Assembly: GCA_030447745.1 (NCBI GenBank) | Contig: JAUJOH010000010.1 | Span: 35,374 to 99,373, forward strand | Reading direction: 5' to 3' | DNA from: Chloroflexota bacterium | Lineage (GTDB): Bacteria > Chloroflexota > Limnocylindria > Limnocylindrales > CSP1-4 | Length of the DNA: 64,000 nt | In this document: positions 1-64,000 of the stretch, one piece after another | Layout: each line of letters starts with the position of its first letter | How positions within the stretch are numbered: the stretch's first letter is position 1 | Made by a program: the position numbers and the translations under genes | The notes under the pieces: generated by a model | Database searches by the model: none | Told to the model about the DNA's origin: nothing | Seen by the model: the letters and a program-made list of their open reading frames with translations, nothing else

Positions 1-232
1 ATGCGCGCGGATCACGACGGCGGCGCCGTGATCGACATGGTCGAGCGATTCCACGGTCCGGACGCCGAGCGCCGCCAGGTCCCGGACCACGCCCTCGTTG
101 TGCACGTTCTGCCCGAGGGTATGCGTCAGCTTGCCCGCGGCAGCCGACTCCTTGGCCTTGTCGATGGCCTCGCGCACGCCGTAGCAGAAGCCCGTTCGCC
201 TGGCCATCTGGATCGTCTGAACCGTTCCCATG
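1..232 (-). CDS. ispH: 4-hydroxy-3-methylbut-2-enyl diphosphate reductase IspH/LytB, 5' part only (gene runs off window start)
   Basis: Minus-strand translation of 1-232 gives MGTVQTIQMARRTGFCYGVREAIDKAKESAAAGKLTHTLGQNVHNEGVVRDLAALGVRTVESLDHVDHGAAVVIRAH, matching the IspH N-terminus (FCxGVxRAI, HN..VV, IRAHG). Confidence 0.6.
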
Positions 233-297
233 TCACGACAAGTATCGCACGGGGTCGTCCGGAGGCCGCCCGGCCCGTCGGGTCCGCGGCGCATCTG

Positions 298-1839
298 TCA
301 CCGGACCGCCTCGAGGTCGCGGCGGCCGCCCCGTGGTCGGGTGCCGGAACCCGGCCTCGCCGCGTCCTCGCCGGCGTGGGCGGCGTACGTTCCCCGCTGG
401 CGCGGCGGGAGCAGCGCCGCGATGCGGCCCATCAGGCGCACCGTCGCCGCGCCCTTCGCCGCTCGGCCGCGCCGGGCGGGGGCGCCGTCGTCCGCGAGGA
501 GGAAGGGCTCGCCGATCCGGAGAGTGATCCGTCCGCCGGGCCTCGGCAGCAGCTGGCCGCGCGGCCACCGGAGATCGCTGTCGACGACGGCAAGCGGCAC
601 GATCGGCGCCCGCGTCCGCAACGCGAGCATGGCCAGACCGTCCTTCGCCGGCTGGAGCGCACCGTCCGAGCTCCGCGTTCCCTCCGGAAAGACCATCAGG
701 AGGTGCCCTTCCTCGAGGATCCGCTGAGCGAGCCGGAAGGCCTCGAGATCCGCGGTCGACCGGTCAACCGGATGGACGCCGCCGCTGCGCCCCATCCAGC
801 CGATGATCGGCCAGTCGAAGAGCTCCTTCTTGCCGAGCCAGTGGATCCGGCGTCCGAGCTGCGGCGTCAGCCACGCACCGATGACGACCGGGTCGGCGTT
901 CGAGGCATGGTTGGCGGCGAGGATCACCGGGCCGCGGCGCGGGATCGCGCGCAGATCACCTTCGATGGTGACGCGCGTCACGGCGCGGGTGATGAGGCGC
1001 GCGGCCGCTGCGACCAGCCGGATGAGCGGCGTCAGGTGGCCTTCGATGGGCTCCGGGCGCGGCCGCACGTCGCCCGCGAGGGCCCTGGCGGTCGGCGTCG
1101 TGCCGGCGGACGGCGTCCCGGCGCTCCGTGCCGCCTCCGCGGAGCGGATCGCGTCAACGACGAGCTCGACGGTCTCCTCGAACCGGTTGCCGTCCGTCAC
1201 GAGAACCCGGGCGTCGTCGGCGGGGCGAAGCGGCGCGACCGCACGCGAGCTGTCGAGCTCATCGCGGCGACGAAGCTCGGCGAGGATATCGCGCCCCTCG
1301 GCACGATCCGGGTTGACGCGGCGTTCCTCGGCCCGACGACGAGCTCGCTCGGCGACCGAGGCACTGAGGAACAGCTTGAGATCCGCGTCGGGGAGGACGA
1401 CCGTCCCGATGTCGCGACCGGCCATGATGATCCGGCCGGGCGCCGCAATCCGGCGCTGCCGGTCGAGGAGTGCCGCGCGTAGCTCCGGCACGCGGGAGAC
1501 GGCCGAGACCGCGGCGTCCACGTCGGGTCCGCGGACCTCCTTCGTCACGTCCCGGCCGTCGACGAGTACGCGGGCGAGGCGCCCCTCGGCGTCCGCTGCG
1601 AGCTCGACGTCGTCGACGAGCGCCACGAGGGCCTCGACGCCGGTGTCGCCGACGCCGCGATGGAGTGACAGCCAGGTCGCGGCCCGGTACAGCAGCCCGG
1701 TGTCGCAGAAGCGGTAGCCCAGCTCGAGCGCCGCCGCGGCACCGACGCTGCTCTTGCCGGACGAGCCCGGGCCGTCGAGGGCGACGACCAGACCGGGACG
1801 CGTCTCGGGAGCGGAAGCGGGAGCGGCGACAGCGGGCAT
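298..1839 (-). CDS. cmk: Cytidylate kinase fused in-frame to 1-acyl-sn-glycerol-3-phosphate acyltransferase (Cmk-PlsC)
   Basis: C-terminal 513 aa of ORF 298..2724. Cmk part: P-loop LVVALDGPGSSGKSSVG, LLYRA, IMAGRDIGT. After an Ala/Pro/Thr linker, PlsC part: NHASNADP and FPEGTRS. ATG at 1839. Confidence 0.7.
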   Translation of the reverse strand: MPAVAAPASAPETRPGLVVALDGPGSSGKSSVGAAAALELGYRFCDTGLLYRAATWLSLHRGVGDTGVEALVALVDDVELAADAEGRLARVLVDGRDVTKEVRGPDVDAAVSAVSRVPELRAALLDRQRRIAAPGRIIMAGRDIGTVVLPDADLKLFLSASVAERARRRAEERRVNPDRAEGRDILAELRRRDELDSSRAVAPLRPADDARVLVTDGNRFEETVELVVDAIRSAEAARSAGTPSAGTTPTARALAGDVRPRPEPIEGHLTPLIRLVAAAARLITRAVTRVTIEGDLRAIPRRGPVILAANHASNADPVVIGAWLTPQLGRRIHWLGKKELFDWPIIGWMGRSGGVHPVDRSTADLEAFRLAQRILEEGHLLMVFPEGTRSSDGALQPAKDGLAMLALRTRAPIVPLAVVDSDLRWPRGQLLPRPGGRITLRIGEPFLLADDGAPARRGRAAKGAATVRLMGRIAALLPPRQRGTYAAHAGEDAARPGSGTRPRGGRRDLEAVR

Positions 1840-1873
1840 CGGCGCGAGGATAGCGGCGCGGCGCGGGCTGTGG

Positions 1874-2690
1874 TCAGCGGCGCGGCGGCCGCCGTGGGCC
1901 CGGACCGCGCGGTCCGAGGGAGCCGGCACCGAGCTGGCGGATCTCATCCGCTCGCAGGCGGCGGGCACGACCGCTCGGCAGCGTGTCATCCAGCCGGACA
2001 GAGCCGATCCGGACGCGGACGAGTCGCTCGATCGGGCTCGCGACCGCCGCGAACATCCGGCGCAGCTTGCCGCTTCCAGCCCTGCCCGAGCACGGCGCGA
2101 TACCACGTCAAACCCTGCGCCGGCGGGTCGAGCAGTGCCTCGAGCCGCCGCGTCTCCGCGCCGGTGGAGCGTCGGAGGGGCTGGGCCAGCCGGGCGAGCC
2201 CCTCCTCGAGGCGGACGCCGCGGATCAGCTCGGTCACCTGGTCCTCGGTCAGCGGCTCGCGCAGCCCGACCGCGTACTCGCGCTCGACCCCGAACCGCGG
2301 GTGGAGCACGCGCTCGGCCCACTCGCCGTCGTTCGTCAGCAGCAGCAGCCCTTCCGAGTCCTGGTCGAGCCGACCGACGGGATAGACGCGGGCGCCGTCC
2401 GGCACCAGCGCGGTCGGCACGAGCTCGAGCACGGTCCAGTCGGCGTGCCGGTCGCGGACGGTGGATGTCACACCGGCCGGCTTGTGCAGGGCGAGGTGCA
2501 CCGGTGTTGCCGCCGACCCGATCGGGCGCCCGTCGACCTCGATGAGCGCCGTGGCCGGGTCGGCCTGGTCGCCGAGCCGGGCCGGCCGGCCGTCGACGGT
2601 GACGCGGCCGCCCGCGATGAGCGCCTCGCTCGCGCGGCGGGACGCGACGCCGGCCGACGCAAGCACCTTCTGGAGCCGCTCGGCGGGCAT
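1874..2690 (-). CDS. rluB: 23S rRNA pseudouridine synthase RluB family (S4 + PseudoU_synth_2), interrupted by a frameshift near 2050
   Basis: ORF 1986..2690: S4 domain, RLDQDSEGLLLLTNDGEWAERV. The conserved C-terminus MFAAVASPIERLVRVRIGSVRLDDTLPSGRARRL is in a different frame (ORF 1874..2056). Confidence 0.7.
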
Positions 2691-3364
2691 CAGTCCGCCT
2701 CCGAGGCGGCGCCCTCGAGGCCATCCGCCTCCTGGACCACCGCGAGCTCCCGGGCGCCCTCGTCCGCGAGCCGTGCCGCCACGTCCACGTCGAGCGGCGG
2801 CAGCTCCTCGAGGCTCGTCAGGCCGAACCGCTCGAGGAACTCGAACCCGGTCCCGTAGAGGAACGGGCGGCCCGGGGCGTCGGCGCGCCCAAGCTCCGCG
2901 ATCAGCCGACGATGAAGCAGCGACCGGATGGTGTAGTCGGAGTCCACTCCGCGGATGCGCTCGACGGCGGCCCGGGTGACCGGCTGGCGGTAAGCCACGA
3001 TCGCGAGCGTCTCCAGGGCAGCCGGCGACAGGCGGATGGCATCGACCCCGACGTAGCGGGCGACGAGGGCCCCGGCCTCCGGCGCAGTCACCAGCTCCAC
3101 GCGATCGCCGGAGGTCACGAGCCGGACGCCGCGCCCGCGGAGCGTGACCTCGAGATCACCGAGCCGGGCGTCGACCGCCGCCCGATCGACCGCCGCCAGC
3201 GTCGCGATCTCGCGCCGGGCCAGGGGACGCTCCGCCACGAACAGGAGTGCCTCGAGCGCCGTCTCCGTCAGCTCGGCGGGCGGCGCCGGCGCGCCGACTG
3301 CGACTTCCGTCCCCGGCTCCGCCGTCGTACCGGTGTCGGGGGTCTCGGGCAGGTGGCCGTTCAC
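2690..3364 (-). CDS. scpB: Segregation and condensation protein B
   Basis: LTETALEALLFVAERPLARREIATL and two winged-helix repeats. Lies directly downstream of scpA. Start taken as the in-frame GTG near 3364; the ORF-track ATG at 3496 would overlap scpA by 120 nt. Confidence 0.7.
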   Translation of the reverse strand: MNGHLPETPDTGTTAEPGTEVAVGAPAPPAELTETALEALLFVAERPLARREIATLAAVDRAAVDARLGDLEVTLRGRGVRLVTSGDRVELVTAPEAGALVARYVGVDAIRLSPAALETLAIVAYRQPVTRAAVERIRGVDSDYTIRSLLHRRLIAELGRADAPGRPFLYGTGFEFLERFGLTSLEELPPLDVDVAARLADEGARELAVVQEADGLEGAASEAD

Positions 3365-3375
3365 GAGATCGTCTG

Positions 3376-4308
3376 TCAAGCGAACGACTCCAGCGACTCG
3401 TCGATCGGCGTGTCGCCCAGGTCGTCCGCGTCGCCGGGGAGGCCCGATGCCGCGCGCTCCTCCGCGGTCGTGCGGCGGGCCAGGATCGGCCCCCACGGCT
3501 CGGCCTGCTCGACCACGATCTCGCGCCGCTTCATCAGCTCGAGCATGGCGAGGAACGTGATCGCCACGACGGCGCGGTCCCGTACCCCGCGCAGCAGCTC
3601 CTGGAGCACGACGACATCCGCGTCCCGGAGCGCGGCCCGGATGACCGCCGCTCGGTCCGCCAGCCGGATCGTCCGTGGGAGGACCTCCGGCGGCGGCTGC
3701 GGCGGCAGGGCGAGGCGGAGCAGCCCGGTCAACGAGGCGCCAAGGATGGCCGGATCCTGTGCCGGCACCTCCGCCGGTCGCGCGCGGGCGAGCGCGGCGG
3801 CGTGGGCGGCGGACGGCTCGCGGCGGAACAGTCCGATCCGTTCCGCCGCCCCGCGCTGGAGCTCCCGGCCAGCGTCGCGATGCGCCCGGTAGAGGAGCAG
3901 TCGCGCCCGCAGCTCGGCCTCCGGGTCCGGACCCTCGTCCGGGACGCTCCCGGCCGCGACGACCGGCCGGGAGGGCAGCATCGCCCGGCTCTTGATCAGG
4001 ATCAGCTGGCTGGCGACCGCGACGAACGAGCTGACGTTCCCGATCCGGTCGGCGTGGAGCCCGGCGAGCGCGTCGAGGTACGCGTCCGCGAGCGCGCCCA
4101 GGGGCACCGTCAGGACGTCGAGCTCGCGTGCCTCGATGAGCGCGAGCAGCATCGCCAGCGGGCCCTCGAACGCCTCCAGCTGGACCCGCGTCGCCGCCTC
4201 GGGGCGGCGGCCCTCGCCGAAGACGACGGTCGGCGCGACCGCGGCGCCCGAAACGTCCGACGGTCGGGCGGTGGAGGTCGCGACGTCCGCCGTCACGTCA
4301 GCTCGCAT
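3376..4308 (-). CDS. scpA: Segregation and condensation protein A
   Basis: FEGPLAMLLALIEARELDVLTVPLGALADAYL and the conserved C-terminal region; canonical scpA-scpB-rluB-cmk order. Confidence 0.8.
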   Translation of the reverse strand: MRADVTADVATSTARPSDVSGAAVAPTVVFGEGRRPEAATRVQLEAFEGPLAMLLALIEARELDVLTVPLGALADAYLDALAGLHADRIGNVSSFVAVASQLILIKSRAMLPSRPVVAAGSVPDEGPDPEAELRARLLLYRAHRDAGRELQRGAAERIGLFRREPSAAHAAALARARPAEVPAQDPAILGASLTGLLRLALPPQPPPEVLPRTIRLADRAAVIRAALRDADVVVLQELLRGVRDRAVVAITFLAMLELMKRREIVVEQAEPWGPILARRTTAEERAASGLPGDADDLGDTPIDESLESFA

Positions 4309-4804
4309 CGTCCGCCAGCCGCAACAGCTGACCGAATTCGGCGTCGCGGGGTGCGTCCTGGTGTCGGATCAGGTCCACCGTGCGGGGGCCGCAACCGGCG
4401 ACCTCCGCGAGACGCGCCGAGACTTCGGCGTGGTGGCGGAGCCGATCGAGGTGGGCCGCCATGCCGGGCACCACGCCCGCGACCTGCAACGCCCGTGGAC
4501 CGAATGCCTCGCCGAGCGACCACGCGACCCTCGGCCAGAGGCCGGTCGCGCCCTTGCCGGCGTCGTGGAGCAGCCCGGCGAGGAGCACGTCGCGCTCGGT
4601 GACCCCCTCGGCGCGAAGCGCTGCGACGACGTCGAGCCCGTGGCGGCGATCGGCGACGTGCATACCGTCGAAGAGCGCGAGCTGGGCCGGGGTCAGCCAG
4701 GTGGCCAGGCGGTTCCGCTCGTCGGCGCGGACGCGTGCCCGGACGTGGCGGAGGAACTGGCGGGTCCTGGCAGCCCACCAGGCCGCCTGCGATCGAGCCG
4801 TCAC
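4298..4804 (-). CDS. HD-domain (HDIG-type) phosphohydrolase
   Basis: C-terminal 168 aa of ORF 4298..6172 with the LLHDAGKG HD motif. GTG start at 4804 forms a GTGA overlap with the stop of the upstream M50 gene. Confidence 0.6.
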   Translation of the reverse strand: MTARSQAAWWAARTRQFLRHVRARVRADERNRLATWLTPAQLALFDGMHVADRRHGLDVVAALRAEGVTERDVLLAGLLHDAGKGATGLWPRVAWSLGEAFGPRALQVAGVVPGMAAHLDRLRHHAEVSARLAEVAGCGPRTVDLIRHQDAPRDAEFGQLLRLADDAS

Positions 4805-5457
4805 AGGAGGCCGAATTGACGTCCCACGAGGAGCTCGAAGAGCGGGAACCCGACCTCGCTGAACACGACGCCCACGACCGTCTGGCGCCCAGGCAGGATG
4901 GGCAGGAACACGGCCGCGAACAGGATCAGGAACCCGTACTGCTCCAGGACCGGGCGGACCCGGTACTCCGTCTCGCGGTCGAGCGCTGCGAACAGCACCT
5001 TCGACCCGTCGAGCGGTGGGATCGGGACGAGGTTGAAGATGAAAAGCGCGATGTTGATGAACACGAGGAGCGCAAGGGTGTTGTGCGCGATGTCTGGCAC
5101 GTCCATCCGGGTCGTGACGATGTACCGGAGCGGCAGTGCGGCTGCGGTGGCGAGGATCAGGTTGGACAGCGGTCCGGCCGCGGCGACGAGCGCCTCGCCC
5201 CTCCGCCCGCCCCGGAGGTTGAACGGGTTGACCGGTGTCGGTTTCGCCCAGCCGAACCCGGCCAGGGCGAGGAGCAGGGCGCCCATCGGATCGAAATGAG
5301 CGCGCGGATCGATCGTCAGTCGCCCGAACAGCCGGGCGGTGGAGTCGCCCAGCTGGAACGCCGCCATGGCGTGCGCGAACTCGTGGATCGGAAAGGCCAC
5401 GAGGATGATGACGCCGAGCACGATGAAGAGCTCGATGGACGGGTTGAGCAGGATCAC
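4801..5457 (-). CDS. Site-2 protease family zinc metalloprotease (peptidase M50)
   Basis: HEFAHA zinc motif, multiple TM helices and the NLVPIPPLDGSKV motif. Confidence 0.8.
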   Translation of the reverse strand: MILLNPSIELFIVLGVIILVAFPIHEFAHAMAAFQLGDSTARLFGRLTIDPRAHFDPMGALLLALAGFGWAKPTPVNPFNLRGGRRGEALVAAAGPLSNLILATAAALPLRYIVTTRMDVPDIAHNTLALLVFINIALFIFNLVPIPPLDGSKVLFAALDRETEYRVRPVLEQYGFLILFAAVFLPILPGRQTVVGVVFSEVGFPLFELLVGRQFGLL

Positions 5458-5508
5458 ACGGTGCTCCGGGAGGTGTCGGGACGTCGCTATCGTACCGGCG
5501 CGTCGGGG

Positions 5509-6270
5509 TCAGAGCCGCCCCAGCAGCTCCGACTTCTTGGCGTCGTACTCCTCGGTGCTGATCGCGCCGCGATCGCGCAGGTCGGCGAGCGAACCGAGCG
5601 CGCGGGTCACCTCGTCCGCGCTCATCGCCCGGACACCGGCGCCGCCCGAGGCGCCACGGGAGGCACCATCGGAGCCGGTGCCCGCGTGGGCGGCCGCCAC
5701 GACCGGCTCCGTCACGTGGCCGCCGCCCGGCGTCGCGCGGATCGGCGGCGAGGGCAGCGGCCGGCTGACCTCGCCTTCGAGCTCGTGCTTCTGGTTGAGC
5801 ATCTCCCGCTTGAACACCGGTGCCTTGTCGAGCATCCGGTAGCGGTCGATCGCGGTGTCCGCCGCGGTCAGGATGTCGAGGTCGCCGTAGTTGAGCATGC
5901 GGCCGAACAGGTTCTGGTCGAGGACCGCGTCGTTGATCTTCTCGAGCGAGCTGTCGCCGGACCGCTTGTTGATGATCCCCTCGACCTTCAGGACGCGCCG
6001 GTTCGTGATCATGTAGTCCTGCGACCACCAGCCGAGGTAGACCTTGCCCAGCCACAGGAGCGCGATGACGATGGCGGCGAGGATGGCGTACCCGGCGACG
6101 TCGCGGACCGGTCCCGGGTCGAGGTTGGTCTGGACGACGAGCAGGACCAGGCCGGCGACGAACAGGAGCCACGCGTAGCGGGCCTCCAGGACCGGCCAGA
6201 GCCAGTGCTGGCGCGTGCGCATGATGACCTGCTCCCCGTCGGCGAGGAGCCTGTCGGCGTAGCGTGGCAT
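5509..6270 (-). CDS. Membrane protein with bacterial PH (YdbT-like bPH_2) domain and C-terminal SHOCT domain
   Basis: From MPRYADRLL: two TM helices, ITNRRVLKVEGIINKR (bPH_2), and a C-terminal ISTEEYDAKKSELLGRL (SHOCT). GAGGAGG Shine-Dalgarno upstream of the ATG at 6270. Confidence 0.7.
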   Translation of the reverse strand: MPRYADRLLADGEQVIMRTRQHWLWPVLEARYAWLLFVAGLVLLVVQTNLDPGPVRDVAGYAILAAIVIALLWLGKVYLGWWSQDYMITNRRVLKVEGIINKRSGDSSLEKINDAVLDQNLFGRMLNYGDLDILTAADTAIDRYRMLDKAPVFKREMLNQKHELEGEVSRPLPSPPIRATPGGGHVTEPVVAAAHAGTGSDGASRGASGGAGVRAMSADEVTRALGSLADLRDRGAISTEEYDAKKSELLGRL

Positions 6271-6286
6271 CCCTGGGTGAGCCTCC

Positions 6287-7255
6287 TCAGGCCCGCGGGT
6301 GGGCGCGGGCGTACACCGATCGGATCCGCTCTCCCGTGACGTGGGTGTAGAGCTGCGTGGTGCTGATACTCGCATGCCCGAGCAACTCCTGGACGATCCG
6401 GAGGTCCGCCCCGCCGTCGAGCAGGTGGGTGGCGAAGGAGTGCCGCAGCGTGTGGGGGCTGACCCGGTCGGCGAGGCCCGCCCGCGCGGCGGCGGCCTTG
6501 ACCACCGCCCACGCCTGCTGGCGCGCGAGCCGCCGGCCACGGTCGCCGAGGAAGAGCGGACCGCCCCGCTGGAGCAGCACATGGTGTTGCGCGAGCAGCA
6601 CCGGACGAGCTTCGCCCAGCCACCGATCGAGCCACGCGAGCGCCACGTCGCCCACCGGCACGAGTCGCTCGCGGTCGCCCTTCCCGACGACGCGGACGAA
6701 GCCGCCGTCGAGCGAGAGGTGCTCGCGGTCGAGGCGCAGCGCCTCGCTGACCCGCAACCCGGCGGCGTACAGGAGCTCGAGCATGGCGCGCGCCCGGATC
6801 GCTGCCCCGGGCGGTTCTTCCGGGCGGGCCGCGGCCTCGAGCAGCCGCTCGACCTCCTCGACCGTCAGCGTTTCCGGCAGGAGTCGGGTCTGGCGCGGAA
6901 GGTCCAGCCGCGACGCCACGTCCACGCCGATGATCGCCTCGCCGAACGCGAACCGGTAGAAGCCGCGGATCGCGGCCGTGCGCCGCCGCAGGCTCGTGGG
7001 CGCGAGCCCGCGCGACCCGGCGAGGCCACGCTTCGTCTGTCCAGCGAGGTAGGCCGTCGCCGCCTCCGGCGACGCGTCCCACCCGGGGCCGGTGCGCCGC
7101 GCGCCGAGGACGGCCGCGAAGTCGCGCAGATCCGTGGCGTACGCCGCGATCGTCGCCGGGGACAAGCCCCGCTCGACGCGCAGACACACGAGGTAGTCCG
7201 CGATCGCGCGGTCGAGCGCGGGTGTGGACGCGACGGGCGCCACGTGCGACGTCAT
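6287..7255 (-). CDS. xerD: Tyrosine recombinase XerD
   Basis: Full-length: ...LRHSFATHLLDGGADLRIVQELLGHASISTTQLYTHV with catalytic R..HxxR..Y. Confidence 0.85.
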   Translation of the reverse strand: MTSHVAPVASTPALDRAIADYLVCLRVERGLSPATIAAYATDLRDFAAVLGARRTGPGWDASPEAATAYLAGQTKRGLAGSRGLAPTSLRRRTAAIRGFYRFAFGEAIIGVDVASRLDLPRQTRLLPETLTVEEVERLLEAAARPEEPPGAAIRARAMLELLYAAGLRVSEALRLDREHLSLDGGFVRVVGKGDRERLVPVGDVALAWLDRWLGEARPVLLAQHHVLLQRGGPLFLGDRGRRLARQQAWAVVKAAAARAGLADRVSPHTLRHSFATHLLDGGADLRIVQELLGHASISTTQLYTHVTGERIRSVYARAHPRA

Positions 7256-7322
7256 ACGGTCGGCCGCGACGGGTCGCGGCGGCCGAGGCGCTCGGCCACC
7301 GTGATCCCTAGGACTGTCATCG

Positions 7323-8168
7323 CTACGACGGGAGGAGCTCGATCTTCTGCCGGACCAGGTCCCAGAACGGCTGGGCTCCCGCCGGCTCGATCAGGCGGAT
7401 CGGCCGGTCGACCGCCTGGACCTCCACGACGTCCCCCACCTCGAGCGGCAGATCCTCGCGCCCGTCGATGCTGATCAGCGCCTCGTGCGCGTCGACGACA
7501 CGGCACCGGACGACCTGCTCCGGCCCCACCACGACGGACCGGATCGCCGACAGATACCCGGCGATGGGCGTGACGACCAGGTTGCGCGCCGACGGGTCGA
7601 CGATCGGGCCACCGGCCGAGAAGGAGTAGCCGGTCGAGCCGGTGGGGCTGGCGACGACGAGGCCGTCCGCGATGAACGTCGCGAGATGGCTGCGCCCGAT
7701 CGTCACGTCGAGCCGGCACACGCGCGCGAGCGCACCCCGCGCGACGACGACGTCGTTGAGCGCCGTGTGGAAGACGCCGCCGCCGTCGCGCCCGCCGGGC
7801 AGGATCCGGGCGGAGAGCGTCATCCGCTCCGCGAGCGAGAAGCGGCCGCCGGCCAGCTTGTCCAGGACACCCTCGAGCTCCTCTGCCTCGGCCTTCGAGA
7901 GGAACCCGACCTTGCCGAGGTTGATCCCGAGCAGGGGCACGTCGACCGTCGCGACGGCTCGGGCCGCACGAAGGAACGTGCCGTCGCCGCCCAGGACGAC
8001 GAGCAGGTCCGTCGTCGGGAGGTGGCCCGTGAGCGCGTCGAAGTCACCGGCCTGCGCGGACCAGTGGTCGATCCCGCGCCGGCGGCACCAGCCGGCGGCG
8101 CGCTCACCGAGGTCGACGGCCGCCTCGTTCGTCGGGTTGTAGGCGAAGCCGAGCCGGTGCACGGTCAC
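7323..8168 (-). CDS. nadK: NAD kinase
   Basis: GGDGTFL, NLGKVGFL and DGLVVASPTGSTGYSFSAGGPIV motifs. GTG at 8168 overlaps the tlyA stop as GTGA. Confidence 0.85.
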   Translation of the reverse strand: MTVHRLGFAYNPTNEAAVDLGERAAGWCRRRGIDHWSAQAGDFDALTGHLPTTDLLVVLGGDGTFLRAARAVATVDVPLLGINLGKVGFLSKAEAEELEGVLDKLAGGRFSLAERMTLSARILPGGRDGGGVFHTALNDVVVARGALARVCRLDVTIGRSHLATFIADGLVVASPTGSTGYSFSAGGPIVDPSARNLVVTPIAGYLSAIRSVVVGPEQVVRCRVVDAHEALISIDGREDLPLEVGDVVEVQAVDRPIRLIEPAGAQPFWDLVRQKIELLPS

Positions 8169-8998
8169 CCCCCGGTCGCCGCGGCCAGGCACGCCTCGAG
8201 ATCCGGCATTCCGGCGCCGGTCGCGAACCAGGCCAGGAACTCGCGGTTCCCCTCGGGACCGAGGATCGGCGACGGGATGACGCCGCGGGTGCTGAGGCCG
8301 ATCCCGTCGGCCTGCCCCACCACCCTGTCGAGCACCGCCCGGTGCGCCGCGGGGTCGCGGACGACCCCGCCCCGGGCCTCGCCCCTGCCAACCTCGAACT
8401 GGGGCTTGACCAGGACGACGATCCGGACCGCGTTCTCGCGGAACGTCGACGCGATCGGCGCGAGCACGAGCCCGAGCGAGATGAACGACACGTCGACGAC
8501 GGCGAGATCGATCGGCTCGGGCAGCGTCTGCGCGGTCAGTCCCCGCGCGTTCACGCGCTCCATCGAGATGACCCGTTCGTGGCGGCGGAGCGCTTCCGCG
8601 AGCTGGCCGCGGCCCACGTCGACGGCATAGACGCGAGCGGCGCCCCGCTGGAGCAGCACATCCGTGAACCCGCCGGTCGAGGCGCCAACGTCCAGGCAGG
8701 TCCAGCCGACGGGTTCGATGCCGAACGCGTCGAGCGCGGCCGCCAGCTTGTGCCCGCCTCGCGAGACGTACGGCTCGCGCTCCACGACGGTGACCGACGT
8801 CCCGGCCTCGAGCAGGTCGCCCGGCTTCCGATCGGTCCGCGCGCCGTCGCCCTCGCCGACCCGCACCTTGCCGGCCAGCACGAGGGCCTGCGCCCGAGCC
8901 CGCGACTCGACCAGCCCGCGCTCTACGAGGAGCTGGTCCAGGCGCTGGCGTGACGGTCTCGGTGTGCTCGCCCGGCTCACGCGGCTATCGTGGCACAC
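8165..8998 (-). CDS. tlyA: TlyA-family rRNA 2'-O-methyltransferase / hemolysin
   Basis: N-terminal S4 domain (RLDQLLVERGL) and FtsJ-like methyltransferase (LDVGASTGGFTDVLL). Confidence 0.8.
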   Translation of the reverse strand: MCHDSRVSRASTPRPSRQRLDQLLVERGLVESRARAQALVLAGKVRVGEGDGARTDRKPGDLLEAGTSVTVVEREPYVSRGGHKLAAALDAFGIEPVGWTCLDVGASTGGFTDVLLQRGAARVYAVDVGRGQLAEALRRHERVISMERVNARGLTAQTLPEPIDLAVVDVSFISLGLVLAPIASTFRENAVRIVVLVKPQFEVGRGEARGGVVRDPAAHRAVLDRVVGQADGIGLSTRGVIPSPILGPEGNREFLAWFATGAGMPDLEACLAAATGG

Positions 8999-9092
8999 CG
9001 GCCTCGCCGCGGCCGGTCCCGCGGCCGGCCGTACCGGCCCTCAGGCTGGCGGTGCGCCGTTGCCATCGGCACGATCCTCATCCCAACACTCG

Positions 9093-9527
9093 TCACGCAT
9101 CGCCGCCCCTCCGCTCGAGGAGCGCCCGCAGCTTCGGCGTCTCGTTGTGCGCGATCGCCGCGATCCGGAAGCCGTCGCCGAGGTCCGCCAGCGTGTACGT
9201 CGCGTCGAAGTCGTACAGGGCTCGTTCCTCGCCGCCGATCAGCTGCCACCGGACATCCACCTGCGCGAGCCGCTCGGTCAGCGCGGTCACGTGTTGCTCG
9301 AGGACGGCGGCCGACCGGACGCCGATCCGTCGGTAACCGGCGAGGAGCCGATCGACCTGCGGGAGCCACGCGTCGCGCGTCGCCACGGTGGCGCTGGTCA
9401 CCTCGCCGACGTCGCTCGTGACGTGGCACGGGTAGGCGAACAGGTCCGCCACCCCAGGCGCATCGTAGGCCTCGAACCGCGCCCGATGCGCGTCGAAGAA
9501 GCGCTGAATCCCGGAGTGCTCCATCAT
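9093..9527 (-). CDS. Hypothetical protein, NTF2-like (SnoaL/DUF4440-like) fold
   Basis: MMEHSGIQRFFDAHRARFEAYD...; tandem ATG at 9527/9524. Confidence 0.45.
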   Translation of the reverse strand: MMEHSGIQRFFDAHRARFEAYDAPGVADLFAYPCHVTSDVGEVTSATVATRDAWLPQVDRLLAGYRRIGVRSAAVLEQHVTALTERLAQVDVRWQLIGGEERALYDFDATYTLADLGDGFRIAAIAHNETPKLRALLERRGGDA

Positions 9528-9734
9528 CGATCGCTCCGCTTGTCGGGTCGTGCTCGCCGCTCCGTCGGCCGGCCCGGCGACGCCATTTGTCAGTGTCCGC
9601 CGCGCGCTGGAGTCCATGCCCGCCGACGAGCGGAACCCCAATCATCCGGCCCGTCGAGCGGCCTTTGGCCGGTCCGGGCGGACCCAACGCGGCGGTGGGA
9701 GCGTCGCCGGCGCCCTGTGCGTGCCACCGTCCAC

Positions 9735-10132
9735 TCACCGCGTGTCGCGGACGGTGGCACCCCACGATGCGGGATCCACGTCGGCGATCGACTCAGAGAA
9801 GGTCCAGCGGTGACCGCCGGGTCTTCCGCGACGTACTGCCGCTCGCCGTAGGGGTCGTCGATCGGCGGATCGAGGATGCGCGCTCCGGCGCGGACCGCCT
9901 GCTCGTGGTGCGCTCGTGCGTCGGTGACGCGGACATGGACCGAGTGCGTCGCGAAGCCGCCTGGGCGGACGTGCGGTGTGTCGGGCAGCCGCGTCACGAT
10001 GATGGCACCGTCACCGATCACCAGCTGGGCCCGGTGGCCCCCGATCCGAAGTCGCTCGGTGAAGCCGAACACCGGGCAGAGCCAGTCGGCTGCCTCGGCG
10101 ACGTCGGCGTACGCGAGCACCGGGATGACCAC
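9735..10132 (-). CDS. Glyoxalase/bleomycin-resistance (VOC) family protein, disrupted by a 1-bp deletion near 9808
   Basis: VIPVLAYADVAEAADWLCPVFGF...DDPYGERQYVAEDP in ORF 9590..10195. The canonical C-terminus GHRWTFSESIADVDPASWGATVRDTR-stop is in the +1 frame (stop at 9735-9737). DNA reads gcgcggtcac where gcgcgggtcac is expected. Confidence 0.6.
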
Positions 10133-10157
10133 GCTCCGGGAACGGAGCGGTTCGTGA

Positions 10158-10586
10158 TCACGTGTCGAGCTCCGCCGCCGGGGCCCCCGGCGCATCGATC
10201 GGCCGGCTGATCAGCCAGTGGTGCCCGAACGGATCACGAAGCCGGCCCTGTCGAAGGCCGTACGGCTGGTCCTGGACCGGGAAGATGACGTCGCCGCCCG
10301 CGTCGATCGCCTGCTGCGCGACGGCGTCCGGGTCATCCACGTACAGGCTGATCCGGACCGACGTCCCGCCCAGTGTCTCCGGGCTCAGGTTGCCCACTGA
10401 CGGCGTCTCATCCACCGCGCCGAACTCCGCCTCGCCGATGGCAAGGATGGCGACGACACGCCCGTCCGAGCTCGTCAGCCGCGAGAGCTCGCGAGCCCCG
10501 AAGGCGCGCTGGTAGAACTCGCTGGCTCGCGCGGCATCGCGGAGCGACAGCATGGGCATGATCCTGATCGCGGAGGCGTCTGGCAT
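10158..10586 (-). CDS. Glyoxalase/VOC family protein
   Basis: Intact 142-aa ORF: ASEFYQRAFGA...DPFGHHWLISRP. Tandem with the frameshifted VOC paralog. Confidence 0.7.
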   Translation of the reverse strand: MPDASAIRIMPMLSLRDAARASEFYQRAFGARELSRLTSSDGRVVAILAIGEAEFGAVDETPSVGNLSPETLGGTSVRISLYVDDPDAVAQQAIDAGGDVIFPVQDQPYGLRQGRLRDPFGHHWLISRPIDAPGAPAAELDT

Positions 10587-10984
10587 GAGGCTTGCTCCAT
10601 CCTGGTCGAGCTACCGACCTTGGTGAGGTGCGCGCCGGCGGACAGGTCCGCGAGCGTATTACGTCGCGGCCGAGACGCCCACGGCCCCAAGGAGAGCAGA
10701 TAATCATCGCCGGACTGGTATCTGCAGCGCGGCCTCGAAATCAGGCCAGCCATGCAGGCCAGGACTCCTGGGCCGGCTCGAGGCGGTCGGAGGACCCGGC
10801 CCTGAGCGTGGGAAGCACCGCCAGGACGGTGTTTCGGGCCGCCCAGAAGGCCCAACAGTCTGGCCGCGCATGTCTGGCCGCATTGTCGCCTGGGCGACCG
10901 GCCGCCGTGTCGTCTGGACGACCGGCCGCCCCTTTGTCGATCGAACCGCGATGATGGCGGCTGCCTCTCATCGTTCAATCGTGG

Positions 10985-11573
10985 TCAATCGGCGGCGGGA
11001 ATCCCACCTGATCGACGACCTTGGCGACGCAGCCCGACGACCACGACTGCACCGACAAGTGCGCCGAGCACCGCCGCGACGCCGAGCGTTGGCAACCCGT
11101 CCGCGGTTGGTCCCGGCTCCGCAACCGTGACGTTGAGGCGAACCCCGGGCGCCGTGGCGGGCGCAGGGAACTGCGGCAGCTCGAGCCTCCACTCACCCGA
11201 CGTCGGGAACACGACTGTCCCACGATAGAGACTGGCGTCCTCGGCATCGGGCCGAACGGCGACGTCGACTCGCGCCCCGTCAGGACCAACCGCGACGACG
11301 CGGTACGGATAGTCAGCCCCCCACAGGACGAGAACCGTGCCACTTGGCGCGGGTATCGGTCCGTCGTGTTGCATGGGGTTGGCGGCGTCTGCGCCAAAGG
11401 TGGCGAACGTGCGGACCAGAACCTCCGCCGGTTCGTCGGCAGTGGGCCGCTCGGGTGAAACGGTCAAGACGGACCACATGGCTGCCGAGGCGCGGCTCCC
11501 CATGGCCAAGGGATACGGCGGCGATCGCGAGCGCGATGACCAGCGACGGCAACCATGCCGGACGACGGTCCAT
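10985..11573 (-). CDS. Hypothetical exported or membrane-anchored protein; an N-terminal signal peptide may be joined to the body by a frameshift near 11510
   Basis: ORF 10985..11509 has a coding-like body (DYPYRVVAVGPDGARVDVAVRPDAEDASLYRGTVVFPTSGEWRLELPQF) and a C-terminal TM (LGVAAVLGALVGAVVVVGL). A typical signal peptide MDRRPAWLPSLVIALAIAAVSLGHG sits in the adjacent frame (ATG at 11573). Confidence 0.35.
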
Positions 11574-11577
11574 CAAC

Positions 11578-13686
11578 CTAGGCCGTTGCCGTCTCCTCGG
11601 CTCGGCCGGGCGTGCCACGCAGCGCCTCGAGCGTCTCGCGCACCTGATCGGCGAGGCCCGACGCGTCGAGCCGCAGCACCCGCCGCAGATCCGAGACCGA
11701 GCCGTGGTCGACGAACCGGTCACCCGGGATGCCGATGATCCGCACCGTCAGGTCGCGGAACGCGGGGTCGGTGAGGCGGGCGTCCTCGACCGCCTCGAGC
11801 ACGCCGGTTCCGAATCCACCGGTGACCACGCTCTCCTCGAACGTCACGAGCAGCCGCCGGCCGCGCGCCTGGTCGAGGATCAGCTGGCGGTCGAGCGGCT
11901 TGGCGAAGCGCGCGTTGATGACGCCGACCGACCAGCCCTCCGCCTCCAGCGCGTCGGCCGCCTCCAGGACTCGCGCCACGATCGGGCCGAAGCCGACGAA
12001 CAGGAGGTCGCTCCCCTCGCGAAGCACCTCGCCGCGCCCGACCGGCAGCACCTCCGGGTCGGCCGGCGGAAGCCCGAACCCCGCGTCGCGGGGGTAGTGG
12101 AGCGCGAACGGGTGGTCCTGCGCGAGGGCGGTGTGCAGGAGCGACCGGAGCTCCTGCTCGTCCTTCGGCGAGGCAACGACGAGGTGCGGAAGCTGCCGCT
12201 GGACCGGGAGCGTGAACATGCCCTGGTGGCTCGTCCCGTCCTCGCCGACGAGCCCGGCCCGGTCGACCCCGATCAGGACCGGCACGTCGTTCTGGCAGAC
12301 GTCGTGGACGAGCTGGTCGAAGGCCCGTTGCAGGAAGGTCGAGTAGAGGGCGACGACGGGCCGCATGCCGCCGAGCGCGAGTCCCGTGGCCATCGTCATG
12401 GCGTGCTGCTCGGCGATGCCGACGTCGTAGAAGCGGTCCGGGAAGCGCGCCTGGAACTTCGAGAGCCCGGTGCCGGTCGGCATGCCGGCCGTGATCCCCA
12501 CGATCCGGCGGTCGCGCTCGGCCAGCTCGGTCAGCTCCGACACGAAGACGGCCGTGTAGTTGGGGTGCTTCTTCGCCTCAGGGGATGGCGTCGAGGCCGG
12601 GGCGGCATCGTCCGCCATCGACTCGGTCGGCATCGAAGGACGCCCGCTCACCGGGTCGTCCATCGCCGGCTGCACCTTGCCGTTGCGGGCGGACGCCGCC
12701 GAGACGCCCGGCTGGGTGGAGGTGCCCGGTGAGCCCGTCGCGCCGCGATGGTGACCGTCAGCCGCCGGCTCGAGCATCATCGGCGGGAGCGCCGCCCCGT
12801 GGAACCCGATCTGGTCCGTCTCGGCCGGCCGGAAGCCCCGGCCCTTCTGGGTCCGGACGTGGACGAGCACCGGTCCGGGCAGCCGGAGCGCCGCCTCGAA
12901 CGTCTCGAGCAGCGCGTGCAGGTCGTGTCCGGGCACAACGCCGATGTAGGTGATCCCGAGGTCCTCGAACAGCTGCCCTGGCTGCGCGAAGTTGACGACC
13001 GATCGGCGGAGCCGACGGCTGAGCTCGAGGGCGGTGGGGCCGATGACCGGGAGCCGCTCCACGAGCGAGTCGTACACGCTCTTGCTCTGGCGCCATGCGC
13101 TCGACAGCTTGATCTGCGAGAGGTAGTGCGAGAACGCACCGACCGTCGGGCTGATCGACATCTCGTTGTCATTGAGCACGATCAGCAGCTGCGTCCGGCG
13201 CTGGCCGATGTCGTTGAGCGCCTCGAGGGACAGCCCGCTCATGAGCGCCGCATCGCCGACCACCACCGCGATGCGCTGGAGGCCGTGGCGGATGTCGCGT
13301 GCGGCGGCCAGCCCCTCGGCGATCGAGAGGCCCGTGCCGGCGTGGCCGCCGTCGAAGACGTCGTGGGCGGACTCGCTGCGGCGCGGAAACCCGCCGACGC
13401 CGTCGAGCTGGCGCAGCGTGTGGAACCGGTCGAGCCGCCCGGTGAGCAGCTTGTGCGGGTACGCCTGGTGGCCGGTGTCCCAGACGATGCGGTCACGCGG
13501 GGACTCGAGCAGGCGGTGGAGCGCGAGCGTCAGCTCGACAACGCCGAGCGAGGAGCCGAGGTGCCCGCCCGTCTCGGCCACCGTGTCGATGATCGTCTGG
13601 CGGATCTCGGCCGCGAGTCGCGCGAGCTGGGGTTCGTCGAGGCCACGGAGGTCGGCCGGACCGTCGAGATTGGCGAGGATGGACAC
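11578..13686 (-). CDS. dxs: 1-deoxy-D-xylulose-5-phosphate synthase
   Basis: 702 aa with TPP-binding GDG...NDN motifs and the transketolase fold; a long Pro/Ser/Ala-rich internal linker. Confidence 0.9.
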   Translation of the reverse strand: MSILANLDGPADLRGLDEPQLARLAAEIRQTIIDTVAETGGHLGSSLGVVELTLALHRLLESPRDRIVWDTGHQAYPHKLLTGRLDRFHTLRQLDGVGGFPRRSESAHDVFDGGHAGTGLSIAEGLAAARDIRHGLQRIAVVVGDAALMSGLSLEALNDIGQRRTQLLIVLNDNEMSISPTVGAFSHYLSQIKLSSAWRQSKSVYDSLVERLPVIGPTALELSRRLRRSVVNFAQPGQLFEDLGITYIGVVPGHDLHALLETFEAALRLPGPVLVHVRTQKGRGFRPAETDQIGFHGAALPPMMLEPAADGHHRGATGSPGTSTQPGVSAASARNGKVQPAMDDPVSGRPSMPTESMADDAAPASTPSPEAKKHPNYTAVFVSELTELAERDRRIVGITAGMPTGTGLSKFQARFPDRFYDVGIAEQHAMTMATGLALGGMRPVVALYSTFLQRAFDQLVHDVCQNDVPVLIGVDRAGLVGEDGTSHQGMFTLPVQRQLPHLVVASPKDEQELRSLLHTALAQDHPFALHYPRDAGFGLPPADPEVLPVGRGEVLREGSDLLFVGFGPIVARVLEAADALEAEGWSVGVINARFAKPLDRQLILDQARGRRLLVTFEESVVTGGFGTGVLEAVEDARLTDPAFRDLTVRIIGIPGDRFVDHGSVSDLRRVLRLDASGLADQVRETLEALRGTPGRAEETATA

Positions 13687-13858
13687 GCGGTGCTCCTGCG
13701 AGCGATGCCAGTGGACAGGACCGTCGACCGTTGGTTCGAGCCGGACAGCGGTTCGGATGGCAGTCGGACGAGTCTACCGTTCTCCGGCGTGACGCCCGGT
13801 TGGCGTCAATACTTGATACCACGGATGCGCACGTTGTGCGACGTGCGGCCGAGCTGGG

Positions 13859-14119
13859 TCAGCTCTCCGATCCGTCCTCCGGGCGCACATCGACGACCTC
13901 GACGCCGGACGACCGCGCGACCAGCTGTTTCATCCGCAGCTCCGCGTCGGTCAGGAGCCGGTTGCAGTGCTCGATCAGGACAGCGCCCCGCTCGTGCAGC
14001 GCGAGCGCTCGCTCGAGCGGTTGGCCGCCAGTCTCGAGCTCCGCGACGGTCCTCTGGAGCTCGGCCAGCGCAACGTCGAACGGGAGCTGGTCGATCGGCG
14101 TGTCAGTCGACTCGGTCAC
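13859..14119 (-). CDS. xseB: Exodeoxyribonuclease VII small subunit
   Basis: 86 aa: FDVALAELQRTVAELETGGQPLERALALHERGAVLIEHCNRLL. Confidence 0.85.
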   Translation of the reverse strand: MTESTDTPIDQLPFDVALAELQRTVAELETGGQPLERALALHERGAVLIEHCNRLLTDAELRMKQLVARSSGVEVVDVRPEDGSES

Positions 14120-14232
14120 CGGACTCCTCGTCCTCCCGCTCCGCCCAGCGGGTCACGGCCGGGGCGACGAGCATACCAACGGCCGAACCGACCGCCGCCA
14201 CGGCCGCGGCCGCCAGGAGGAGGCCGACGAGC

Positions 14233-15690
14233 TCAGGCATCGGGCTCGTTCGTCGTCACGGCCCGGAGCTCGCCGCGCGCGAGACGAAGGCGCAGCGGCG
14301 TGCCGGCGGGTGCCTCGTCTGGGCCTCGGACGATTGCGTCGTCGACCGCGCGATGCACGATCGAGTAGCCCCGATCGAGCGTCGCCTGTGGAGCCAGCAC
14401 GGCCATCGCCGCCGTGGAGGCAGCGAGGCCGGCGCGAGCTCGGCCGAGCCGCGCGACCGTCAGCCGGGGCAACGTCTCCGCCGCTCTGCCCAGGCGCAGC
14501 TGGTCGCGGACGAGGCGGCCGGTCAGCGCGCGCGTCGCCCGGTCGAAGAGCAGGCCGGTCTGCTCCCGGAGGGTCGCCAGCCGGGCTGCGGGACTGGCCT
14601 GCTCGAGCGCCCGGCGCTCCGCCGCCAGCTCTCGAGCGGCGCCGGCGAGGTGGCGGCCGCCGGCCTCGTGCAAGCGGTCCGCTGCTCGTCGCAGCGACGC
14701 CGCGAAGTCCGCCCGATCGGGCACCACGATCTCCGCCGCAGCCGACGGCGTGGGCGCGCGGACGTCCGCCGCGAAGTCGGCCAGCGTCACGTCGACCTCG
14801 TGCCCCACGCCACACACGACCGGCACGGAGTGGTTGATCACGGCGCGACCGACTCGCTCGTCGTTGAACGCCCACAGATCCTCGAGCGAGCCGCCGCCGC
14901 GGGCGAGGATCGTGACCGCCGGCGCGTCGTCCGGTCGTCCCTCCGCCCGGCACACCTCGATGTACCGCTCGAGGCGCCGGAAGGCGGTGACGATCGTGGG
15001 CGGAGCGGTGTCGCCCTGCACCTGGCACGCGACGAGCACGACCTGCGCCAGCGGCCAGCGTCGGGCGAGGACGTGGGTGATGTCGCGCCACACCGCCCCG
15101 GTCGGGCTCGTGATGACGGCGATCGTGCGTGGCCTGGGTGGCAGCGGCCGCTTCCGCGCCGAGTCGAAGAGCCCGTCCTGCGCGAGCCGCGCCTTGAGCG
15201 CCTCGAAGCGGAGGGCGAGATCACCGAAGCCCGCCGGCTGGATCGACTCGACGTACAGCTGGAGGGCGCCCTGCGGCTCGAACAGGTCGACCCGGCCGTG
15301 GGCCACGATCCGGAGACCCGCCTGCGGCTCGAAGGCGCTCCGCAGCCGGTCGTCGCGGAACCAGACGCACTGGAGCTGGTTGCGCTCGTCCTTGAGCGAG
15401 AAGTAGGCGTGCCCGGCGCTCGACACCGTCACCCGCCCGACCTCGCCCTCGACCCACAGGTCCGTCAGCCGCGGATCCGAGCGGACGGCGCCGCGAATCG
15501 CACGGGTGACCTCGCTGACGCCGAGGATGCGGAGGCCGTACGTGCCCGGCGCGGCGGCCTGCGACTCCCCCGGCCGGGCGGCCGTCCCCGGCGCGGGGCG
15601 ACGGCGTCCGCGGCCCCCGCGCGGGACCAGGGCGACGGCGTCCCAGAGGCGTCCCGGCAGCGCCCAGTCGGGCGGCTCGGATCGGGTCAC
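14233..15690 (-). CDS. xseA: Exodeoxyribonuclease VII large subunit
   Basis: OB-fold N-terminus (VWVEGEVGRVTVSSAGHAYFSLKD), catalytic core and coiled-coil C-terminus. GTG at 15690. Confidence 0.85.
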   Translation of the reverse strand: MTRSEPPDWALPGRLWDAVALVPRGGRGRRRPAPGTAARPGESQAAAPGTYGLRILGVSEVTRAIRGAVRSDPRLTDLWVEGEVGRVTVSSAGHAYFSLKDERNQLQCVWFRDDRLRSAFEPQAGLRIVAHGRVDLFEPQGALQLYVESIQPAGFGDLALRFEALKARLAQDGLFDSARKRPLPPRPRTIAVITSPTGAVWRDITHVLARRWPLAQVVLVACQVQGDTAPPTIVTAFRRLERYIEVCRAEGRPDDAPAVTILARGGGSLEDLWAFNDERVGRAVINHSVPVVCGVGHEVDVTLADFAADVRAPTPSAAAEIVVPDRADFAASLRRAADRLHEAGGRHLAGAARELAAERRALEQASPAARLATLREQTGLLFDRATRALTGRLVRDQLRLGRAAETLPRLTVARLGRARAGLAASTAAMAVLAPQATLDRGYSIVHRAVDDAIVRGPDEAPAGTPLRLRLARGELRAVTTNEPDA

Positions 15691-15913
15691 CCGTAGCCCA
15701 GCTGGACGTGCCGCCAGCGGTCGTCGCCGTCGATGAGGCTCCGCAGGTGGTTGATCTCACTGGGCCGGCCGGGAGCGCTCGCCAGGCGGCGGCTGGAACG
15801 GTGACGAGATTGGTGAGCAGCGCCTGGCTCTCGTTCGTCGCCTCGATCCCGCGGCCCCGGAACGCGTCCTCGAGGACGTAGAGCAGCGTGTCGATGCTGC
15901 CGCGTCCTGACAT
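15687..15913 (-). CDS. Small hypothetical protein (~75 aa), translationally coupled to xseA; contains one apparent 1-bp frameshift
   Basis: MSGRGSIDTLLYVLEDAFRGRGIEATNESQALLTNLVTVPAAAWRALP... continues after a shift as ...SEINHLRSLIDGDDRWRHVQLGYG-stop. That stop overlaps the xseA GTG as GTGA. Confidence 0.35.
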
Positions 15914-15929
15914 CGCGCCGGTCGCTCCG

Positions 15930-16487
15930 TCAGACTCGGGTCTGGTACTCGCCGGTGCGCGTGTCCACCCGGATCGTGTCGCCCTCGCCGACGAAGATCG
16001 GCACGTGGACGACCAGCCCGGTCTCCGTGGTCGCCGGCTTGCGTGCGCCCGACTGCGTGTCGCCGGCGAAGCCCGGCTCGGTCGCCGTAATCCTGAGGTC
16101 CACGGTGACGGGGAGCTCGACGCCGATCGTCTCGCCCTGGTACGAGGTCCGGTCGAGCGTCATCCCGTCCTTGATGTACCGCGCCGCGTCACCCAGCTGG
16201 TCGGCCGTCAGGGTGAACTGCTCGTACGAGTCGTTGTCCATGAAATGGAAGTCGTTTCCGTCGCGGTACAGGAACTGGACGGGCCGGCGCTCCATCGAGG
16301 CGCGCGGCCACTTCGTTCCCGCCTGGAACGAGCGCTCGATGGTCTGGCCGCGCTTGATGTTGCGGAGCGTGATCCGCACCTGCGCGGAGCCGCGGCCCAT
16401 CTTGATGTGGTGGTAGTCGAGGATCTGCCAGAGGTCGCCATCCAGCTCGATCGCGACGCCCTTTCGCAGCTCGCCGGTGCTGATCAT
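15930..16487 (-). CDS. efp: Elongation factor P
   Basis: 185 aa: GVAIELDGDLWQILDYHHIKMGRGSAQVRITLRNIK (KPGKG-loop region) and the three EF-P domains. Confidence 0.9.
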   Translation of the reverse strand: MISTGELRKGVAIELDGDLWQILDYHHIKMGRGSAQVRITLRNIKRGQTIERSFQAGTKWPRASMERRPVQFLYRDGNDFHFMDNDSYEQFTLTADQLGDAARYIKDGMTLDRTSYQGETIGVELPVTVDLRITATEPGFAGDTQSGARKPATTETGLVVHVPIFVGEGDTIRVDTRTGEYQTRV

Positions 16488-16634
16488 GTCGGTGTGGCTC
16501 CACGTGCCGGGCGCGCGGACCGGCGGATCGATGGTGTTCGGTGGGTCGATTGTAGCCGAGCGCGACGCCGTGACCGGGTGTCCGCCCGTTCCGCTGATCC
16601 CCGGTTCGGGGCCGCCCGCGGCGAGCGCCCGAGC

Positions 16635-17876
16635 TCACCGCCCGACGACGATCGGCGTGCTCGGGAACCTCGTCAGCCGCTCGAGGCGTCCGGCCGTCGC
16701 GTCGATCGCGACCAGATCCTCGATCCGGACTCCCATCTCGCCCTCGAGATAGATGCCCGGCTCGACGGAGAAGACCGTCCGCGACGGGAGCTCGGCGACC
16801 GCCGCCGCGGACCTGCCGAGCGACGGCGCCTCGTGCGTCGCGAGCCCGATCCCGTGCCCGAGCCCGTGGCCGTAGGCGGGCCACCGCCCGTCCTCGTCGA
16901 TCACCGACCGGGCGGCGGCATCGGCTTCCCGACCCGTGGGCAGTGCCGCGCCCTCGGCCAGCCGCGCCTCGAGCAGCTGGATCGCCGCCCGCTGCGAGCG
17001 CGCGACGAGCCGGTAGACGTCGAGGTCGCGCTCGGCCGGCTCGCCGACGAACAGCGTCCGCGTCATGTCGCTCCGGTAGCCCGCCACCTGCGCCCCGAAG
17101 TCGAACAGCAGCACCTCGCCCGCGGCGATCGGCTGGTCGCGTGGCGCCCCGTGAGGCAGCGCCGCCTGGGCGCCGGACAGGCACGCGACGTCGAAGGCGA
17201 GGGCCTCAGCGCCGCTCGTCCGCATCTCCCACTCGAGCGCCATCGCGAGCTCGAGCTCCGTGGCGCCGGGACGGATCCGCGGCAGCAGCGCGGCCAGGGC
17301 GCGGTCGGCGACGGCGCACGCGGCGCCAATCCGCTCGAGCTCCGCGGGCTCCTTCGTGGCGCGATCGGCTTCCACCCACCCCTCGACGGGCACGAGCTCG
17401 ACCTCCGCAGCCGCGGACTCGAGGGCCCGCCAGACGCTGTGCGGCACGAACGCCGCCTCCACGGCGACGCGGCGGGCGCCGACGGAGGCCACGAGCTCCG
17501 TCCAGCGCGACGGCAGGTCGTGGTAGACCTCGAACAGCCGCGATTCGGGCGCTTCCCGCCCGGCCTGGATCGTGTACCGGCTGTCGGCCAGCACGACGAC
17601 CTCCTCGCCGCCGACGAGGAACTGGCCGGACTGGCCGGCGACCTTGTCTTCCCCCGACCCGAGCCGGAAGCCGGTGAGGTACCGCATGTGCTCCGGCCGG
17701 ACGCCGAAGTACGCGTCGACGCCCGCCTCGCCGAATCGCGCCCGAAGGCGCCGCAGGCGCGCCGGCCGCGCCACCCGGTCGAGTGCCTCCCACTCCGCGA
17801 GCTGGGCCGGCGGCGGCGGGCCGGCGAAGTCCGCCGGGGAGGGCCACGAAGAAGCGCCGCGGGCGCGAGCCGTCAC
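16635..17876 (-). CDS. pepP: Xaa-Pro aminopeptidase / M24 family peptidase
   Basis: Creatinase N-domain plus M24 pita-bread core (HGLGHGIGLATHEAP, EPGIYLEGEMGVRIED). Classic pepP-efp arrangement. GTG at 17876 forms GTGA with the mltG stop. Confidence 0.8.
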   Translation of the reverse strand: MTARARGASSWPSPADFAGPPPPAQLAEWEALDRVARPARLRRLRARFGEAGVDAYFGVRPEHMRYLTGFRLGSGEDKVAGQSGQFLVGGEEVVVLADSRYTIQAGREAPESRLFEVYHDLPSRWTELVASVGARRVAVEAAFVPHSVWRALESAAAEVELVPVEGWVEADRATKEPAELERIGAACAVADRALAALLPRIRPGATELELAMALEWEMRTSGAEALAFDVACLSGAQAALPHGAPRDQPIAAGEVLLFDFGAQVAGYRSDMTRTLFVGEPAERDLDVYRLVARSQRAAIQLLEARLAEGAALPTGREADAAARSVIDEDGRWPAYGHGLGHGIGLATHEAPSLGRSAAAVAELPSRTVFSVEPGIYLEGEMGVRIEDLVAIDATAGRLERLTRFPSTPIVVGR

Positions 17877-19228
17877 AGGTAGCCGTACTTGCGCCGGTTC
17901 TCGTTGTGCTCTTCGATCGTCTTTGCGAAGACGTGCTTGCCCCCGCCGTCCGGGATGGCGAGGAAGTAGAAGTAGCCGGCCTCCGTGTCCGGGTCGAGGG
18001 CCGCCTCGATCGAGCTCAGCCCTGGCGAGCAGATCGGCCCCGGCGGGAGGCCGCGCACCGCGTACGTGTTGTACGGTGCCAGATCCTCCGGGAGCTGGAC
18101 CTCGGCCAGCGGGACCCCCGGCGGCACCCAGAAGGCGTACTCCGTCCACCGCTCGAACGGCAGCTCGCGCAGTGCGAGGGTGTCGAGCGCGTAGAAGACA
18201 GTGGGGTCGGCGTTCAGGATCTGCTCCGGGCCGCTGCCGTTGAGCCGGTTCTCGTAGACGCCGGCGATCAGCGGACGCTCCTCGGGAACCTGCGCCTCCT
18301 TCTCGACGATCGAGGCCAGGGTCAGGCGCTCGTAGAAGGTCGCCTGTGCCACGCGCTCACGCCCGACCTGCTCGACGAACCGGTCGAGCATCATTCGGAT
18401 CAGCTCCTCCGCGGTCGTGTCCTGCACGAGGTCATAGGACGCCGGGAACAGATAGCCCTCGAGCGAGGCGCCGTCCGGCAGACCGGATGCGCCGAGCCAC
18501 GGGTAGTCGGCGAGAAGCTCCGGGGTCGGCTCCATCGCGAGGTCCCGGAACTCCTGGGCGTCGACGCTCAGGTCCTCCTCCCACGTCTGGATCAGCGCGG
18601 CCATCTGGTCGATCCGGAGTGCCTCGCGGAACGTCTTGGAAACCACGACGACGGTGATCCGGTTGTCGATCAGGGCGGTCACCAGCTCGTCCGGGGTCAT
18701 GTTCCTGGCCACGCGGAAGTCACCCGCCTCGAGCCGCGGCGCGAGATCGCGCATCGTGGCCTGGAACACGAAGGCCCGCGAGTCGCTCACCAGCCCCTCC
18801 GCCTCGAGCCGGTTGGCGACCTCCGCCACCGTGTCGCCGTCGCGCACGGTGAAGGTGACGTCGGCGGAGTCCTCGCTCGGCGCCTCGGTCAACGCGGTGC
18901 CCAGCCGCTCGCGGACGAGGTCCGCGACGAACGGGATCCGGAGCGCCGCCGGGTTGTCATAGCCCCAGCCGACCAGCGAGTCCGCGACGATCGGTCGCAG
19001 GGCGGTGAACAGCACGGCGATGACCAGCGCACCGAGCACGACCGCGAACACGACGAACCGAAGCAGCCCGACGAGACCGCTGCCGCCGCGATCGCGGGGC
19101 CGCCGCTCCGGCGAGGCGCGGCGCGGGTCGCCGTTCCACGTCCGGCGTCCGTCGAGGCGCTGGTGCGGCTCGTACGGCTCCGCCGGGGCACGCCGGTCGC
19201 GCGGGCGACCGCCGCCGCGAATGGTCAT
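17873..19228 (-). CDS. mltG: Endolytic murein transglycosylase MltG (YceG family)
   Basis: N-terminal TM plus the YceG domain (EGYLFPASYDL, ASIVEKEA, NTYAVRGLPPGPICSPG). Confidence 0.85.
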   Translation of the reverse strand: MTIRGGGRPRDRRAPAEPYEPHQRLDGRRTWNGDPRRASPERRPRDRGGSGLVGLLRFVVFAVVLGALVIAVLFTALRPIVADSLVGWGYDNPAALRIPFVADLVRERLGTALTEAPSEDSADVTFTVRDGDTVAEVANRLEAEGLVSDSRAFVFQATMRDLAPRLEAGDFRVARNMTPDELVTALIDNRITVVVVSKTFREALRIDQMAALIQTWEEDLSVDAQEFRDLAMEPTPELLADYPWLGASGLPDGASLEGYLFPASYDLVQDTTAEELIRMMLDRFVEQVGRERVAQATFYERLTLASIVEKEAQVPEERPLIAGVYENRLNGSGPEQILNADPTVFYALDTLALRELPFERWTEYAFWVPPGVPLAEVQLPEDLAPYNTYAVRGLPPGPICSPGLSSIEAALDPDTEAGYFYFLAIPDGGGKHVFAKTIEEHNENRRKYGYL

Positions 19229-19764
19229 TGGCTCCTCTCCATCGCCGTCGACGGCGGAGCGGACGGGGCCTCGGGAGCTGGGGATTGGCCCGTGCCTGGG
19301 GATTGGCCCGTGTCCGCGGCGGCCCGCGCATCCAGCTCCTCCTGCAGGATGATCGCGGCGGCCTCACGGTCGACACGGGAACGGTACACCTCCCGCTGGG
19401 CCGGCGTAGGCGGGCCGCCCGATCGGCCGCGCTTCATCGGCCCGAGCCGCTCCTCCGCGCGGTGGCTGCTCAGTCGCTCGTCCCGGAGCGTGTACGGGAT
19501 CCCGAGGCGCTCGGCGACGCCGGCCGCCCACGCTCGAGTGAGCTCCGCCTGCGGCCCATCGGCTCCCCAGGCCTGGAGCGGCAGCCCGACGACCAGCTCG
19601 GTCGCCGAGTGCTCCGCGACGAGCCGCTGGATGGCGGCTGCGTCCGCGTCGAGGTCGTGGCCGCGCCGGATGGTCGCGACGGGCCACGCACGACCGCCCT
19701 CGCGCTCCGCGACCGCGACCCCGATCCGGCGCTCGCCGAGGTCGATGCCGAGCAGACGGGTCAA
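19225..19764 (-). CDS. ruvX: Holliday junction resolvase-like protein RuvX/YqgF
   Basis: LLGIDLGERRIGVAVAE...ELVVGLPLQAWGADGPQAELTRAWA. TTG start at 19764; ATGA-type overlap with mltG. Confidence 0.75.
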   Translation of the reverse strand: MTRLLGIDLGERRIGVAVAEREGGRAWPVATIRRGHDLDADAAAIQRLVAEHSATELVVGLPLQAWGADGPQAELTRAWAAGVAERLGIPYTLRDERLSSHRAEERLGPMKRGRSGGPPTPAQREVYRSRVDREAAAIILQEELDARAAADTGQSPGTGQSPAPEAPSAPPSTAMERSQ

Positions 19765-21832
19765 GGAGTTGATGGGGCGGCCTCGTCCGAGGAGCCGGGG
19801 TTCGCCGAGGCCCCCGGCGCCGTCGATGCGCCGCTCGAGCCGGCCGGGGATCCGCTCGCCGCGCCGGCCGGGGATCCGCTCGCCCCGCTGGCCGGAGTTT
19901 CGCTCGGCGAGCGCGAGGCTCCGGGAGCCGCACCGTTGGACTCGTCCTCGACGCGGAGGGAGACACGGCTGTCGAGCGTCGGGATCGAGTTCACCCAGTC
20001 CGGCCAGACCCGGAGGTCGACCGTGCCGTACGCCGCGAGGAATGCCCGGGCCTCGTCGACCGGCTTGCCCTTGATCTGCTCGCGGAGCGCGTCGCCGTCG
20101 ACCGTCCGGATCTGGGCTGCCGTCGCGCTGACCGGATAGATGACGGTCCCGCGTTCGACGCGGGGCTCGCCCGGCGCGACGTCGACCGACCCGTCCACGA
20201 GCCGGTAGCCGTCTTCCACCCGGGACGTGATGTGCGTCACGGCGATCGACTCGACCGGCCGCGCGTCGACCGCGATGGCAGTCCCGGTCGCCGCCAGCCC
20301 GAGCTCGAACTCGGCGATCTCCTGGTCGACGAGGCCGTCCGGGTTGGTGGTCGGCTGGGGCTCGCCGAGGACCGCCGTGTCGGCGAAGACCGTCATCCCC
20401 TCCGGGACGCGGTTCGGGTCGGCGAGCATCGCCGCGAACTCTTCGTCGAGCCGCGTCGTGAGCTCCGCGAGCGCCGCGTCGACGTCCGCGCGCCGGACGC
20501 GCGGGAACCGCTCGCTCACGCCGCCGGACGTGCCAGAGGGATTGTTGACCTTCACCAGGGTCGGGTCCTGGCCCTCCGGCACGATCGTGATGGCGTTCGC
20601 CGGCACGTTGCCCTCCGGCCCGGACTCCGTCGCCGTCACCCCCACCTCCGCCGTGGCCGGCTCGACGCGGATCGGCTCGCCGAGGATGAGCTGGGCGGCC
20701 GGGAGCGTCACCGCCTGGGTCGTCCGGAACCGGATCCCGCCCTCCGTCGAGACGACGGCACCGGCGGGGATCGCCGTCGATCCGCCGGTGTTCAGGTTCG
20801 AGAACGTCACCGACCCCGACGCGGCCGACTCCTCCACCCGCTCGCCGGTCGCCGCGAACGTGTCGCTGACGGCCACCTCGAACGTGAGCCGTTCGGCCGG
20901 GACGACGGAGGCCGCTGCGTTCGGCTCCGTCACCTCCGGGTCCGCCCGGATCTCGAGCGAGACCGGGCCGATCTGCTCCGCCCGCGCGCGGATCGTAACG
21001 TCCGCCGACGGCAGCAGCAGGTAGGCGCCGACACCACCCGCGAGCACGGCGAGGGCCACGAGTGCGGCGGCCACGATTCCGGCGGTTCGACCCCACGGCC
21101 AGCCCCCGCGCCGGCGATCCGCCGCGGAGTCCGCGGGGCGGGCGGCGGGCCGCGCGGTGGTCGAGGCGGCGGCCGGCGCCCCGGCGGGCGCCGCGGGCCG
21201 GCGAGCATCGGGCGCTGCGGTCGCGACCGGTGGGCATCGGTCGCCGCTGTCGCGGGCCGATCCGCCGTCCGCGGACGAGTGCCGCGCGAAGCCGGCGCCT
21301 CCACGGCCGGCATGACGGTCGTCTCGTCGAGATCCGGCTCGGCTGGCTCCGGCTCCGCGCGGGGGGCGGCACCGGCGCGTCCGCGGGGTCCGGAGCTCGT
21401 CGACGCCGGCGGTCCGGCCGCGTCGGCGCCGGGCGGAGGGCGTCGCCGAGCGGTCGTCCCGGTGGCGGCCGCCACCGCACCCGTGGCGGCGATCGCGCGC
21501 GTGCTCTCGCCGACGTCCGGGCCGGAGCTGGTCCCTCCCGCCGATGGACCCTTCGAGCTCCCCTCCGCCTCCTCGTACTCGGCGACACTGCCGAAGACGG
21601 GCAGTCCTGCGGAGGCCGCCAACGCGCGCGTCGCCGCGTCGCCCGCCACGACCGAAAGCCGGCGGCCGCGCCCCTGCGCCTCGCGCGCGAGGAGGCGGAA
21701 GTTGATCCGCGAGGTCGCGAGCCGGGAGCCGTAAGGAACGACGAGCGCGATCCGGATCTGGTCGATGCCCCGCATCCGCGCAGCAGCCGACGTGATCTCG
21801 TCGTCCGGCTCGAGATAGACGATTGCCGCCAT
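19761..21832 (-). CDS. Large bitopic membrane protein: cytoplasmic alpha/beta domain, Ala/Pro-rich linker, one TM, ~400-aa extracytoplasmic domain with Ser/Gly/Ala-rich tail (probably one gene read in two frames across the linker)
   Basis: ATG at 21832 overlaps the upstream FtsA-like stop as TGATG and begins MAAIVYLEPDDEITSAAARMRGIDQIRIALVVPYGSRL... (ORF 20930..22096 frame). Frame of ORF 19761..21074 is open upstream to at least 21359, then RRRGGWPWGRTAGIVAAALVALAVLAGGVGAYLLL (TM) and a 400-aa exported domain ending at 19761 (overlaps ruvX start). Confidence 0.45.
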
Positions 21833-23094
21833 CAGACCTTCATCGCCCGGAGGACCCGGCGGAGGGCCACGTCGAGCGGCGCCTCGGTGGTCTGGAGCTC
21901 GATGGCCTGGTACGCGAGGCCGAGCGGGGTCACGTCCTGCTGGTCGACGAGCAGCTTTGTGGCGTCGGTCAGGGCGTCGACGTCCCCGGGCGCCATCACG
22001 GTCACCTCCGGCGGGCGGGCGAACGAGAGCCGCTTCCAGAAGGCCTCGGCGGCGAGCACGCGCGGGACCTCCGGGAGCCTGGAGCCGCCGCCGCACAGGT
22101 AGATCCGGCCCGGCAGCAGGTCGCCGCCCGACAGCTCCTCCATCACGAGCTCGACGCCGGCCGCCCAGACGTCGACGTCATCGGCGACGATGGCGGCGAC
22201 CTCGTCGCGCCGCTCGACCGGCAGCCCGCGGGCGTAGTCCACCTTGACGGCCTCGGCGCGCGGGAAGGGCAGGTCGAGCCGATCCGCCAGCGACTTCGTG
22301 AACGCTCGACCGCCGAGGGCGAACATCCGCGTCCCCTCGATGCCGCCCTGCCGAACGAGGGCCACGTCCGTCGTCCCGCCGCCGACGTCGATGAACAGCG
22401 CGCCGGCCTGCCGGACGTGCTCGGTTCCCAGGACGCGGGCAACCGCGTAGGGCTCCGCCACGATCTCGAGCAGCTCGAGGTCCAGCTGCGACGCCACGCT
22501 CTGCAGCGCACCCAGATGCACGAGCGGCGCGTACGCGTTGAAGATGGCAATCTTGACGTGCCGCCCCTGGAACCCCACGGGGTTGGTCAACGAGTAGCCG
22601 TCGATCGCCGCACCGACGACGGCGGCGTGCACGAGTCGGACGTCGACGTGCGGCAGCCCGGTCTCCCAGGTGATCGAGCGTTCCGCCTCGCGCAGCGCTT
22701 CGCGCTGGACGCCGTCGATCAGCTTCTGCAGCTCGCCCTCGCTGATCGGCTGGTCCGGCCGCTTGCGCTCCTGGCTGTGGGTGGTCGTGAAGCCCTTGAC
22801 CAGCTCGCCGGCGATCCCGACGACGACCTGCGAGGGCCGGAAGCCGGACATCTCCTCGGCTTCCTGGAGGGCCACCGCGCAGTTGTCGACGACGGCGGCG
22901 ATGTCCGCGACGGTGCCCGACTGCATGTGCGAGAGGCCCTGGCGCTTCCGGCCGACACCGCGCACGATGCCGTGGCCCCCGTCGTCGATCTCGAAGACGA
23001 GCGCCTTGGCGAACTCCGTGCCGATGTCGAGGGCGGTGCAGGCGGCGAGCCGGGGCTCTCCGTCGCGCTGCCAGATCCGGCGCCAGAAGGCCAT
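21832..23094 (-). CDS. Actin-fold ATPase of the FtsA/PilM family, 420 aa, with predicted C-terminal amphipathic helix
   Basis: LDIGTEFAKALVFE (phosphate-1), VVGIAGELV, FIDVGGGTTDVALV (phosphate-2), YLCGGGSRLPEV (adenosine), 1C-like insert, and C-terminal LDVALRRVLRAMKV. ATG at 23094 overlaps the alaS stop (ATGA). Confidence 0.75.
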   Translation of the reverse strand: MAFWRRIWQRDGEPRLAACTALDIGTEFAKALVFEIDDGGHGIVRGVGRKRQGLSHMQSGTVADIAAVVDNCAVALQEAEEMSGFRPSQVVVGIAGELVKGFTTTHSQERKRPDQPISEGELQKLIDGVQREALREAERSITWETGLPHVDVRLVHAAVVGAAIDGYSLTNPVGFQGRHVKIAIFNAYAPLVHLGALQSVASQLDLELLEIVAEPYAVARVLGTEHVRQAGALFIDVGGGTTDVALVRQGGIEGTRMFALGGRAFTKSLADRLDLPFPRAEAVKVDYARGLPVERRDEVAAIVADDVDVWAAGVELVMEELSGGDLLPGRIYLCGGGSRLPEVPRVLAAEAFWKRLSFARPPEVTVMAPGDVDALTDATKLLVDQQDVTPLGLAYQAIELQTTEAPLDVALRRVLRAMKV

Positions 23095-25890
23095 CAGGCC
23101 TGCGGTTGCTTGCCGTTGCGGAGCGCGGCCCGGACCGCGTCGAGGGCCGCCGGCAGGTTGTCGCGCCGCGATCCCCTGCCCTGCGCCATCTCCGGGCGGC
23201 CCCCGCCCTTGCCCTCCAGCGGCGCCATCGCCGCGCGGACGAGGTGTCCCGCTGCGATCCCCCGCCCGACGAGATCGTCGCTCACGGTGACGAAGACCTG
23301 TGGCTCGTCCGCGTCGAGCGCGAGCGCGACGACGCCGGAGCCGAGAGCGCCCCGGATGTCGCGCGCGACCCCCTTCATCGCGTCGATCGACTCCCACGGC
23401 GCCGCGGCCGCCACGAGCCGGATCCCGGGCGCCGGCTCCTCGGCGCGTTCGACCAGCTCGCCGGGACGTGGAAGGCCGGCCCCACCACCGGCACGCAACC
23501 GGCGCCGCGCCTCGCGGAGCTCGTCCTGGAGCGCGGAGATGCGTTCCGGCACCGCCTCGACGGACTGCGCTCCGGCGAGGTCGGCCGCCTGCTCGAGCGT
23601 CTCGAGCCGCGTCGAGAGCCAGGCATCCGCACCCGCACCGGTGAGCGCCTCGATCCGGCGCATCCCGCTGCCGATGCTCCGCTCGGCCGTGATGACGAAG
23701 CCGCCGATCTGCCCCGAGGCGCGGCAGTGCGTCCCGCCGCACAGCTCGAAGCTGTAGTCGCCGACGCGGACCGTCCGGACCGTCTCGCCGTACTTCTCGT
23801 CGAAGAAAGCGTCGGCGCCGTTGGCGATGGCATCGGCCATCGGCATGAACGCGATCGTCAGCGGCTGATCCTCGCGGATGACGCGGCGCACCTCGCGCTC
23901 GATGGCGCGCTTCTCGTCTTCCGTCAGCGCGCGGTCGAACGGGAAGTCGAACCGCAGGTAGTCCGGCGTGACGACGGAGCCGGCCTGCCGCGCCCGCTCC
24001 CCGACGACGTTCCGGAGCGCCCGATGCAGGACGTGCGTGCCGGTGTGGTTGCGCATCGTGTGCGCGCGACGCTCGGGATCGACGACCGCGAGCACCCGGT
24101 CGCCGACCCGGAGACGCCCCCGGAGCGTGCCGAGATGCACGTGGAGGCCACCGACCGGCTTCTGCGTGTCGTCGACCCGGAAGACGGGATCGACCGCGCG
24201 ATCGCCGATCGCCACGCCCACGCTGCCGTCGTCGCGAACCCCGACCGTCCAGCCGATCTCATCGTCGCCGGGCACGAGGACGAGCACGCCGCGGTCGCCG
24301 ATCTGGCCGCCGCCCTCGGCGTAGAACGGCGTGCGGTCGAGGACGACCTCCGCCTCGGCGCCCGCCTCCGTCCGGCCCTCCGCGTCACCCCTGGCCGTCA
24401 GCTCGTCGTATTCGGTCCCGCCCCGGAGGATGGCAACGACACGTGCCTCGGCGGTCGTCGTCTCGTAGCCCAGGAACTCCGTGTCGCCGGCTCGGGCCTG
24501 GATCGCCTGGAGCTGTGCCATCCGCTCGCCGTGGCGCGCGAGCTCGGCCTTCTTTCCGCTACGGCTCCGCCCAGCCGGTCGACCGCCACGCCGTACTCGG
24601 CGGCCAGCTCGACCGTCAGGTCGATCGGGAACCCGTACGTGTCGTGGAGCCGGAACGCCACGTCGCCCGGGAGCTTCGGCGCGTCTGCCGGCAAGTCCTC
24701 CGGCCGCCGCCCGACCTCGCGTTCGGCCGACGTGAGCGGGATCAGCGCCTCCTCGAGCTGCACCGTGCCCGCGTCGAGGGTCCGGCCGAACTGCGACTCC
24801 TCCCGTAGCAGCACGCCGAGGATCTCCTCGCGCCGATCCTCGAGGTGGGGGTAGGCGTCGCGCATGACGTCGATCACGACGGCGGCCGTCTGGGCGAGGA
24901 ACGGCTCGCGACGCCCGAGCAGCCGGGCGTGGCGGACGGCCCGCCGGACGAGCTTGCGCAACACGTAGCCGCGACCCTCGTTCGAGGGCAGCACGCCATC
25001 CGCGATCAGGAACGTTGTGGCTCGCGAGTGGTCCGCGATGACCTGGTAGCTGAAGCGCTCCTGCTCGAACGCGTCCGGGTCGTGGCCGAGCAGCTCGCGC
25101 ATCCGCGCGTGGATCGGTGCAAACAGGTCCGTGTCGTAGTTGGACGCCACCTGCTGGACGACGCTGGCCAGGCGCTCGAGGCTCATGCCGGTGTCGACGC
25201 TGGTGAACGGGAGGGGGACGCGACCGTCCGGCCGCTGGTCGAACTCCATGAACACGAGGTTCCAGATCTCGAGCCAGCGCGGGCAGTTCTCGGAATGGTC
25301 GGGAATACAGTGCGGCCCTTCGCTCAGATGCGCGCCGCGGTCGAAATGGATCTCGCTGCACGGGCCGCACGGACCGGTCTCGGCCATCCGCCAGAAGTTG
25401 CTGTCATCGCCGCTGTCGACGTCCCCCAGCGCGCCATCCGGTCGGGCGGCAGCCCGATCTCGTCGCGCCAGACGTTCCACGCGACCTCGTCGGCGGTGTA
25501 GGTCGTCGCCGCCAGCCGCTCGCCCGGGATACCGAGGTCGCGGGTGAGGAAGTCCCAGGCGAACTGGATCGCCTCGCGCTTGAAGTAGTCGCCGAAGCTC
25601 CAGTTGCCGAGCATCTCGAAGAGGGTGTTGTGCCGCGTCGTCCGGCCGACCTCCTCGAAGTCGTTGTGCTTGCCGGCCACCCGCAGCACGCGCTGGTAGT
25701 CGACGGCCCGGGTGTAGCCGCGCTTCTCGACCCCGGTCAGCACGTCCTTGAACTGGACCATGCCGCTGTTCGTGAAGAGCAGGGTCTGGTCGCCGGCGGG
25801 CACGAGCGAGGCGCCGGGCACGACGGTGTGACCGCGCTCGGCGAAGAACTCGACGAAGCGGCGCCGGATCTCCGCCGCAGGCAGGCTGAT
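23094..25890 (-). CDS. alaS: Alanine--tRNA ligase, read through at least two 1-bp frameshifts (near 24570 and 25440); start codon unclear
   Basis: Three consecutive ORFs (25324..25821, 24398..25480, 23094..25370) carry AlaRS segments: [26 protein letters not shown]...[13 protein letters not shown]; [22 protein letters not shown]; editing domain; C-terminal DHHA1. No ATG/GTG/TTG in frame upstream of AEIRRRF (possible CTG at 25884). Confidence 0.85.
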
Positions 25891-26029
25891 GATCCGCGGG
25901 TCACGGTCGGAGTCGGGGGCCCCACGCGGGCAATGGTAACGAACGGGCCGGTCCGGTCGCGTCAGCTCGGGGGCGCGGAAGATGCGTGGCGCTGGACGCG
26001 CGTCGGCGCTCCCGCGATGCGCGCGGTCC

Positions 26030-26509
26030 TCAGCTCACCGCCTTCCTCACGAGGTCGGCGATCCGTTCCTCGTCGGCCGGCGCCAGCTCCTTCAGTGCGA
26101 AGGACGTCGGCCACATGTTGCCATCATCGAGGTTCGCCGCCGCGTTGAAGCCGAACGTCGCGCAGCGCTCCTTGAACTTCGAGGCTGGTGTGAAGAAGCA
26201 GACGACCTTGCCGTCCTCGTTGGCATACGCGGGCATGCCGTACCAGGTCCGGGACGACAGGTCGGGCGCGCCGGCCTTGACGATCTGGTGGATCCGCTCG
26301 GCCATGCTGCGATCCGGTTCGGGCATCCCGGCAATCTTGGCCAGCACGTCACCTTCGCCGTCCGTCTTGCTGGCACGCGCGCCGCGCCGCTTGGCCGCCT
26401 TCAGCTCCTCGGCGCGGTCCTTCATCGCGGCTCGCTCTTCGTCCGTCCATCTCGCGCTCGCCGGATCGCCAACGGCGTGGCGCTTGGCGGACGTCTTCGT
26501 GTCCGTCAT
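26030..26509 (-). CDS. DUF1801 (YdhG/YdeI-like) domain protein
   Basis: [33 protein letters not shown]. Confidence 0.65.
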
Positions 26510-26535
26510 GACATCGCCCTCGTTCCAGATCGGAT

Positions 26536-27430
26536 ATGGATCACCCCCATGCTACGGATCCGTGCGGTGGCCTCTCCGAGCTGCTCGACGAACGAACGCG
26601 CCACGACCTGGTCGGACCCGCCGCGCCGCTGAGCGCGAGCCACTGTCACTTCGCGCGCGCTGAGGTCGGCGTTCATCCCGTGATAATGGCCGGCGTGGAG
26701 GAGGTCGAGGTCGTCGTCGCCCATCGCGAGCGCGCGACCCTGCGCGTCGGTGACGTGTTCCTGAAGATCGACGCGATCAGTCGCGCACCGACGTCGAGGT
26801 CGAGGCGATGGCGATGGCGCCGATCGCGACTCCGGAGGTCCTGTGGCAGAAGCCGCCCGTGCTCGCGCTCGCCGCCCTCCGGGGCACGGCACTCGGCCGC
26901 CTCGGCGAGCCGTCGACCGCGTCGCCGGCGGCCTGGGCCGCGGCGGGTGCCGCCGCACGGATTCTGCACGACGCGCCGCTGCCGCCATGGCCCGGTCGGA
27001 GCCTCGACGAGCTGGCATCGCGCCTCGACGGCGAATGCGAGTGGCTCGTCACGAACGGCGTCCTTCCCACCGACCTGGTCACGCGCAACCACCGGGTTGC
27101 CGAGGCTGCGCTCCGGCCGTGGACACCGGTGTTCACGCACGGCGACCTGCAGGTCAGCCACGTGTTCATCGACGTTGACGAGATCACCGGCGTGGTCGAC
27201 TGGTCGGAGGCGGGCCAGGGCGATGCCCTCTACGACCTCGCCAGCTTGACGCTCGGACACGAGGAGCACCTTGGAGACGTCGTCGCCGGCTACGGCACCG
27301 ACGTGGACCTCGACGTGATCCGTGCGTGGTGGTCATTCGGAGCCTGCTGGCCGTCCGTTGGCTGGTCGAGCACGGCTTCGACCCGTCCGCGCCAGGCTGC
27401 GAGATCGAGGTGCTCAGGTCCCGGCTGTGA
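26536..27430 (+). CDS. Aminoglycoside phosphotransferase (APH)-family kinase, two apparent frameshifts (near 26800 and 27335)
   Basis: [21 protein letters not shown] in ORF 26536..; [38 protein letters not shown] (Brenner motif and DxxxxN) in ORF 26808..27791; C-terminus [32 protein letters not shown]-stop in a third frame. True start probably downstream of 26536. Confidence 0.6.
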
Positions 27431-27637
27431 GCACCCCATGGTCAGTCAGCGTGCGCGAATGTCACCCGAGATTGCGTCGTCCGACCTGACCTCCGTCAGT
27501 GCCGGAAGGTCCGAGCGTCGTCCTCGGCATGGTGGTATGCCTCGCGCGCCTCGTCCTCCACGGCGCGTGACTTCAGCATCGCATCCTCGGCGTCATGCAT
27601 CTTGCCGTCATGCGCCTGCATCGCAATCCGGCGTGGC

Positions 27638-28058
27638 TCAGTCCTCCTCGTCGTCCTCGAAGTCCGGCCAAGCCGCGATGTCGACACCGTGGTTCTCGGG
27701 CGACGCGAGTGTCCACCAATGGGGCACATGCGTACCGTCCGCCAGGCGTCCGCCAGCTTCGAGTGCTGCCGCGACTCTTGCTTCGGCCTGATCGGCCGGC
27801 ACGCTGACGTCGATGTGGGTCCGGCCACGCCCCGGCTTGGGAGGGCGGAGGCTTTGGAACGACACGTGCGGGTTACGTCGGTGCCGATCGACGACGTCTT
27901 CTTTCGGTCCAAGGCTCCTACCCGAGGGCTGCGGCCCAAAACGGACCTACGTCGCTGCCTGCATCCTGTGCCACCGCAATGCCCACGACCTGGACCTGGG
28001 AGGGGTCCGGCTCGATCCGCGCGAGCTTCTGCCGAAATCTGGCGTGCCAGCTCGACAT
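27638..28058 (-). CDS. VOC/glyoxalase-like protein (N- and C-terminal halves in different frames; 1-bp insertion near 27930)
   Basis: ATG at 28058: MSSWHARFRQKLARIEPDPSQVQVVGIAVAQDAGSDVGPFWAAALG, then after the shift ...THIDVSVPADQAEARVAAALEAGGRLADGTHVPHWWTLASPENHGVDIAAW (ORF 27638..27865). Confidence 0.45.
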
Positions 28059-28303
28059 CACGATGGCTCAGAGCTCCGCTCCCCGGAGGCGGTCCGGACT
28101 GTGACTCCCTCAGGTCGCACGTCCACGTCGGGGAAGTGGCCCACAACCTCCGCAACTTGGGCGATCGCGGCCACAAACCTTGCTGCTTCCGCGAACGATC
28201 CGACCACGAAGTAGGCGTGGCCGCCAGAGAAAAGGACCCGCCAGTCCTCGACTCCGATGGCGTCGTGGAATGCCCGAGCAGTCGTTCGCTTCTTGCTCGG
28301 CAA
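28058..28303 (-). CDS. Pterin-4a-carbinolamine dehydratase (PCD/DCoH)-like protein; conserved C-terminus shifted into another frame
   Basis: DWRVLFSGGHAYFVVGSFAEAARFVAAIAQVAEVVGHFPDVDVRPEGVTVRTASG (HHPD-type motif). The expected continuation GALSHRDVELARQISAEARAD lies in the +1 frame after a GGGG run at ~28082. Confidence 0.5.
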   Translation of the reverse strand: MPSKKRTTARAFHDAIGVEDWRVLFSGGHAYFVVGSFAEAARFVAAIAQVAEVVGHFPDVDVRPEGVTVRTASGERSSEPS

Positions 28304-29083
28304 TGGTCGCGAAGCCCGCCTTCATGCCGCGCTGAGGCGCGCTCGCATAGAAGCCGATGACGGATGGAAGCTGCCTCGGATCGCCCATCGCTCGATCATA
28401 TGCCGGGTCCGGTGACTGGATGCAGGGGTCACACGACGTTGTGTCACCTGAGCGGGCGCCGTCCGACTTCAACCACCTGACCGCGAGATGGTCAAGTGCC
28501 GGGTTCTCGGTGCGGAGCGCGCGCGCGGCGAGGCCGTGCGGCCGGCCGGCCGGTAGCGCCCTCGGCCGGAGCGGTCGGTGGCGCCGCGACCGTCCCTGGG
28601 CGAGGTGCCGAGCCGTCGCGCGGACGGGTCGTCGCGCGGATGCTCGTCCAGCGTCCTCGCCGCCGCTGGAGCAGCGCGGACCCCGCGATCAGCGCGCCGG
28701 CCTGCCAGCGCGCCAACGGTCAGCCCGCGGAGGAACGTGCCCGCGAGCGGGGACGGATCGTCGTCGCCCGCCCCACGGCCGAGCGCGTCGCGAGGTCCTT
28801 CACGAGCCGGCTCCGGCGCGGCGCTCCGGACCGAGGATCGCCACGATCGCGACGATCCCGATTCCGATCCACGCCATGGCCGACGCCGCGACGAGCCGGA
28901 AGTCGCCGATCCGCAGGAGATCGAGCCCCAGCCGCGCGCCCAGCGCGTCGCCCGCGAGCGCCCCGAGCACCGCCGCGAGCACCAGCAGCGGAAGCTGACC
29001 GCCGGCGCTCCCCGCGAGCAGCACGAACAGCGCCGTGTGGAAGATCCCGACCAGGATCGCCAGGACCGGCGCCGGGCCGATCG

Positions 29084-30189
29084 TCACGACGCGATCCGCC
29101 CGCCACCGAGCACGACGTCGCCGGCATAGGCGACCGCCCTGGCCCGGCGCGGCCGCCCCGACGGGCAGCGTCCGTCTCCACCGTCCAGCCGGCCCCGCCC
29201 GCGCTGCGGCGGCCGGACGGACGCACGGTGGCGGCCACCGGCGCAGCCCGGTGCCGGATCCGGATCTGCGCCCGGAAGCCGTCGGCCGCGCGGCGCGTCG
29301 AACGCCGGCGGCCCGCCGGCCACGAACGACACGCGCTCGAGCTCGAACGCCCGCGTCTCGAGGTCCTCGCGCCGACCCAGCTGGATCGTGTTCGTGCGCG
29401 GGTCGATCCGCGACACGTAGCGCGGTGACCCGAGGGCGACGCGACGCCCTTGCGCTGGCCGACCGTGAAGCCCGCGGCTCCCGGGTGCTCCCCCACCCGC
29501 TCCCCGTCCGCATCGATGAGCGGCCCGGGCTCCGGGTGCCAGCCGGCCCGGTCGCGAAGCGCGTCGCGGTAGTCGCCGCCCGGCACGAAGCAGATCTCCT
29601 GGCTCTCGGGCTTGTCGGCGGTGGCGAGGCCGAGCGACCGGGCGACCGCCCGCACCTCCGGCTTGGTGAGCTCGCCCAGCGGGAAACGCGCGTGCTCCAG
29701 CTGGTCCTGGCGGAGCCCATACAGGAAGTAGGTCTGGTCCTTGTCCTCGTCGCGCGCACGGGCCAGTCGGGCGCTCCCGTCGGCGCCCACCACCCGGCGC
29801 GCGTAGTGGCCGGTGGCGACGGCGTCGCACTCGTAGAGGTGCCGCGCCCGGCCGAGCAGCGCCCCGAACTTGACGTACGTGTTGCAGTCGATGCACGGGC
29901 TGGGCGTGCGACCGTCGAGGTACGCGTCGAGGAACGGCTGGAGCACGCCGGCGTCGAACTCGCGCTCGAGGTTCATCACGTAGAACGGGATCTCGAGCTG
30001 AGCCGCGACGCGCCGGGCGTCGTCGGCGGCATCGAGCGAGCAGCAGCTCTTCTTGAACTCGGAGTACGAGTCGGCGACGTCATGGAGGCGCATCCAGACG
30101 CCGACGACGTCGTGGCCCTGCTGGCGAAGAAGCGCCGCGGCCACGGACGAGTCGACGCCGCCGGACATCGCGACCAGGATCCGGGTCAC
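29084..30189 (-). CDS. mnmA: tRNA-specific 2-thiouridylase MnmA, with three apparent frameshifts in the 3' 400 nt
   Basis: [18 protein letters not shown] (PP-loop), [14 protein letters not shown], then alternating frames give [59 protein letters not shown]...GWTVETD and [17 protein letters not shown]-stop. GTG at 30189 forms GTGA with the iscS stop. Confidence 0.8.
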
Positions 30190-31376
30190 GAGGCCGACGC
30201 GACCCCCTGGCCGAGCGGGTCCGCCGCCACCGCCGCCGCTCCCACGCGCATCGAGGCCAGGACCCGCGGCACGACCTCGCACGCCGTGTCGATCTCGGCA
30301 TCCGTGGTCGTCCGGCCGAGCGACAGCCGCAGGGCGCCCCGGGCCTCGTCCGGCGGGTAGCCCATCGCGGACAGGACATGGGAGACGTCGGTCGAGCCGG
30401 TCGTGCACGCCGAGCCGACCGAGCAGCAGATGCCCTCGAGATCGAGGCCGAGCGCGCACGACGACCCATCGGTGTCCCGGGCGATGAGCGACAGGATGCC
30501 GGGCAGGCGGCGGGCGGGGTGCCCGGTGACCTCCGTGCCGTCGACCGTGAGGACGGCCGCGGTGAGCCGCTCGCGCTGCTTCTTGAGCCGGCGATTGGTC
30601 TCCGGCCGCTCGTCGCACGCGAGGTCGTAGGCAGCGGCCAGCCCGACCGCGCCGGCCACGTTCTCGGTGCCGGCTCGGCGGTGGCGCTCCTGCGTCCCGC
30701 CTTGCTGCTGGGCGAGGATGTGGGTTCCGTGCTTCACCCAGAGCGCGCCGACGCCCTTCGGGCCCTCGAACTTGTGGGCCGCGATCGCGACGAAGTCGGC
30801 GCCCAGCCGCCGGACGTCGAGCTCGACGTAGGGGGCCGCCTGGACCGCGTCGACGTGCATCAGGACGCCCTTGTGCGCATGGACCCGCTCGGCGATCTCC
30901 TCGATCGGCTGGATCGTCCCGACCTCGTTGTTGCCGAGCATCACGCTGACGAGGATCGTCTTGTCCGTGATCGCGGCGTCCACCTCGTCCGGGTCGACCC
31001 GCCCATACCGGTCCACGCCCACCTCGACGACCTCGAAGCCGAACTTCTCGAGGTAGCGCATCGTGTGGCCCACGGCGTGGTGCTCGACAGCGCTGGTCAC
31101 CAGCCGGTGCCCGCGCGCCTTGCCTGCCCAGGCCGCACCCTTGATCGCGAGGTTGTTCGCCTCGGTGCCGCCGGAGGTGAACACGACCTCGCGCGGCTCG
31201 GCGCCGAGGCGCGACGCGACCCGCTCGTGCGCCTCGTCCAGGCCGGCCCGTGCCGCCCGCCCGAGCGAGTGGGCGGAGCTCGGGTTGCCGAACTGCGCCG
31301 TCAGGTACGGGAGCATCGCCTCGAGCACCTCGGGGCGCAGGGGCGTGGTCGCGGCGTGGTCCAGGTAGATCGCCAT
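30186..31376 (-). CDS. iscS: Cysteine desulfurase (class V aminotransferase, IscS/NifS-like)
   Basis: [21 protein letters not shown]...[16 protein letters not shown]...[12 protein letters not shown]. Confidence 0.85.
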
Positions 31377-31416
31377 CGGACGGCGATTGTACGCTCGGCC
31401 CGGAACGCCGGGCAGC

Positions 31417-33339
31417 TCAGCCGGCGGCTGCCTCGCGGTCCATCGCCCGACGAAGATCGTCGTCCCGTCCCCGCTCGCGTCGCCGATCGTGCTGCGAGAG
31501 GGCGCGCTTCCGGAGCCGGATCGAGCGCGGCGTCACCTCGACCAGCTCGTCGCCGGCGATGAACTCGATCGCCGACTCGAGCGTCAGCGGCCGGGCCGGC
31601 GTGAGTCGCAGCGACTCGTCGTGGGCGTGGGTCCGGATGTTGGTCAGCTTCTTCTCCTTGGTCGGGTTGACGTCCATGTCGCCCGACCGCGAATTCTCGC
31701 CGACGATCATCCCCTCGTAGACCTCGACGCCGGCGCTGATGAACAGCTCCGCCCGCTGCTCCAGGTTGAACAGTCCGTAGGCGTTCGACGTCCCGGCCCG
31801 GTCGCTCACGAGGACGCCGTTCGTCCGGTGGGTCACCTCGCCGGCCCACGGCCCGTAGCCCTCGCCGATCTGGTGCAGGAGCGCCGTGCCGCGGGTGTCG
31901 GTCAGCAGCTGGCCCCGGTAGCCGATCAGCCCGCGCACCGGCAGGACGTACTCCAGGCGGACTCGCCCGTCAGTGTCCGTCGTCATCTGCTCGAGCCGGC
32001 CCTTCCGGCCGGCCAGCGCCTGCTGGATCTCGCCGATGTAGTCGGGCGGGATGTCGATCGTGATCCGCTCGTACGGCTCCTGGAGCTGGCCGCCGACCGT
32101 CCGCAGGATCACCTCCGGCCGGCTGACCGTCAGCTCGAACCCCTCTCGGCGCATCTGCTCGATGAGGACGGCGAGCTGGAGCTCGCCTCGGCCCCGGACC
32201 TCGAACGTGTCGCCGCTCCCGGTGGGGTGGATCTCGATCGAGACGTTGCCGAGGACCTCCCTGTCGAGGCGCGCCCGGATCTGCCGGCTCGTGACGTACC
32301 TCCCCTCGCGGCCGCTGAGCGGCGAGGTGTTGACGCCGAACGTCATCCGGAGCGTGGGCGCGTCGACGTCGAGCCGAGGGAGCGGGCGCGGATCGGCTGG
32401 ATCGGTCAGCGTGTCGCCGATCGTGACGTCCGGCAGCCCGGCGACCGACACGATGTCGCCCGGCCCGGCTTCCGGGATGTCGATCCGCTCGATGCCGCGC
32501 GCCGTCTGGAGCGCTGTCACGGTGCCGGTCAGCGTGACGACGCGCCCGGGCTCTACGGACCCGGCCGTGTCGTCCGGCTGATCGCGGACGACGCTGATCC
32601 GCTGGCCCATCCGAAGAAGGCCGTTGCGGATCCGCCCGACCGCCATCCGCCCCACGTATTCATTGGCCGCCAGGTTCGTCACGAGGAGCTGGAGCGGATG
32701 CCCCGGCTCGTGCCTCGGCGGAGGCGTCACGGCGACGAGCAGGTCGAGCAGCGGTCGGAGGTCCGTACCGGGCTCGTCGAGCGAGCGGGTCGCCGTGCCG
32801 GCCTTGGCGTTGGTGTAGACGACCGGAAAGTCGATCTGCTCGTTCGTCGCGCCGAGATCCATGAACAGCTCGAGGACCTCGTCGAGCACCTCCGCCGGGC
32901 GGGCGTCGGACCGGTCGATCTTGTTGAGCGCGACGACGACCGGCAGCCGGCGCGCCATCGCCTTCTGGAGGACGTAGCGCGTCTGGGGCAACGGACCCTC
33001 CGCTGCGTCGACGAGCAGCAGCACGGCATCGACCATCAGGAGGCCGCGCTCCACCTCGCCGCCGAAGTCGGCGTGCCCGGGCGTGTCGACGATGTTGAGC
33101 CGGACGCCGGCGTGGTCGACGGTGGTCTGCTTGGCGAGGATCGTGATGCCCTTCTCGCGCTCGAGGTCGCCCGAGTCGAGGACACGGTCGACGACCGCCT
33201 GGTTGGCGCGGAACGCGCCGGTCTGGCGGAGCATCCCGTCAACGAGGGTCGTCTTGCCGTGATCGACGTGCGCCACGATGGCGAGATTGCGGACGTCGGC
33301 CCGAACGGCGGGCACGGTGGAGCGGGCGAGGTCGGTCAT
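31417..33339 (-). CDS. typA: Translational GTPase TypA/BipA
   Basis: [34 protein letters not shown]; full EF-G-like domain set. Confidence 0.9.
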
Positions 33340-33554
33340 GGGCCGGCGCAGTGTCGCACATCGCGGTTCGCAGCGGCCGCCACGGCCGCGGATCGGGTGC
33401 AGGCCGGTCGCGCCGGTCGCGGTCCGGGCGGACGCGCCCGATCATCGGGTGGGCGCCGGCCCGCCCGGGCCCGTCCGCGGCGGACCGTCCGGGCGACTGA
33501 GCCCGCGCCGGCCGGACGCCGGATCGACGAGCCAGTACACCGCGGCCGGCCAGC

Positions 33555-34322
33555 GTGCCGGTCCGTCCCGGCCGGCACACCGCGAGCGGCTACCATCAGC
33601 CCGTGACCGTCGCCGCCGTCGTCCTCGCCGCGAGCCCCGATTCGGCCGTCGCGGACGCGGACGGGATGCCGTCCGTCCGGCGGATCGCGGACGTCGCGTG
33701 GGCGGGCGGCGCCGTTCCGATCGTTGTCGTGGCCGATGATCCGGACGGCTCGGTGGCGCAGGCGCTTGCCGGTTCCGCCGTCACGCTCGCCGAGCCCGCG
33801 CCGGCCGACCATGGCCCTGTCGGTCAGATCGTGCGCGGGGTGGAGGTCGCCATGGCCGCGATCAACGAGACGCTCGCGGCGCTGGTCTGGCCGGCGACGA
33901 TGACCTGGGTCGGCCCGGAGACCGTCACCTCGCTCATCGAGGCCCACGGGCCGTCGCCGGACGAGATCCTGCGACCGGCATTCGACGGCGCGAACGGCTG
34001 GCCGGCGCTCGTGCCTCTCGGCAGCGTCGGCCGGCTCGCGGCGCTCGCCGCCGACCGAACGCCGGACGACCTGCTCGCCGACCTCGCGTCGACCGGGGTC
34101 GGGACGCGCACGCTGGACCTCGGCGACCCGGGCGCCGTCCACGACCGCTCCACGCCGCGGTCGTCACTGCCCGCGTACTCGGGCCCGGCACAGCCGGCCG
34201 CGGGACACATGCACGAGTGGGGTGCAGGCGTGGCGGACCACGGCGATGACCATCCGCTGGAGGGCCCGTCGCTCGCCCCGTACGGGCAGGCTGTCGCGGA
34301 GGACCCCGGCCAGCCAGGCTGA
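33555..34322 (+). CDS. MobA-like NTP-transferase domain protein (putative molybdenum cofactor nucleotidyltransferase family)
   Basis: VTVAAVVLAASPDS...MPSVRRIADVAWAGGAVPIVVVA resembles the MobA/MocA glycosyltransferase-A-like fold. Start uncertain; the C-terminal third is low-complexity. Confidence 0.5.
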   Translation: MPVRPGRHTASGYHQPVTVAAVVLAASPDSAVADADGMPSVRRIADVAWAGGAVPIVVVADDPDGSVAQALAGSAVTLAEPAPADHGPVGQIVRGVEVAMAAINETLAALVWPATMTWVGPETVTSLIEAHGPSPDEILRPAFDGANGWPALVPLGSVGRLAALAADRTPDDLLADLASTGVGTRTLDLGDPGAVHDRSTPRSSLPAYSGPAQPAAGHMHEWGAGVADHGDDHPLEGPSLAPYGQAVAEDPGQPG

Positions 34323-34338
34323 GACGGTCCTCGGACCT

Positions 34339-35310
34339 TCAGCCGGACGCCGCGGCCGGCACGGACGGCCGGAGCCGACCGAGCGGCACGGTGGCGACGG
34401 CAATCCCGCCGACGACGAGGCACACACCGATCAGCTGCGCGATCGACGGCGCTTCGCCGAGGAGCACCATCGCCAGCGCGACCGTGGCGACGGGCTGCGC
34501 GAGCAGGATGATCGAGGTCAGGACGGCGGGCAGGCGCGGGAGCGACAGCGAGATCAACAGGTAGCCGAGGGACTGCGACGTGACGCCGTAGGCAAGGAGC
34601 CAGGCGTGCTCGGGCCACGTGACGGCGAGCTGCAGCTCGCCGAGCGGTGCGCCGACGGCCCCCGCGACGAGCGCCGTCGAGAGCGTGGCCACGGCCACCG
34701 GTCCCGCCGGCCGCCGCGCGTCGCGCCCGCTGCGCCGGATCACGAGCAGGTAGCCCGCGTAGCTGAACGCCGTGGCCACGCCGAGGACCACCCCGAGGGC
34801 CGGATTCTCCCCGTACGCGTTCGCGTCGATCAGCCCTGAGATCAGGACGATGCCGACGAGGACGACCGGCAGCGCCACGAGGATCGCCCGGGACGGCCGC
34901 TCCCGGAAGACGAGCCACGCGACGAGTCCGACGACCAGGACCTGCAGGTTGGCGAGCACGGTCGCCAGGCCGGCGCCGACGTGCTCGATGGCGTGGTGCC
35001 AGAACGTCAGGTCCGCGGCGAAGAACCCGCCGGCCACGGTCGCCAGCGCCACCGTCCGCCGGTCGAGGCCGCCGTGCCGGCGGTGCTCGAGCCAGGCCAC
35101 GAGCGCCAGGAGCGGCAGGCCGTACAGGCACCGGAAGACGGTCGCCGTGGCGGGCGGGACGTCGCTGTAGCGGTAGAAGATCCCGGAGAACGCGATGCAC
35201 ATCGCCCCGAGCAGCGCCGACAGCCGGGGGCGCGCCGCGAGCGCGGCGAGGACGGCCGGTCCGCGATCCTCCTCCCGATCCGCCCCGCCGGCGGACCCGG
35301 GAGCGGTCAC
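34339..35310 (-). CDS. EamA/DMT-superfamily transporter
   Basis: Ten predicted TM helices and two EamA repeats. GTG at 35310 forms GTGA with the aspS stop. Confidence 0.7.
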   Translation of the reverse strand: MTAPGSAGGADREEDRGPAVLAALAARPRLSALLGAMCIAFSGIFYRYSDVPPATATVFRCLYGLPLLALVAWLEHRRHGGLDRRTVALATVAGGFFAADLTFWHHAIEHVGAGLATVLANLQVLVVGLVAWLVFRERPSRAILVALPVVLVGIVLISGLIDANAYGENPALGVVLGVATAFSYAGYLLVIRRSGRDARRPAGPVAVATLSTALVAGAVGAPLGELQLAVTWPEHAWLLAYGVTSQSLGYLLISLSLPRLPAVLTSIILLAQPVATVALAMVLLGEAPSIAQLIGVCLVVGGIAVATVPLGRLRPSVPAAASG

Positions 35311-37217
35311 GGCCTCGGCTGCGATTCGGACGCCGCCGGTATCGTGGCCCCGGTGGAGCGCGGCGTGCCCACGAACCGCAGCCCGAGCTCTGCGTACTGC
35401 TCGGGGGCCGGCGGAGCAGGTGCCTCGAGCATCGGGTCGGCCCCCGACTGGGTCTTCGGGAACGCCATCACCTCGCGGATGTTCGTCTGGTAGGCCAACA
35501 GCGCCGCCCAGCGATCGATCCCGAGCGCGATGCCACCGTGGGGCGGCGCGCCGTACTCGAACGCCTCGAGCACGGCGCCGAACCGCTCGTGCATCTGCTC
35601 GATGCTGTAGCCCTGGAGCCCGAAGCTTCGCTCGAGGAGGTCCCGGCGGTGGATCCGGACAGAGCCGCCGCCGAGCTCCCAGCCGTTGAGCACCACGTCG
35701 TACTGAAGCGCACGCGCCTGACCGGCGGCGTCCTCCGGCGACGGCCTGGCCGGGTCGCCGGACTTCGTCACGAGCAGCGGCTCGTCCTCCGGCACGACAT
35801 CGCTGAACGGGTTGTGGGTCGCGTCCCACCGGCCACCCTCGGCGTCCCACTGGTACATCGGAAAACGGTGAACCCAGCAGTAGGCCAGGACATCCGGGTC
35901 GGCCACGCCGAGCCGCCCGGCCAGCTCGACCCGCAGGCGCCCCAGCACGTCGCTCGTGGTGTCGGCGTCGTCGGCGACCATCAGGATCAGGTCGCCCTCC
36001 GCGGCACCGGTGCGCTCCGCGATCGCGGCGGTGCGCTCGTCGCCGAGGAACTTCGCGATCGGCGACCGGATCGCGCTGCCCGGCTCGACCGCGGCCCACG
36101 CCAGCCCCTTCGCGCCGAACCGCCGCGCTGTCTCGGTCAGGTCGTCGATCTCTCGGCGCGTTGCGCCGCCCATGCCGCGCGCAACGATGGCCTTGACCCG
36201 CCCGCCGCCGGTGAGTGCCTCGTCGAAGACGCGGAACCCGGACGCGGGCGTTCCCTCGTCGTCCACCAGCGCCGGCGCGAGGTCGACGAGCTCCATCCCG
36301 TAGCGGAGATCCGGCTTGTCCGAGCCGAACCGCTCCATCGCCTCCTCGTACGTGAGGCGCGGGAACGGCGCGTCCTGGATCGGGCGCTCGGGCGTCGTCG
36401 CCCTCGAGACCTCGACCACCATCCACTCGGCGAAGTCCATGACCGCCGCCTCGTCGACGAAGCTCATCTCCAGATCGAGCTGTGTGAACTCCGGCTGCCG
36501 ATCGCCCCGGAGATCCTCATCGCGGTAGCACCGGGCGATCTGGAAGTAGCGGTCGATCCCGCCCACCATGAGGATCTGCTTGAGCTGCTGTGGGCTCTGG
36601 GGCAGCGCATAGACGGTTCCCGGCTGGAGCCGCGACGGGACGATGAAGTCGCGCGCGCCCTCCGGGGTGGACTTGATGAGGGTCGGCGTCTCGACCTCGA
36701 TGAAGCCGCTGGCGTGGTGCACCTCGCGGATCGCCTGCACGAGCCGGCTCCTCAGGAGGAGCCTCCGCTGCATCGCCTCGCGGCGGATGTCGAGGTAGCG
36801 GTACTTGAGGCGGAGCGTCTCGTCGATCGGCGCGTCCGGGTCGTTGACGTAGAACGGCGGCGTGCGCGCCTCGTTGAGGACGGTCACGTGCGTGGCGCGC
36901 AGCTCCACGTCCCCGGTCGGAAGTCGCGGATTCTCCGTCCCGGGCAGCCGGCGCGCCACGCGGCCGCGGAGGCCGAGCACGAACTCGTTGCGGACGCGAC
37001 TCGCCGTGGCGTGCGCGGCCGGCTGATCCGTACGGTCGACCACGACCTGGGTGATGCCGTGCCGGTCTCGGACGTCGAGGAAGATCAGCTGGCCGTGGTC
37101 GCGACGCCGGTGGACCCAGCCGGCGAGCGAGGCCTCCGAGCCTTCGTCGTCGACGCGCAGCTCGCCGCACGTGTGGCTCCGGAAGGGCGTGGCGAGGCTC
37201 GGCGCGGGGTCGGTCAT
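35307..37217 (-). CDS. aspS: Aspartate--tRNA ligase
   Basis: 636 aa from ATG 37217: OB anticodon-binding domain, class II motifs (FRDEDLRGDRQPEFTQLD, GGGSVRIH, PPHGGIALGIDRW) and a GAD insert. Confidence 0.9.
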   Translation of the reverse strand: MTDPAPSLATPFRSHTCGELRVDDEGSEASLAGWVHRRRDHGQLIFLDVRDRHGITQVVVDRTDQPAAHATASRVRNEFVLGLRGRVARRLPGTENPRLPTGDVELRATHVTVLNEARTPPFYVNDPDAPIDETLRLKYRYLDIRREAMQRRLLLRSRLVQAIREVHHASGFIEVETPTLIKSTPEGARDFIVPSRLQPGTVYALPQSPQQLKQILMVGGIDRYFQIARCYRDEDLRGDRQPEFTQLDLEMSFVDEAAVMDFAEWMVVEVSRATTPERPIQDAPFPRLTYEEAMERFGSDKPDLRYGMELVDLAPALVDDEGTPASGFRVFDEALTGGGRVKAIVARGMGGATRREIDDLTETARRFGAKGLAWAAVEPGSAIRSPIAKFLGDERTAAIAERTGAAEGDLILMVADDADTTSDVLGRLRVELAGRLGVADPDVLAYCWVHRFPMYQWDAEGGRWDATHNPFSDVVPEDEPLLVTKSGDPARPSPEDAAGQARALQYDVVLNGWELGGGSVRIHRRDLLERSFGLQGYSIEQMHERFGAVLEAFEYGAPPHGGIALGIDRWAALLAYQTNIREVMAFPKTQSGADPMLEAPAPPAPEQYAELGLRFVGTPRSTGATIPAASESQPRP

Positions 37218-37261
37218 GGCCGCCGTATCGTACGGGAGCCAACCGGGTGGGCCGAGCCGAG

Positions 37262-38539
37262 TCAGGCGACCGTGGCCTTGCGGCGAAGCAGTGCCGGCAG
37301 GTCCGCCAGCGGCACCGGCTTCTGCGACGCCGCCCCCAGGTCGCGCAGCTGGACGAGCCCGTCGGCCAGCTCGTCGCCGACGATCACCGCGAAGCGCGCG
37401 CCCTCGCGCACGGCCGCCTCGAGCTGCCGGCCGAGCTTCCGCTGCGCGAGATCGGCACGGACGGACAGGCCGCCCGCGCGGAGCTCCGTGGCGATGCGGA
37501 GCCGGGCTGCCGTGGCGCCGGGCTCCGCGCCGACAACGACGGCCAGCGGGACGGGTTCCGTGACCGAATCGGCGCCCTGCGCCTCGAGCGCGAGCACGAC
37601 CCGATCCAGCCCGATCCCGAACCCGATGCCCGGCGTCGGCCGGCCGCCGAGCCGCTCCACGAGCCCGTCGTAGCGACCGCCGCCGCCGAGCGCCGACTGC
37701 GTTCCCCGGGCACCGACCGGAAAGAACTCCCAGGCAGTCCGGACGTAGTAGTCGAGCCCGCGGACGAGCCGCGCGTCGACGACGTAGCGGATCCCGAGCG
37801 CGTCGAGGTGCGCGCGGACCTCGCCGAAGTGCGCGGCGCACTCGGCGCACAGCCGATCGGTGATGGTCGGGGCATCGGCGTTCAGCTCGACCATGGCCGG
37901 TTCCTTCGAGTCCAGCAGCCGGAGGGGGTTGCGCTCGAGGCGCTGGCGCTCGAGCGCCGGGAGCCGGTGGATCCGGGCCCGGTAGAACGCGGCGAGGGCC
38001 TCGACGTAGGCCGGGCGGCAGGCCTCGTCGCCGATCGAGTTGACGTAGGCATCCGGCGGGTTGAGGCCGGCCTCCGCGTAGAAGCGGAACGCGAGCTCGA
38101 TCAGCTCCGCGTCGACCGCGGGCCCCGGATCGCCGAAGACCTCCACGTCGAACTGCCAGAACTGCCGGTAGCGGCCCGCCTGCGGCCGGTCGTAGCGGAA
38201 CATCGGCCCGGTCGTGGTGAGACGCACCGGCTGCGGCCACGTCTGCATGCCGTGCTGCACATACGCCCGGACGAGCCCGGCGGTCGGCTCGGGTCGGAGC
38301 GCCCATGTCTCGCCTTCCCCGGAGCGCGGCGCCAGCCGGAACAGCTCCTTCTCGACGACGTCGGTCGCCTCGCCCACGCCGCGCTCGAAGACGCCCGTCT
38401 GCTCGAAGAGCGGCGTCTCGATCGGGCGGAAGCCGTACCGGGCGGCGAGCTCGGCGGCGATCCGCTCGAGCCTGACGAACGCGGTCCGCTCCGGCGGGAG
38501 AAGGTCGCGCGTGCCGCGCGGGGCGCGGAAGCTGGGCAT
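37262..38539 (-). CDS. hisS: Histidine--tRNA ligase
   Basis: 425 aa from MPSFRAPRGTRDLLP: class II motifs (FRYDRPQAGRYRQFWQFDVEVFG, GGGRYDGL) and a C-terminal anticodon-binding domain. Confidence 0.9.
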   Translation of the reverse strand: MPSFRAPRGTRDLLPPERTAFVRLERIAAELAARYGFRPIETPLFEQTGVFERGVGEATDVVEKELFRLAPRSGEGETWALRPEPTAGLVRAYVQHGMQTWPQPVRLTTTGPMFRYDRPQAGRYRQFWQFDVEVFGDPGPAVDAELIELAFRFYAEAGLNPPDAYVNSIGDEACRPAYVEALAAFYRARIHRLPALERQRLERNPLRLLDSKEPAMVELNADAPTITDRLCAECAAHFGEVRAHLDALGIRYVVDARLVRGLDYYVRTAWEFFPVGARGTQSALGGGGRYDGLVERLGGRPTPGIGFGIGLDRVVLALEAQGADSVTEPVPLAVVVGAEPGATAARLRIATELRAGGLSVRADLAQRKLGRQLEAAVREGARFAVIVGDELADGLVQLRDLGAASQKPVPLADLPALLRRKATVA

Positions 38540-38541
38540 CG

Positions 38542-40791
38542 CTACCCGAGGTCGCGCTGGACCGAAAGAACGTCCTTCAGCTGTTCGATCCGGCCCATCA
38601 CCCGCGCCAGCTGGGCGACCGAGGCGACCTGCAGCGTCGCGGTCACGATCGCCGTGTGGTCCGGGTTCACGTTGACCGATGCGGCGAGGATGTTGACCCT
38701 GTTCTCCGCCACGACCTGGGTGATGTCGTTCAGCAAGCCGGTCCGGTCGTAGGCCTCGACCCGGATGGCGATCGGGTACGTCGCGGCCGGAGCCGCCTCC
38801 CACTCGACGTCGATGAGCCGCGACACCTCGCGCTCGTTGATGACCGTCGGGCAGGAGTGCAGGTGGACGGTGACGCCCTTGCCGCGCGTGATGAAGCCGA
38901 CGATCGGGTCGCCCGGGATGGGGTGGCAGCACTTGGCGAACCGGACGAGCAGGTCACCGACGCCCTTGACGCGCACGCCGCCGGTCCGGGCCGGGACGCT
39001 GGACGGGGCGACCGTCGGCAGCGCCGTCTGCCCGTCGTCGACGACGCCCAGCCGCATGACGACCTGCTGGGCGGAGATGGCGCCGTAGCCGATGGCAGCG
39101 AAGAAGTCGTCCGCCTGCTCGAAGTTGTAGAGCCGCGCGGTCTCCGCGATCCGGTCGTGCCCGACCGCACCGACGTTCGTCCGTGCCAGCCGACGGAGCT
39201 CCCGCTCGAGCGCCTCGCGGCCGTGGACGATGTTCTCGTCACGGTCCTTGCGCTTGAACCACTGGCGGATCTTTTCGCGGGCGTGCGAGGTGCGGACGAC
39301 GTTCATCCAGTCGCGCGACGGGCCGTGCTCGCCCTTGGTCGTCACGATCTCGACGATGTCGCCGTTCTTGAGCCGGTAGTCGAGCGGAACGAGCCGGTTG
39401 TTGACCTTGGCGCCGATCGTCCGGTGCCCGACGTCCGTGTGGATCCGGTACGCGAAGTCGAGCGGGGTGGCGCCGGCCGGCAGGTCCTTGATGTCGCCCT
39501 TCGGCGTGAACACGAAGACCTGGTCCTGGAAGATGTCGAGCTTGATGCCCTCGACGAACTCGGTGGCGTCGGAGACGTCCCGCTGCCAGTCCATCAGCTG
39601 GCGGAGCCAGGCCAGCTTCGCGTCGTACTCGCGGTCAGACTTCGAGCCTTCCTTGTACCGCCAGTGAGCCGCGATGCCGACCTCGGACACCTGGTGCATC
39701 TGGTGCGTCCGGATCTGGATCTCGAGCGGCTTGCCGTCGAGCGCGATCACGGCCGTGTGGAGCGACTGGTAGAGGTTGTTCTTGGGGACCGCGATGTAGT
39801 CGTCGAACTGACCCGGGATCGGCCGCCACAGGGCGTGGACGATGCCGAGCGCGGCGTAGCAGTCCCGGACGTCCTCGACCAGGATCCGGATCGCATAGAC
39901 GTCGTAGATCTCGCCGAACTCGGCGGACTTGCGCTGCATCTTCTTGAAGATGCTGTAGATGTGCTTCGGCCGGCCCTGCAGGTCCGCCTGGATGCCGGCC
40001 TGCTTGAGCCGGGGCTCGAGCTCCGCGATCGCGCGCTCGATGTAGCCCTCGCGGCCATGACGCCGCGTGTCGAGCAGGCGGGCCAGCTCGCGGAAGCGCT
40101 GCGGCTCCAGGATCTTGAAGGCGAGGTCCTCGAGCTCCCACTTCATCTGCCAGATCCCGAGCCGCTCGGCAAGCGGCGCGTAGATCTCCATCGTCTGGCG
40201 CGCGATCCGGAGCTGCTTCTCCGACGGCAGGGCGTACAGCGTCCGCATGTTGTGGAGGCGGTCGGCCAGCTTGATGAGGACGACCCGGATGTCCTCGGCC
40301 ATGGCCAGCAGCATCTTCCGGATGTTCTCCGCCTGCTGCTGCTCGTGGCTGTGCGTGCTGAACTTCGAGAGCTTGGTGACGCCGTCGACGAGCCGCGCGA
40401 CCTCGCCGCCGAACCGCTCCTCGACGTCGCTCAGGCTGTACTCGGTGTCCTCGGGAACGTCGTGCAGAAGCGCGGCGAGGACGGCCACCGGGTCAATCCC
40501 GAGGTCCGCGAGGATCTGCGCCGAGGCGATCGGGTGGGTGACGTACGGCTCCCCGGAGGACCGCTTCTGCGAGGCGTGGGCATCGACGGCGAGGTCGAAC
40601 GCACGGCCGACCGGCTCGAGATCGACCTGCGGGTAGTGACTCGCGAGCGTCGCGAGCAGGTGCTGGCGAAGGGCCGCGATGTCGACGGCCTCGCCCGGCC
40701 GCAGGGGGGCTGGGCGCGCCGGCGTCAGCGAGCGCCGAGGCCCGCGACGGGGCGGGGCGGTCTCGGCGGGCTTGGTGCGCGGTGTGGCCAT
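38542..40791 (-). CDS. rel: Bifunctional (p)ppGpp synthetase/hydrolase Rel
   Basis: 749 aa from ATG 40791: HD hydrolase domain (HDVPEDT), synthetase domain (RELARLLDT...YQSLHT), TGS, and ACT-like C-terminus. Confidence 0.9.
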   Translation of the reverse strand: MATPRTKPAETAPPRRGPRRSLTPARPAPLRPGEAVDIAALRQHLLATLASHYPQVDLEPVGRAFDLAVDAHASQKRSSGEPYVTHPIASAQILADLGIDPVAVLAALLHDVPEDTEYSLSDVEERFGGEVARLVDGVTKLSKFSTHSHEQQQAENIRKMLLAMAEDIRVVLIKLADRLHNMRTLYALPSEKQLRIARQTMEIYAPLAERLGIWQMKWELEDLAFKILEPQRFRELARLLDTRRHGREGYIERAIAELEPRLKQAGIQADLQGRPKHIYSIFKKMQRKSAEFGEIYDVYAIRILVEDVRDCYAALGIVHALWRPIPGQFDDYIAVPKNNLYQSLHTAVIALDGKPLEIQIRTHQMHQVSEVGIAAHWRYKEGSKSDREYDAKLAWLRQLMDWQRDVSDATEFVEGIKLDIFQDQVFVFTPKGDIKDLPAGATPLDFAYRIHTDVGHRTIGAKVNNRLVPLDYRLKNGDIVEIVTTKGEHGPSRDWMNVVRTSHAREKIRQWFKRKDRDENIVHGREALERELRRLARTNVGAVGHDRIAETARLYNFEQADDFFAAIGYGAISAQQVVMRLGVVDDGQTALPTVAPSSVPARTGGVRVKGVGDLLVRFAKCCHPIPGDPIVGFITRGKGVTVHLHSCPTVINEREVSRLIDVEWEAAPAATYPIAIRVEAYDRTGLLNDITQVVAENRVNILAASVNVNPDHTAIVTATLQVASVAQLARVMGRIEQLKDVLSVQRDLG

Positions 40792-40900
40792 CGTGCTCGG
40801 GAGGATAGCAGCGCCCTTGGCCCTCGCCCGCGGGGGCGTCGGCGGGCCTGGCTGGGACGCGACGCTCCGCGGGCCGGGTTGGGAGGCCGCGGCGCCGCTG

Positions 40901-41093
40901 TTGGACCGCTGCCGCGGGCGTGTGGGCCGGCCATCCCGGGGTCGGGCCCCGTGGCGGCCGGCGAACCCAACGGGCGTGTGGGCCGGCCATCCTGGCCCGG
41001 ATCGGGCCAGCGTGGCGTGGACCGCCGGCGCCGTCCGTCCAAGGGTCTCACCGGCTCGCCGGTGGTCGGTTGGACCGCTGGCGAACCCACGGG
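40901..41093. repeat. Mosaic short direct repeats (11-22 bp units, ~56-bp period) in the rel upstream region
   Basis: cgggcgtgtgggccggccatcc at 40915-40936 and 40971-40992; ttggaccgctg at 40901 and 41070; gcgaacccaacggg / gcgaacccacggg at 40961 and 41081. Confidence 0.6.
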
Positions 41094-41244
41094 CCGTCAG
41101 GACTTGAACTGCTGCGGGTGGATCGGGCACGACAACCCAGATGGCCTCACCGGCTCGTACTCCGTGAATGAGCAACTACCACGACACGTACATCAGCGAG
41201 GGGCGGAGGCAACTCGGGGTCTAGGTTTCGAGATCCGGATCCAC

Positions 41245-41343
41245 GACCAGTACTTCTTCAACTTCGTCGGGAGGTGGAACACCAACCTTCCGTGGACGGG
41301 GCAGGCAGAGAGCGAGAACGCCGCGGAGGAGCTTCAGCAGGGC
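41245..41343. repeat. ~97-bp direct repeat, copy 1 (includes the 3' end of a small ORF ending TAA at 41376)
   Basis: gaccagtacttcttcaacttcgtcgggaggtggaacaccaaccttccgtggacggggcaggcagagagcgagaacgccgcggaggagcttcagcagggc; about 92% identical to copy 2. Confidence 0.7.
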
Positions 41344-41606
41344 TACACGGAAATCGCGGGAGCCGCGAGACATTAACGTGGCAGATTGGGCCGCGCACTA
41401 CACCGAGATTGAGTGGTGGCGTGGCCTGCAGCTACGACGTCACCGGAAGCTTCGGGAAGGGCAGTGAGTGACCGCGGGGGACCCGGGCGCCGCCCGTCGC
41501 GCTTATCGTCGCGGGCCTGGTCGCTTTCGTGACGACATACGCGGTGCGCGCGGCTCACGCGCGTCCGCCGCGATGAGCATCGCGCAATGGTGGGGGCGCC
41601 CGGGCC

Positions 41607-41705
41607 GACCAGTACTTCTTCAACTCCGTCGGGAGGTGGAACACCAACCTTGCGTGGACTGGGCAGGCGGAGAGCGAGAACGCCGCCGAGGAGCGTCCGC
41701 AGGGC
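41607..41705. repeat. ~97-bp direct repeat, copy 2
   Basis: gaccagtacttcttcaactccgtcgggaggtggaacaccaaccttgcgtggactgggcaggcggagagcgagaacgccgccgaggagcgtccgcagggc, 362 bp downstream of copy 1. Both encode ...DQYFFN(F/S)VGRWNTNL(P/A)WTGQAESENAAEE... in one frame. Confidence 0.7.
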
Positions 41706-42049
41706 CATGAGAAAGTCCCCACTGGTGGCGTCGCCGGTCGCCACACGAGGCGACCGTTCGTTTCACCTGCCCACGGCCGTGGTAGCGGGCGCACAAACCG
41801 CTTCAGCCAGCAACCACGCCCGCTCGATGAAACGGACGAGCCGATGCGAGACCCGGGTTGGGCTCACACGAGGCACGTCGCGGCGAGAACACGGCGACGT
41901 GGCACTTCGCGTGCCACGGGGGTTGGTGGATGAACAAAACCGCACGGCGGCGCGGCTCCCGACCGGGACGTAACGCCGGATCACCTTGAGTGGCGTTTCC
42001 TTGGACCGGACGGATCCGTCATTCAGAAAGGCGAAGGCATTCTCGCAGC

Positions 42050-42754
42050 CTACGGCGCCATCCCGGCCAGGTCGATCTCGCCGGTCAGGACCAGCGCGTC
42101 GTCGACCACCGTCGCGGAGGTGAACCGCAGCGGATCGGCGGGGACCAGCCCGACGCGTGGGCTGCCCGGCACGTTGAGCGCCATCGAAAGCGCGCCGTCC
42201 GGCTCCACGACGATGCGGCCCTCGACCCGGACGAGGAAGAGGTTGAACACGAGACGATCCGGCGCCTGGAGCGAGGCGGACCCGCCGGTGATCCCGGTCT
42301 GCGCCTCCAGCCCGGCGAGCGCCGCCCGCTCGACCTCCGCGGCGGGGATGCGGATCGTTGCTTCGACCGCGTCCGGCGGTCCGACGAGATCCACTCGCTC
42401 GGCCTCGATCGAGGAGCCGCCGGCCGTCCGCAGCGTCACGCCGTCGAGCCGGCCCTCGAGGCCGGCGACCGTTCGCGACTCGAGCTCACCGTCGAGCAGC
42501 ACGAGCTCGACCCGGCGCGCCTGCAGCTGGCCGAACGACACGTCCTCGGAGTCGATCTCGAGGCGGTCTGCGTGCCCGCCGATCAGCTCCCACGGCGGGT
42601 CGGACGCCACGCGGACGGTCGTTCCGGTGCCGCGAAGGCCTGCCGTGGCGAGCGATCCCTCGACCAGCCTGCCCGCGATGCCGGGCCCACCCAGCAACGC
42701 CGCGACGGCAACCAGCAGCGCGACGACACCCGTCAGCGAGACGATGCTGCACAT
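42050..42754 (-). CDS. Hypothetical membrane-anchored protein (N-terminal TM; possibly DUF2993/LmeA-like)
   Basis: MCSIVSLTGVVALLVAVAALLGG, then a 200-aa soluble domain with no recognised catalytic motif. Confidence 0.45.
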   Translation of the reverse strand: MCSIVSLTGVVALLVAVAALLGGPGIAGRLVEGSLATAGLRGTGTTVRVASDPPWELIGGHADRLEIDSEDVSFGQLQARRVELVLLDGELESRTVAGLEGRLDGVTLRTAGGSSIEAERVDLVGPPDAVEATIRIPAAEVERAALAGLEAQTGITGGSASLQAPDRLVFNLFLVRVEGRIVVEPDGALSMALNVPGSPRVGLVPADPLRFTSATVVDDALVLTGEIDLAGMAP

Positions 42755-42757
42755 CCC

Positions 42758-44425
42758 TCAGCGTCCTGCGGCCGGCTCGCCGGACGCGTAACCGAGCGAG
42801 GCGAGCGCGTCGAGGGCGACCCCGCGCTCGTCGTACGGCACCGGACCGGCCGGTCCGATGATCGATCGCTCGTGACCCTTTCCCGCGAGCAGCACCACGT
42901 CGCCCGGTCGCGCGCGCTCGATCGCGGCCGCGACGGCCGCCGGTCGATCAGGGACGAGCAGCAGATCATGGCCGCGGCGCTTGCCGGCCGACTCCGCGCC
43001 ACGGGCGATCTCGTCGAGGATCCCCTCGCGATCCTCGCCCCGCGGGTCCTCGTCCGTGGCGACGACGAGCCGGCACCGCTGACCCGCGATGCGGCCCATC
43101 ATCGACCGCTTGCCGGTGTCTCGTTCTCCCGCCGACCCGAAGACCGCGATGAGCTCCCCGCCGCGCGCGGCGGCGAGTGGCGCGAGCAGCCCGAGGACCT
43201 TCTCCAGCGCCGCCGGGCTGTGCGCGTAGTCGACGACCACGCCGAACGGCTGGCCGGCGTCTACCCGTTCCATCCGACCGGGCACGCCGGTCAGCCCGTC
43301 CAGCCCGGCCCGCACGGCGGCCGCGTCGAGCCCCCACGCGTCACCGAGTGCCACGACGGCGAGCGCGTTGTGCACGTTGAAGCGCCCCGCCAGCTGGAGC
43401 CCCAGGCGAGCCTCGCCGGATGGCGCGGCGAGGGTGACCCGGAGGCGGCGCGCGTCCTCCTCGACCCGGGTCGCCCGGACGTCGGCTGCGGGGTCCGTGC
43501 CGTAGGTGATCACGCGCGCCCGCGCTTCCTGGGCGACGCCGACGAACAGGCCGGCGCTCGGGTCATCGGCGTTGACGACGGCGACTTTCGGCAAGGGACC
43601 ACCCGGCAGCGCTTTCTGTGGGTTGAGCGGACCGGCGGCGAGCCGCTCGAAGAGCGAGAGCTTGGCCCTACGGTACGCCTCCCACGTGCCGTGGAACTCG
43701 AGATGCTCGTGGGTCACGTTGGTCAGGACGGCGGCGTCGTAGGCGATCGCCCCCACGCGCTCGAGCGCAAGGCCATGCGACGTCGTCTCCACGACCGCGG
43801 CGTCGTCCCCCGAGGCCCGCATCGCCTGAAGCGCGGCCTGGAGCGCCGGCGCCTCCGGCGTCGTGGCGTGCTCGGCGTTCGCCTCGCCGATCCCTCCGAT
43901 CCTCGTCTCGACGGTCCCCACGAGCCCGACCGACAGCCCGGCCGCCTCGAGGCCCGCCACCCCGAGGAACGACGTGGGGGAGTTGCCGTCCGGCCCGGGG
44001 AGTCCCGCGACCGCGAGCTCCCGGCGGGGAGCGCGGTCCCACCGGGCGGCGGCGGTCGCGAGGGCGGCCCGCGTGCCGTCGACGACGAGCTGCGGCAGGG
44101 GCGTGCCCGGGACCGCCCGCTCGACGAGCGTCGCGGCGGCGCCCGCCGCGGCGGCCATGGCCACGAAGTCGTGCCCGTCGACGTGCGCGCCGGGAACGGC
44201 GACGAACAGGCCGCGCGGGCGGACGTGGCGCGAGTCGTGGCTGACACCGGCGACCTCGATGCCGGCGAGGGCCGCGGGACCGATCGCCCGGCCGTCGGCG
44301 CGGGCTCCGCGGAGCCGGCCCTCGGCGGCGAGGCGGTCGATCAGCCCGGCGAGCGGGCGCGGTCCTGCCGGTTCGGCGGCGGCCAGGCGTTCGGCGATCG
44401 TCGTCGCCGGCCGGTCCAGCGTCAC
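42758..44425 (-). CDS. murE: Mur ligase family protein, MurE-like (UDP-MurNAc-tripeptide synthetase-like) with degenerate Walker A motif
   Basis: GVSHDSRHVRPRGLFVAVPGAHVDGHDF; DYAHSPAALEKVL; FGSAGERDTGKRSMMG; TDEDPRGEDRE; LLAGKGHE. At the P-loop position it reads GLPGPDGNSPTSF instead of GxTGTNGKTTT. Not in a dcw cluster. Confidence 0.7.
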   Translation of the reverse strand: MTLDRPATTIAERLAAAEPAGPRPLAGLIDRLAAEGRLRGARADGRAIGPAALAGIEVAGVSHDSRHVRPRGLFVAVPGAHVDGHDFVAMAAAAGAAATLVERAVPGTPLPQLVVDGTRAALATAAARWDRAPRRELAVAGLPGPDGNSPTSFLGVAGLEAAGLSVGLVGTVETRIGGIGEANAEHATTPEAPALQAALQAMRASGDDAAVVETTSHGLALERVGAIAYDAAVLTNVTHEHLEFHGTWEAYRRAKLSLFERLAAGPLNPQKALPGGPLPKVAVVNADDPSAGLFVGVAQEARARVITYGTDPAADVRATRVEEDARRLRVTLAAPSGEARLGLQLAGRFNVHNALAVVALGDAWGLDAAAVRAGLDGLTGVPGRMERVDAGQPFGVVVDYAHSPAALEKVLGLLAPLAAARGGELIAVFGSAGERDTGKRSMMGRIAGQRCRLVVATDEDPRGEDREGILDEIARGAESAGKRRGHDLLLVPDRPAAVAAAIERARPGDVVLLAGKGHERSIIGPAGPVPYDERGVALDALASLGYASGEPAAGR

Positions 44426-44464
44426 TGGCGCCGCCCTGCCACTCCCATTCGCACCGGCACGCGC

Positions 44465-45553
44465 TCAGTCGCCGTCGCGCCGAACCCCGCGGATCTCCTC
44501 GAGGCGGTTCCGGACGCGCAGGGCCGACTCGAAGGCGAGGCAGCCGAGCGGGTCCAGGACGAGGTCCCAGGACCCGACGTACTCGACCAGCCGGCCGCCC
44601 CAGCCCTCCTTGAAGGCGGCGACCGCCGGCGTGGGCAGCCCCCACAGGTCGTAGCGCCGGTACCCCTGCTCCTGTGCCCGCCTGATGGCGTGCCACTTGA
44701 TCAGGTAGTTCGCGCGACGCTTCGCGCCGGCGTCGGTCATCCCACCGTAGAGGTCGTTCGTGGTCGGGCCCCAGCCGATCAGGAAGATCGTGGCGAGCGT
44801 CTCGCCCGCGGACGTCTCCGCAAAGAGCAGGTCGGCGGCCCCGGACGGCGAGTACGCGGCCCACAGGTTGCGGTAGGTCTCCTCGGTCCGGTACGGGATC
44901 CCGGCCCGGATCATCGACTGCACGTGGACGGCGTGGAACTCCGACAGCCGCTCGGCCCCCGCAGGCACGACCGTCGCGCCGTCCCGCCCGGCCTTCGTGA
45001 TCGACTGGCGCCACTTGCGGTGGATGCCCGACCAGACCTCCTCCTCGGGACGGTCGATGTCGAGGACGCGGGTCACGCGCGGGTTCACCTCGGGCGCCCG
45101 GCGCCATCCGGCCCGACGCAGCGCCCGGGCGAGCGAGCCGTCCGGGTCCTCCAGCTCCGGGTCGATCCGGACGTGCGCGACGCGCATCTCCGCGGCCGCC
45201 TCGCGGACCGCCTCCGTGAACGCGCCGATGGCATCGTCGTCGAGCGGTCCGGTCGAGACGGGCCCGCGTGCGGCGTAGCCGAAGCCCCTGGGGAGTGGTC
45301 GCGGACGGCGGACGAGGATCTGCGCACCGATCGGCCCGCGTGGCCCGTCGGCGACGACCCGATGGGCCGTCCATCCGTTCGCCCGCTTGACGGTCGCCCA
45401 CGGCGACGCCTGGAGGTACGAGGAGGCACGCGCCCCGGTGACGAACGCGTCCCAGGCGTCCGGGTCCTGCCGGAGGGTCGCGGCGGCGACGGCGCGGCCG
45501 GTCATCCGCGCCCCCTCCCCCCGGAGCTCGGGCGCGGCGCTCGCGGCGGTCAT
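44465..45553 (-). CDS. FemAB-family aminoacyl-tRNA-dependent peptidyltransferase (FemX-like), paralog 1
   Basis: ASPWATVKRANGW...LYGGMTDAGAKRRANYLIKWHAIRRAQEQGYRRYDLWG. ATG at 45553 overlaps the paralog-2 stop (ATGA). Confidence 0.7.
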   Translation of the reverse strand: MTAASAAPELRGEGARMTGRAVAAATLRQDPDAWDAFVTGARASSYLQASPWATVKRANGWTAHRVVADGPRGPIGAQILVRRPRPLPRGFGYAARGPVSTGPLDDDAIGAFTEAVREAAAEMRVAHVRIDPELEDPDGSLARALRRAGWRRAPEVNPRVTRVLDIDRPEEEVWSGIHRKWRQSITKAGRDGATVVPAGAERLSEFHAVHVQSMIRAGIPYRTEETYRNLWAAYSPSGAADLLFAETSAGETLATIFLIGWGPTTNDLYGGMTDAGAKRRANYLIKWHAIRRAQEQGYRRYDLWGLPTPAVAAFKEGWGGRLVEYVGSWDLVLDPLGCLAFESALRVRNRLEEIRGVRRDGD

Positions 45554-46608
45554 CTGCGCAGGCCCGCGATCAGCCGGCGGACGCGGCGTGCGGCCAGCCC
45601 CGCCCGGTAGACCGCCGGACGGAGGACCGTCTCGTGGGCGCCGGCGGACGCCACCCACTCGGCCCCGAACGAGGCCTTGTGCTCGTAGAGGCCGTAGCCC
45701 GGGTCGCCTGGTTCGGGCCGGCGCCGCGCCCCCGCGGTGTCGACGCCGCCGAGGTCGATCGACGGGTAGCCGGCCTCGACCGCCTCCCGGATGGCATGCC
45801 AGCGGAGCAGGTGCATCGTTCCGGGCAGCTCGCGGCGCATATCAGCCCGGTCGCCCGAAAAGGCAGTCGCCAGGTGGCCTCCCTGGCAGTACGCGAGCAG
45901 CCCCCCGAGCACGCATCCCTGATGGACCGCGAGCCAGAGGCGAGCCTGCCGCGCGTCGAGGACCCGGCGCCACCAGGCCAGGAAGCCCCGGTCCGATGCG
46001 AAGTTGAACCGCCGTCGCTCGGCCGCCGCGTCGACGAGCGCGGCGAACGCCTCCAGGTGCACGCCGCGCGCATCGTCGACGACCTGCGTGCCGGACCGCT
46101 CGGCGGCGCGGATCCGCTGGCGCGCCTGCTTGGAGACGCGCGCGCGGACGGCCTCCAGGTCGTGTCCCGGTTCCCAGCTCAGGATCATCCGGTGGCGCGA
46201 TGGCTGCAGCTCCTCGGTCGGACGGTAGCCGGCGGCGGCAAGAGCCCGATCGTACGCTGGATCCTCGTCGAGCTCCGGGTCCACGGCGAGGATCGTGCCT
46301 CCCTCGCCACGGACCCAATCGGCGAGACCGGCCGCCCGCGCGGCGACCGGTTCCACGCCGTCACCGCCGGAGATCGGCCCGCGGGGCGCGTACGCGACGA
46401 AGCCCGGCAACGGCGGCTGCGGGTGCGTGAGGACGAGCGCCGAGGCCCCGTCGGCGAATCGGAGGAAGTGGGACCGCCAGCCCTGCGCCGCGCGGTGCGC
46501 GGCCCACGCGGTTCCCTGCAGAACGTGACCGCCCGGCGGATCGACGGTCCGGGCGTCCCAGCCGTCGGGCGGCGCCGATGCCGCCCCGACCACCGCGATC
46601 GGCATCAC
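45550..46608 (-). CDS. FemAB-family peptidyltransferase, paralog 2
   Basis: LQGTAWAAHRAAQGW...HLLRWHAIREAVEAGYPSIDLGG. Start is GTG 46608 (GTGA overlap with the paralog-3 stop) or ATG 46605. Confidence 0.7.
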   Translation of the reverse strand: MMPIAVVGAASAPPDGWDARTVDPPGGHVLQGTAWAAHRAAQGWRSHFLRFADGASALVLTHPQPPLPGFVAYAPRGPISGGDGVEPVAARAAGLADWVRGEGGTILAVDPELDEDPAYDRALAAAGYRPTEELQPSRHRMILSWEPGHDLEAVRARVSKQARQRIRAAERSGTQVVDDARGVHLEAFAALVDAAAERRRFNFASDRGFLAWWRRVLDARQARLWLAVHQGCVLGGLLAYCQGGHLATAFSGDRADMRRELPGTMHLLRWHAIREAVEAGYPSIDLGGVDTAGARRRPEPGDPGYGLYEHKASFGAEWVASAGAHETVLRPAVYRAGLAARRVRRLIAGLRR

Positions 46609-47675
46609 GTCGCATCGCCGTCGGTCGTGGCGTCGCCCGTGCCGCCGGGTGCTGCTCCGCCACGGACGCCGTGCCGGAGCCTGGCGGCGCTGACCACGGC
46701 CCGCCGGGCGACGTTCGTGACCGCGTTGCCGAGCCGGTCGACGACCAGGACCCGCCCCCCGACGTACTGCACCTCGCGCCCGCCGAAGCCGGACTTGAAC
46801 CGCTCGATCCCGGCGTGCGCGACGCCCCACATGTCGTAGACCTCAAAGCCGCGCTCGCGCGACGACCGGATCGCCTCCCACTTCAGGAGGTAGTTCGCGC
46901 GCGACCGCGCCCCGGCCTCGGACATGCCGCCGTACGGCTCGATCACGCGCCGGCCACAGGTCAGCAGGAGCAACGCCGCCGCGGGATGCCCGTTCGGCAG
47001 GCGGGCCAGGAGGAGGCGAGCGCGACCGCCCTCGTCGTACGCCCGGAACACGTCCTCGTACGCCTGCCGTGAGCGGTGGACGAACCCCGCTCGGCGTGCC
47101 GTCTCGACGTACAGCCGGTAGAAGTCGTCGATCCCCGCGGCGCCCGCGTCCTCGACCGTCACGCCGGTGCGGCGCGCCTTGGACACGTACTGGCGCCACT
47201 TCGAGCGGAGGTCGCCCCACAGCGCGCCCTCCTCGCGGCGGAGGTCGACGAGCCTGGTCCGATCGGCCTGGATCGAGGCGGTCGGTCGCCAGCCGGCACC
47301 ATCCAGGTGGCCGACCAGCGGGTCGCCCGGCTCGACCTCCGGGTCGACCGTCACCTGCACCAGCCGATGGCGGCGGGCTGCCGCTCGCAGCGCGTCCGTG
47401 AGCGCCGCCACGCCAGCGCCATCGAACTGACCTCCGACGGGGCCGCGCGGTGCATAGCCCACCCGCCACGGGGTTGGCCGGAGGTCCCTGACAAGCAGCT
47501 GCAGCCCGATCGGGCCCGGACCGGTGTCGACGACGAGCCGCAGCGACCGCCAGCCGTTCGCCTGCTTGACCCGGGCCCACGCCGTGAGCTGGGTGTACGA
47601 GCCGGTCGGCGCGGCTTCGACGAATGCGTCCCAGGCGTTGGGATCGGCCCGGAGCGTGTCGGCCGCGGCCGTCAC
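46605..47675 (-). CDS. FemAB-family peptidyltransferase, paralog 3
   Basis: TQLTAWARVKQANGW...PYGGMSEAGARSRANYLLKWEAIRSSRERGFEVYDMWG. GTG at 47675 forms GTGA with the murJ stop. Confidence 0.7.
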   Translation of the reverse strand: MTAAADTLRADPNAWDAFVEAAPTGSYTQLTAWARVKQANGWRSLRLVVDTGPGPIGLQLLVRDLRPTPWRVGYAPRGPVGGQFDGAGVAALTDALRAAARRHRLVQVTVDPEVEPGDPLVGHLDGAGWRPTASIQADRTRLVDLRREEGALWGDLRSKWRQYVSKARRTGVTVEDAGAAGIDDFYRLYVETARRAGFVHRSRQAYEDVFRAYDEGGRARLLLARLPNGHPAAALLLLTCGRRVIEPYGGMSEAGARSRANYLLKWEAIRSSRERGFEVYDMWGVAHAGIERFKSGFGGREVQYVGGRVLVVDRLGNAVTNVARRAVVSAARLRHGVRGGAAPGGTGDATTDGDAT

Positions 47676-49237
47676 GCGGGACGCGGGCGGCGGACCAGCC
47701 CGGTCGCCACGGCGACCAGCGCGGGAAGCTCCGGCGCCCGGAGGAGGAGACTCATCGCGGCGTATCCTACCCCGCCGACCGCGGCCGCCGACACGGCGCG
47801 GACGACGGCCTCGACGAAGCCCGGGCCGTCGATCCCGCGCTGGTCGAGACCCGCCAGGACGGCCAACGCCGCCGCGCCGGCGACCAGCGAACCGACCCCC
47901 GCCCGGACGAACGTCGAGCCGACCGGAGCCAGCCGGAGCGCGGCGAAGCGGCGCTTGAGCAGGACGAGGAGGATGCCGGCCTCGATCCACGCCCCGGCCG
48001 CGATCGCGAACGCGAGCCCGGCCAGCCCGAACGGCCCGACCGCGACCGCGCCCACGACCACATTGACCGCGACGGTGAAGATGGCGGCCGCGACCGGGGT
48101 CATGGTGTCCTGGTCGGCGTAGAAGGCGCGGGCCAGGACGCCGATCAGCGAGTGGGCGGCGAGCCCGATCAGGAAGACGGCCAGCGTCGTCGCCGTCACC
48201 TCGATCGCCGCCGCCGTGAACGCGCCGCGCCCGAACAGCATGGCGACGACCTCCTCGCGCAGCACGATCCCGAGCACGGCGACGGGCAGCATCACGAAGA
48301 GCAGGAGCCGGAGGGCGCGGCCCACCAGGGCGACGTAGTCGGCGATCGCGCCGGCGGCCAGCTCGTGCGACAGCGCCGGCAGGATCACGATCCCGAGCGG
48401 CACGCCGATCACGCCGAGCGGGATCTGGAGCAGCGCCATCGCGATGTTGAAGGCGGACACGGACCCCGCGGCAAGGGCCGACGCGAATGCGGTCATGGCC
48501 AGGAACGTGACCTGCGTGGCCCCCAGCCCGAGCGCGCGCGGCGCCATCAGGACGAGGACGCGACGCGACAGCGGCTCGTCGAGGTCGATCCTCGGCTGGT
48601 ACCGGAACCCGACGCCGAACATCGGGCGGACCTGGACGAGCAGGTGACCGAGCGCCCCGACGACCACCCCGACGGCGAGGCCCGTGACGCCGAGCGCCGG
48701 GGCGAGGAAGATGGCGCCGCCGAGGATCCCGAGGTTGTAGGCGATCGGCGCGAGGGCCGAGGCGGCGAAGCGACCGCGAGCGTTCAGCACGCTCGTGGCG
48801 ACGGCGCCGAGCGCGAGCAGGATCGGGCTGAGCAGCATGATGCGGGTCAGCTCGACCGTCCGGGCCAGCTCCGCCGGGCCGAACCCCGGCGCGATCGCCG
48901 GCACGAGCAGTGGCGCGAGCACGAACAGGACCACGGCCAGCACGAGCAGCGCGGCCAGCATCAGGTTCATGACCGTCGAGACCACGCGCCACGCCCGCGC
49001 GTCGTCGTTCGTCGCAAGCAGGCCGGAGACGATCGGGATCACGGCGGACCCGAGGGCACCGGCGGCGACGAGCTGGAAGACGAGGTCCGGGATCCGGAAG
49101 GCCGCGTAGAAGGTATCGAGCTCGCGGCCGATGTTGAACGTCGTCGCGATGACGACGACGCGGACGTATCCGAGGGCCCGCGAGGCGAGGAATGCCGCCG
49201 TCACGATGAGGCCCGCCTGGGCGAGCCGGCGGTTCAT
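47672..49237 (-). CDS. murJ: Lipid II flippase MurJ (MviN family), copy 1
   Basis: MNRRLAQAGLIVTAAFLASRALGYVRVVVIATTFN... with 14 predicted TM helices of the MOP/MVF fold. Confidence 0.8.
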   Translation of the reverse strand: MNRRLAQAGLIVTAAFLASRALGYVRVVVIATTFNIGRELDTFYAAFRIPDLVFQLVAAGALGSAVIPIVSGLLATNDDARAWRVVSTVMNLMLAALLVLAVVLFVLAPLLVPAIAPGFGPAELARTVELTRIMLLSPILLALGAVATSVLNARGRFAASALAPIAYNLGILGGAIFLAPALGVTGLAVGVVVGALGHLLVQVRPMFGVGFRYQPRIDLDEPLSRRVLVLMAPRALGLGATQVTFLAMTAFASALAAGSVSAFNIAMALLQIPLGVIGVPLGIVILPALSHELAAGAIADYVALVGRALRLLLFVMLPVAVLGIVLREEVVAMLFGRGAFTAAAIEVTATTLAVFLIGLAAHSLIGVLARAFYADQDTMTPVAAAIFTVAVNVVVGAVAVGPFGLAGLAFAIAAGAWIEAGILLVLLKRRFAALRLAPVGSTFVRAGVGSLVAGAAALAVLAGLDQRGIDGPGFVEAVVRAVSAAAVGGVGYAAMSLLLRAPELPALVAVATGLVRRPRPA

Positions 49238-49338
49238 CGTCACGGCGCCGCGAGACCGGTGGCGGCGGTCCGGCCGTGCCGGCGGCGGCTCTTCTCGAGG
49301 ACGGTCCGGCGCGGCCGGCTCGTGGCTGGTACGCGAGC

Positions 49339-50997
49339 TCACGACCGCCCCCGACGGTGCAGCAGGTCGGTCATGAGCGCGATCATCGAGGCGAGCTCCG
49401 GGATCCGCAAGACGACGCTCAGCACCAGGTAGACGGCCCCGAACGCGACCGTCACCAGGACCGACTGCGCGACGAGCGCGAGCGGGCCGGGATCCGGTCC
49501 GATGAGGCCGTCGATCGCATAGAGCGCGAGCAGCCCCAGCGCACCGGCGACGACCGTCGCCAGGGCGGCCTCGAGGCCGACCCGCACGACGTCGCCGACG
49601 CCGAGCGACGGCAGCCTCCGCGTGAGCAGCACGATCAGCACGGCCGCCTCGATCCACGCCGCGACGGCGATCCCGGTCGCGATGCCGGCGAGCCCGAGCG
49701 GACCGACGAGCAGCGTGGCAAGGACGGTGTTGACGACGACCGCGAGGACGGCCGCGCCGACCGGAGTTCGGGTGTCCTGCCGGGCGTAGAACGCCCTCGC
49801 CAGCAGCGCGATCAGCGCGTGCGCCGCGAGGCCGCCCAGGAAGAACAGCAGCGCGTTCGCCGTCAGGTCGATGTAGGTGCTCCCGAGACCCGGGAACAGG
49901 ACCGTGACGACCTGCCGGCGGAGGATCGCGAGCAGCCCGGCGATCGGCAGCATCACGTACAGCAGCAGCCGCAGGCCGCCCGTGACGAGCCCTACGTACT
50001 CGCGCTCGCGGCCGGCCGCCGCGACCCGCGCGAGCGACGGGAACACGACCACCCCGAGCGGAACGCCGATGACGCCGACCGGGATCTGGAGCAGCGTGAA
50101 CGCGGCGTTGTAGGCGGTGACGGCGCCGGTGCCGAGCATCGTCGCCAGCGAGGTGACGACGACGAACGTGATCTGGCTGGCTCCCAGCCCGACCGCACGT
50201 GGCGCCATCAGTCGGAGCGTCTGACGCGCCCGATCGTCAGCAAGGGCCGCCACCGGTTCGTACCGGAAGCCGATGCGCCGCAGCCCGGGCAGCTGGACGA
50301 GGAGATGCGCGAGCGATCCCACGACCACGCCGATCGCCAGCCCCTGCACGCCGAGGCTCGGGGCGAGGAGGACGGCGCCCGCGATGATCGCGACGTTGTA
50401 GACGATCGGCGCCATGGCCGCCGCGGCGAACCGGCCGGAGGCGTTCAACACGCTCGTCGCCACGGCTCCGAGCGCCAGGAACACGGGGCTCAGGAGCATG
50501 ATCCGCGTCAGCTCGACGGTGCGCGCCGTGTAGAGCGCGTCGAAGCCGGGCGTGATCGCCGGCACGATCGCCGGGGCCGCGACGGAGAGCCCCACCGCCA
50601 GCACGGCGAGGGCGATCAGCATCACGTTCGTGACCGTCGATACGACTCGCCACGCCCGCTCGTTGGCGTCGGCCGCCAGCAGGGTGGCCACGATCGGGAT
50701 CAGGGCCGACCCCAGCGCGCCGGCGGCGACCAGCTGGAAGACGAGGTCCGGCAGCCGGAAGGCGGCGAAGAAGGCGTCGAGATCCGCCGATGCGCCGAAC
50801 GTGTTGAGGACCACCACCGTGCGCACCCAGCCGAGCGCCCGGGAGGCGAGAAACGCCCCCGAGACCACGATTCCCGCGATCGCCAGTCTCCGGCCACGGC
50901 CGGCCGGCGGCGCCGAAGGACCGGGAGTGTCCGCTGCCCGCCCCGGGTGCGCGACCGCCGTCGGAGGGTCGATCGGGCCGGTGCGCCCGCTCGTCAA
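49339..50997 (-). CDS. murJ: Lipid II flippase MurJ (MviN family), copy 2
   Basis: RLAIAGIVVSGAFLASRALGWVRTVVVLNTFG...; paralogous to copy 1. Start uncertain: TTG 50997 (TTGA overlap with the xerC stop) or GTG 50955. Confidence 0.7.
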   Translation of the reverse strand: MTSGRTGPIDPPTAVAHPGRAADTPGPSAPPAGRGRRLAIAGIVVSGAFLASRALGWVRTVVVLNTFGASADLDAFFAAFRLPDLVFQLVAAGALGSALIPIVATLLAADANERAWRVVSTVTNVMLIALAVLAVGLSVAAPAIVPAITPGFDALYTARTVELTRIMLLSPVFLALGAVATSVLNASGRFAAAAMAPIVYNVAIIAGAVLLAPSLGVQGLAIGVVVGSLAHLLVQLPGLRRIGFRYEPVAALADDRARQTLRLMAPRAVGLGASQITFVVVTSLATMLGTGAVTAYNAAFTLLQIPVGVIGVPLGVVVFPSLARVAAAGREREYVGLVTGGLRLLLYVMLPIAGLLAILRRQVVTVLFPGLGSTYIDLTANALLFFLGGLAAHALIALLARAFYARQDTRTPVGAAVLAVVVNTVLATLLVGPLGLAGIATGIAVAAWIEAAVLIVLLTRRLPSLGVGDVVRVGLEAALATVVAGALGLLALYAIDGLIGPDPGPLALVAQSVLVTVAFGAVYLVLSVVLRIPELASMIALMTDLLHRRGRS

Positions 50998-51989
50998 GCC
51001 GGGTCGTCCGTCGTGGCGCGCGGGTGCGCCTGACGGTATGCCGCTCGGAGTCGCGTGGGCGACACGTGCGTGTAGACCTGCGTCGTGGCGAGGCTCTCGT
51101 GGCCCAGCAGCTCCTGTACCACGCGCAGGTCGGCACCCCCGTCGAGGAGGTGGGTCGCGAAGGAGTGGCGAAGGGTGTGCGGCGAGACGCCCTCCGGGAG
51201 GCCGGCGGCGCGACACAGCCGGTCGAGACGGTAACGCAGCCCGCGCACGCCGAGAGGCTCACCGCGGTGGTTCAGGAAGACTTCCGTCGGCGCGGTCGCC
51301 GCGGAGGCCCGCCGCCCGACGAGGACCGGTCTGCCGTCCGCGAGGTAGCGCTCGAGTGCGTCGACCGCGGGCCGCCCCAGGAGCCCGACTCGTTCTTTCC
51401 GCCCCTTCCCCAGCACCCGGATCTCGCCCCGCCGCGGGTCGAGTGACGCGAGCTCGGCCGCCGCCAGCTCGCTGATCCGGAGACCCGCCGCGTAGGCCGT
51501 CTCGACGATTGCCCGGTCACGGACGGCGAGCGCCGCCAGGAGCTGCCCACGGGCCAGGTCACGATCGCCCGCAGCGTCGAGGCGCCCGGCGCTTTTCCGA
51601 ACGACGCCGCCCTCGATCGCGTCGAGCAGCCGCTCGACCTGCTCGACCTCGAGGACACGCGGCAGCCGGCGCTGCAGACGCGGCGTCGCGATCGCACCCC
51701 AGGGGTCGCCCGGGGCGAGCCCCTCGCGAGCTGCAAAGCGATGGAACGAGCGGATGGCGGCGAGGCGCTGGGCGACGGAGCTCCTGGCGACGGACCCCAC
51801 CAGGGACGCGAGGTACGCGCGCAGGTCCGCCCGCGGGGGCTCGCGCCAGTCCACGCCCCGCTCGCCGCGCCAGGCCAGGTACCGTCCGACGGCGCCCGCG
51901 TACGCCCGCGGCGTGTGTGGGGACACGTCACGAGCCGCGAGCGCCGCCAGGAACCGGTCGAGGGCGGCGACTCCCGCCGGCACCGTCAC
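50994..51989 (-). CDS. xerC: Tyrosine recombinase XerC
   Basis: ...HTLRHSFATHLLDGGADLRVVQELLGHESLATTQVYTHV. Second Xer paralog in the window (xerD at 6287). GTG start near 51989. Confidence 0.8.
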   Translation of the reverse strand: MTVPAGVAALDRFLAALAARDVSPHTPRAYAGAVGRYLAWRGERGVDWREPPRADLRAYLASLVGSVARSSVAQRLAAIRSFHRFAAREGLAPGDPWGAIATPRLQRRLPRVLEVEQVERLLDAIEGGVVRKSAGRLDAAGDRDLARGQLLAALAVRDRAIVETAYAAGLRISELAAAELASLDPRRGEIRVLGKGRKERVGLLGRPAVDALERYLADGRPVLVGRRASAATAPTEVFLNHRGEPLGVRGLRYRLDRLCRAAGLPEGVSPHTLRHSFATHLLDGGADLRVVQELLGHESLATTQVYTHVSPTRLRAAYRQAHPRATTDDPA

Positions 51990-52002
51990 CCGGTCGCCAC
52001 GG

Positions 52003-54426
52003 TCACGCGTCGGACGCGGCCTCGGTGGCGTTGCGCCCGGTGGCAGCCTTCGCCCGACCACCGCTCCGTGCTCGTCCGGCACCCGCCGGAGCCCGACCGT
52101 TCCGGCGTCCGCCGCCACGCGCGGGACGCGCGAGCGCCTCGGGGTTCGGCGGCCCGCCCGTCAGTCGTCGGCCGGCGAGATCGCCGTCTGGCAGCACCAC
52201 GTCCGCGCCGCATTTCAGGCACAGCGCGCCGTCGCCCTTGCGTGCCACTGGACCGTCGTCCGAGTCATGGACGGCGCCCACCGGCTCCGAGTTGGTGGTG
52301 TAGTCGCACCTCGGGTAGTTCGAGCAACCCCAGAAGACGTTCCCGGTCCGCCGGGCGCGGCGCGGCACGAGGTGGCCGTCGCCGTTCTTCGGGCAGGTCA
52401 CCTCGAAGGGCAGCGGTTCGGGTGGCGGCGGGCCCTCCTTCCGGATGAAGTCGCACTCCGGATAACGTGAGCAGCCGACGAACGGGCCGAAACGGCCGCG
52501 CCTGGCGACGAGCGTCCCCTCGCCGCACCTCGGGCACGTCTCACCCTCGCCCTCCTGGGGCGGCGGCTCCTCGCCCGGCAGCGGCCGCGTCTCCTTGTGA
52601 TCCGGATACGTGGAGCAGGCGAGGAATCGGCCGTTGCGCCCAAGGCGGATGACCATCGAATGGCCCTCCGAGCAGACCTCGTCCGTCTCCTCCGTGGTGA
52701 AGTCCTTCCGCCGCAGCTCACGCCGCTTCTCGTCGACCCGGTCCCGCAGCGGGCCGTAGAAGCCGCGCAGCAGCGGCACCCATGCCCGCTCGCCGCGGGC
52801 GACCTCGTCGAGCTCGTCCTCCATCCGCGCCGTGAACGCCAGGTCGACGTAGTCGCCGAAGTGCTCCACGAGCAGGTCCGTGACGATCTCCCCGATCAGC
52901 TCCGGCCGGAGCCGGCGGTCCTCGACCCGCACGTACCCGCGGTCGAGGATCGTGGAGATCGTGGCCGCGTACGTCGACGGGCGGCCGATCCCGTGCTCCT
53001 CGAGCGCCTTGATCAGCGCCGCCTCCGTGAAGCGCGGCGGTGGCTCCGTGAAGTGCTGCGTTGGCTCGACCTCGCGGACCTCGGTCTCGTCACCCGCGGC
53101 AAGCTCCGGCAGGCGGCGCTCCTGCTCGTCTTCGGCACCGTCGTCGCGGCCCTCCGTGTAGACAGCCGAGAACCCGTCGAACAGCGTGCGAGTCGCGCTC
53201 GCGCGGAGATCGTAGGGCGCCGCGTCGAGCTCGACGATCGTCGTCTCCATCTCCTTCGACGCCATCTGCGAGGCGACGGCCCGCTGCCAGATCAGGCGGT
53301 AGAGCCGCAGCTCGTCTGGCTTGAGGTGGCCGGCCAGCGAGTCCGGGTCCCGCCGGAAGCTCGTCGGCCGGATCGACTCGTGCGCCTCCTGGGCCCCCTT
53401 CGCCTTGGTCCTGTAGACGCGGCCCTTGGGCATCGTGTAGCGGTCACCGAAACGCTGGCCGATGACCTCCCGGGCATCACGCATCGCGACGCCCGCGATG
53501 GCCGTGGAGTCCGTCCGCATGTAGGTGATCAGGCCGACGTGGCCGTCCGGCGTGTCGACGCCCTCGTACAGCCGCTGCGCGACGGACATCGTCCGCTTCG
53601 GGCTGTAACCGAGCTTCCGGCTCGCCTCCTGCTGGAGCGTCGAGGTCGTGAACGGCGGCGCGGGGTTGCGCTTGAGCGGCCGTGTCCCGACGCTGCGCAC
53701 GACGGGTCGCCGCTCCCGCAGCGCGGCGGCGTGGCGCTCGGCCGTCGCCGCGTCGCCGACGTCGATCGCTTGACCGTCGATCCGGACAAGATCCGCGCTG
53801 AACGTCTCGCCGGTCTGTGTCGCGAGCGTCGCCTCGAGCGTCCAGTACTCGCGGGCCACGAAGGCATTGATTGCCCGCTCGCGCTCGACGACGAGCCGCA
53901 CCGCGACGGACTGGACGCGGCCCGCGGACAGGCCGCCCCGGACCTTCCGGGACAGCAGCGGGCTGAGCGTGTAACCGACGAGCCGGTCGACGATCCGACG
54001 GGTCTGCTGGGCGTCGACGAGGTTCGTGTCGATGCCCCGCGGATGGTCGAAGGCGTCGCGGATCGCGCCCTCCGTGATCTCGCTGAAGATGACCCGGCGC
54101 GTCTTCTCGGCGGGCACGCCCGCGGCCTCCGCGACGTGCCACGCGATCGCCTCGCCCTCGCGGTCGAGGTCCGTGGCGAGATAGACGGTGTCTGCCCGCT
54201 TCGCCTCGCGCGCGATCGTGTCGACCTGCTTCCGGCGGTCGTCGCTGACCACGTACTCCGGCTCGAAATCGCGGTCGACGTCCACGCCGAACTTGCCCTT
54301 GCCGGGATTGTCCGGCAGGTCACGGACGTGGCCGTACGAGGCCACGACGCGGTAGTCGCCGCCGAGATAGCGTTCGATCGTCCGCGCCTTGGCAGGCGAT
54401 TCCACGATCACGAGGTGCCTGGGCAT
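52003..54426 (-). CDS. topA: DNA topoisomerase I
   Basis: MPRHLVIVESPAKARTIERYLG (Toprim), catalytic Tyr region, C-terminal C4 zinc ribbons and a basic tail. Confidence 0.9.
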   Translation of the reverse strand: MPRHLVIVESPAKARTIERYLGGDYRVVASYGHVRDLPDNPGKGKFGVDVDRDFEPEYVVSDDRRKQVDTIAREAKRADTVYLATDLDREGEAIAWHVAEAAGVPAEKTRRVIFSEITEGAIRDAFDHPRGIDTNLVDAQQTRRIVDRLVGYTLSPLLSRKVRGGLSAGRVQSVAVRLVVERERAINAFVAREYWTLEATLATQTGETFSADLVRIDGQAIDVGDAATAERHAAALRERRPVVRSVGTRPLKRNPAPPFTTSTLQQEASRKLGYSPKRTMSVAQRLYEGVDTPDGHVGLITYMRTDSTAIAGVAMRDAREVIGQRFGDRYTMPKGRVYRTKAKGAQEAHESIRPTSFRRDPDSLAGHLKPDELRLYRLIWQRAVASQMASKEMETTIVELDAAPYDLRASATRTLFDGFSAVYTEGRDDGAEDEQERRLPELAAGDETEVREVEPTQHFTEPPPRFTEAALIKALEEHGIGRPSTYAATISTILDRGYVRVEDRRLRPELIGEIVTDLLVEHFGDYVDLAFTARMEDELDEVARGERAWVPLLRGFYGPLRDRVDEKRRELRRKDFTTEETDEVCSEGHSMVIRLGRNGRFLACSTYPDHKETRPLPGEEPPPQEGEGETCPRCGEGTLVARRGRFGPFVGCSRYPECDFIRKEGPPPPEPLPFEVTCPKNGDGHLVPRRARRTGNVFWGCSNYPRCDYTTNSEPVGAVHDSDDGPVARKGDGALCLKCGADVVLPDGDLAGRRLTGGPPNPEALARPARGGGRRNGRAPAGAGRARSGGRAKAATGRNATEAASDA

Positions 54427-54566
54427 CGGCCGGAGTCTAGCACCGGCCCCTTGGCGCTCAGTCACCTCCGAGGCACCGTGCCAGCTGGATCGCCCGCCCT
54501 AACCGAGGTGCGGGGCGGGATCGGCCAGGGGCGGGATCGGCGACGCCATCCCGCATCGGCGGACCG

Positions 54567-55851
54567 TCATCCGCCCGGCTGCCGGCGAACGGACCCGTCG
54601 ACCCGTGCCGCGAGCAACCCGGCCGGTCGATAGCGTCCGTACGCGTCGACCACCAGCCCGCGCATCTCGAGCATGGTGAGCGCGGTCAGGACCGACGAGA
54701 CCGGGAGCGCGGTGGCCGCGACCAGCTCGTCCACGGTCGTATGGCCGGCCAGCAGCTGTCCCGCCACCGTCCGCGGCACCTCGCCGACCTCGCCGAGCGA
54801 GGCCGCGACGGAGCGCGGGACGACGTGCCACCGTCGAGGTCGGTCCGGACCAGGTCGAGATCCTCGAGCAGCTGCGATACGCCGGCCACGATCCCGGCCA
54901 CGCCCGGCGCGTCACGGAGGAGCGACAGGCAGCCCGCGCTCGTCAGGCGGTCGATCGGCCCCGGAACGACGAAGCAGTGACGTCCCTGCTCGAGCGCCCA
55001 GTGGGCCGTGACGAGTGCGCCGCTGCGCGCGCCGGCCTCGACCACGACCGTGGCGTCCGACAGGCCGCTGATGATCCGGTTTCGGCGCGGAAACGTCCCA
55101 CGCGTCGGCTCGACGTCCGGCGGCAGCTCGGACACGACCGCGCCGCCGCCGTCGATGATCGCGTCGACCAGCCGCCGATGCGACCGCGGGAACAGCCGCT
55201 CGTGCCCACCGCCGAGCACGGCCACCGTCGTGCCGCCCTCGGCGAGGCACGCGGCGTGCGCGGCACCGTCGATGCCCACCGCAAGACCGGAAACGACCGC
55301 TGCGCCGGCCCGCGTGACGGCGCCCGCGATCCGGGCGGCGGTCAGCCGACCCGCCTCCGACGGGCGGCGCGTCCCGACCACCGCCACGGCGCGGGCCGTG
55401 CCAAGGGCGGCGCGATCGCCGCGGAGGAACAGGACGTGGGGCGGCACCTCGATCGCCCGGAGGCGGGGCGGGTAGTCCTCGTCGTCGAGCGTGACGAGGC
55501 CCACGCCGGAGCGGTCGATCCCGGCCAGCGTCGCCTCCGCGCTGCGGGCCGAGGCAACGACCGCGCGGATCACCCCGTCGGTGCCTGTCGCTCCGCCGAG
55601 CTGGCGGCGTCGGCAAGCGACGCCTCGTCGCCGCGTGCTGCGGCCTCGAGGACTGCTCGTGCCGAGCCCACGGCCGAGACGAGACGCCCCAGGGTGATCG
55701 GACCGAGGCCGTCGACGCTCACCAGGACGGCAAGCGCCTGCCGTTCCGTCAGGCCACCGGGCGAAGCGTCCGGCGGCCCCGCCGGCTCGGATGGCGCCGG
55801 CCGGATGGCGAGACCCGGCCCCAGAGGTCTGGTGCGGCCGACCCCCAGCAT
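54567..55851 (-). CDS. dprA: DNA processing protein DprA (Smf), read through two apparent frameshifts (near 55575 and 54800)
   Basis: N-terminal SAM-like segment LTERQALAVLVSVDGLGPITLGRL (ORF 55570..55851); Rossmann core GIDGAAHAACLAEGGTTVAVLGGG (ORF 54686..55573); C-terminal winged helix RTVAGQLLAGHTTVDELVAATALPVSSVLTALTMLEMRGLVVD (ORF 54567..54779). Confidence 0.75.
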
Positions 55852-57207
55852 CAGCTGGCCATCCGCTGCGCCAGCCTGCTTGCCGGCGGTCGCGCGCGGC
55901 CTCCTCGAGGTGGACCGCCTCGACGGATTCCGAACTGGCCAGGTCCGCGATGGTCCGAGCGACGCGGATCAGGCGCTCGGTCCCCGCCCGGACAGGCGCT
56001 CCAGCTCCGCGAGGTCCACGGCACGCCGCTCCGCGGTCGGTCCATCCTTGCCGCCACCCGGAGCGCCCGGCCGCGGACGCGGGCGTTGAGTGCCCCTGGC
56101 GGTCGTCCCGCCTGGCGCAGTCGGGCGGCCGCGATCCGCTCGGCGACCACGCTCGACGTCTCGGGCGTCGCCCCGGTCACGAGCGCGGTGGCCGGGACGC
56201 GCGGCATCGTGGCCCAGATGTCGATCCGGTCGCGCAGCGGTCCGAGATGCGGGCGGCATATCGGTCCGCCACGGTGTCCGGGCACCGGCACTCCGGGTGT
56301 GCCGGCGAGGCCGCACGGGCACGGGTTCATCGCCGCCACGAGCTGGAAGCGGGCCGGGAAGATCGTCGCGCGCCCGACCCTCGAAGATGGCGACGCGCCT
56401 GGCGGAGGGCCTCGATGACGGCGACGGCCGAACTCCCGGCAGCTCGTCGAGGAACAGGGTCGCGTCTGCCAGGGTCACCTCGCCCGGCGAGAGCCGCGGC
56501 CCCCCGCCGACCATCGCCGCGTAGGAGAGCGTGTGGTGTGGGGCGCGGAACGGCGGCCGCCGAACGAGTGTCCGCACGGGCCCGTTGCCGGACACCGACG
56601 CGATGACGGTCGCGGTCAGCGCGGCGCTGTCGCCGAGCGGCGGCAGCACGCCGGGAATCGTCCGTGCCAGGAGCGTCTTGCCGGAGCCGGGCGGCCCGAT
56701 CAGCAGGATCCCGTGCCCGCCGGCGAGCGCGATCTCCAGCGCCCGCCGCGCCTCGAGCTGCCCATGCACCTCGGCCAGATCCGGCACGACGTCTCCCCCA
56801 ATGGCGTCCGGCGGCACGGCGGCCGGTGCCTCGCGTCCCGCCGCCTCGATCCGCTCCGGCGCTCCCCGCGACCGCCGACGCGAACGGCTCGAGCGGACGA
56901 CGTCGACGGCCGCGCCGAGCGACGCCACCGCGACCACGTCCACGCTGTCCGCGAGACGGGCCTCGTCCGCGGCCGCCGCCGGCACCACCACGCGGGTGGC
57001 GCCGCGACGCGCCAGCGCAGCGACCATCGGCAGCACGCCCGGCACGACCCGCACCTCGCCACCGAGCGACAGCTCGCCGATGAGCGCCAGACCTCCGGGT
57101 GCGGCGTGCACCTGCTCAGAGCCGAGAAGGATCCCGATCGCGATCGCGAGGTCAATGGACGACCCGGCCTTGCGCAGGTCCGCCGGGGCGAATAGTGAGA
57201 TATGGCG
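55851..57207 (-). CDS. comM: Mg-chelatase-like AAA+ ATPase ComM/YifB, 5'-truncated (about 70 N-terminal codons missing) and with internal frameshifts
   Basis: ISLFAPADLRKAGSSIDLAIAIGILL (Lon-like N-domain), LLIGPPGSGKTLLARTIPGVLPPL (Walker A), FRAPHHTLSYAAMVGGG, LFLDELP (Walker B), then MAAMNPCPCG in another frame. The reading frame opens only at 57207, directly after a TAG. Confidence 0.7.
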
Positions 57208-57288
57208 CTAGGTTGCTTGATCGCAGGGGCGGCATGAGGTACCCAGTCGCGGGCGGTCTCAGACGGCTCCGCTAGACGCTGTGGTCGG

Positions 57289-57798
57289 CTACCGATCGGG
57301 CCGGTACGGCGCCTTGGCGTCGATGCTGCCGACGAACTGCGGCAGGCGAGCGTGACCGAGCTGCTGGCGGATGGCGGCATTCTCGCCGGTGTGGAACCAG
57401 TAGTGGTAGATGACCCGCTGGAGCAGGTCGCCGTAGCGGCGCTTGAGCTCCGACCCGCCGCTGATGACGTGGCGCTCCAGATCGTCGCTCGTCAGCGTGT
57501 CGAGCCAGGGATCGGCGGCCGCAGCGAGCGCGCGCCAGGCATCGAGCACGCGCTGCAGCGGCGGCGTGCTGGCCGGCCCACCGGAGGCGAACTCGCGGTC
57601 GATGTCCGGAAAGGGCCGCTGGCCACTCGGCCAGGTGACGAAGTACTGCTGCTCTTGCCAAGCGAGATGGCCGACGTTCCAGCTGATGGAGTTCATCGGT
57701 CCGATGCGTCGGCGGGCATCGTCATCGGTGACTCCGCGGATGCCACGGATGAACTCGGTGCGTGTGAACCGCAGTTGGTCGACGAGCGGGTGCGGCAT
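57289..57798 (-). CDS. DinB_2-family (DinB/YfiT-like) metal-dependent protein
   Basis: 169 aa: WNVGHLAWQEQQYF...VIYHYWFHTGENAAIRQQLGH. Confidence 0.65.
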   Translation of the reverse strand: MPHPLVDQLRFTRTEFIRGIRGVTDDDARRRIGPMNSISWNVGHLAWQEQQYFVTWPSGQRPFPDIDREFASGGPASTPPLQRVLDAWRALAAAADPWLDTLTSDDLERHVISGGSELKRRYGDLLQRVIYHYWFHTGENAAIRQQLGHARLPQFVGSIDAKAPYRPDR

Positions 57799-57904
57799 GC
57801 GACGATCCTCTCACCCATTGTTGGCAGCGTCTGGCAGGAATCCCGATCAGACTTGCACGCGCACGGTAGATGGGAGGGGCAGCAGTGAACCCTGGCTCGT
57901 CGAG

Positions 57905-58380
57905 ATGATGCGCTACAACGCGTGGGCGAACCGGACGCTGTTGGATGCCTGCCGAGAGCTGACCGACCAGCAGCTCGATGCCCGTCTTCCGGTCACGTCG
58001 GGATCCAGCCGTGAACTGCTGATCCACATCATCGGCGGCCAGCAGACATTCGCGCTGCGCACGAGGGGTCGCCAGCATGAGGGGGAGCTGCATCGGGGCA
58101 GTGCCTGGCCGGGTATGGACGAGATCATCCGACTGGCCGCGAGCACGAACGAGGAGCTCATCTCGATGCCGAGCAGCTCGACCCTGAGCATGAGACCGAT
58201 CTCCCGTACCTCGGCACTGTGTATCGGTATCCAACTCGCTTCTTCCTCGTCCATGCGGCCGCGCACGGGGTCGAGCACCGCGCCGAGGTGAAGCTCAACC
58301 TCGCGCACATCGGCGTCGACACGCCCGATATGGACGGCTGGGCCTACGGTGAAGCGACCGGATACGGTGCCGAAGTCTGA
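57905..58380 (+). CDS. DinB-family protein with a frameshift near 58190
   Basis: MMRYNAWANRTLLDACRELTDQQLDARLPVTSGSSRELLIHIIGGQQTFALR... then in the +1 frame DAEQLDPEHETDLPYLGTVYRYPTRFFLVHAAAHGVEHRAEVKLNLAHIGVDTPDMDGWAYGEATGYGAEV-stop. Confidence 0.6.
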
Positions 58381-58499
58381 CTGCGGACGGTGTGGCACGC
58401 CAGGACGCCGCAGGCTAGCGGCCGCTCGCTCCCATCATTCGGTTCTCGCGACGGGCTGTGCCGCACGAATGGCTCGCGGCATCCGCCTAAGATCACATG

Positions 58500-58856
58500 T
58501 CAGGGTGATTGCTGGTGGAGGAGCAGCTTCCACTCGCCGTTCCGTCGGACATAGACGCTCGACATCGCCGCTTCGTATCGCGCCTGGCCCGGCCGTTCGC
58601 CCACGGCCTTATAGGTGATCAACGCGACGTCATCGTCGCCAGTGACGCGGACAGCGCTCAACTCATAGCTAGACCATGGAGCGACTTGGGGGATGGTGCC
58701 GAGCGAAGCCTTCTTGTCCATCACCATGCCGGGGAAGACCATCAGTCCCTCCTCGGCCATGATGTCCTCGTAGAACGCCGCTCCGCCCGGACCGGACAGC
58801 GCATCCCAGCCTTGGCGCTCTAGCCCGTCTACCTCGGCGCGCAGTGCGTCGTTCAC
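58500..58856 (-). CDS. SnoaL-like / DUF4440 (NTF2-fold) protein
   Basis: 118 aa: ...AFYEDIMAEEGLMVFPGMVMDK...YVRRNGEWKLLLHQQSP. Confidence 0.55.
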   Translation of the reverse strand: MNDALRAEVDGLERQGWDALSGPGGAAFYEDIMAEEGLMVFPGMVMDKKASLGTIPQVAPWSSYELSAVRVTGDDDVALITYKAVGERPGQARYEAAMSSVYVRRNGEWKLLLHQQSP

Positions 58857-59059
58857 ACCGCGAGTATGTGCAAGCGTCTTGCCCTAAGTCCAGCAGTGCC
58901 GGGATCTCCTCGCAGGTCCAGATATGGTCCGCGGCGCCTGCGGCGTCGTCCGCCGAGTCGCCTGACACGCATTTATGAAGGAGCGGCCGGTGTCAATGGG
59001 CGTCGCTCGATCGGCTCATCGATGCTCCGAGCGGCCAATGCGGCTGGCAGAATCGACGG

Positions 59060-59455
59060 ATGTTCGCCGTCGAGAATCGTGAACGCGTTCGAGATCATGT
59101 GCTGGCCCGAGCTCACTCGGATCCCGCCATCGTCGCCGCGGCCTTCGTCGGGTCCTTCGCCGGAGGCACGGACGATCGCTGGTCGGACCTGGATCTGACG
59201 TTCGCAGTAGCAGAGGGCCAGGCGGTTGATGAAGTCCTCGAGGAGTGGACTCGCTGGTTCTCACGAGACTTCGAGGCGCTCCGGCTCTTCGACTGGCCGG
59301 TGCCGCCCACCATCTATCGGGTGTTCCTCTTGCCGGGCAGCCTGCAGGTTGATCTCTCGTTCACGGCCGTCAAGCTGGGCCGCGAAGTGGTTATCGGCCA
59401 GCCCGCCACTCACGACGTCCGGGCGGGGGGTGCAGGTTTGCGTGATAGAGGCTAG
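59060..59455 (+). CDS. Nucleotidyltransferase-domain protein (aminoglycoside/antibiotic adenylyltransferase-like), possibly truncated
   Basis: AAFVGSFAGGTDDRWSDLDLTFAV (Pol-beta-like NT motif GS...D.D). 131 aa is short for the family. Confidence 0.45.
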   Translation: MFAVENRERVRDHVLARAHSDPAIVAAAFVGSFAGGTDDRWSDLDLTFAVAEGQAVDEVLEEWTRWFSRDFEALRLFDWPVPPTIYRVFLLPGSLQVDLSFTAVKLGREVVIGQPATHDVRAGGAGLRDRG

Positions 59456-60098
59456 CCCGGGCACAACCCGCCCTCCTTATCGAGTATTGCTTGCCGCCGC
59501 GCTTCCGGCTCCTGGAATTGGCTGTTCGAGGGCAGGGCGCATCCCCGCGCCCGAAGGGTACCCGCTTTCACTTACGTGTCGCAGAGAGCAGGACCATGGA
59601 GCAACTGAGCGGGATTCGAATCAGGGGACGGAGGCCGCTCGATCGTGGTGACCGGCGTGCCAATGCGACAGCAGATAACTCGACGCTCTACGCCCCCCAC
59701 CCACGCACGGTGCTACAGCGCATCGGCCGGGATGGTCCGAGGTTAGCAAGCCAGTCACTAACCACCGTTAGTGGCGGCGCTGGCAGTTCATGACGCACAC
59801 CGACCTGCGCTTGAGGGCCGACGGCCTCGACTTCTGGGTCGACGTACACGTTCACCCTTCGACGGCGGATGGCTGGCGGTGGCCGACCTCGCCGGCGAGC
59901 CGGAGCTTCGGTGGGCATACGAGGCGGCCGGTGCCGTCAAGACGGCCGCCGGGCTTGGCCCGGTCGCCCGCCGTCGCTGCTGTGGCTCAACGGGAGCTTA
60001 GCGACCAATAGGCATCACGTACGTATCCTAGGCGACCACTTTTCCTCTTACCCAGAGGGTCGCAGTGCGCTAATTCACTACGCAACCAGTTTTTGCGA

Positions 60099-60905
60099 TC
60101 ACTCGCTGCGGCTCCTGGAGAGCCTCTTATCGCCGAGGCGAACGCACTTCATCTCGCGACGGTCGTGAAACCGCGCGGTCGAGTCGGCTTGTTGGCCGAC
60201 TTCTTGCCCGCGGCCCCACGAATCTCCTCCACGGACACCGAGTCTCCGAATAGCAGCCGGGCCTGTCATCCATGGAGTCCCTGAACATCGCCTGCCTTCG
60301 TCAACGTCAATCCTGCTTGTGACAAGCTGCTCCTGACGCAACTCAGCGCGCCGCGTCCGTCCGGCGCCACAATCATCGAACGGCTGTTCTGATACGGGTC
60401 CAAGGCTGCATTACAGGATGCGAACCAGATGGTGTTCTCTGCCGCACGCGTAACAATCATCGAATGGTGATCCAACTTCGCGCGGCGGTGTGTGGTGTTG
60501 TTCTGAGGATGGAAGACGATCTGTGCGCCCTGGCGAACGATCAGCAGTGGTCGCGGCGAACGGAAGCCTTCGAAGCAGATAACAACACCAACTCGGACCC
60601 CTTGGATATCGAAGGTCTCAATCGAGCCTCCGGCCGAGTACGCCAGGGCGTCTAAGGGCGTGAGTTTTGTCTTGTGGTGGTGCCCTGCAGGATCCCGCAG
60701 GTCCTATGACCACCGCAGAGTTGTATCTGTGCCATCCGCCAGATTTGGCGTCTCCGTACCAAGAATGCAACCGATCCTCGTTGGGCACATCGCATGGCGA
60801 GCTGTGCAGGGATGATGCGGCGGGGCTTGGCGCCCGCGGATCGACAATGTCGACGGTAACCGACGGTTTGCGCGGAAAGCACAGGATGTCAACTCCAGGC
60901 CACAT
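60099..60905 (-). pseudogene. Carbon-nitrogen hydrolase (nitrilase/amidase superfamily) remnant, multiple frameshifts
   Basis: Fragments in three frames: WPGVDILCFP...HRYNSAVVIGPAG; MIVTRAAENTIWFASCNA; SRIDVDEGRRC. Lower GC than the rest of the window. Confidence 0.45.
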
Positions 60906-60992
60906 AGTCTATGTACCGCAGGATCGTTTCGGCGTTCGCATCGAAGTCATTCGTCTGACGGACCTGCGCGAGTCCGATCGTCAGCGGGCGCA

Positions 60993-61633
60993 TTACCGAT
61001 CGGCCCTCTTCAGACCGATTTTTATGAATGTCGTATCACGGGAGAAGATGTCCCCGCTCAGCATCCCAGCACGTTCGGCGATCCGCCAGAACGCGTAGTC
61101 AGCCAGTTCAACGACGGTTGCTTCTAAGCTTCTAACGACCGTTTCCGCTTCGCCACCTGTCGTGTGATACCCGGCGGCGTGAGCGACTGCTTCCGGAAGA
61201 CCGTCGTCAGAGCCACATGGACTCCGTATGCGGGATGGCGGATCGCCGGTAGCCCTGCAGCGGCGGGGTCCGCCCTCCATGATTGTCGGGGTCATATTCG
61301 AAGGCTTTGCCAACGTCATGACATAAGGAGGAAGCGACAAGAATGTCGCGGTCGATCCTCGTCGCGCCTGTCACTTCTTCAAGCCCGTCCGCCATCCTGT
61401 CGAGCCGTCGCTCGCAAGTGATCTGCCTGAGATAGGTGCGTCAGGACCGCAGTCCCAGGGACACCCGAGGCTGGAATGTCCTCGATGCGCCGGAACGACG
61501 TTCGGCTCAAAGCGAAGACCCATGCCTCAATGACCTTGGTCCGAAGCGCGTCATCCTGAATGAGATCCAGCTCCGGCAGGCTTGCCTTCACACCGGATCG
61601 GAGCTCCGCCTCTCGACTGTCTTCCTCAGTCAT
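60993..61633 (-). pseudogene. HD-domain phosphohydrolase remnant (fragmented)
   Basis: ILVASSLCHDVGKAFEYDP (HD motif) in ORF 61207..61395; N- and C-terminal pieces in ORFs 61379..61633 and 60993..61340. Confidence 0.4.
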
Positions 61634-61656
61634 CTAGATCCTCCAGTCATCCCTCG

Positions 61657-62994
61657 CTAAAAGTAAGTGCGTATTGCTCCCGTAATGCTGCCGTCCGGGC
61701 GAGCCGTGAAGAGGGTCCGCCAGCGGTCGAATGCTGAGCACGGATGAGAAACACCCAACGCAACGATGTCGGTGACGCCTACTCGTGACCCCGACGGCAC
61801 TTCGAGATAAGCGTGGTGGTCGTCCAAGCGTCGGATTCTGTAGCGCGAGTCGACAGCACCGTGGCTGCCGTCCGAACGGATCACGGTGAGTGGCACCGGA
61901 AGCCCGGCATCATAGGGGGCGTCGCGCCGCCCCAACAGCAGGATCGCCAGGCGCTCTTCAGGCCGCGATATCACCGGTGCCCACAAAGTGAGAGCCGCCC
62001 GAAGTCCGTCGCCCGATGGTCGGTAACGTCGACTTCCGAGAGGCGACATTTTGTCGTAGATCCCGGAGTCGTGGGCGATATATGCCCCCGAGCGCAGGAT
62101 CAACTGCATGTCATCGGTAGCAAAGTCGGCGTACTCCGCGACGACGATGTCGAAGTACGCACTACCACCCGCGGAAACCAGGAACGGCTCAACATCTCGG
62201 GCCAGCGGCCGGAGCATGTTTGCGATCACCCCGAGCTCGCGTAGATAGTCTCGGACGGGGTCTGGAGTCGCTGGCTGGCTTTGCCGGCGCGTGATTGTGC
62301 CCTCAAACCCAGCGACGCCGGCCAGCACAAGGTGTCTACTCTGCTCCACCTCGCGTGCGATTGCCACGGCCGTGGCTGGGTATCGAACGCCCGTCCGTCC
62401 GCCGTCTTGACCAACCTCAAGCAGCACCGGAAGTCGGCGAGGCGTACCGCTAAGGCGCTCGTCGAGCATTCGTACACCGTCGATGCTATCGACAAAGACA
62501 ATGACTTCCGTGAGGCGCTCGCCGACGAGTTGCTCGCGCAGATAGCGCGTGTCATGGCTGGTGGCGACCTCGGTTGCGACCACCACTCTAGGAACGCCGA
62601 AGGCCTCGCAGACGGCCAGCTGAGGAATGGTTGCAACGGTGATCGCCCAAGCGCCCGCCCGGAGTTGCTCCGCGAAGATCTGCGGCGCCATCGTCGTCTT
62701 GCCGTGTGGAGCCAGCCAAGCGTTGTGTTCGTCAGCGTACCGCTGCATGACGACCGCGTTGTTGAGCAGGGCATCCGAATCCAGGGTTAGGAGGGGGAGC
62801 GGAACGTCCGTCGAACCGACGTACCAACCCTGCCGCCCTACCTCGCTCAGCGCTATCGGCGCCTTGTGAGCAGTTGCTCGGTCAATGGCAGGCATCGGGC
62901 TATCAAGGAGCCCCTCGATTGCCGCCTCGACAACTGGCGTGGACCCGTGGGGTCTCGGTTCGAAGTGGAGTTGTTTCTTCGACGGATCCGCCAT
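61657..62994 (-). CDS. PLP-dependent enzyme with alanine-racemase-like N-domain (D-serine dehydratase-like / D-threonine aldolase DSD1 family)
   Basis: Intact 445-aa ORF: WLAPHGKTTMAPQIF (PLP-Lys in HxKT context), then a C-terminal beta-domain. Divergent from the IclR regulator. Confidence 0.7.
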   Translation of the reverse strand: MADPSKKQLHFEPRPHGSTPVVEAAIEGLLDSPMPAIDRATAHKAPIALSEVGRQGWYVGSTDVPLPLLTLDSDALLNNAVVMQRYADEHNAWLAPHGKTTMAPQIFAEQLRAGAWAITVATIPQLAVCEAFGVPRVVVATEVATSHDTRYLREQLVGERLTEVIVFVDSIDGVRMLDERLSGTPRRLPVLLEVGQDGGRTGVRYPATAVAIAREVEQSRHLVLAGVAGFEGTITRRQSQPATPDPVRDYLRELGVIANMLRPLARDVEPFLVSAGGSAYFDIVVAEYADFATDDMQLILRSGAYIAHDSGIYDKMSPLGSRRYRPSGDGLRAALTLWAPVISRPEERLAILLLGRRDAPYDAGLPVPLTVIRSDGSHGAVDSRYRIRRLDDHHAYLEVPSGSRVGVTDIVALGVSHPCSAFDRWRTLFTARPDGSITGAIRTYF

Positions 62995-63006
62995 AGCCCT
63001 TCAAGC

Positions 63007-63036
63007 TTGACAGGGAAGGAGGTCACAGCCTACCAT
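63007..63036 (+). promoter_or_regulatory. Candidate sigma70-like promoter for the IclR regulator in the divergent intergenic region
   Basis: TTGACA (63007-63012), 18-nt spacer, TACCAT (63031-63036); 26 nt upstream of the iclR ATG at 63062. Confidence 0.3.
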
Positions 63037-63061
63037 CCCCGCAGGTCGCTATACGAGCAAT

Positions 63062-63847
63062 ATGTCCGATATGCGAGCGGATGGCCGGAATTCCGCACTG
63101 GGCGTGCTTCAAAACGGAATGGCCCTCTTGGAACTTCTCGCCACGCGTGGAGGCCTGACCGTGGCCGAAGCGAGCCGAGGGATCGGCATTAGCCGCGCCG
63201 CAGCGTTCCGGCTCCTTCACACATTGAGCGTGCAGGGATACGTTCTTAAGAACTCTCGATCCCCTCGTTATTACCCCGCCGCCCGTCTAATCGCGCTGGG
63301 TCAGTCGCTAACGTCCTCGACCGCGATTGCCGGACTAATGAAGAGCGCCATGGCGACGCTCTTCGAGCTTTATGGCGAGACGGTGAATGTCGGACTCCCG
63401 CACGGCGATCGTGTTCTCTACATCGACATGCTCGAGAGCCGCCGTGGGCTCCGTATGGCTGCGCAGATCGGTGAACGGGACCACCTCCACTCCACGGCGC
63501 TCGGGAAAGCCCTGCTCGCGGCTTTGAGTCACGAGGACGCAGCAGCGTTGATAGCGGGAATCCCACTCCCGAGGCTCACCCACAGCACGATCACGTCGCG
63601 AACCGCACTGTTCGCAGAGATTGCCAGGATCCGCGAACGCGGCTATGCGGTCGATGATGAAGAGAATGAAATGGGCGCGCGATGCGTGGGCGTGGCAATT
63701 CGTGACGCCGGCCGTCCAGTTGTCGCCCTTAGCGTTTCAGGTCCCTCCGTCAGGATGCCGGAAGCCCTCATCGCGGACATTGGACGGAAGCTGGTGGCGA
63801 CGCGCGACGGGCTGGAGGCCGCGGACCATGCTTGGACTAACGCGTGA
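63062..63847 (+). CDS. IclR-family transcriptional regulator
   Basis: N-terminal wHTH (LTVAEASRGIGISRAAAFRLLHTLSVQGYV) and a C-terminal IclR effector-binding domain. Confidence 0.85.
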   Translation: MSDMRADGRNSALGVLQNGMALLELLATRGGLTVAEASRGIGISRAAAFRLLHTLSVQGYVLKNSRSPRYYPAARLIALGQSLTSSTAIAGLMKSAMATLFELYGETVNVGLPHGDRVLYIDMLESRRGLRMAAQIGERDHLHSTALGKALLAALSHEDAAALIAGIPLPRLTHSTITSRTALFAEIARIRERGYAVDDEENEMGARCVGVAIRDAGRPVVALSVSGPSVRMPEALIADIGRKLVATRDGLEAADHAWTNA

Positions 63848-64000
63848 CGCTCGCTATCTCGCCGTCTGGCTCAACATCGAGGTGATTGCGGCCGGCGTCA
63901 ATAGCACCTTTCGTGCTGGAACCTCTATGGCATCACAATCGGCACCTTTGGTCACGTTGGAGACGGCAATCTGCACCCGACCCTCGTCCTGCCACGGGGA

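Follow-up and report, generated by a model that had tools for sequence, protein, structure and literature searches.

Three genes of the FemAB family lie head to tail, in the order Fem1, Fem2, Fem3, on the minus strand at 44465..47675 of a 64,000-nucleotide stretch of DNA from a Chloroflexota bacterium (the window, meaning the whole stretch analysed). What do these proteins make, and does each of them carry out a step of its own? In S. aureus (FemX/FemA/FemB) and S. pneumoniae (MurM/MurN), several paralogs build a multi-residue bridge on one stem peptide, and femAB and murMN are tandem operons too. We consider it probable that Fem1-3 perform an aminoacyl-tRNA-dependent, sequential branching of the peptidoglycan stem peptide, a reading drawn from sequences and structural models. 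It builds on what was observed of the proteins (their family, their fold and a conserved catalytic residue) and of the genes (their operon context, conservation and purifying selection).

The three fem genes

Fem1, FemAB-family transferase, FemX-like: 46605..47675, minus strand, 356 aa, GTG start.
Fem2, divergent FemAB-family transferase: 45550..46608, minus strand, 352 aa (GTG start) or 351 aa (ATG at 46605).
Fem3, second FemX-like paralog: 44465..45553, minus strand, 362 aa (ATG start) or 346 aa (ATG at 45505).

Compared with their nearest relative, the genes show dN/dS values of 0.14 (Fem1), 0.16 (Fem2) and 0.19 (Fem3), so we regard all three as real and maintained. Together with both murJ genes of the same operon they fall between 0.10 and 0.20, indicating purifying selection, and the third-position GC of the three frames is 0.87-0.94. 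The three tandem FemAB reading frames described in an earlier note on this DNA are therefore borne out by the ORFs, Pfam, third-position GC and dN/dS. Other genes of the same contig (alaS, dprA and comM) contain frame breaks, which leaves the sequence quality open to some doubt; the fem operon is intact.

The same note had each start overlapping the previous stop by 1-4 nt, and the junction sequences agree with this. The MurJb stop and Fem1 start overlap in GTGA, Fem1 and Fem2 meet in GTGATG (an overlap of 4 or 1 nt, depending on the start chosen), and Fem2 and Fem3 in ATGA. A public protein of 351 aa (P0257) is 100% identical to Fem2, and its length fits the ATG start at 46605. The uncertain part of the claim is the choice of start at Fem2/Fem3. 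GGAGG precedes the alternative Fem3 start at 45505, the 16 codons before that ATG have a dN/dS of ~0.7 (0.17 for the rest of the gene), and the stretch that they encode is disordered in the AF2 model. As these codons are near-neutral and disordered in the model, the Fem2/Fem3 overlap is plausible rather than certain. Overlapping starts are also possible at the XerC/MurJa and MurJa/MurJb junctions, and stop/start overlaps run from xerC to fem3; overlapping junctions are no peculiarity of the Fem genes.

Family, fold and active-site residues

All three proteins score above the curated threshold of Pfam FemAB (PF02388, 24 bits), with 120.3 bits for Fem1, 67.5 for Fem2 and 98 for Fem3. Against NCBIfam NF047883, the equivalog of the UDP-MurNAc-pentapeptide-lysine N6-alanyltransferase FemX, they reach 66.4, 27.6 and 67.0 bits, respectively. 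These scores are far under the cutoff of 500 bits, and consequently no specific function is transferable by orthology. AF2 models cover Fem2 (pLDDT 94) and Fem3 (pLDDT 91); in a profile-to-profile alignment, Fem1 and Fem3 match with a probability of 100%. In Fem2 the double-GNAT fold is complete and modelled with confidence. The top Foldseek matches of both models are 6snr, FemX of Weissella viridescens (FemX_Wv) and 1lrz (S. aureus FemA), with query-normalised TM-scores of 0.69-0.79; Fem3 superimposes on FemX_Wv with a target-normalised TM-score of 0.80 and an rmsd of 2.8 A. Foldseek E-values of Fem2 and Fem3 against S. aureus FemX, FemX_Wv and FemA range from 1e-18 to 1e-27, compared with 1e-10 for lipid aminoacyl transferases of the MprF type.

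Our comparison with known Fem enzymes rests on PDB bit scores and fold scores. S. aureus FemX (6SNR) is the best PDB match of Fem3 in both sequence and fold and the best sequence match of Fem1, which also matches W. viridescens FemX. However, all three window proteins lack the antiparallel coiled-coil arm that is inserted in subdomain 1B of the staphylococcal and streptococcal enzymes. In S. aureus FemX this arm comprises 63 residues, 235-297 (PMC8280954); the alignments of the window proteins to 6snr skip from residue 234 to 298, and the models of Fem2 and Fem3 have no long helical hairpin at that site. FemX_Wv (1NE9, 4II9) is alike in architecture: it is an arm-less double-GNAT protein within the same range of ~335-360 aa, at an identity of only ~24-25%. 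This enzyme is a UDP-MurNAc-pentapeptide:L-Ala transferase.

The residues of FemX_Wv offer a finer comparison (roles from PMC2655667, PMC8280954, PMC9723616 and PMC12945691; FemX_Wv numbering throughout). Its catalytic lysine, Lys305 (PMC9723616, PMC12945691), has an equivalent in all three proteins and in almost all members of their clades: 86/88 for Fem1, 69/71 for Fem2 and 4/4 for Fem3. Fem1 and Fem3 keep the equivalents of Lys36, Trp39, Asp108, Arg211, Tyr256 and Phe304 as well. Fem2 retains Asp108 (with Lys305, in 69/71 of its clade) and is without most of the acceptor residues, with Lys36, Arg211, Tyr256 and Phe304 systematically replaced in its clade. Lys36 and Arg211 bind the phosphates and the D-Ala-D-Ala of the unbranched precursor (PMC2655667); they are K and R in Fem3 and in Fem1 (84/88 and 86/88 of the Fem1 clade), while Fem2 has R and A, and its clade R at 36 and G, A or S at 211. 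Phe304 stacks on C75 of the tRNA and is reported as conserved throughout the Fem transferases (PMC9723616); Fem1 and Fem3 share this Phe, and Fem2 has His there, like 66/71 members of its clade. Asn38, Tyr103, Thr209 and Tyr215 of FemX_Wv are not conserved in the window proteins.

Relationships among the paralogs

The core motif GGM..RANYL.KW.AIR, which had been attributed to all three proteins, is present in Fem1 (GGMSEAGARSRANYLLKWEAIR) and Fem3 (GGMTDAGAKRRANYLIKWHAIR); Fem2 reads SGDRADMRRELPGTMHLLRWHAIR at this place, a different motif. Pairwise identity, the check proposed along with that claim, is 44% between Fem1 and Fem3 and ~31% between Fem2 and either of them, Fem2 being the most divergent of the three.

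In the NJ tree Fem1 belongs to a first-position clade, whose ortholog adjoins murJ in all relatives, and Fem2 is the second-position ortholog found in nearly every relative. The Fem3 clade branches as sister to all first-position sequences together, not to the elongator clade. Among species-level loci it contains only the window and two others (L001, L004), to which L084 and L085 are added; by its distribution, Fem3 is a rare, lineage-specific third copy. Its position in the tree led us to reject a recent tandem duplication as its origin. The description of the triplet as FemX/A/B-type is loose, as the arm is missing and Fem1 and Fem3 are both similar to the initiator FemX: where S. aureus has an X/A/B series, the window has two FemX-like genes and a divergent one.

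An in-frame fusion of Fem1 and Fem2, which differs from the S. aureus and S. pneumoniae systems, occurs in L008, L009, L010, L043 and L047, related loci that fall into two groups of the tree. These fusions imply physical association, and Fem2 might thus be a non-catalytic or regulatory heterodimer partner of Fem1, in which case the Fem genes would outnumber the residues added. The loss of the Lys36, Arg211 and Phe304 equivalents and the divergence of Fem2 would fit such a partner. Nevertheless, we find this unlikely, considering that Lys305 and Asp108 equivalents persist in 69/71 clade sequences, that dN/dS is 0.16 and that the model shows the full double-GNAT fold with confidence.

An operon with murJ and murE

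The fem genes are part of a compact operon comprising xerC, murJ, murJ, fem1, fem2, fem3, murE and the gene of a small membrane protein; their place in one operon with murJ and murE is a difference from the S. aureus and S. pneumoniae systems. The remaining features are:

XerC/XerD-type tyrosine recombinase (Pfam Phage_integrase), start codon uncertain: 50994..51989, minus strand.
MurJa, second lipid II flippase paralog, ~552 aa, TTG start: 49339..50997, minus strand.
MurJb, lipid II flippase, 521 aa from ATG 49237: 47672..49237, minus strand.
MurE-type ligase, 555 aa, responsible for the diamino residue at position 3 of the stem peptide: 42758..44425, minus strand.
Conserved hypothetical protein, 234 aa, hydrophobic N-terminus, last gene of the operon: 42050..42754, minus strand.
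Terminator-like hairpin with T-run, ~100 nt 3' of the last operon gene: 41939..41951, minus strand.

Fem genes lie between murJ and murE in 59/59 related loci that span the region. The order murJ-fem-fem-murE accounts for 42 of them, and 16/59 have three or more fem genes, with one to four per lineage. What varies in the operon is the third Fem, which differs in type and position among relatives and is absent from most. Two Fem genes are thus usual, and a triplet is a common variant in Limnocylindria. All named close homologs come from MAGs of Chloroflexota or Ca. Limnocylindria, and an actinobacterial origin of the DNA was rejected on this ground. The earlier framing, in which such triplets were held to be uncommon in high-GC lineages outside Streptomyces-like systems, does not describe this group. 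Its assignment to the FemAB family with a role in peptidoglycan bridges is on the contrary backed by Pfam, the fold, the catalytic lysine and the murJ/murE context.

Both flippases are well supported. MurJb scores 281 bits with Pfam MurJ and 320 bits with TIGR01695 (cutoff 235), and MurJa 293 and 301 bits, with a dN/dS of 0.13; the two are 54% identical. MurJb groups with the MurJ of L001, L004 and L005, and the length of 521 aa recurs in L084 and L085; where relatives have a single murJ, MurJb is its vertical ortholog. MurJa, whose TTG start overlaps the xerC stop, clusters with MurJ proteins from distant lineages (L050, L030). It is absent from 58/58 other complete species-level loci and present in L084 and L085. 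A recent tandem duplication was also considered for this second MurJ and was rejected given its grouping with distant lineages.

The ligase scores 419 bits with TIGR01085 (cutoff 257), and under every DAP or Lys equivalog cutoff. In meso-DAP-adding MurE enzymes, the Asn and Arg of the DNPR motif bind the distal carboxylate of DAP (PMC3829189). The window protein has EDPR (TDEDPRGE) instead, aligned as TDEDPR to TDDNPR of M. tuberculosis MurE, and TDEDPR recurs in 62/74 related loci. It keeps the Arg, as does the DDPR of T. maritima MurE. Being neither DNPR nor DNPA, the motif does not predict the residue at position 3.

As to the flanks, XerC (TIGR02224, 276 bits, under its cutoff) is encoded directly upstream of murJ in a conserved arrangement, the order topA-xerC-murJ being kept in relatives. 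The gene of the 234-aa protein begins 3 nt past the murE stop. Many related loci have a homolog of 30-37% identity in the corresponding place, and no Pfam or NCBIfam family matched the protein, even at E = 10. A terminator consensus scan found 4 sites (2.3 expected), which is weak evidence for the hairpin. The promoter scan returned no sigma-70-like site, a consensus that is uninformative for this phylum. For dedicated cell-wall tRNAs and RNA regulators, ARAGORN gave 0 tRNAs and Rfam 0 hits over the whole window.

The murJ and murE neighbours also bear on whether the fem genes act on peptidoglycan at all. The closest PDB sequence match of Fem2 is Sbb17, at 37 bits vs 33 bits for S. aureus FemX, and its Foldseek E-value with Sbb17 equals that of the FemX structures. 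Sbb17 and Sba18 (9WQW, 9WQY) are aminoacyl-tRNA-dependent peptide synthases that share the fold class of the window proteins and are streptothrisamine-binding natural-product enzymes. A role in tRNA-dependent natural-product peptide synthesis, or in lipid aminoacylation given the weak, sub-threshold match of Fem2 to LPG_synthase_C, could be imagined on these grounds. We judge it very improbable. Clustering with non-peptidoglycan transferases, the refuting condition of the earlier note, is touched on marginally by Fem2 (Sbb17 is 4 bits ahead). Fem1 and Fem3 resemble the Fem enzymes of peptidoglycan synthesis much more closely than they do Sbb17 or MprF. Sbb17 and Sba18 are moreover shorter (~290-310 aa), while the window lacks a natural-product gene context: no biosynthetic-cluster genes were seen near the operon, whose neighbours are topA, xerC, relA, hisS and aspS. 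The near tie of Fem2 between Sbb17 and FemX is outweighed by the genomic context of murJ and murE, an arrangement found in 59/59 loci.

Proposed roles of the three proteins

We thus favour sequential branching of the peptidoglycan stem peptide. The three proteins, as non-ribosomal peptidyl transferases of FemABX type, would equip the position-3 diamino acid with a short side branch that later becomes the cross-bridge. MurE would install this diamino acid, and MurJ, here in two copies, would flip the finished lipid II. The fem genes would be co-transcribed with murE and murJ and are probably translationally coupled. Fem1 would add the first residue, as suggested by its place next to murJ in every relative and by the precursor-holding residues that it shares with FemX_Wv. 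Fem2, with its catalytic Lys kept, its acceptor pocket remodelled and its occasional fusion to Fem1, would extend the branch. Fem3, the lineage-specific FemX-like copy, may add a further residue or begin an alternative branch. The order Fem1, Fem2, Fem3 is inferred only from residue patterns and gene order; sequence by itself specifies neither this order nor the amino acids added, and the acceptor may be a nucleotide or a lipid precursor.

The His of Fem2 at the Phe304 position and its nearest solved relative, Sbb17, count against this scheme.

For Fem3 the alternative deserves some weight. Second branch kinds are made by MurM alleles, VanK and the Fem homologs of lysostaphin immunity. Fem3 could similarly be an alternative initiator or a bridge-modifying factor rather than the enzyme of a third step, setting a different first amino acid or taking a different precursor. 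It keeps all acceptor-pocket residues of FemX_Wv exactly as Fem1 does, its clade is sister to the first-position clade and not to the elongators, most relatives have no third Fem, and a second MurJ is present in the same lineage. On the other hand, L001 and L004 carry Fem3 without a second MurJ, the annotated parts of the window show no van genes, lytic-enzyme genes or immunity context, and residue conservation cannot surely separate an acceptor for the first residue from a later one. We therefore regard an alternative initiator as possible, though the less probable role for Fem3.

Implications for the cell wall of Limnocylindria

Ca. Limnocylindria are an abundant, monoderm group of soil and fresh water, and we know of no described culture. 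A search of the literature on their Fem genes or peptidoglycan type found nothing specific. The conserved murJ-fem-fem-murE operon predicts an indirectly cross-linked, branched peptidoglycan in Limnocylindria, whose bridge would differ in length or composition among lineages with one to four Fem genes. Such a wall would be relevant to the response to beta-lactams, lysins and bridge-specific endopeptidases. What is known of the Fem family itself is unchanged, the most likely function being an ordinary one in a lineage about which little is known; compact enzymes free of the coiled coil, together with natural Fem-Fem fusions, nonetheless provide material on how paralogs divide acceptor specificity.

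It is tempting, if rather speculative, to see throughout the class Limnocylindria a self-contained 'position-3 module' composed of the EDPR MurE, an obligate Fem1-Fem2 pair (with the two proteins fused in some lineages) and MurJ, and to suppose that the window lineage makes two chemically distinct branched lipid II species. Each species would then have its own flippase, resulting in a dimorphic cell wall in an uncultured group of phylum level. This idea, to which we give little credence, builds on the second FemX-like enzyme and on the second, non-sister MurJ.

Organization of the fem operon

The three FemAB-family genes Fem1, Fem2 and Fem3 form the middle of a tightly packed predicted operon:

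52003..54465, minus strand: topA
50994..~51989, minus strand: XerC-type recombinase
49339..50997, minus strand: outer MurJ (lipid II flippase) paralog, MurJa
47672..49237, minus strand: inner MurJ paralog, MurJb
46605..47675, minus strand: Fem1, 356 aa, GTG start
45550..46608, minus strand: Fem2, 352 aa from GTG or 351 aa from ATG 46605
44465..45553, minus strand: Fem3, 362 aa
42758..44425, minus strand: MurE-type ligase
42050..42754, minus strand: 234-aa protein with a hydrophobic N-terminus

At each junction from xerC through fem3, a start codon that overlaps the preceding stop is available; murE lies 39 nt past fem3 and the 234-aa gene 3 nt past the murE stop, while relA, hisS and aspS come after a gap. 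The region is ordinary chromosomal core; judged from its annotated surroundings, it is neither a biosynthetic cluster nor a mobile element. Neither tRNA genes nor Rfam matches were found in the whole window.

As the G+C content of the window is about 73%, long spurious ORFs occur in every frame, and the real reading frames were chosen by codon-position G+C. The ORFs and Pfam matches confirm three consecutive FemAB genes within 44465-47675, as the earlier note had claimed. Its family assignment was also right: the FemAB model matched all three proteins well over threshold, the overlapping Acetyltransf_6 model matched too, and public pipeline labels (FemAB-family or 'lipid II:glycine glycyltransferase') agree. 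The pairwise comparison that it had proposed gives 44% identity between Fem1 and Fem3, and 30-32% between Fem2 and either of them. The core motif that it ascribed to all three is present in Fem1 and Fem3 and absent from Fem2, which reads SGDRADMRRELPGTMHLLRWHAIR.

The junction sequences are GTGA (MurJ/Fem1), GTGATG (Fem1/Fem2) and ATGA (Fem2/Fem3). A public protein 100% identical to Fem2 (P0257) has 351 aa, the version starting at ATG 46605. Overlap of each start with the previous stop, also proposed before, holds for the first two junctions. Fem3 has an alternative start, ATG 45505, preceded by GGAGG. The 16 codons between its candidate starts show a nearly neutral dN/dS of about 0.7, against 0.17 elsewhere in Fem3, are disordered in the model and differ in length among homologs; the Fem2/Fem3 overlap is therefore uncertain. 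All three fem genes and both murJ genes are maintained by selection (dN/dS against the nearest relative: Fem1 0.14, Fem2 0.16, Fem3 0.19; the two MurJ genes 0.13 and 0.10, that is, purifying selection).

Conservation and lineage

Homologs of the three Fem proteins are plentiful (50-85% identity), and those with a named source all belong to Chloroflexota / Candidatus Limnocylindria (Limnocylindrales) MAGs, so that the comparison with Streptomyces-type high-G+C systems made in the earlier note is not applicable. A one-genome-per-species scan yielded 80 loci, essentially all labelled as MAGs of Chloroflexota, Chloroflexia or Limnocylindrales; identity to Fem1 did not exceed 71%. Limnocylindria, a class without described culture, has genomes with a mean G+C of 68.9% (PMC10608941), and it is predicted to have a monoderm envelope and a normal pathway for peptidoglycan (bioRxiv 10.1101/2021.08.23.457424).

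Window proteins were mapped by tblastn onto 83 related loci, throughout which the order topA-xerC-murJ-fem-fem-murE-(small protein)-relA is kept.

Architectures among the 59 loci spanning murJ to relA
murJ-fem-fem-murE: 42/59
third fem before murE: 6/59
third fem after murE: 6/59
fem-murE-fem-fem: 2/59
four fem genes: 1/59
one fem gene: 1/59
two murJ and three fem: 1/59 (the window)

The nearest metagenomic relative, recovered twice with identical sequence (L084, L085), repeats the layout of two murJ and three fem genes, with proteins 84-91% identical to those of the window. A second murJ is present in this relative and in none of the 58 other complete species-level loci. MurJb is the vertical ortholog and clusters with the one MurJ that the closest species (L001, L004, L005) possess. 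MurJa shares 54% identity with MurJb and falls with distant Limnocylindria lineages, which rules out a recent tandem duplicate. The 234-aa protein gave no family match; many relatives have a homolog of 30-37% identity at this place, where L001 instead encodes an M14 peptidase.

Four clades emerged when 179 Fem proteins of the related loci were placed in a neighbour-joining tree: a first-position clade holding Fem1, a second-position clade holding Fem2, a small clade in which Fem3 is joined by L001 and L004 and which is sister to the entire first-position clade, and a separate 'alternative third Fem' clade (16 loci). On this tree Fem1 and Fem2 are the ancestral unit and the third fem gene is a variable add-on. 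In five loci, which fall in two separate tree groups, Fem1 and Fem2 are fused in frame, giving one ORF of 702-714 aa in which 25-35 residues link the two parts:

First group: L008, 7992-10112; L009, 7992-10100; L010, 8001-10124
Second group: L043, 1740-3878; L047, 2606-4750

These fusions argue that the Fem1 and Fem2 proteins physically cooperate.

Acceptor pockets and the MurE motif

S. aureus FemX was the best sequence match of Fem1 (77 bits) and Fem3 (72 bits), followed by FemX of Weissella viridescens, FemX_Wv (57 and 54 bits); FemA matched weakly. Fem2 scored 37 bits with Sbb17, an enzyme of natural-product synthesis, and a near-equal 33 bits with S. aureus FemX. AlphaFold models of Fem2 and Fem3 are confident (pLDDT 94 and 91), and Foldseek grouped both with FemX and FemA, and Fem2 also with Sbb17; MprF-type lipid aminoacyl transferases were far weaker matches. 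Alignments with the window Fem proteins skip residues 235-297 of S. aureus FemX, its coiled-coil arm (PMC8280954), and no such hairpin was seen in the Fem2 and Fem3 models. Thus, unlike S. aureus FemX, all three are of the compact Weissella FemX type. This architecture gives only a hint that the acceptor may be a nucleotide precursor.

In an alignment of 179 Limnocylindria Fem proteins to FemX_Wv, equivalents of the catalytic Lys305 and of Asp108 are conserved in all clades. In FemX_Wv, Lys36 and Arg211 bind the unbranched precursor through its phosphates and D-Ala-D-Ala (PMC2655667). Fem1 and Fem3 retain both, together with the Trp39, Tyr256 and Phe304 equivalents. Fem2 carries systematic replacements: Arg at 36, Gly/Ala/Ser at 211, His/Phe at 256 and His at 304. 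Its clade is thus an exception to Phe304, described as conserved across all Fem transferases (PMC9723616).

The MurE ligase scores above the cutoff of the general murE model but below those of all equivalogs specific for DAP or Lys. It has EDPR (TDEDPRGE) where DAP-adding enzymes have DNPR, as do 62 of 74 related loci. The distal carboxylate of DAP is held by the Asn and Arg of DNPR; in the S. aureus enzyme, which adds Lys, the motif is DNPA (PMC3829189). The MurE of Thermotoga, which uses lysine in vivo, has DDPR. The position-3 residue of this lineage is therefore not predictable from sequence.

Gene content thus places three functional-looking FemABX enzymes beside MurE, the ligase for the branch-bearing residue, and MurJ, the flippase for the finished precursor, and the fem genes are probably co-expressed with murE and murJ. 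We propose that Fem1 would start the branch on the unbranched precursor; Fem2 would then extend it, using a different acceptor pocket. Fem3, a second initiator-like enzyme, may add a further residue or provide an alternative branch start. Our analysis contributes the corrected lineage, an operon of murJ-fem-fem-murE type kept across the class, the fusions of Fem1 with Fem2, a division of acceptor pockets into FemX-like and remodelled ones, and the non-canonical motif in MurE.

Other features of the window

Another cell-wall gene, of the YceG/MltG family (endolytic transglycosylase; 17873..19363, minus), lies among housekeeping genes, unlinked to the fem operon. The alanyl-tRNA synthetase gene (23094..26034, minus) is split across three reading frames:

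25324..26034, minus strand: tRNA-synt_2c (Pfam) positions 1-152
24398..25900, minus strand: tRNA-synt_2c positions 151-428
23094..25403, minus strand: tRNA-synt_2c positions 425-551, SAD and DHHA1 domains

The split reflects either indel errors in the assembly or the breakage of an essential gene; no homopolymer runs were found at the frame breaks. The competence-related dprA and comM (Mg-chelatase-like; 54609..57090, minus) each extend over three frames, judged against intact orthologs in L001 and L003; loss of function as pseudogenes or faulty assembly may be the cause. The adjacent topA-to-murE operon is intact. Finally, G+C falls to 0.60-0.65 in 58001..64000, against about 0.73 elsewhere in the window, and this stretch may be an acquired segment. 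It contains:

61657..62994, minus strand: D-serine dehydratase-like protein
63062..63847, plus strand: IclR regulator

Follow-up and report, generated by a model that had tools for sequence, protein, structure and literature searches.

Compositionally foreign DNA adjoins a 5'-truncated comM pseudogene in an uncultured Limnocylindria-like Chloroflexota

In Proteobacteria, foreign DNA is well known to interrupt comM. Tn6022/AbaR and Tsy elements use the Walker B codons of the gene as their insertion point (PMC10293859, PMC11014353), where a conserved 10-bp region serves as the att site (PMC10293859), and comM is also reported as the integration site of iMGE6, a 94.9-kb integrase-bearing island of Acidithiobacillus ferrooxidans (PMC10322971). 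The question considered here is whether a comparable event is recorded in an uncultured, Limnocylindria-like Chloroflexota from desert soil, for which a 64-kb stretch of DNA (the window) was examined. A sequence-only reading of this stretch had noted a comM gene lacking its 5' end, followed by a lower-GC accessory block, and had proposed an island inserted at comM by analogy with AbaR-type islands. Features bearing on this proposal are listed in Table 1.

Table 1. Coordinates of features at and around the comM breakpoint (window positions). Protein-family matches are given with bit scores or E-values where available.
Feature	Position	Strand	Description
topA	52003-54426	-	Intact; single full-length HSP, 808/808 residues, 89% identity
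dprA pseudogene	54567-55851	-	Split into three frames by 1-bp deletions near 55575 and near 54826
comM pseudogene (YifB-family AAA+ ATPase)	55851-57191	-	Ancestral codons 68-521; stop codon 55851-55853
comM frame-breaking indels	55860-56440	-	About nine: +1, +1, -14, +1, +1, -1, -1, -1, -4 relative to L001
Walker B codons (LFLDE)	56443-56457	-	Contiguous in the window comM
Breakpoint	57191/57192		comM homology stops; from DNA alignments with L001, L013 and L014
Spacer	57192-57288		97 bp separating the comM breakpoint from the DinB_2 stop codon
DinB_2 / mycothiol-S-transferase-like gene	57289-57798	-	Intact; PF12867, 65.5 bits
DinB-family pseudogene	57905-58380	+	One frameshift near 58160; PF05163 positions 8-160/165, 50.6 bits (frame-joined)
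DUF4440/SnoaL-like (NTF2 fold) gene	58500-58856	-	Intact; PF14534
Possible nucleotidyltransferase N-terminal fragment	59060-59455	+	Polbeta, NTP_transf_2 and Adenyl_transf, E 0.02-0.04, all sub-threshold
CN-hydrolase (nitrilase-superfamily) pseudogene	60266-60993	-	Frameshifted; PF00795, 39-44 bits (six-frame and frame-joined translations)
Possible HD-domain pseudogene	61207-61633	-	PF01966, 18.4 bits (cut-off 22)
D-serine-deaminase-like fold-type III PLP enzyme	61657-62994	-	Intact; PF14031 and PF01168
IclR-family regulator	63062-63847	+	Divergent from the PLP enzyme gene; PF01614 and PF09339
Damaged start of next gene and FAD-oxidase_C fragment	63843-64000	+	PF02913, 22.5 bits, at 63932-63979

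Both the truncation of comM and its extent were confirmed. With the closest full-length ComM as reference (P0001, 521 aa, 82% identical to the window remnant), the tblastn alignment begins at residue 69 (APADLRK), at window position 57189, and the match to the TIGR00368 profile starts at position 64 of 499. Altogether 67 codons and one base (202 nt) are gone from the 5' end, close to the 70 or so codons first estimated, and the promoter region is gone too. ComM residues 1–68, which are nearly invariant among relatives, have no tblastn match anywhere in the 64-kb window. The break directly precedes the highly conserved NL/APADLRK codons, and an in-frame TAG (57208–57210, minus strand) lies six codons upstream of it. 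The uncorrected ORF matches TIGR00368 at positions 64–306 with only 208 bits, below the curated cut-off of 362.4 bits, whereas the frame-corrected translation matches positions 64–497 with 363.3 bits, above it; P0001 itself scores 460 bits. A complete ComM reading frame is lacking, with profile positions 1–63 absent and about nine frameshifting indels in the remainder, and judged from its sequence the gene is a ComM/YifB-family pseudogene.

The comM indels, located by DNA alignment to the related locus L001 and by switching among three reading frames, all lie 3' of the Walker B motif, with all nine in the 3' 610 bp and zero in the 5' 730 bp (p of about 0.001 under uniform placement). The neighboring dprA, whose start overlaps the comM stop (ATGA), is also broken, as seen from three tblastn HSPs in three frames together with the DNA alignment; its middle ORF matches TIGR00732 (dprA) with 233 bits. 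The first undamaged gene is topA, which opens the conserved block topA-xerC-murJ-femAB-mur ligase, and xerC, murJ and the genes beyond are likewise intact. The indels, 11 in 2.6 kb, are confined to comM and dprA; about 11 kb of syntenic genes next to them are free of frameshifts. Relative to L001, the comM and dprA remnants have dN/dS values of 0.14–0.17, the same as intact genes, which fits recent inactivation and by itself carries no signal of age or decay. New here beyond the earlier observation are the frame-breaking indels in comM, the dprA deletions, and the intact state of topA, xerC, murJ and beyond.

The comM locus was compared among three related genomes (loci L001, L013 and L014). 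All three have an intact comM of 521–525 aa (ComM identity 71–82%) and share the gene order PPase-LigT-...-PDH-NfeD-Band7-CpaE-like RR-comM-dprA-topA-xerC-murJ, in which NfeD, Band7 and the CpaE-like regulator form a conserved block upstream of comM. By tblastn, neither these three genes nor the other conserved upstream genes were found within the 64-kb window. None of the three combines the gene order of the window with an intact comM start; it is the upstream neighborhood that differs. The sequence-only reading was right that the expected neighbors are missing, but not in naming rnhB and yraN as the expected set, which in this lineage consists of the CpaE-like regulator, Band7 and NfeD. The CpaE-like regulator family is itself highly conserved: the L001 protein has at least 120 matches, and among those listed the best is 99% identical and the others 82–87%.

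The drop in GC content after comM, reported earlier by eye, holds up. GC content is 0.730 for positions 1–57192 (1-kb windows: sd 0.025, minimum 0.669) and 0.630 for 57193–64000, falling to 0.611 for 60001–64000. Near the junction the values are graded, from 0.68–0.72 through 0.63–0.66 to 0.56–0.62. GC3 of core genes is 0.88–0.96, compared with 0.87 for DinB_2, 0.78 for DUF4440, 0.74 for the nucleotidyltransferase-like fragment, 0.70 for the D-serine-deaminase-like gene and 0.69 for IclR, so that GC and GC3 together change in three tiers. In codon usage, too, most block genes deviate from the core (GC3 0.69–0.78), as the earlier reading had suggested checking, and the DNA adjoining comM is compositionally foreign and non-core.

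In the low-GC block, four intact genes (DinB_2, DUF4440, the D-serine-deaminase-like PLP enzyme and IclR) and several pseudogenes or fragments make up a mosaic. The gene content first described mostly stands, except that the DinB-family gene at 57905–58380 is a frameshifted pseudogene and that the nucleotidyltransferase and HD calls reach only below Pfam thresholds; the FAD-oxidase_C fragment at the window end is an addition to that list. DinB_2 has 82% nucleotide identity to loci L010 and L011 over 57290–57866 (the gene and about 70 bp upstream), with different neighboring genes, and the DUF4440 region has 94.7% identity to L012 over 58466–58971 only, with unrelated neighbors. Because these close DNA relatives share that single gene only, a mosaic origin is indicated. 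The 97-bp spacer resembles neither the comM loci nor the DinB_2 loci L010/L011, and its 25 nt nearest comM (57192–57216) have no exact match in IMG/VR. For the PLP enzyme, the closest solved structure is 3gwq (E 3e-70) and the best non-self homolog is only 48% identical. An alternative gene call puts the start of the IclR regulator at 63161, and scans of genome and metagenome contigs with this protein gave relatives of 25–36% identity. A beta-hydroxyaspartate-cycle module (BhcR/BhcC-like matches) was rejected, with scores far below the equivalog cut-offs. An integron cassette array or CALIN, considered since individual genes of the block are closely related to genes in other settings, was also rejected: gene orientations are mixed, and a general repeat search (rather than an attC model) gave no recurrent intergenic inverted repeats.

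Element hallmarks were also looked for. No integrase, transposase, terminal repeats or displaced comM 5' fragment was found in 57192–64000, mobility genes being sought by Pfam scans of ORFs and of a six-frame translation of 58900–61700. No tRNA or Rfam family was detected anywhere in the 64-kb window, repeats, promoters and terminators gave nothing above chance, and the block had no match in plasmids, phages or IMG/VR. Among the properties by which a genomic island is recognized, the block has a composition deviating from the host (GC 0.630 vs. 0.730) and is absent from the same locus in L001, L013 and L014; mobility genes, direct repeats, a tRNA or an att site are missing from 57192–64000, where one boundary is in view. 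The proposal of an island inserted at comM is only partly supported: the truncation, the foreign adjoining DNA and the relatives' intact comM with its different upstream neighborhood agree with it, while an integrase, transposase, tRNA or repeat is not among the contents of 57192–64000.

The explanation we favor, at somewhat better than even odds, is that the window contains the edge of a laterally acquired, mosaic, partly decayed variable region that clipped comM. Such a region would have replaced the conserved neighborhood upstream of comM and removed the comM promoter and first 67 codons. The overlap of stop and start suggests that comM and dprA form one operon, so that loss of the 5' end and promoter would have killed comM and probably silenced dprA. 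Both genes may now be decaying neutrally, and the lineage would have lost these two natural-transformation functions. Because no element end is visible in the block and many of its own genes are truncated, the original integration site is a less likely reading of the junction than a secondary deletion endpoint at an island/comM boundary; an illegitimate, non-site-specific join is another possibility. The block resembles decaying variable regions, or genomic islets without mobility genes, in its low GC, in being pieced together from single genes that have different relatives, in its many pseudogenes and in its absence from related genomes at this locus; the only distinction is a junction inside a conserved gene. 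Several observations count against this explanation: the block bears no mobility gene, tRNA or repeat that would identify it as a mobile element, the 3' clustering of the comM indels is not predicted by neutral decay, and DinB_2, which adjoins the junction, has a host-like GC3 (0.87). Also on this side are the six clustered gaps that separate the window from a short-read contig at 63843–63879 and the finding of no independent contig across the junction.

Direct insertion of a mobile island at comM codon 67/68, with mobility genes and the comM 5' fragment at its far end as in Tsy, seems unlikely, though it is the better of the alternatives. It draws on comM being a documented target of Tn6022/AbaR, Tsy and the A. 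ferrooxidans island, and on a break falling immediately before highly conserved codons. Tsy carries a tyrosine recombinase and a TnsF homolog, with cargo against the 3' portion of comM and the YRec-HTH-TnsF genes against the 5' portion (PMC10293859), and the visible layout, in which cargo-like foreign genes adjoin the comM 3' portion, is compatible with this arrangement. However, Tsy targets Walker B, which is uninterrupted in the window comM, and the break lies about 250 codons (about 750 bp) upstream of that att site. The analogy with AbaR therefore fails on its testable feature. As in AbaR/Tn6022 (Tn7-like and TnsF-guided, in Acinetobacter), foreign accessory DNA interrupts comM and disables a natural-transformation function, but the host here is of another phylum, the break falls at codon 67/68 within the N-terminal Lon-like domain, and no Tn7-type end or tns genes are in view. 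Tn6022 has TGT/ACA ends and a 5-bp target duplication (PMC11014353, PMC10293859); read inward, the junction here is ATAGTGAG, with ATAGTG... rather than TGT, and Pfam scans of the ORFs up to 64000 and of the six-frame translation of 58900–61700 gave no tnsA, tnsB, tnsC, tniQ or tnsF domain. iMGE6 is similar in placing island-like DNA at comM, but it carries an integrase, RitABC and direct repeats (PMC10322971), none of which is visible in the window. Direct insertion is further weakened by the 6.8 kb of adjoining DNA, a patchwork of decayed fragments with no recognizable element end, repeat or recombinase.

Two further possibilities are improbable. In one, a large inversion or translocation had one breakpoint in comM, and the low-GC DNA is a pre-existing variable region of the same chromosome. 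Genes as essential-looking as those for pyrophosphatase and prephenate dehydrogenase must still exist in the genome, but the 57 kb on the opposite side of the junction contain neither, and the lack of insertion hallmarks would be expected; the junction has neither a repeat nor an IS element that could have mediated such a rearrangement, however, and with one junction in view it looks the same as an insertion. In the other, and to the same slight degree, the block may be the cargo end of an undescribed Chloroflexota integrative element that targets the NL/APADLRK codons of comM, not Walker B; the 5' fragment of comM and genes for a recombinase or transposase would then lie beyond the window, in the other 48 kb of the 112,558-bp contig.

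A Chloroflexota case at a different comM position matters only if the position is a recurrent, site-specific target, in which case more kinds of element would be known to disable the competence of their hosts. At present the locus is a case of routine genome flux and gene decay, and a comM-targeting island cannot be shown. The finding documents a probable loss of comM and dprA in an uncultured desert-soil Limnocylindria-like lineage, bordering DNA that was probably acquired horizontally.

Least probable is an assembly chimera in which a Limnocylindria-like genome of 73% GC was joined to another organism's DNA, with comM in truth intact. In its favor, the contig is metagenomic, probably from the Qaidam Basin data set (SRP336290 / PRJNA1213342), GC shifts sharply at a junction that no independent contig crosses, and the Logan assembly disagrees with the window at one nearby locus, but the 11 indels in the retained comM and dprA are as expected of a truly dead operon, composition near the junction is graded rather than a two-state switch, with DinB_2 host-like in GC3, and no repeat is common to both sides of the join. 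Logan contigs of SRR24765285 cover 57676–59074 and 62408–63918; none was found that spans 57191 or the comM and dprA indels. The differing locus is the damaged gene start near the window end, where L017, a short-read contig from the matching sample, has 28 more nucleotides than the window, with six clustered gaps at 63843–63879; because of these gaps, some clustered indels may reflect strain variation or local faults in the assembly. For the DinB-family pseudogene, the independent Logan contig L016 has exactly the sequence of the window.

The comM gene (YifB family) lacks its 5′ end, as the sequence-only reading had proposed. A frame-corrected ComM query matched thousands of YifB-family proteins of 520–526 aa, the named ones all labeled Candidatus Limnocylindrales or Chloroflexota; the top match (P0001, 521 aa) shares 82% identity. 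Its first residue to align by tblastn is 69 (APADLRK, window position 57189), and residues 1–68, almost invariant across relatives, have no match anywhere in the 64-kb window. Because DNA homology to three orthologous loci also stops at 57191|57192, and the match to the curated YifB/ComM model TIGR00368 begins only at position 64 of 499, we regard the truncation as real; missing are 67 codons plus one base, together with the promoter region. An in-frame TAG (57210–57208) lies near the breakpoint.

The same locus was compared in L001, L013, and L014 (the last from NCBI assembly GCA_964626755.1), relatives whose ComM proteins are 82, 74, and 71% identical, respectively. All three have an intact comM and share pyrophosphatase, LigT, prephenate dehydrogenase, NfeD, Band7, CpaE-like response regulator, comM, and dprA; topA, xerC, and murJ come next in L001 and L014, while the L013 contig stops shortly past dprA. 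The window retains everything from comM codon 68 downstream. No protein of the relatives' upstream block has a match within it, so the relatives do not present the window's gene order with an intact comM start. The rnhB and yraN neighbors previously expected were the wrong reference for this lineage, in which the relatives have the CpaE-like response regulator, Band7, and NfeD.

Features around the comM junction, with positions in the window.
Feature	Position	Strand	State	Evidence
murJ	49342-50997	-		single full-length match
xerC	50997-51989	-		single full-length match
topA	52003-54426	-		single full-length match
dprA	54567-55851	-	two 1-bp deletions, split into three frames	
comM (YifB family)	55851-57191	-	remnant	tblastn, DNA alignments
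DinB_2	57289-57798	-	intact	
DinB-family gene	57905-58380	+	one frameshift	
DUF4440/SnoaL-like	58500-58856	-	intact	
CN-hydrolase	60266-60993	-	pseudogene	
D-serine-deaminase-like PLP enzyme	61657-62994	-	intact	closest solved structure 3gwq
IclR regulator (divergent from PLP-enzyme gene)	63062-63847	+	intact	
Nucleotidyltransferase	in block		remnant	sub-threshold match
HD	in block		remnant	sub-threshold match
FAD-oxidase_C	window end		fragment	

GC content beyond the breakpoint is 0.630 (57193–64000; 0.611 over 60001–64000) vs. 0.730 for the core (1–57192; 1-kb windows: sd 0.025, minimum 0.669). Third-position GC is 0.88–0.96 in core genes vs. 0.69–0.87 in the block: 0.87 for DinB_2, which adjoins the junction, 0.78 for DUF4440, 0.74 for the nucleotidyltransferase-like ORF, and 0.69–0.70 for the PLP-enzyme and IclR genes. 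Since these values differ both from the core and among themselves, the block is compositionally foreign and heterogeneous within. The DinB_2, DUF4440, PLP-enzyme/IclR, and CN-hydrolase genes listed earlier all stood; one DinB gene proved frameshifted, and the nucleotidyltransferase and HD assignments fell below threshold.

Two JGI contigs carry DNA 82% identical to DinB_2, the similarity being limited to that gene and the neighbors unrelated. The DUF4440 region (58466–58971) shares 94.7% DNA identity with a Logan contig from an unrelated run (L012:1479–1985; SRR13378643); similarity ends ~35 bp past the stop codon and, on the other side, ~115 bp before the start codon, with neighbors again unrelated. 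The gene with its short flanks behaves like a single-gene unit moving independently. The best non-self homolog of the PLP enzyme is only 48% identical. Plasmid, phage, and IMG/VR collections gave no match to the block, and no integrase, transposase, tRNA, Rfam family, or terminal repeat was found within 57192–64000. On this evidence, the block is a mosaic of separate pieces with no single recognizable element.

Relative to L001, the comM remnant has its reading frame broken by about nine indels (+1, +1, -14, +1, +1, -1, -1, -1, -4), all between the Walker B codons (56443–56457) and the stop (window 55860–56440). The 3′ 610 bp thus hold all nine and the 5′ 730 bp are free of them (p ~0.001 if indels fell uniformly). 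The first inserted base sits 3 nt past LFLDELP. The dprA ATG overlaps the comM stop. Past the first dprA frameshift, a 295-aa ORF from GTG 55573 (54686–55573) still spans the DprA core domain in full (TIGR00732, 233 bits), and a truncated DprA might still be produced from it. Across ~11 kb of neighbors, topA, xerC, two murJ paralogs, femAB-like genes, and a Mur ligase are each matched over their full length in one piece; damage is therefore restricted to the two transformation genes. Their dN/dS values vs. L001 (comM 0.14, dprA 0.17) equal those of intact genes, which suggests that inactivation was recent relative to the divergence of the lineages compared.

The window's proteins are those of an NCBI contig 112,558 bp in length. 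Two short Logan contigs from SRR24765285, an Illumina run on Qaidam Basin desert soil from a study using MEGAHIT for assembly (PMC12624003), bear on sequence accuracy. L016 is 100% identical to window 57676–59074, independently confirming the frameshifted DinB gene. L017 is 100% identical to 62408–63843, after which the window lacks 28 of its nucleotides in six gaps within ~40 bp (63843–63879 vs. L017:1437–1500) before identity resumes; the difference reflects either strain variation or faulty local assembly. In L017, unlike in the window, the gene that follows IclR has an ATGA-coupled start. Random indel errors are unlikely given the Illumina origin of this data set, to which we infer the window is tied, but the L017 discrepancy shows that indel clusters here can stem from differences between strains or from errors in local assembly. 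That discrepancy and the odd clustering in comM leave the frameshifts only probably biological; the truncation is independent of this question.

The evidence best supports acquisition of foreign DNA at or beside comM and its decay since then. The present junction would have removed the comM promoter and 5′ end, inactivating comM and probably silencing the translationally coupled dprA, both of which would now be gathering indels. Direct site-specific insertion into comM is possible: in Acidithiobacillus, an island with an integrase also sits at comM (PMC10322971), and the layout seen here is like that on the cargo side of Tsy. However, Tn6022/AbaR and Tsy insert at the comM Walker B site (PMC10293859; PMC11014353), ~750 bp from the break here, no element end is visible at the junction, and truncated genes fill the flanking block. 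On these grounds we favor a secondary deletion or an illegitimate join over an att site as the origin of the junction. The observation of a truncated comM beside low-GC accessory DNA is confirmed and extended, and the proposed island at comM is partly supported, as to the truncation and the foreign, non-core block. Two further alternatives are left, an inversion or translocation and an assembly chimera; decay in the retained comM and dprA and the graded composition beside the junction speak against the latter. The case is ordinary, a known phenomenon seen in a new lineage, and would be more noteworthy only if the contig beyond the window holds a new comM-targeting element.

L014 has a Big_5-domain gene and a small ORF between dprA and topA (13037–15027), so this neighborhood is variable in other lineages as well. 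The conserved block of the window includes a second murJ paralog (47693–49240, 58% identical to L001 MurJ) and three femAB-like genes (44501–47645), L001 having one murJ and two femAB-like genes. Elsewhere in the core, milder GC dips (0.67–0.70) occur at 25000–28000 and 39000–42000, and a second tyrosine-recombinase gene (6290–7219), away from the low-GC block and with 43% identity to the syntenic XerC, probably encodes XerD.
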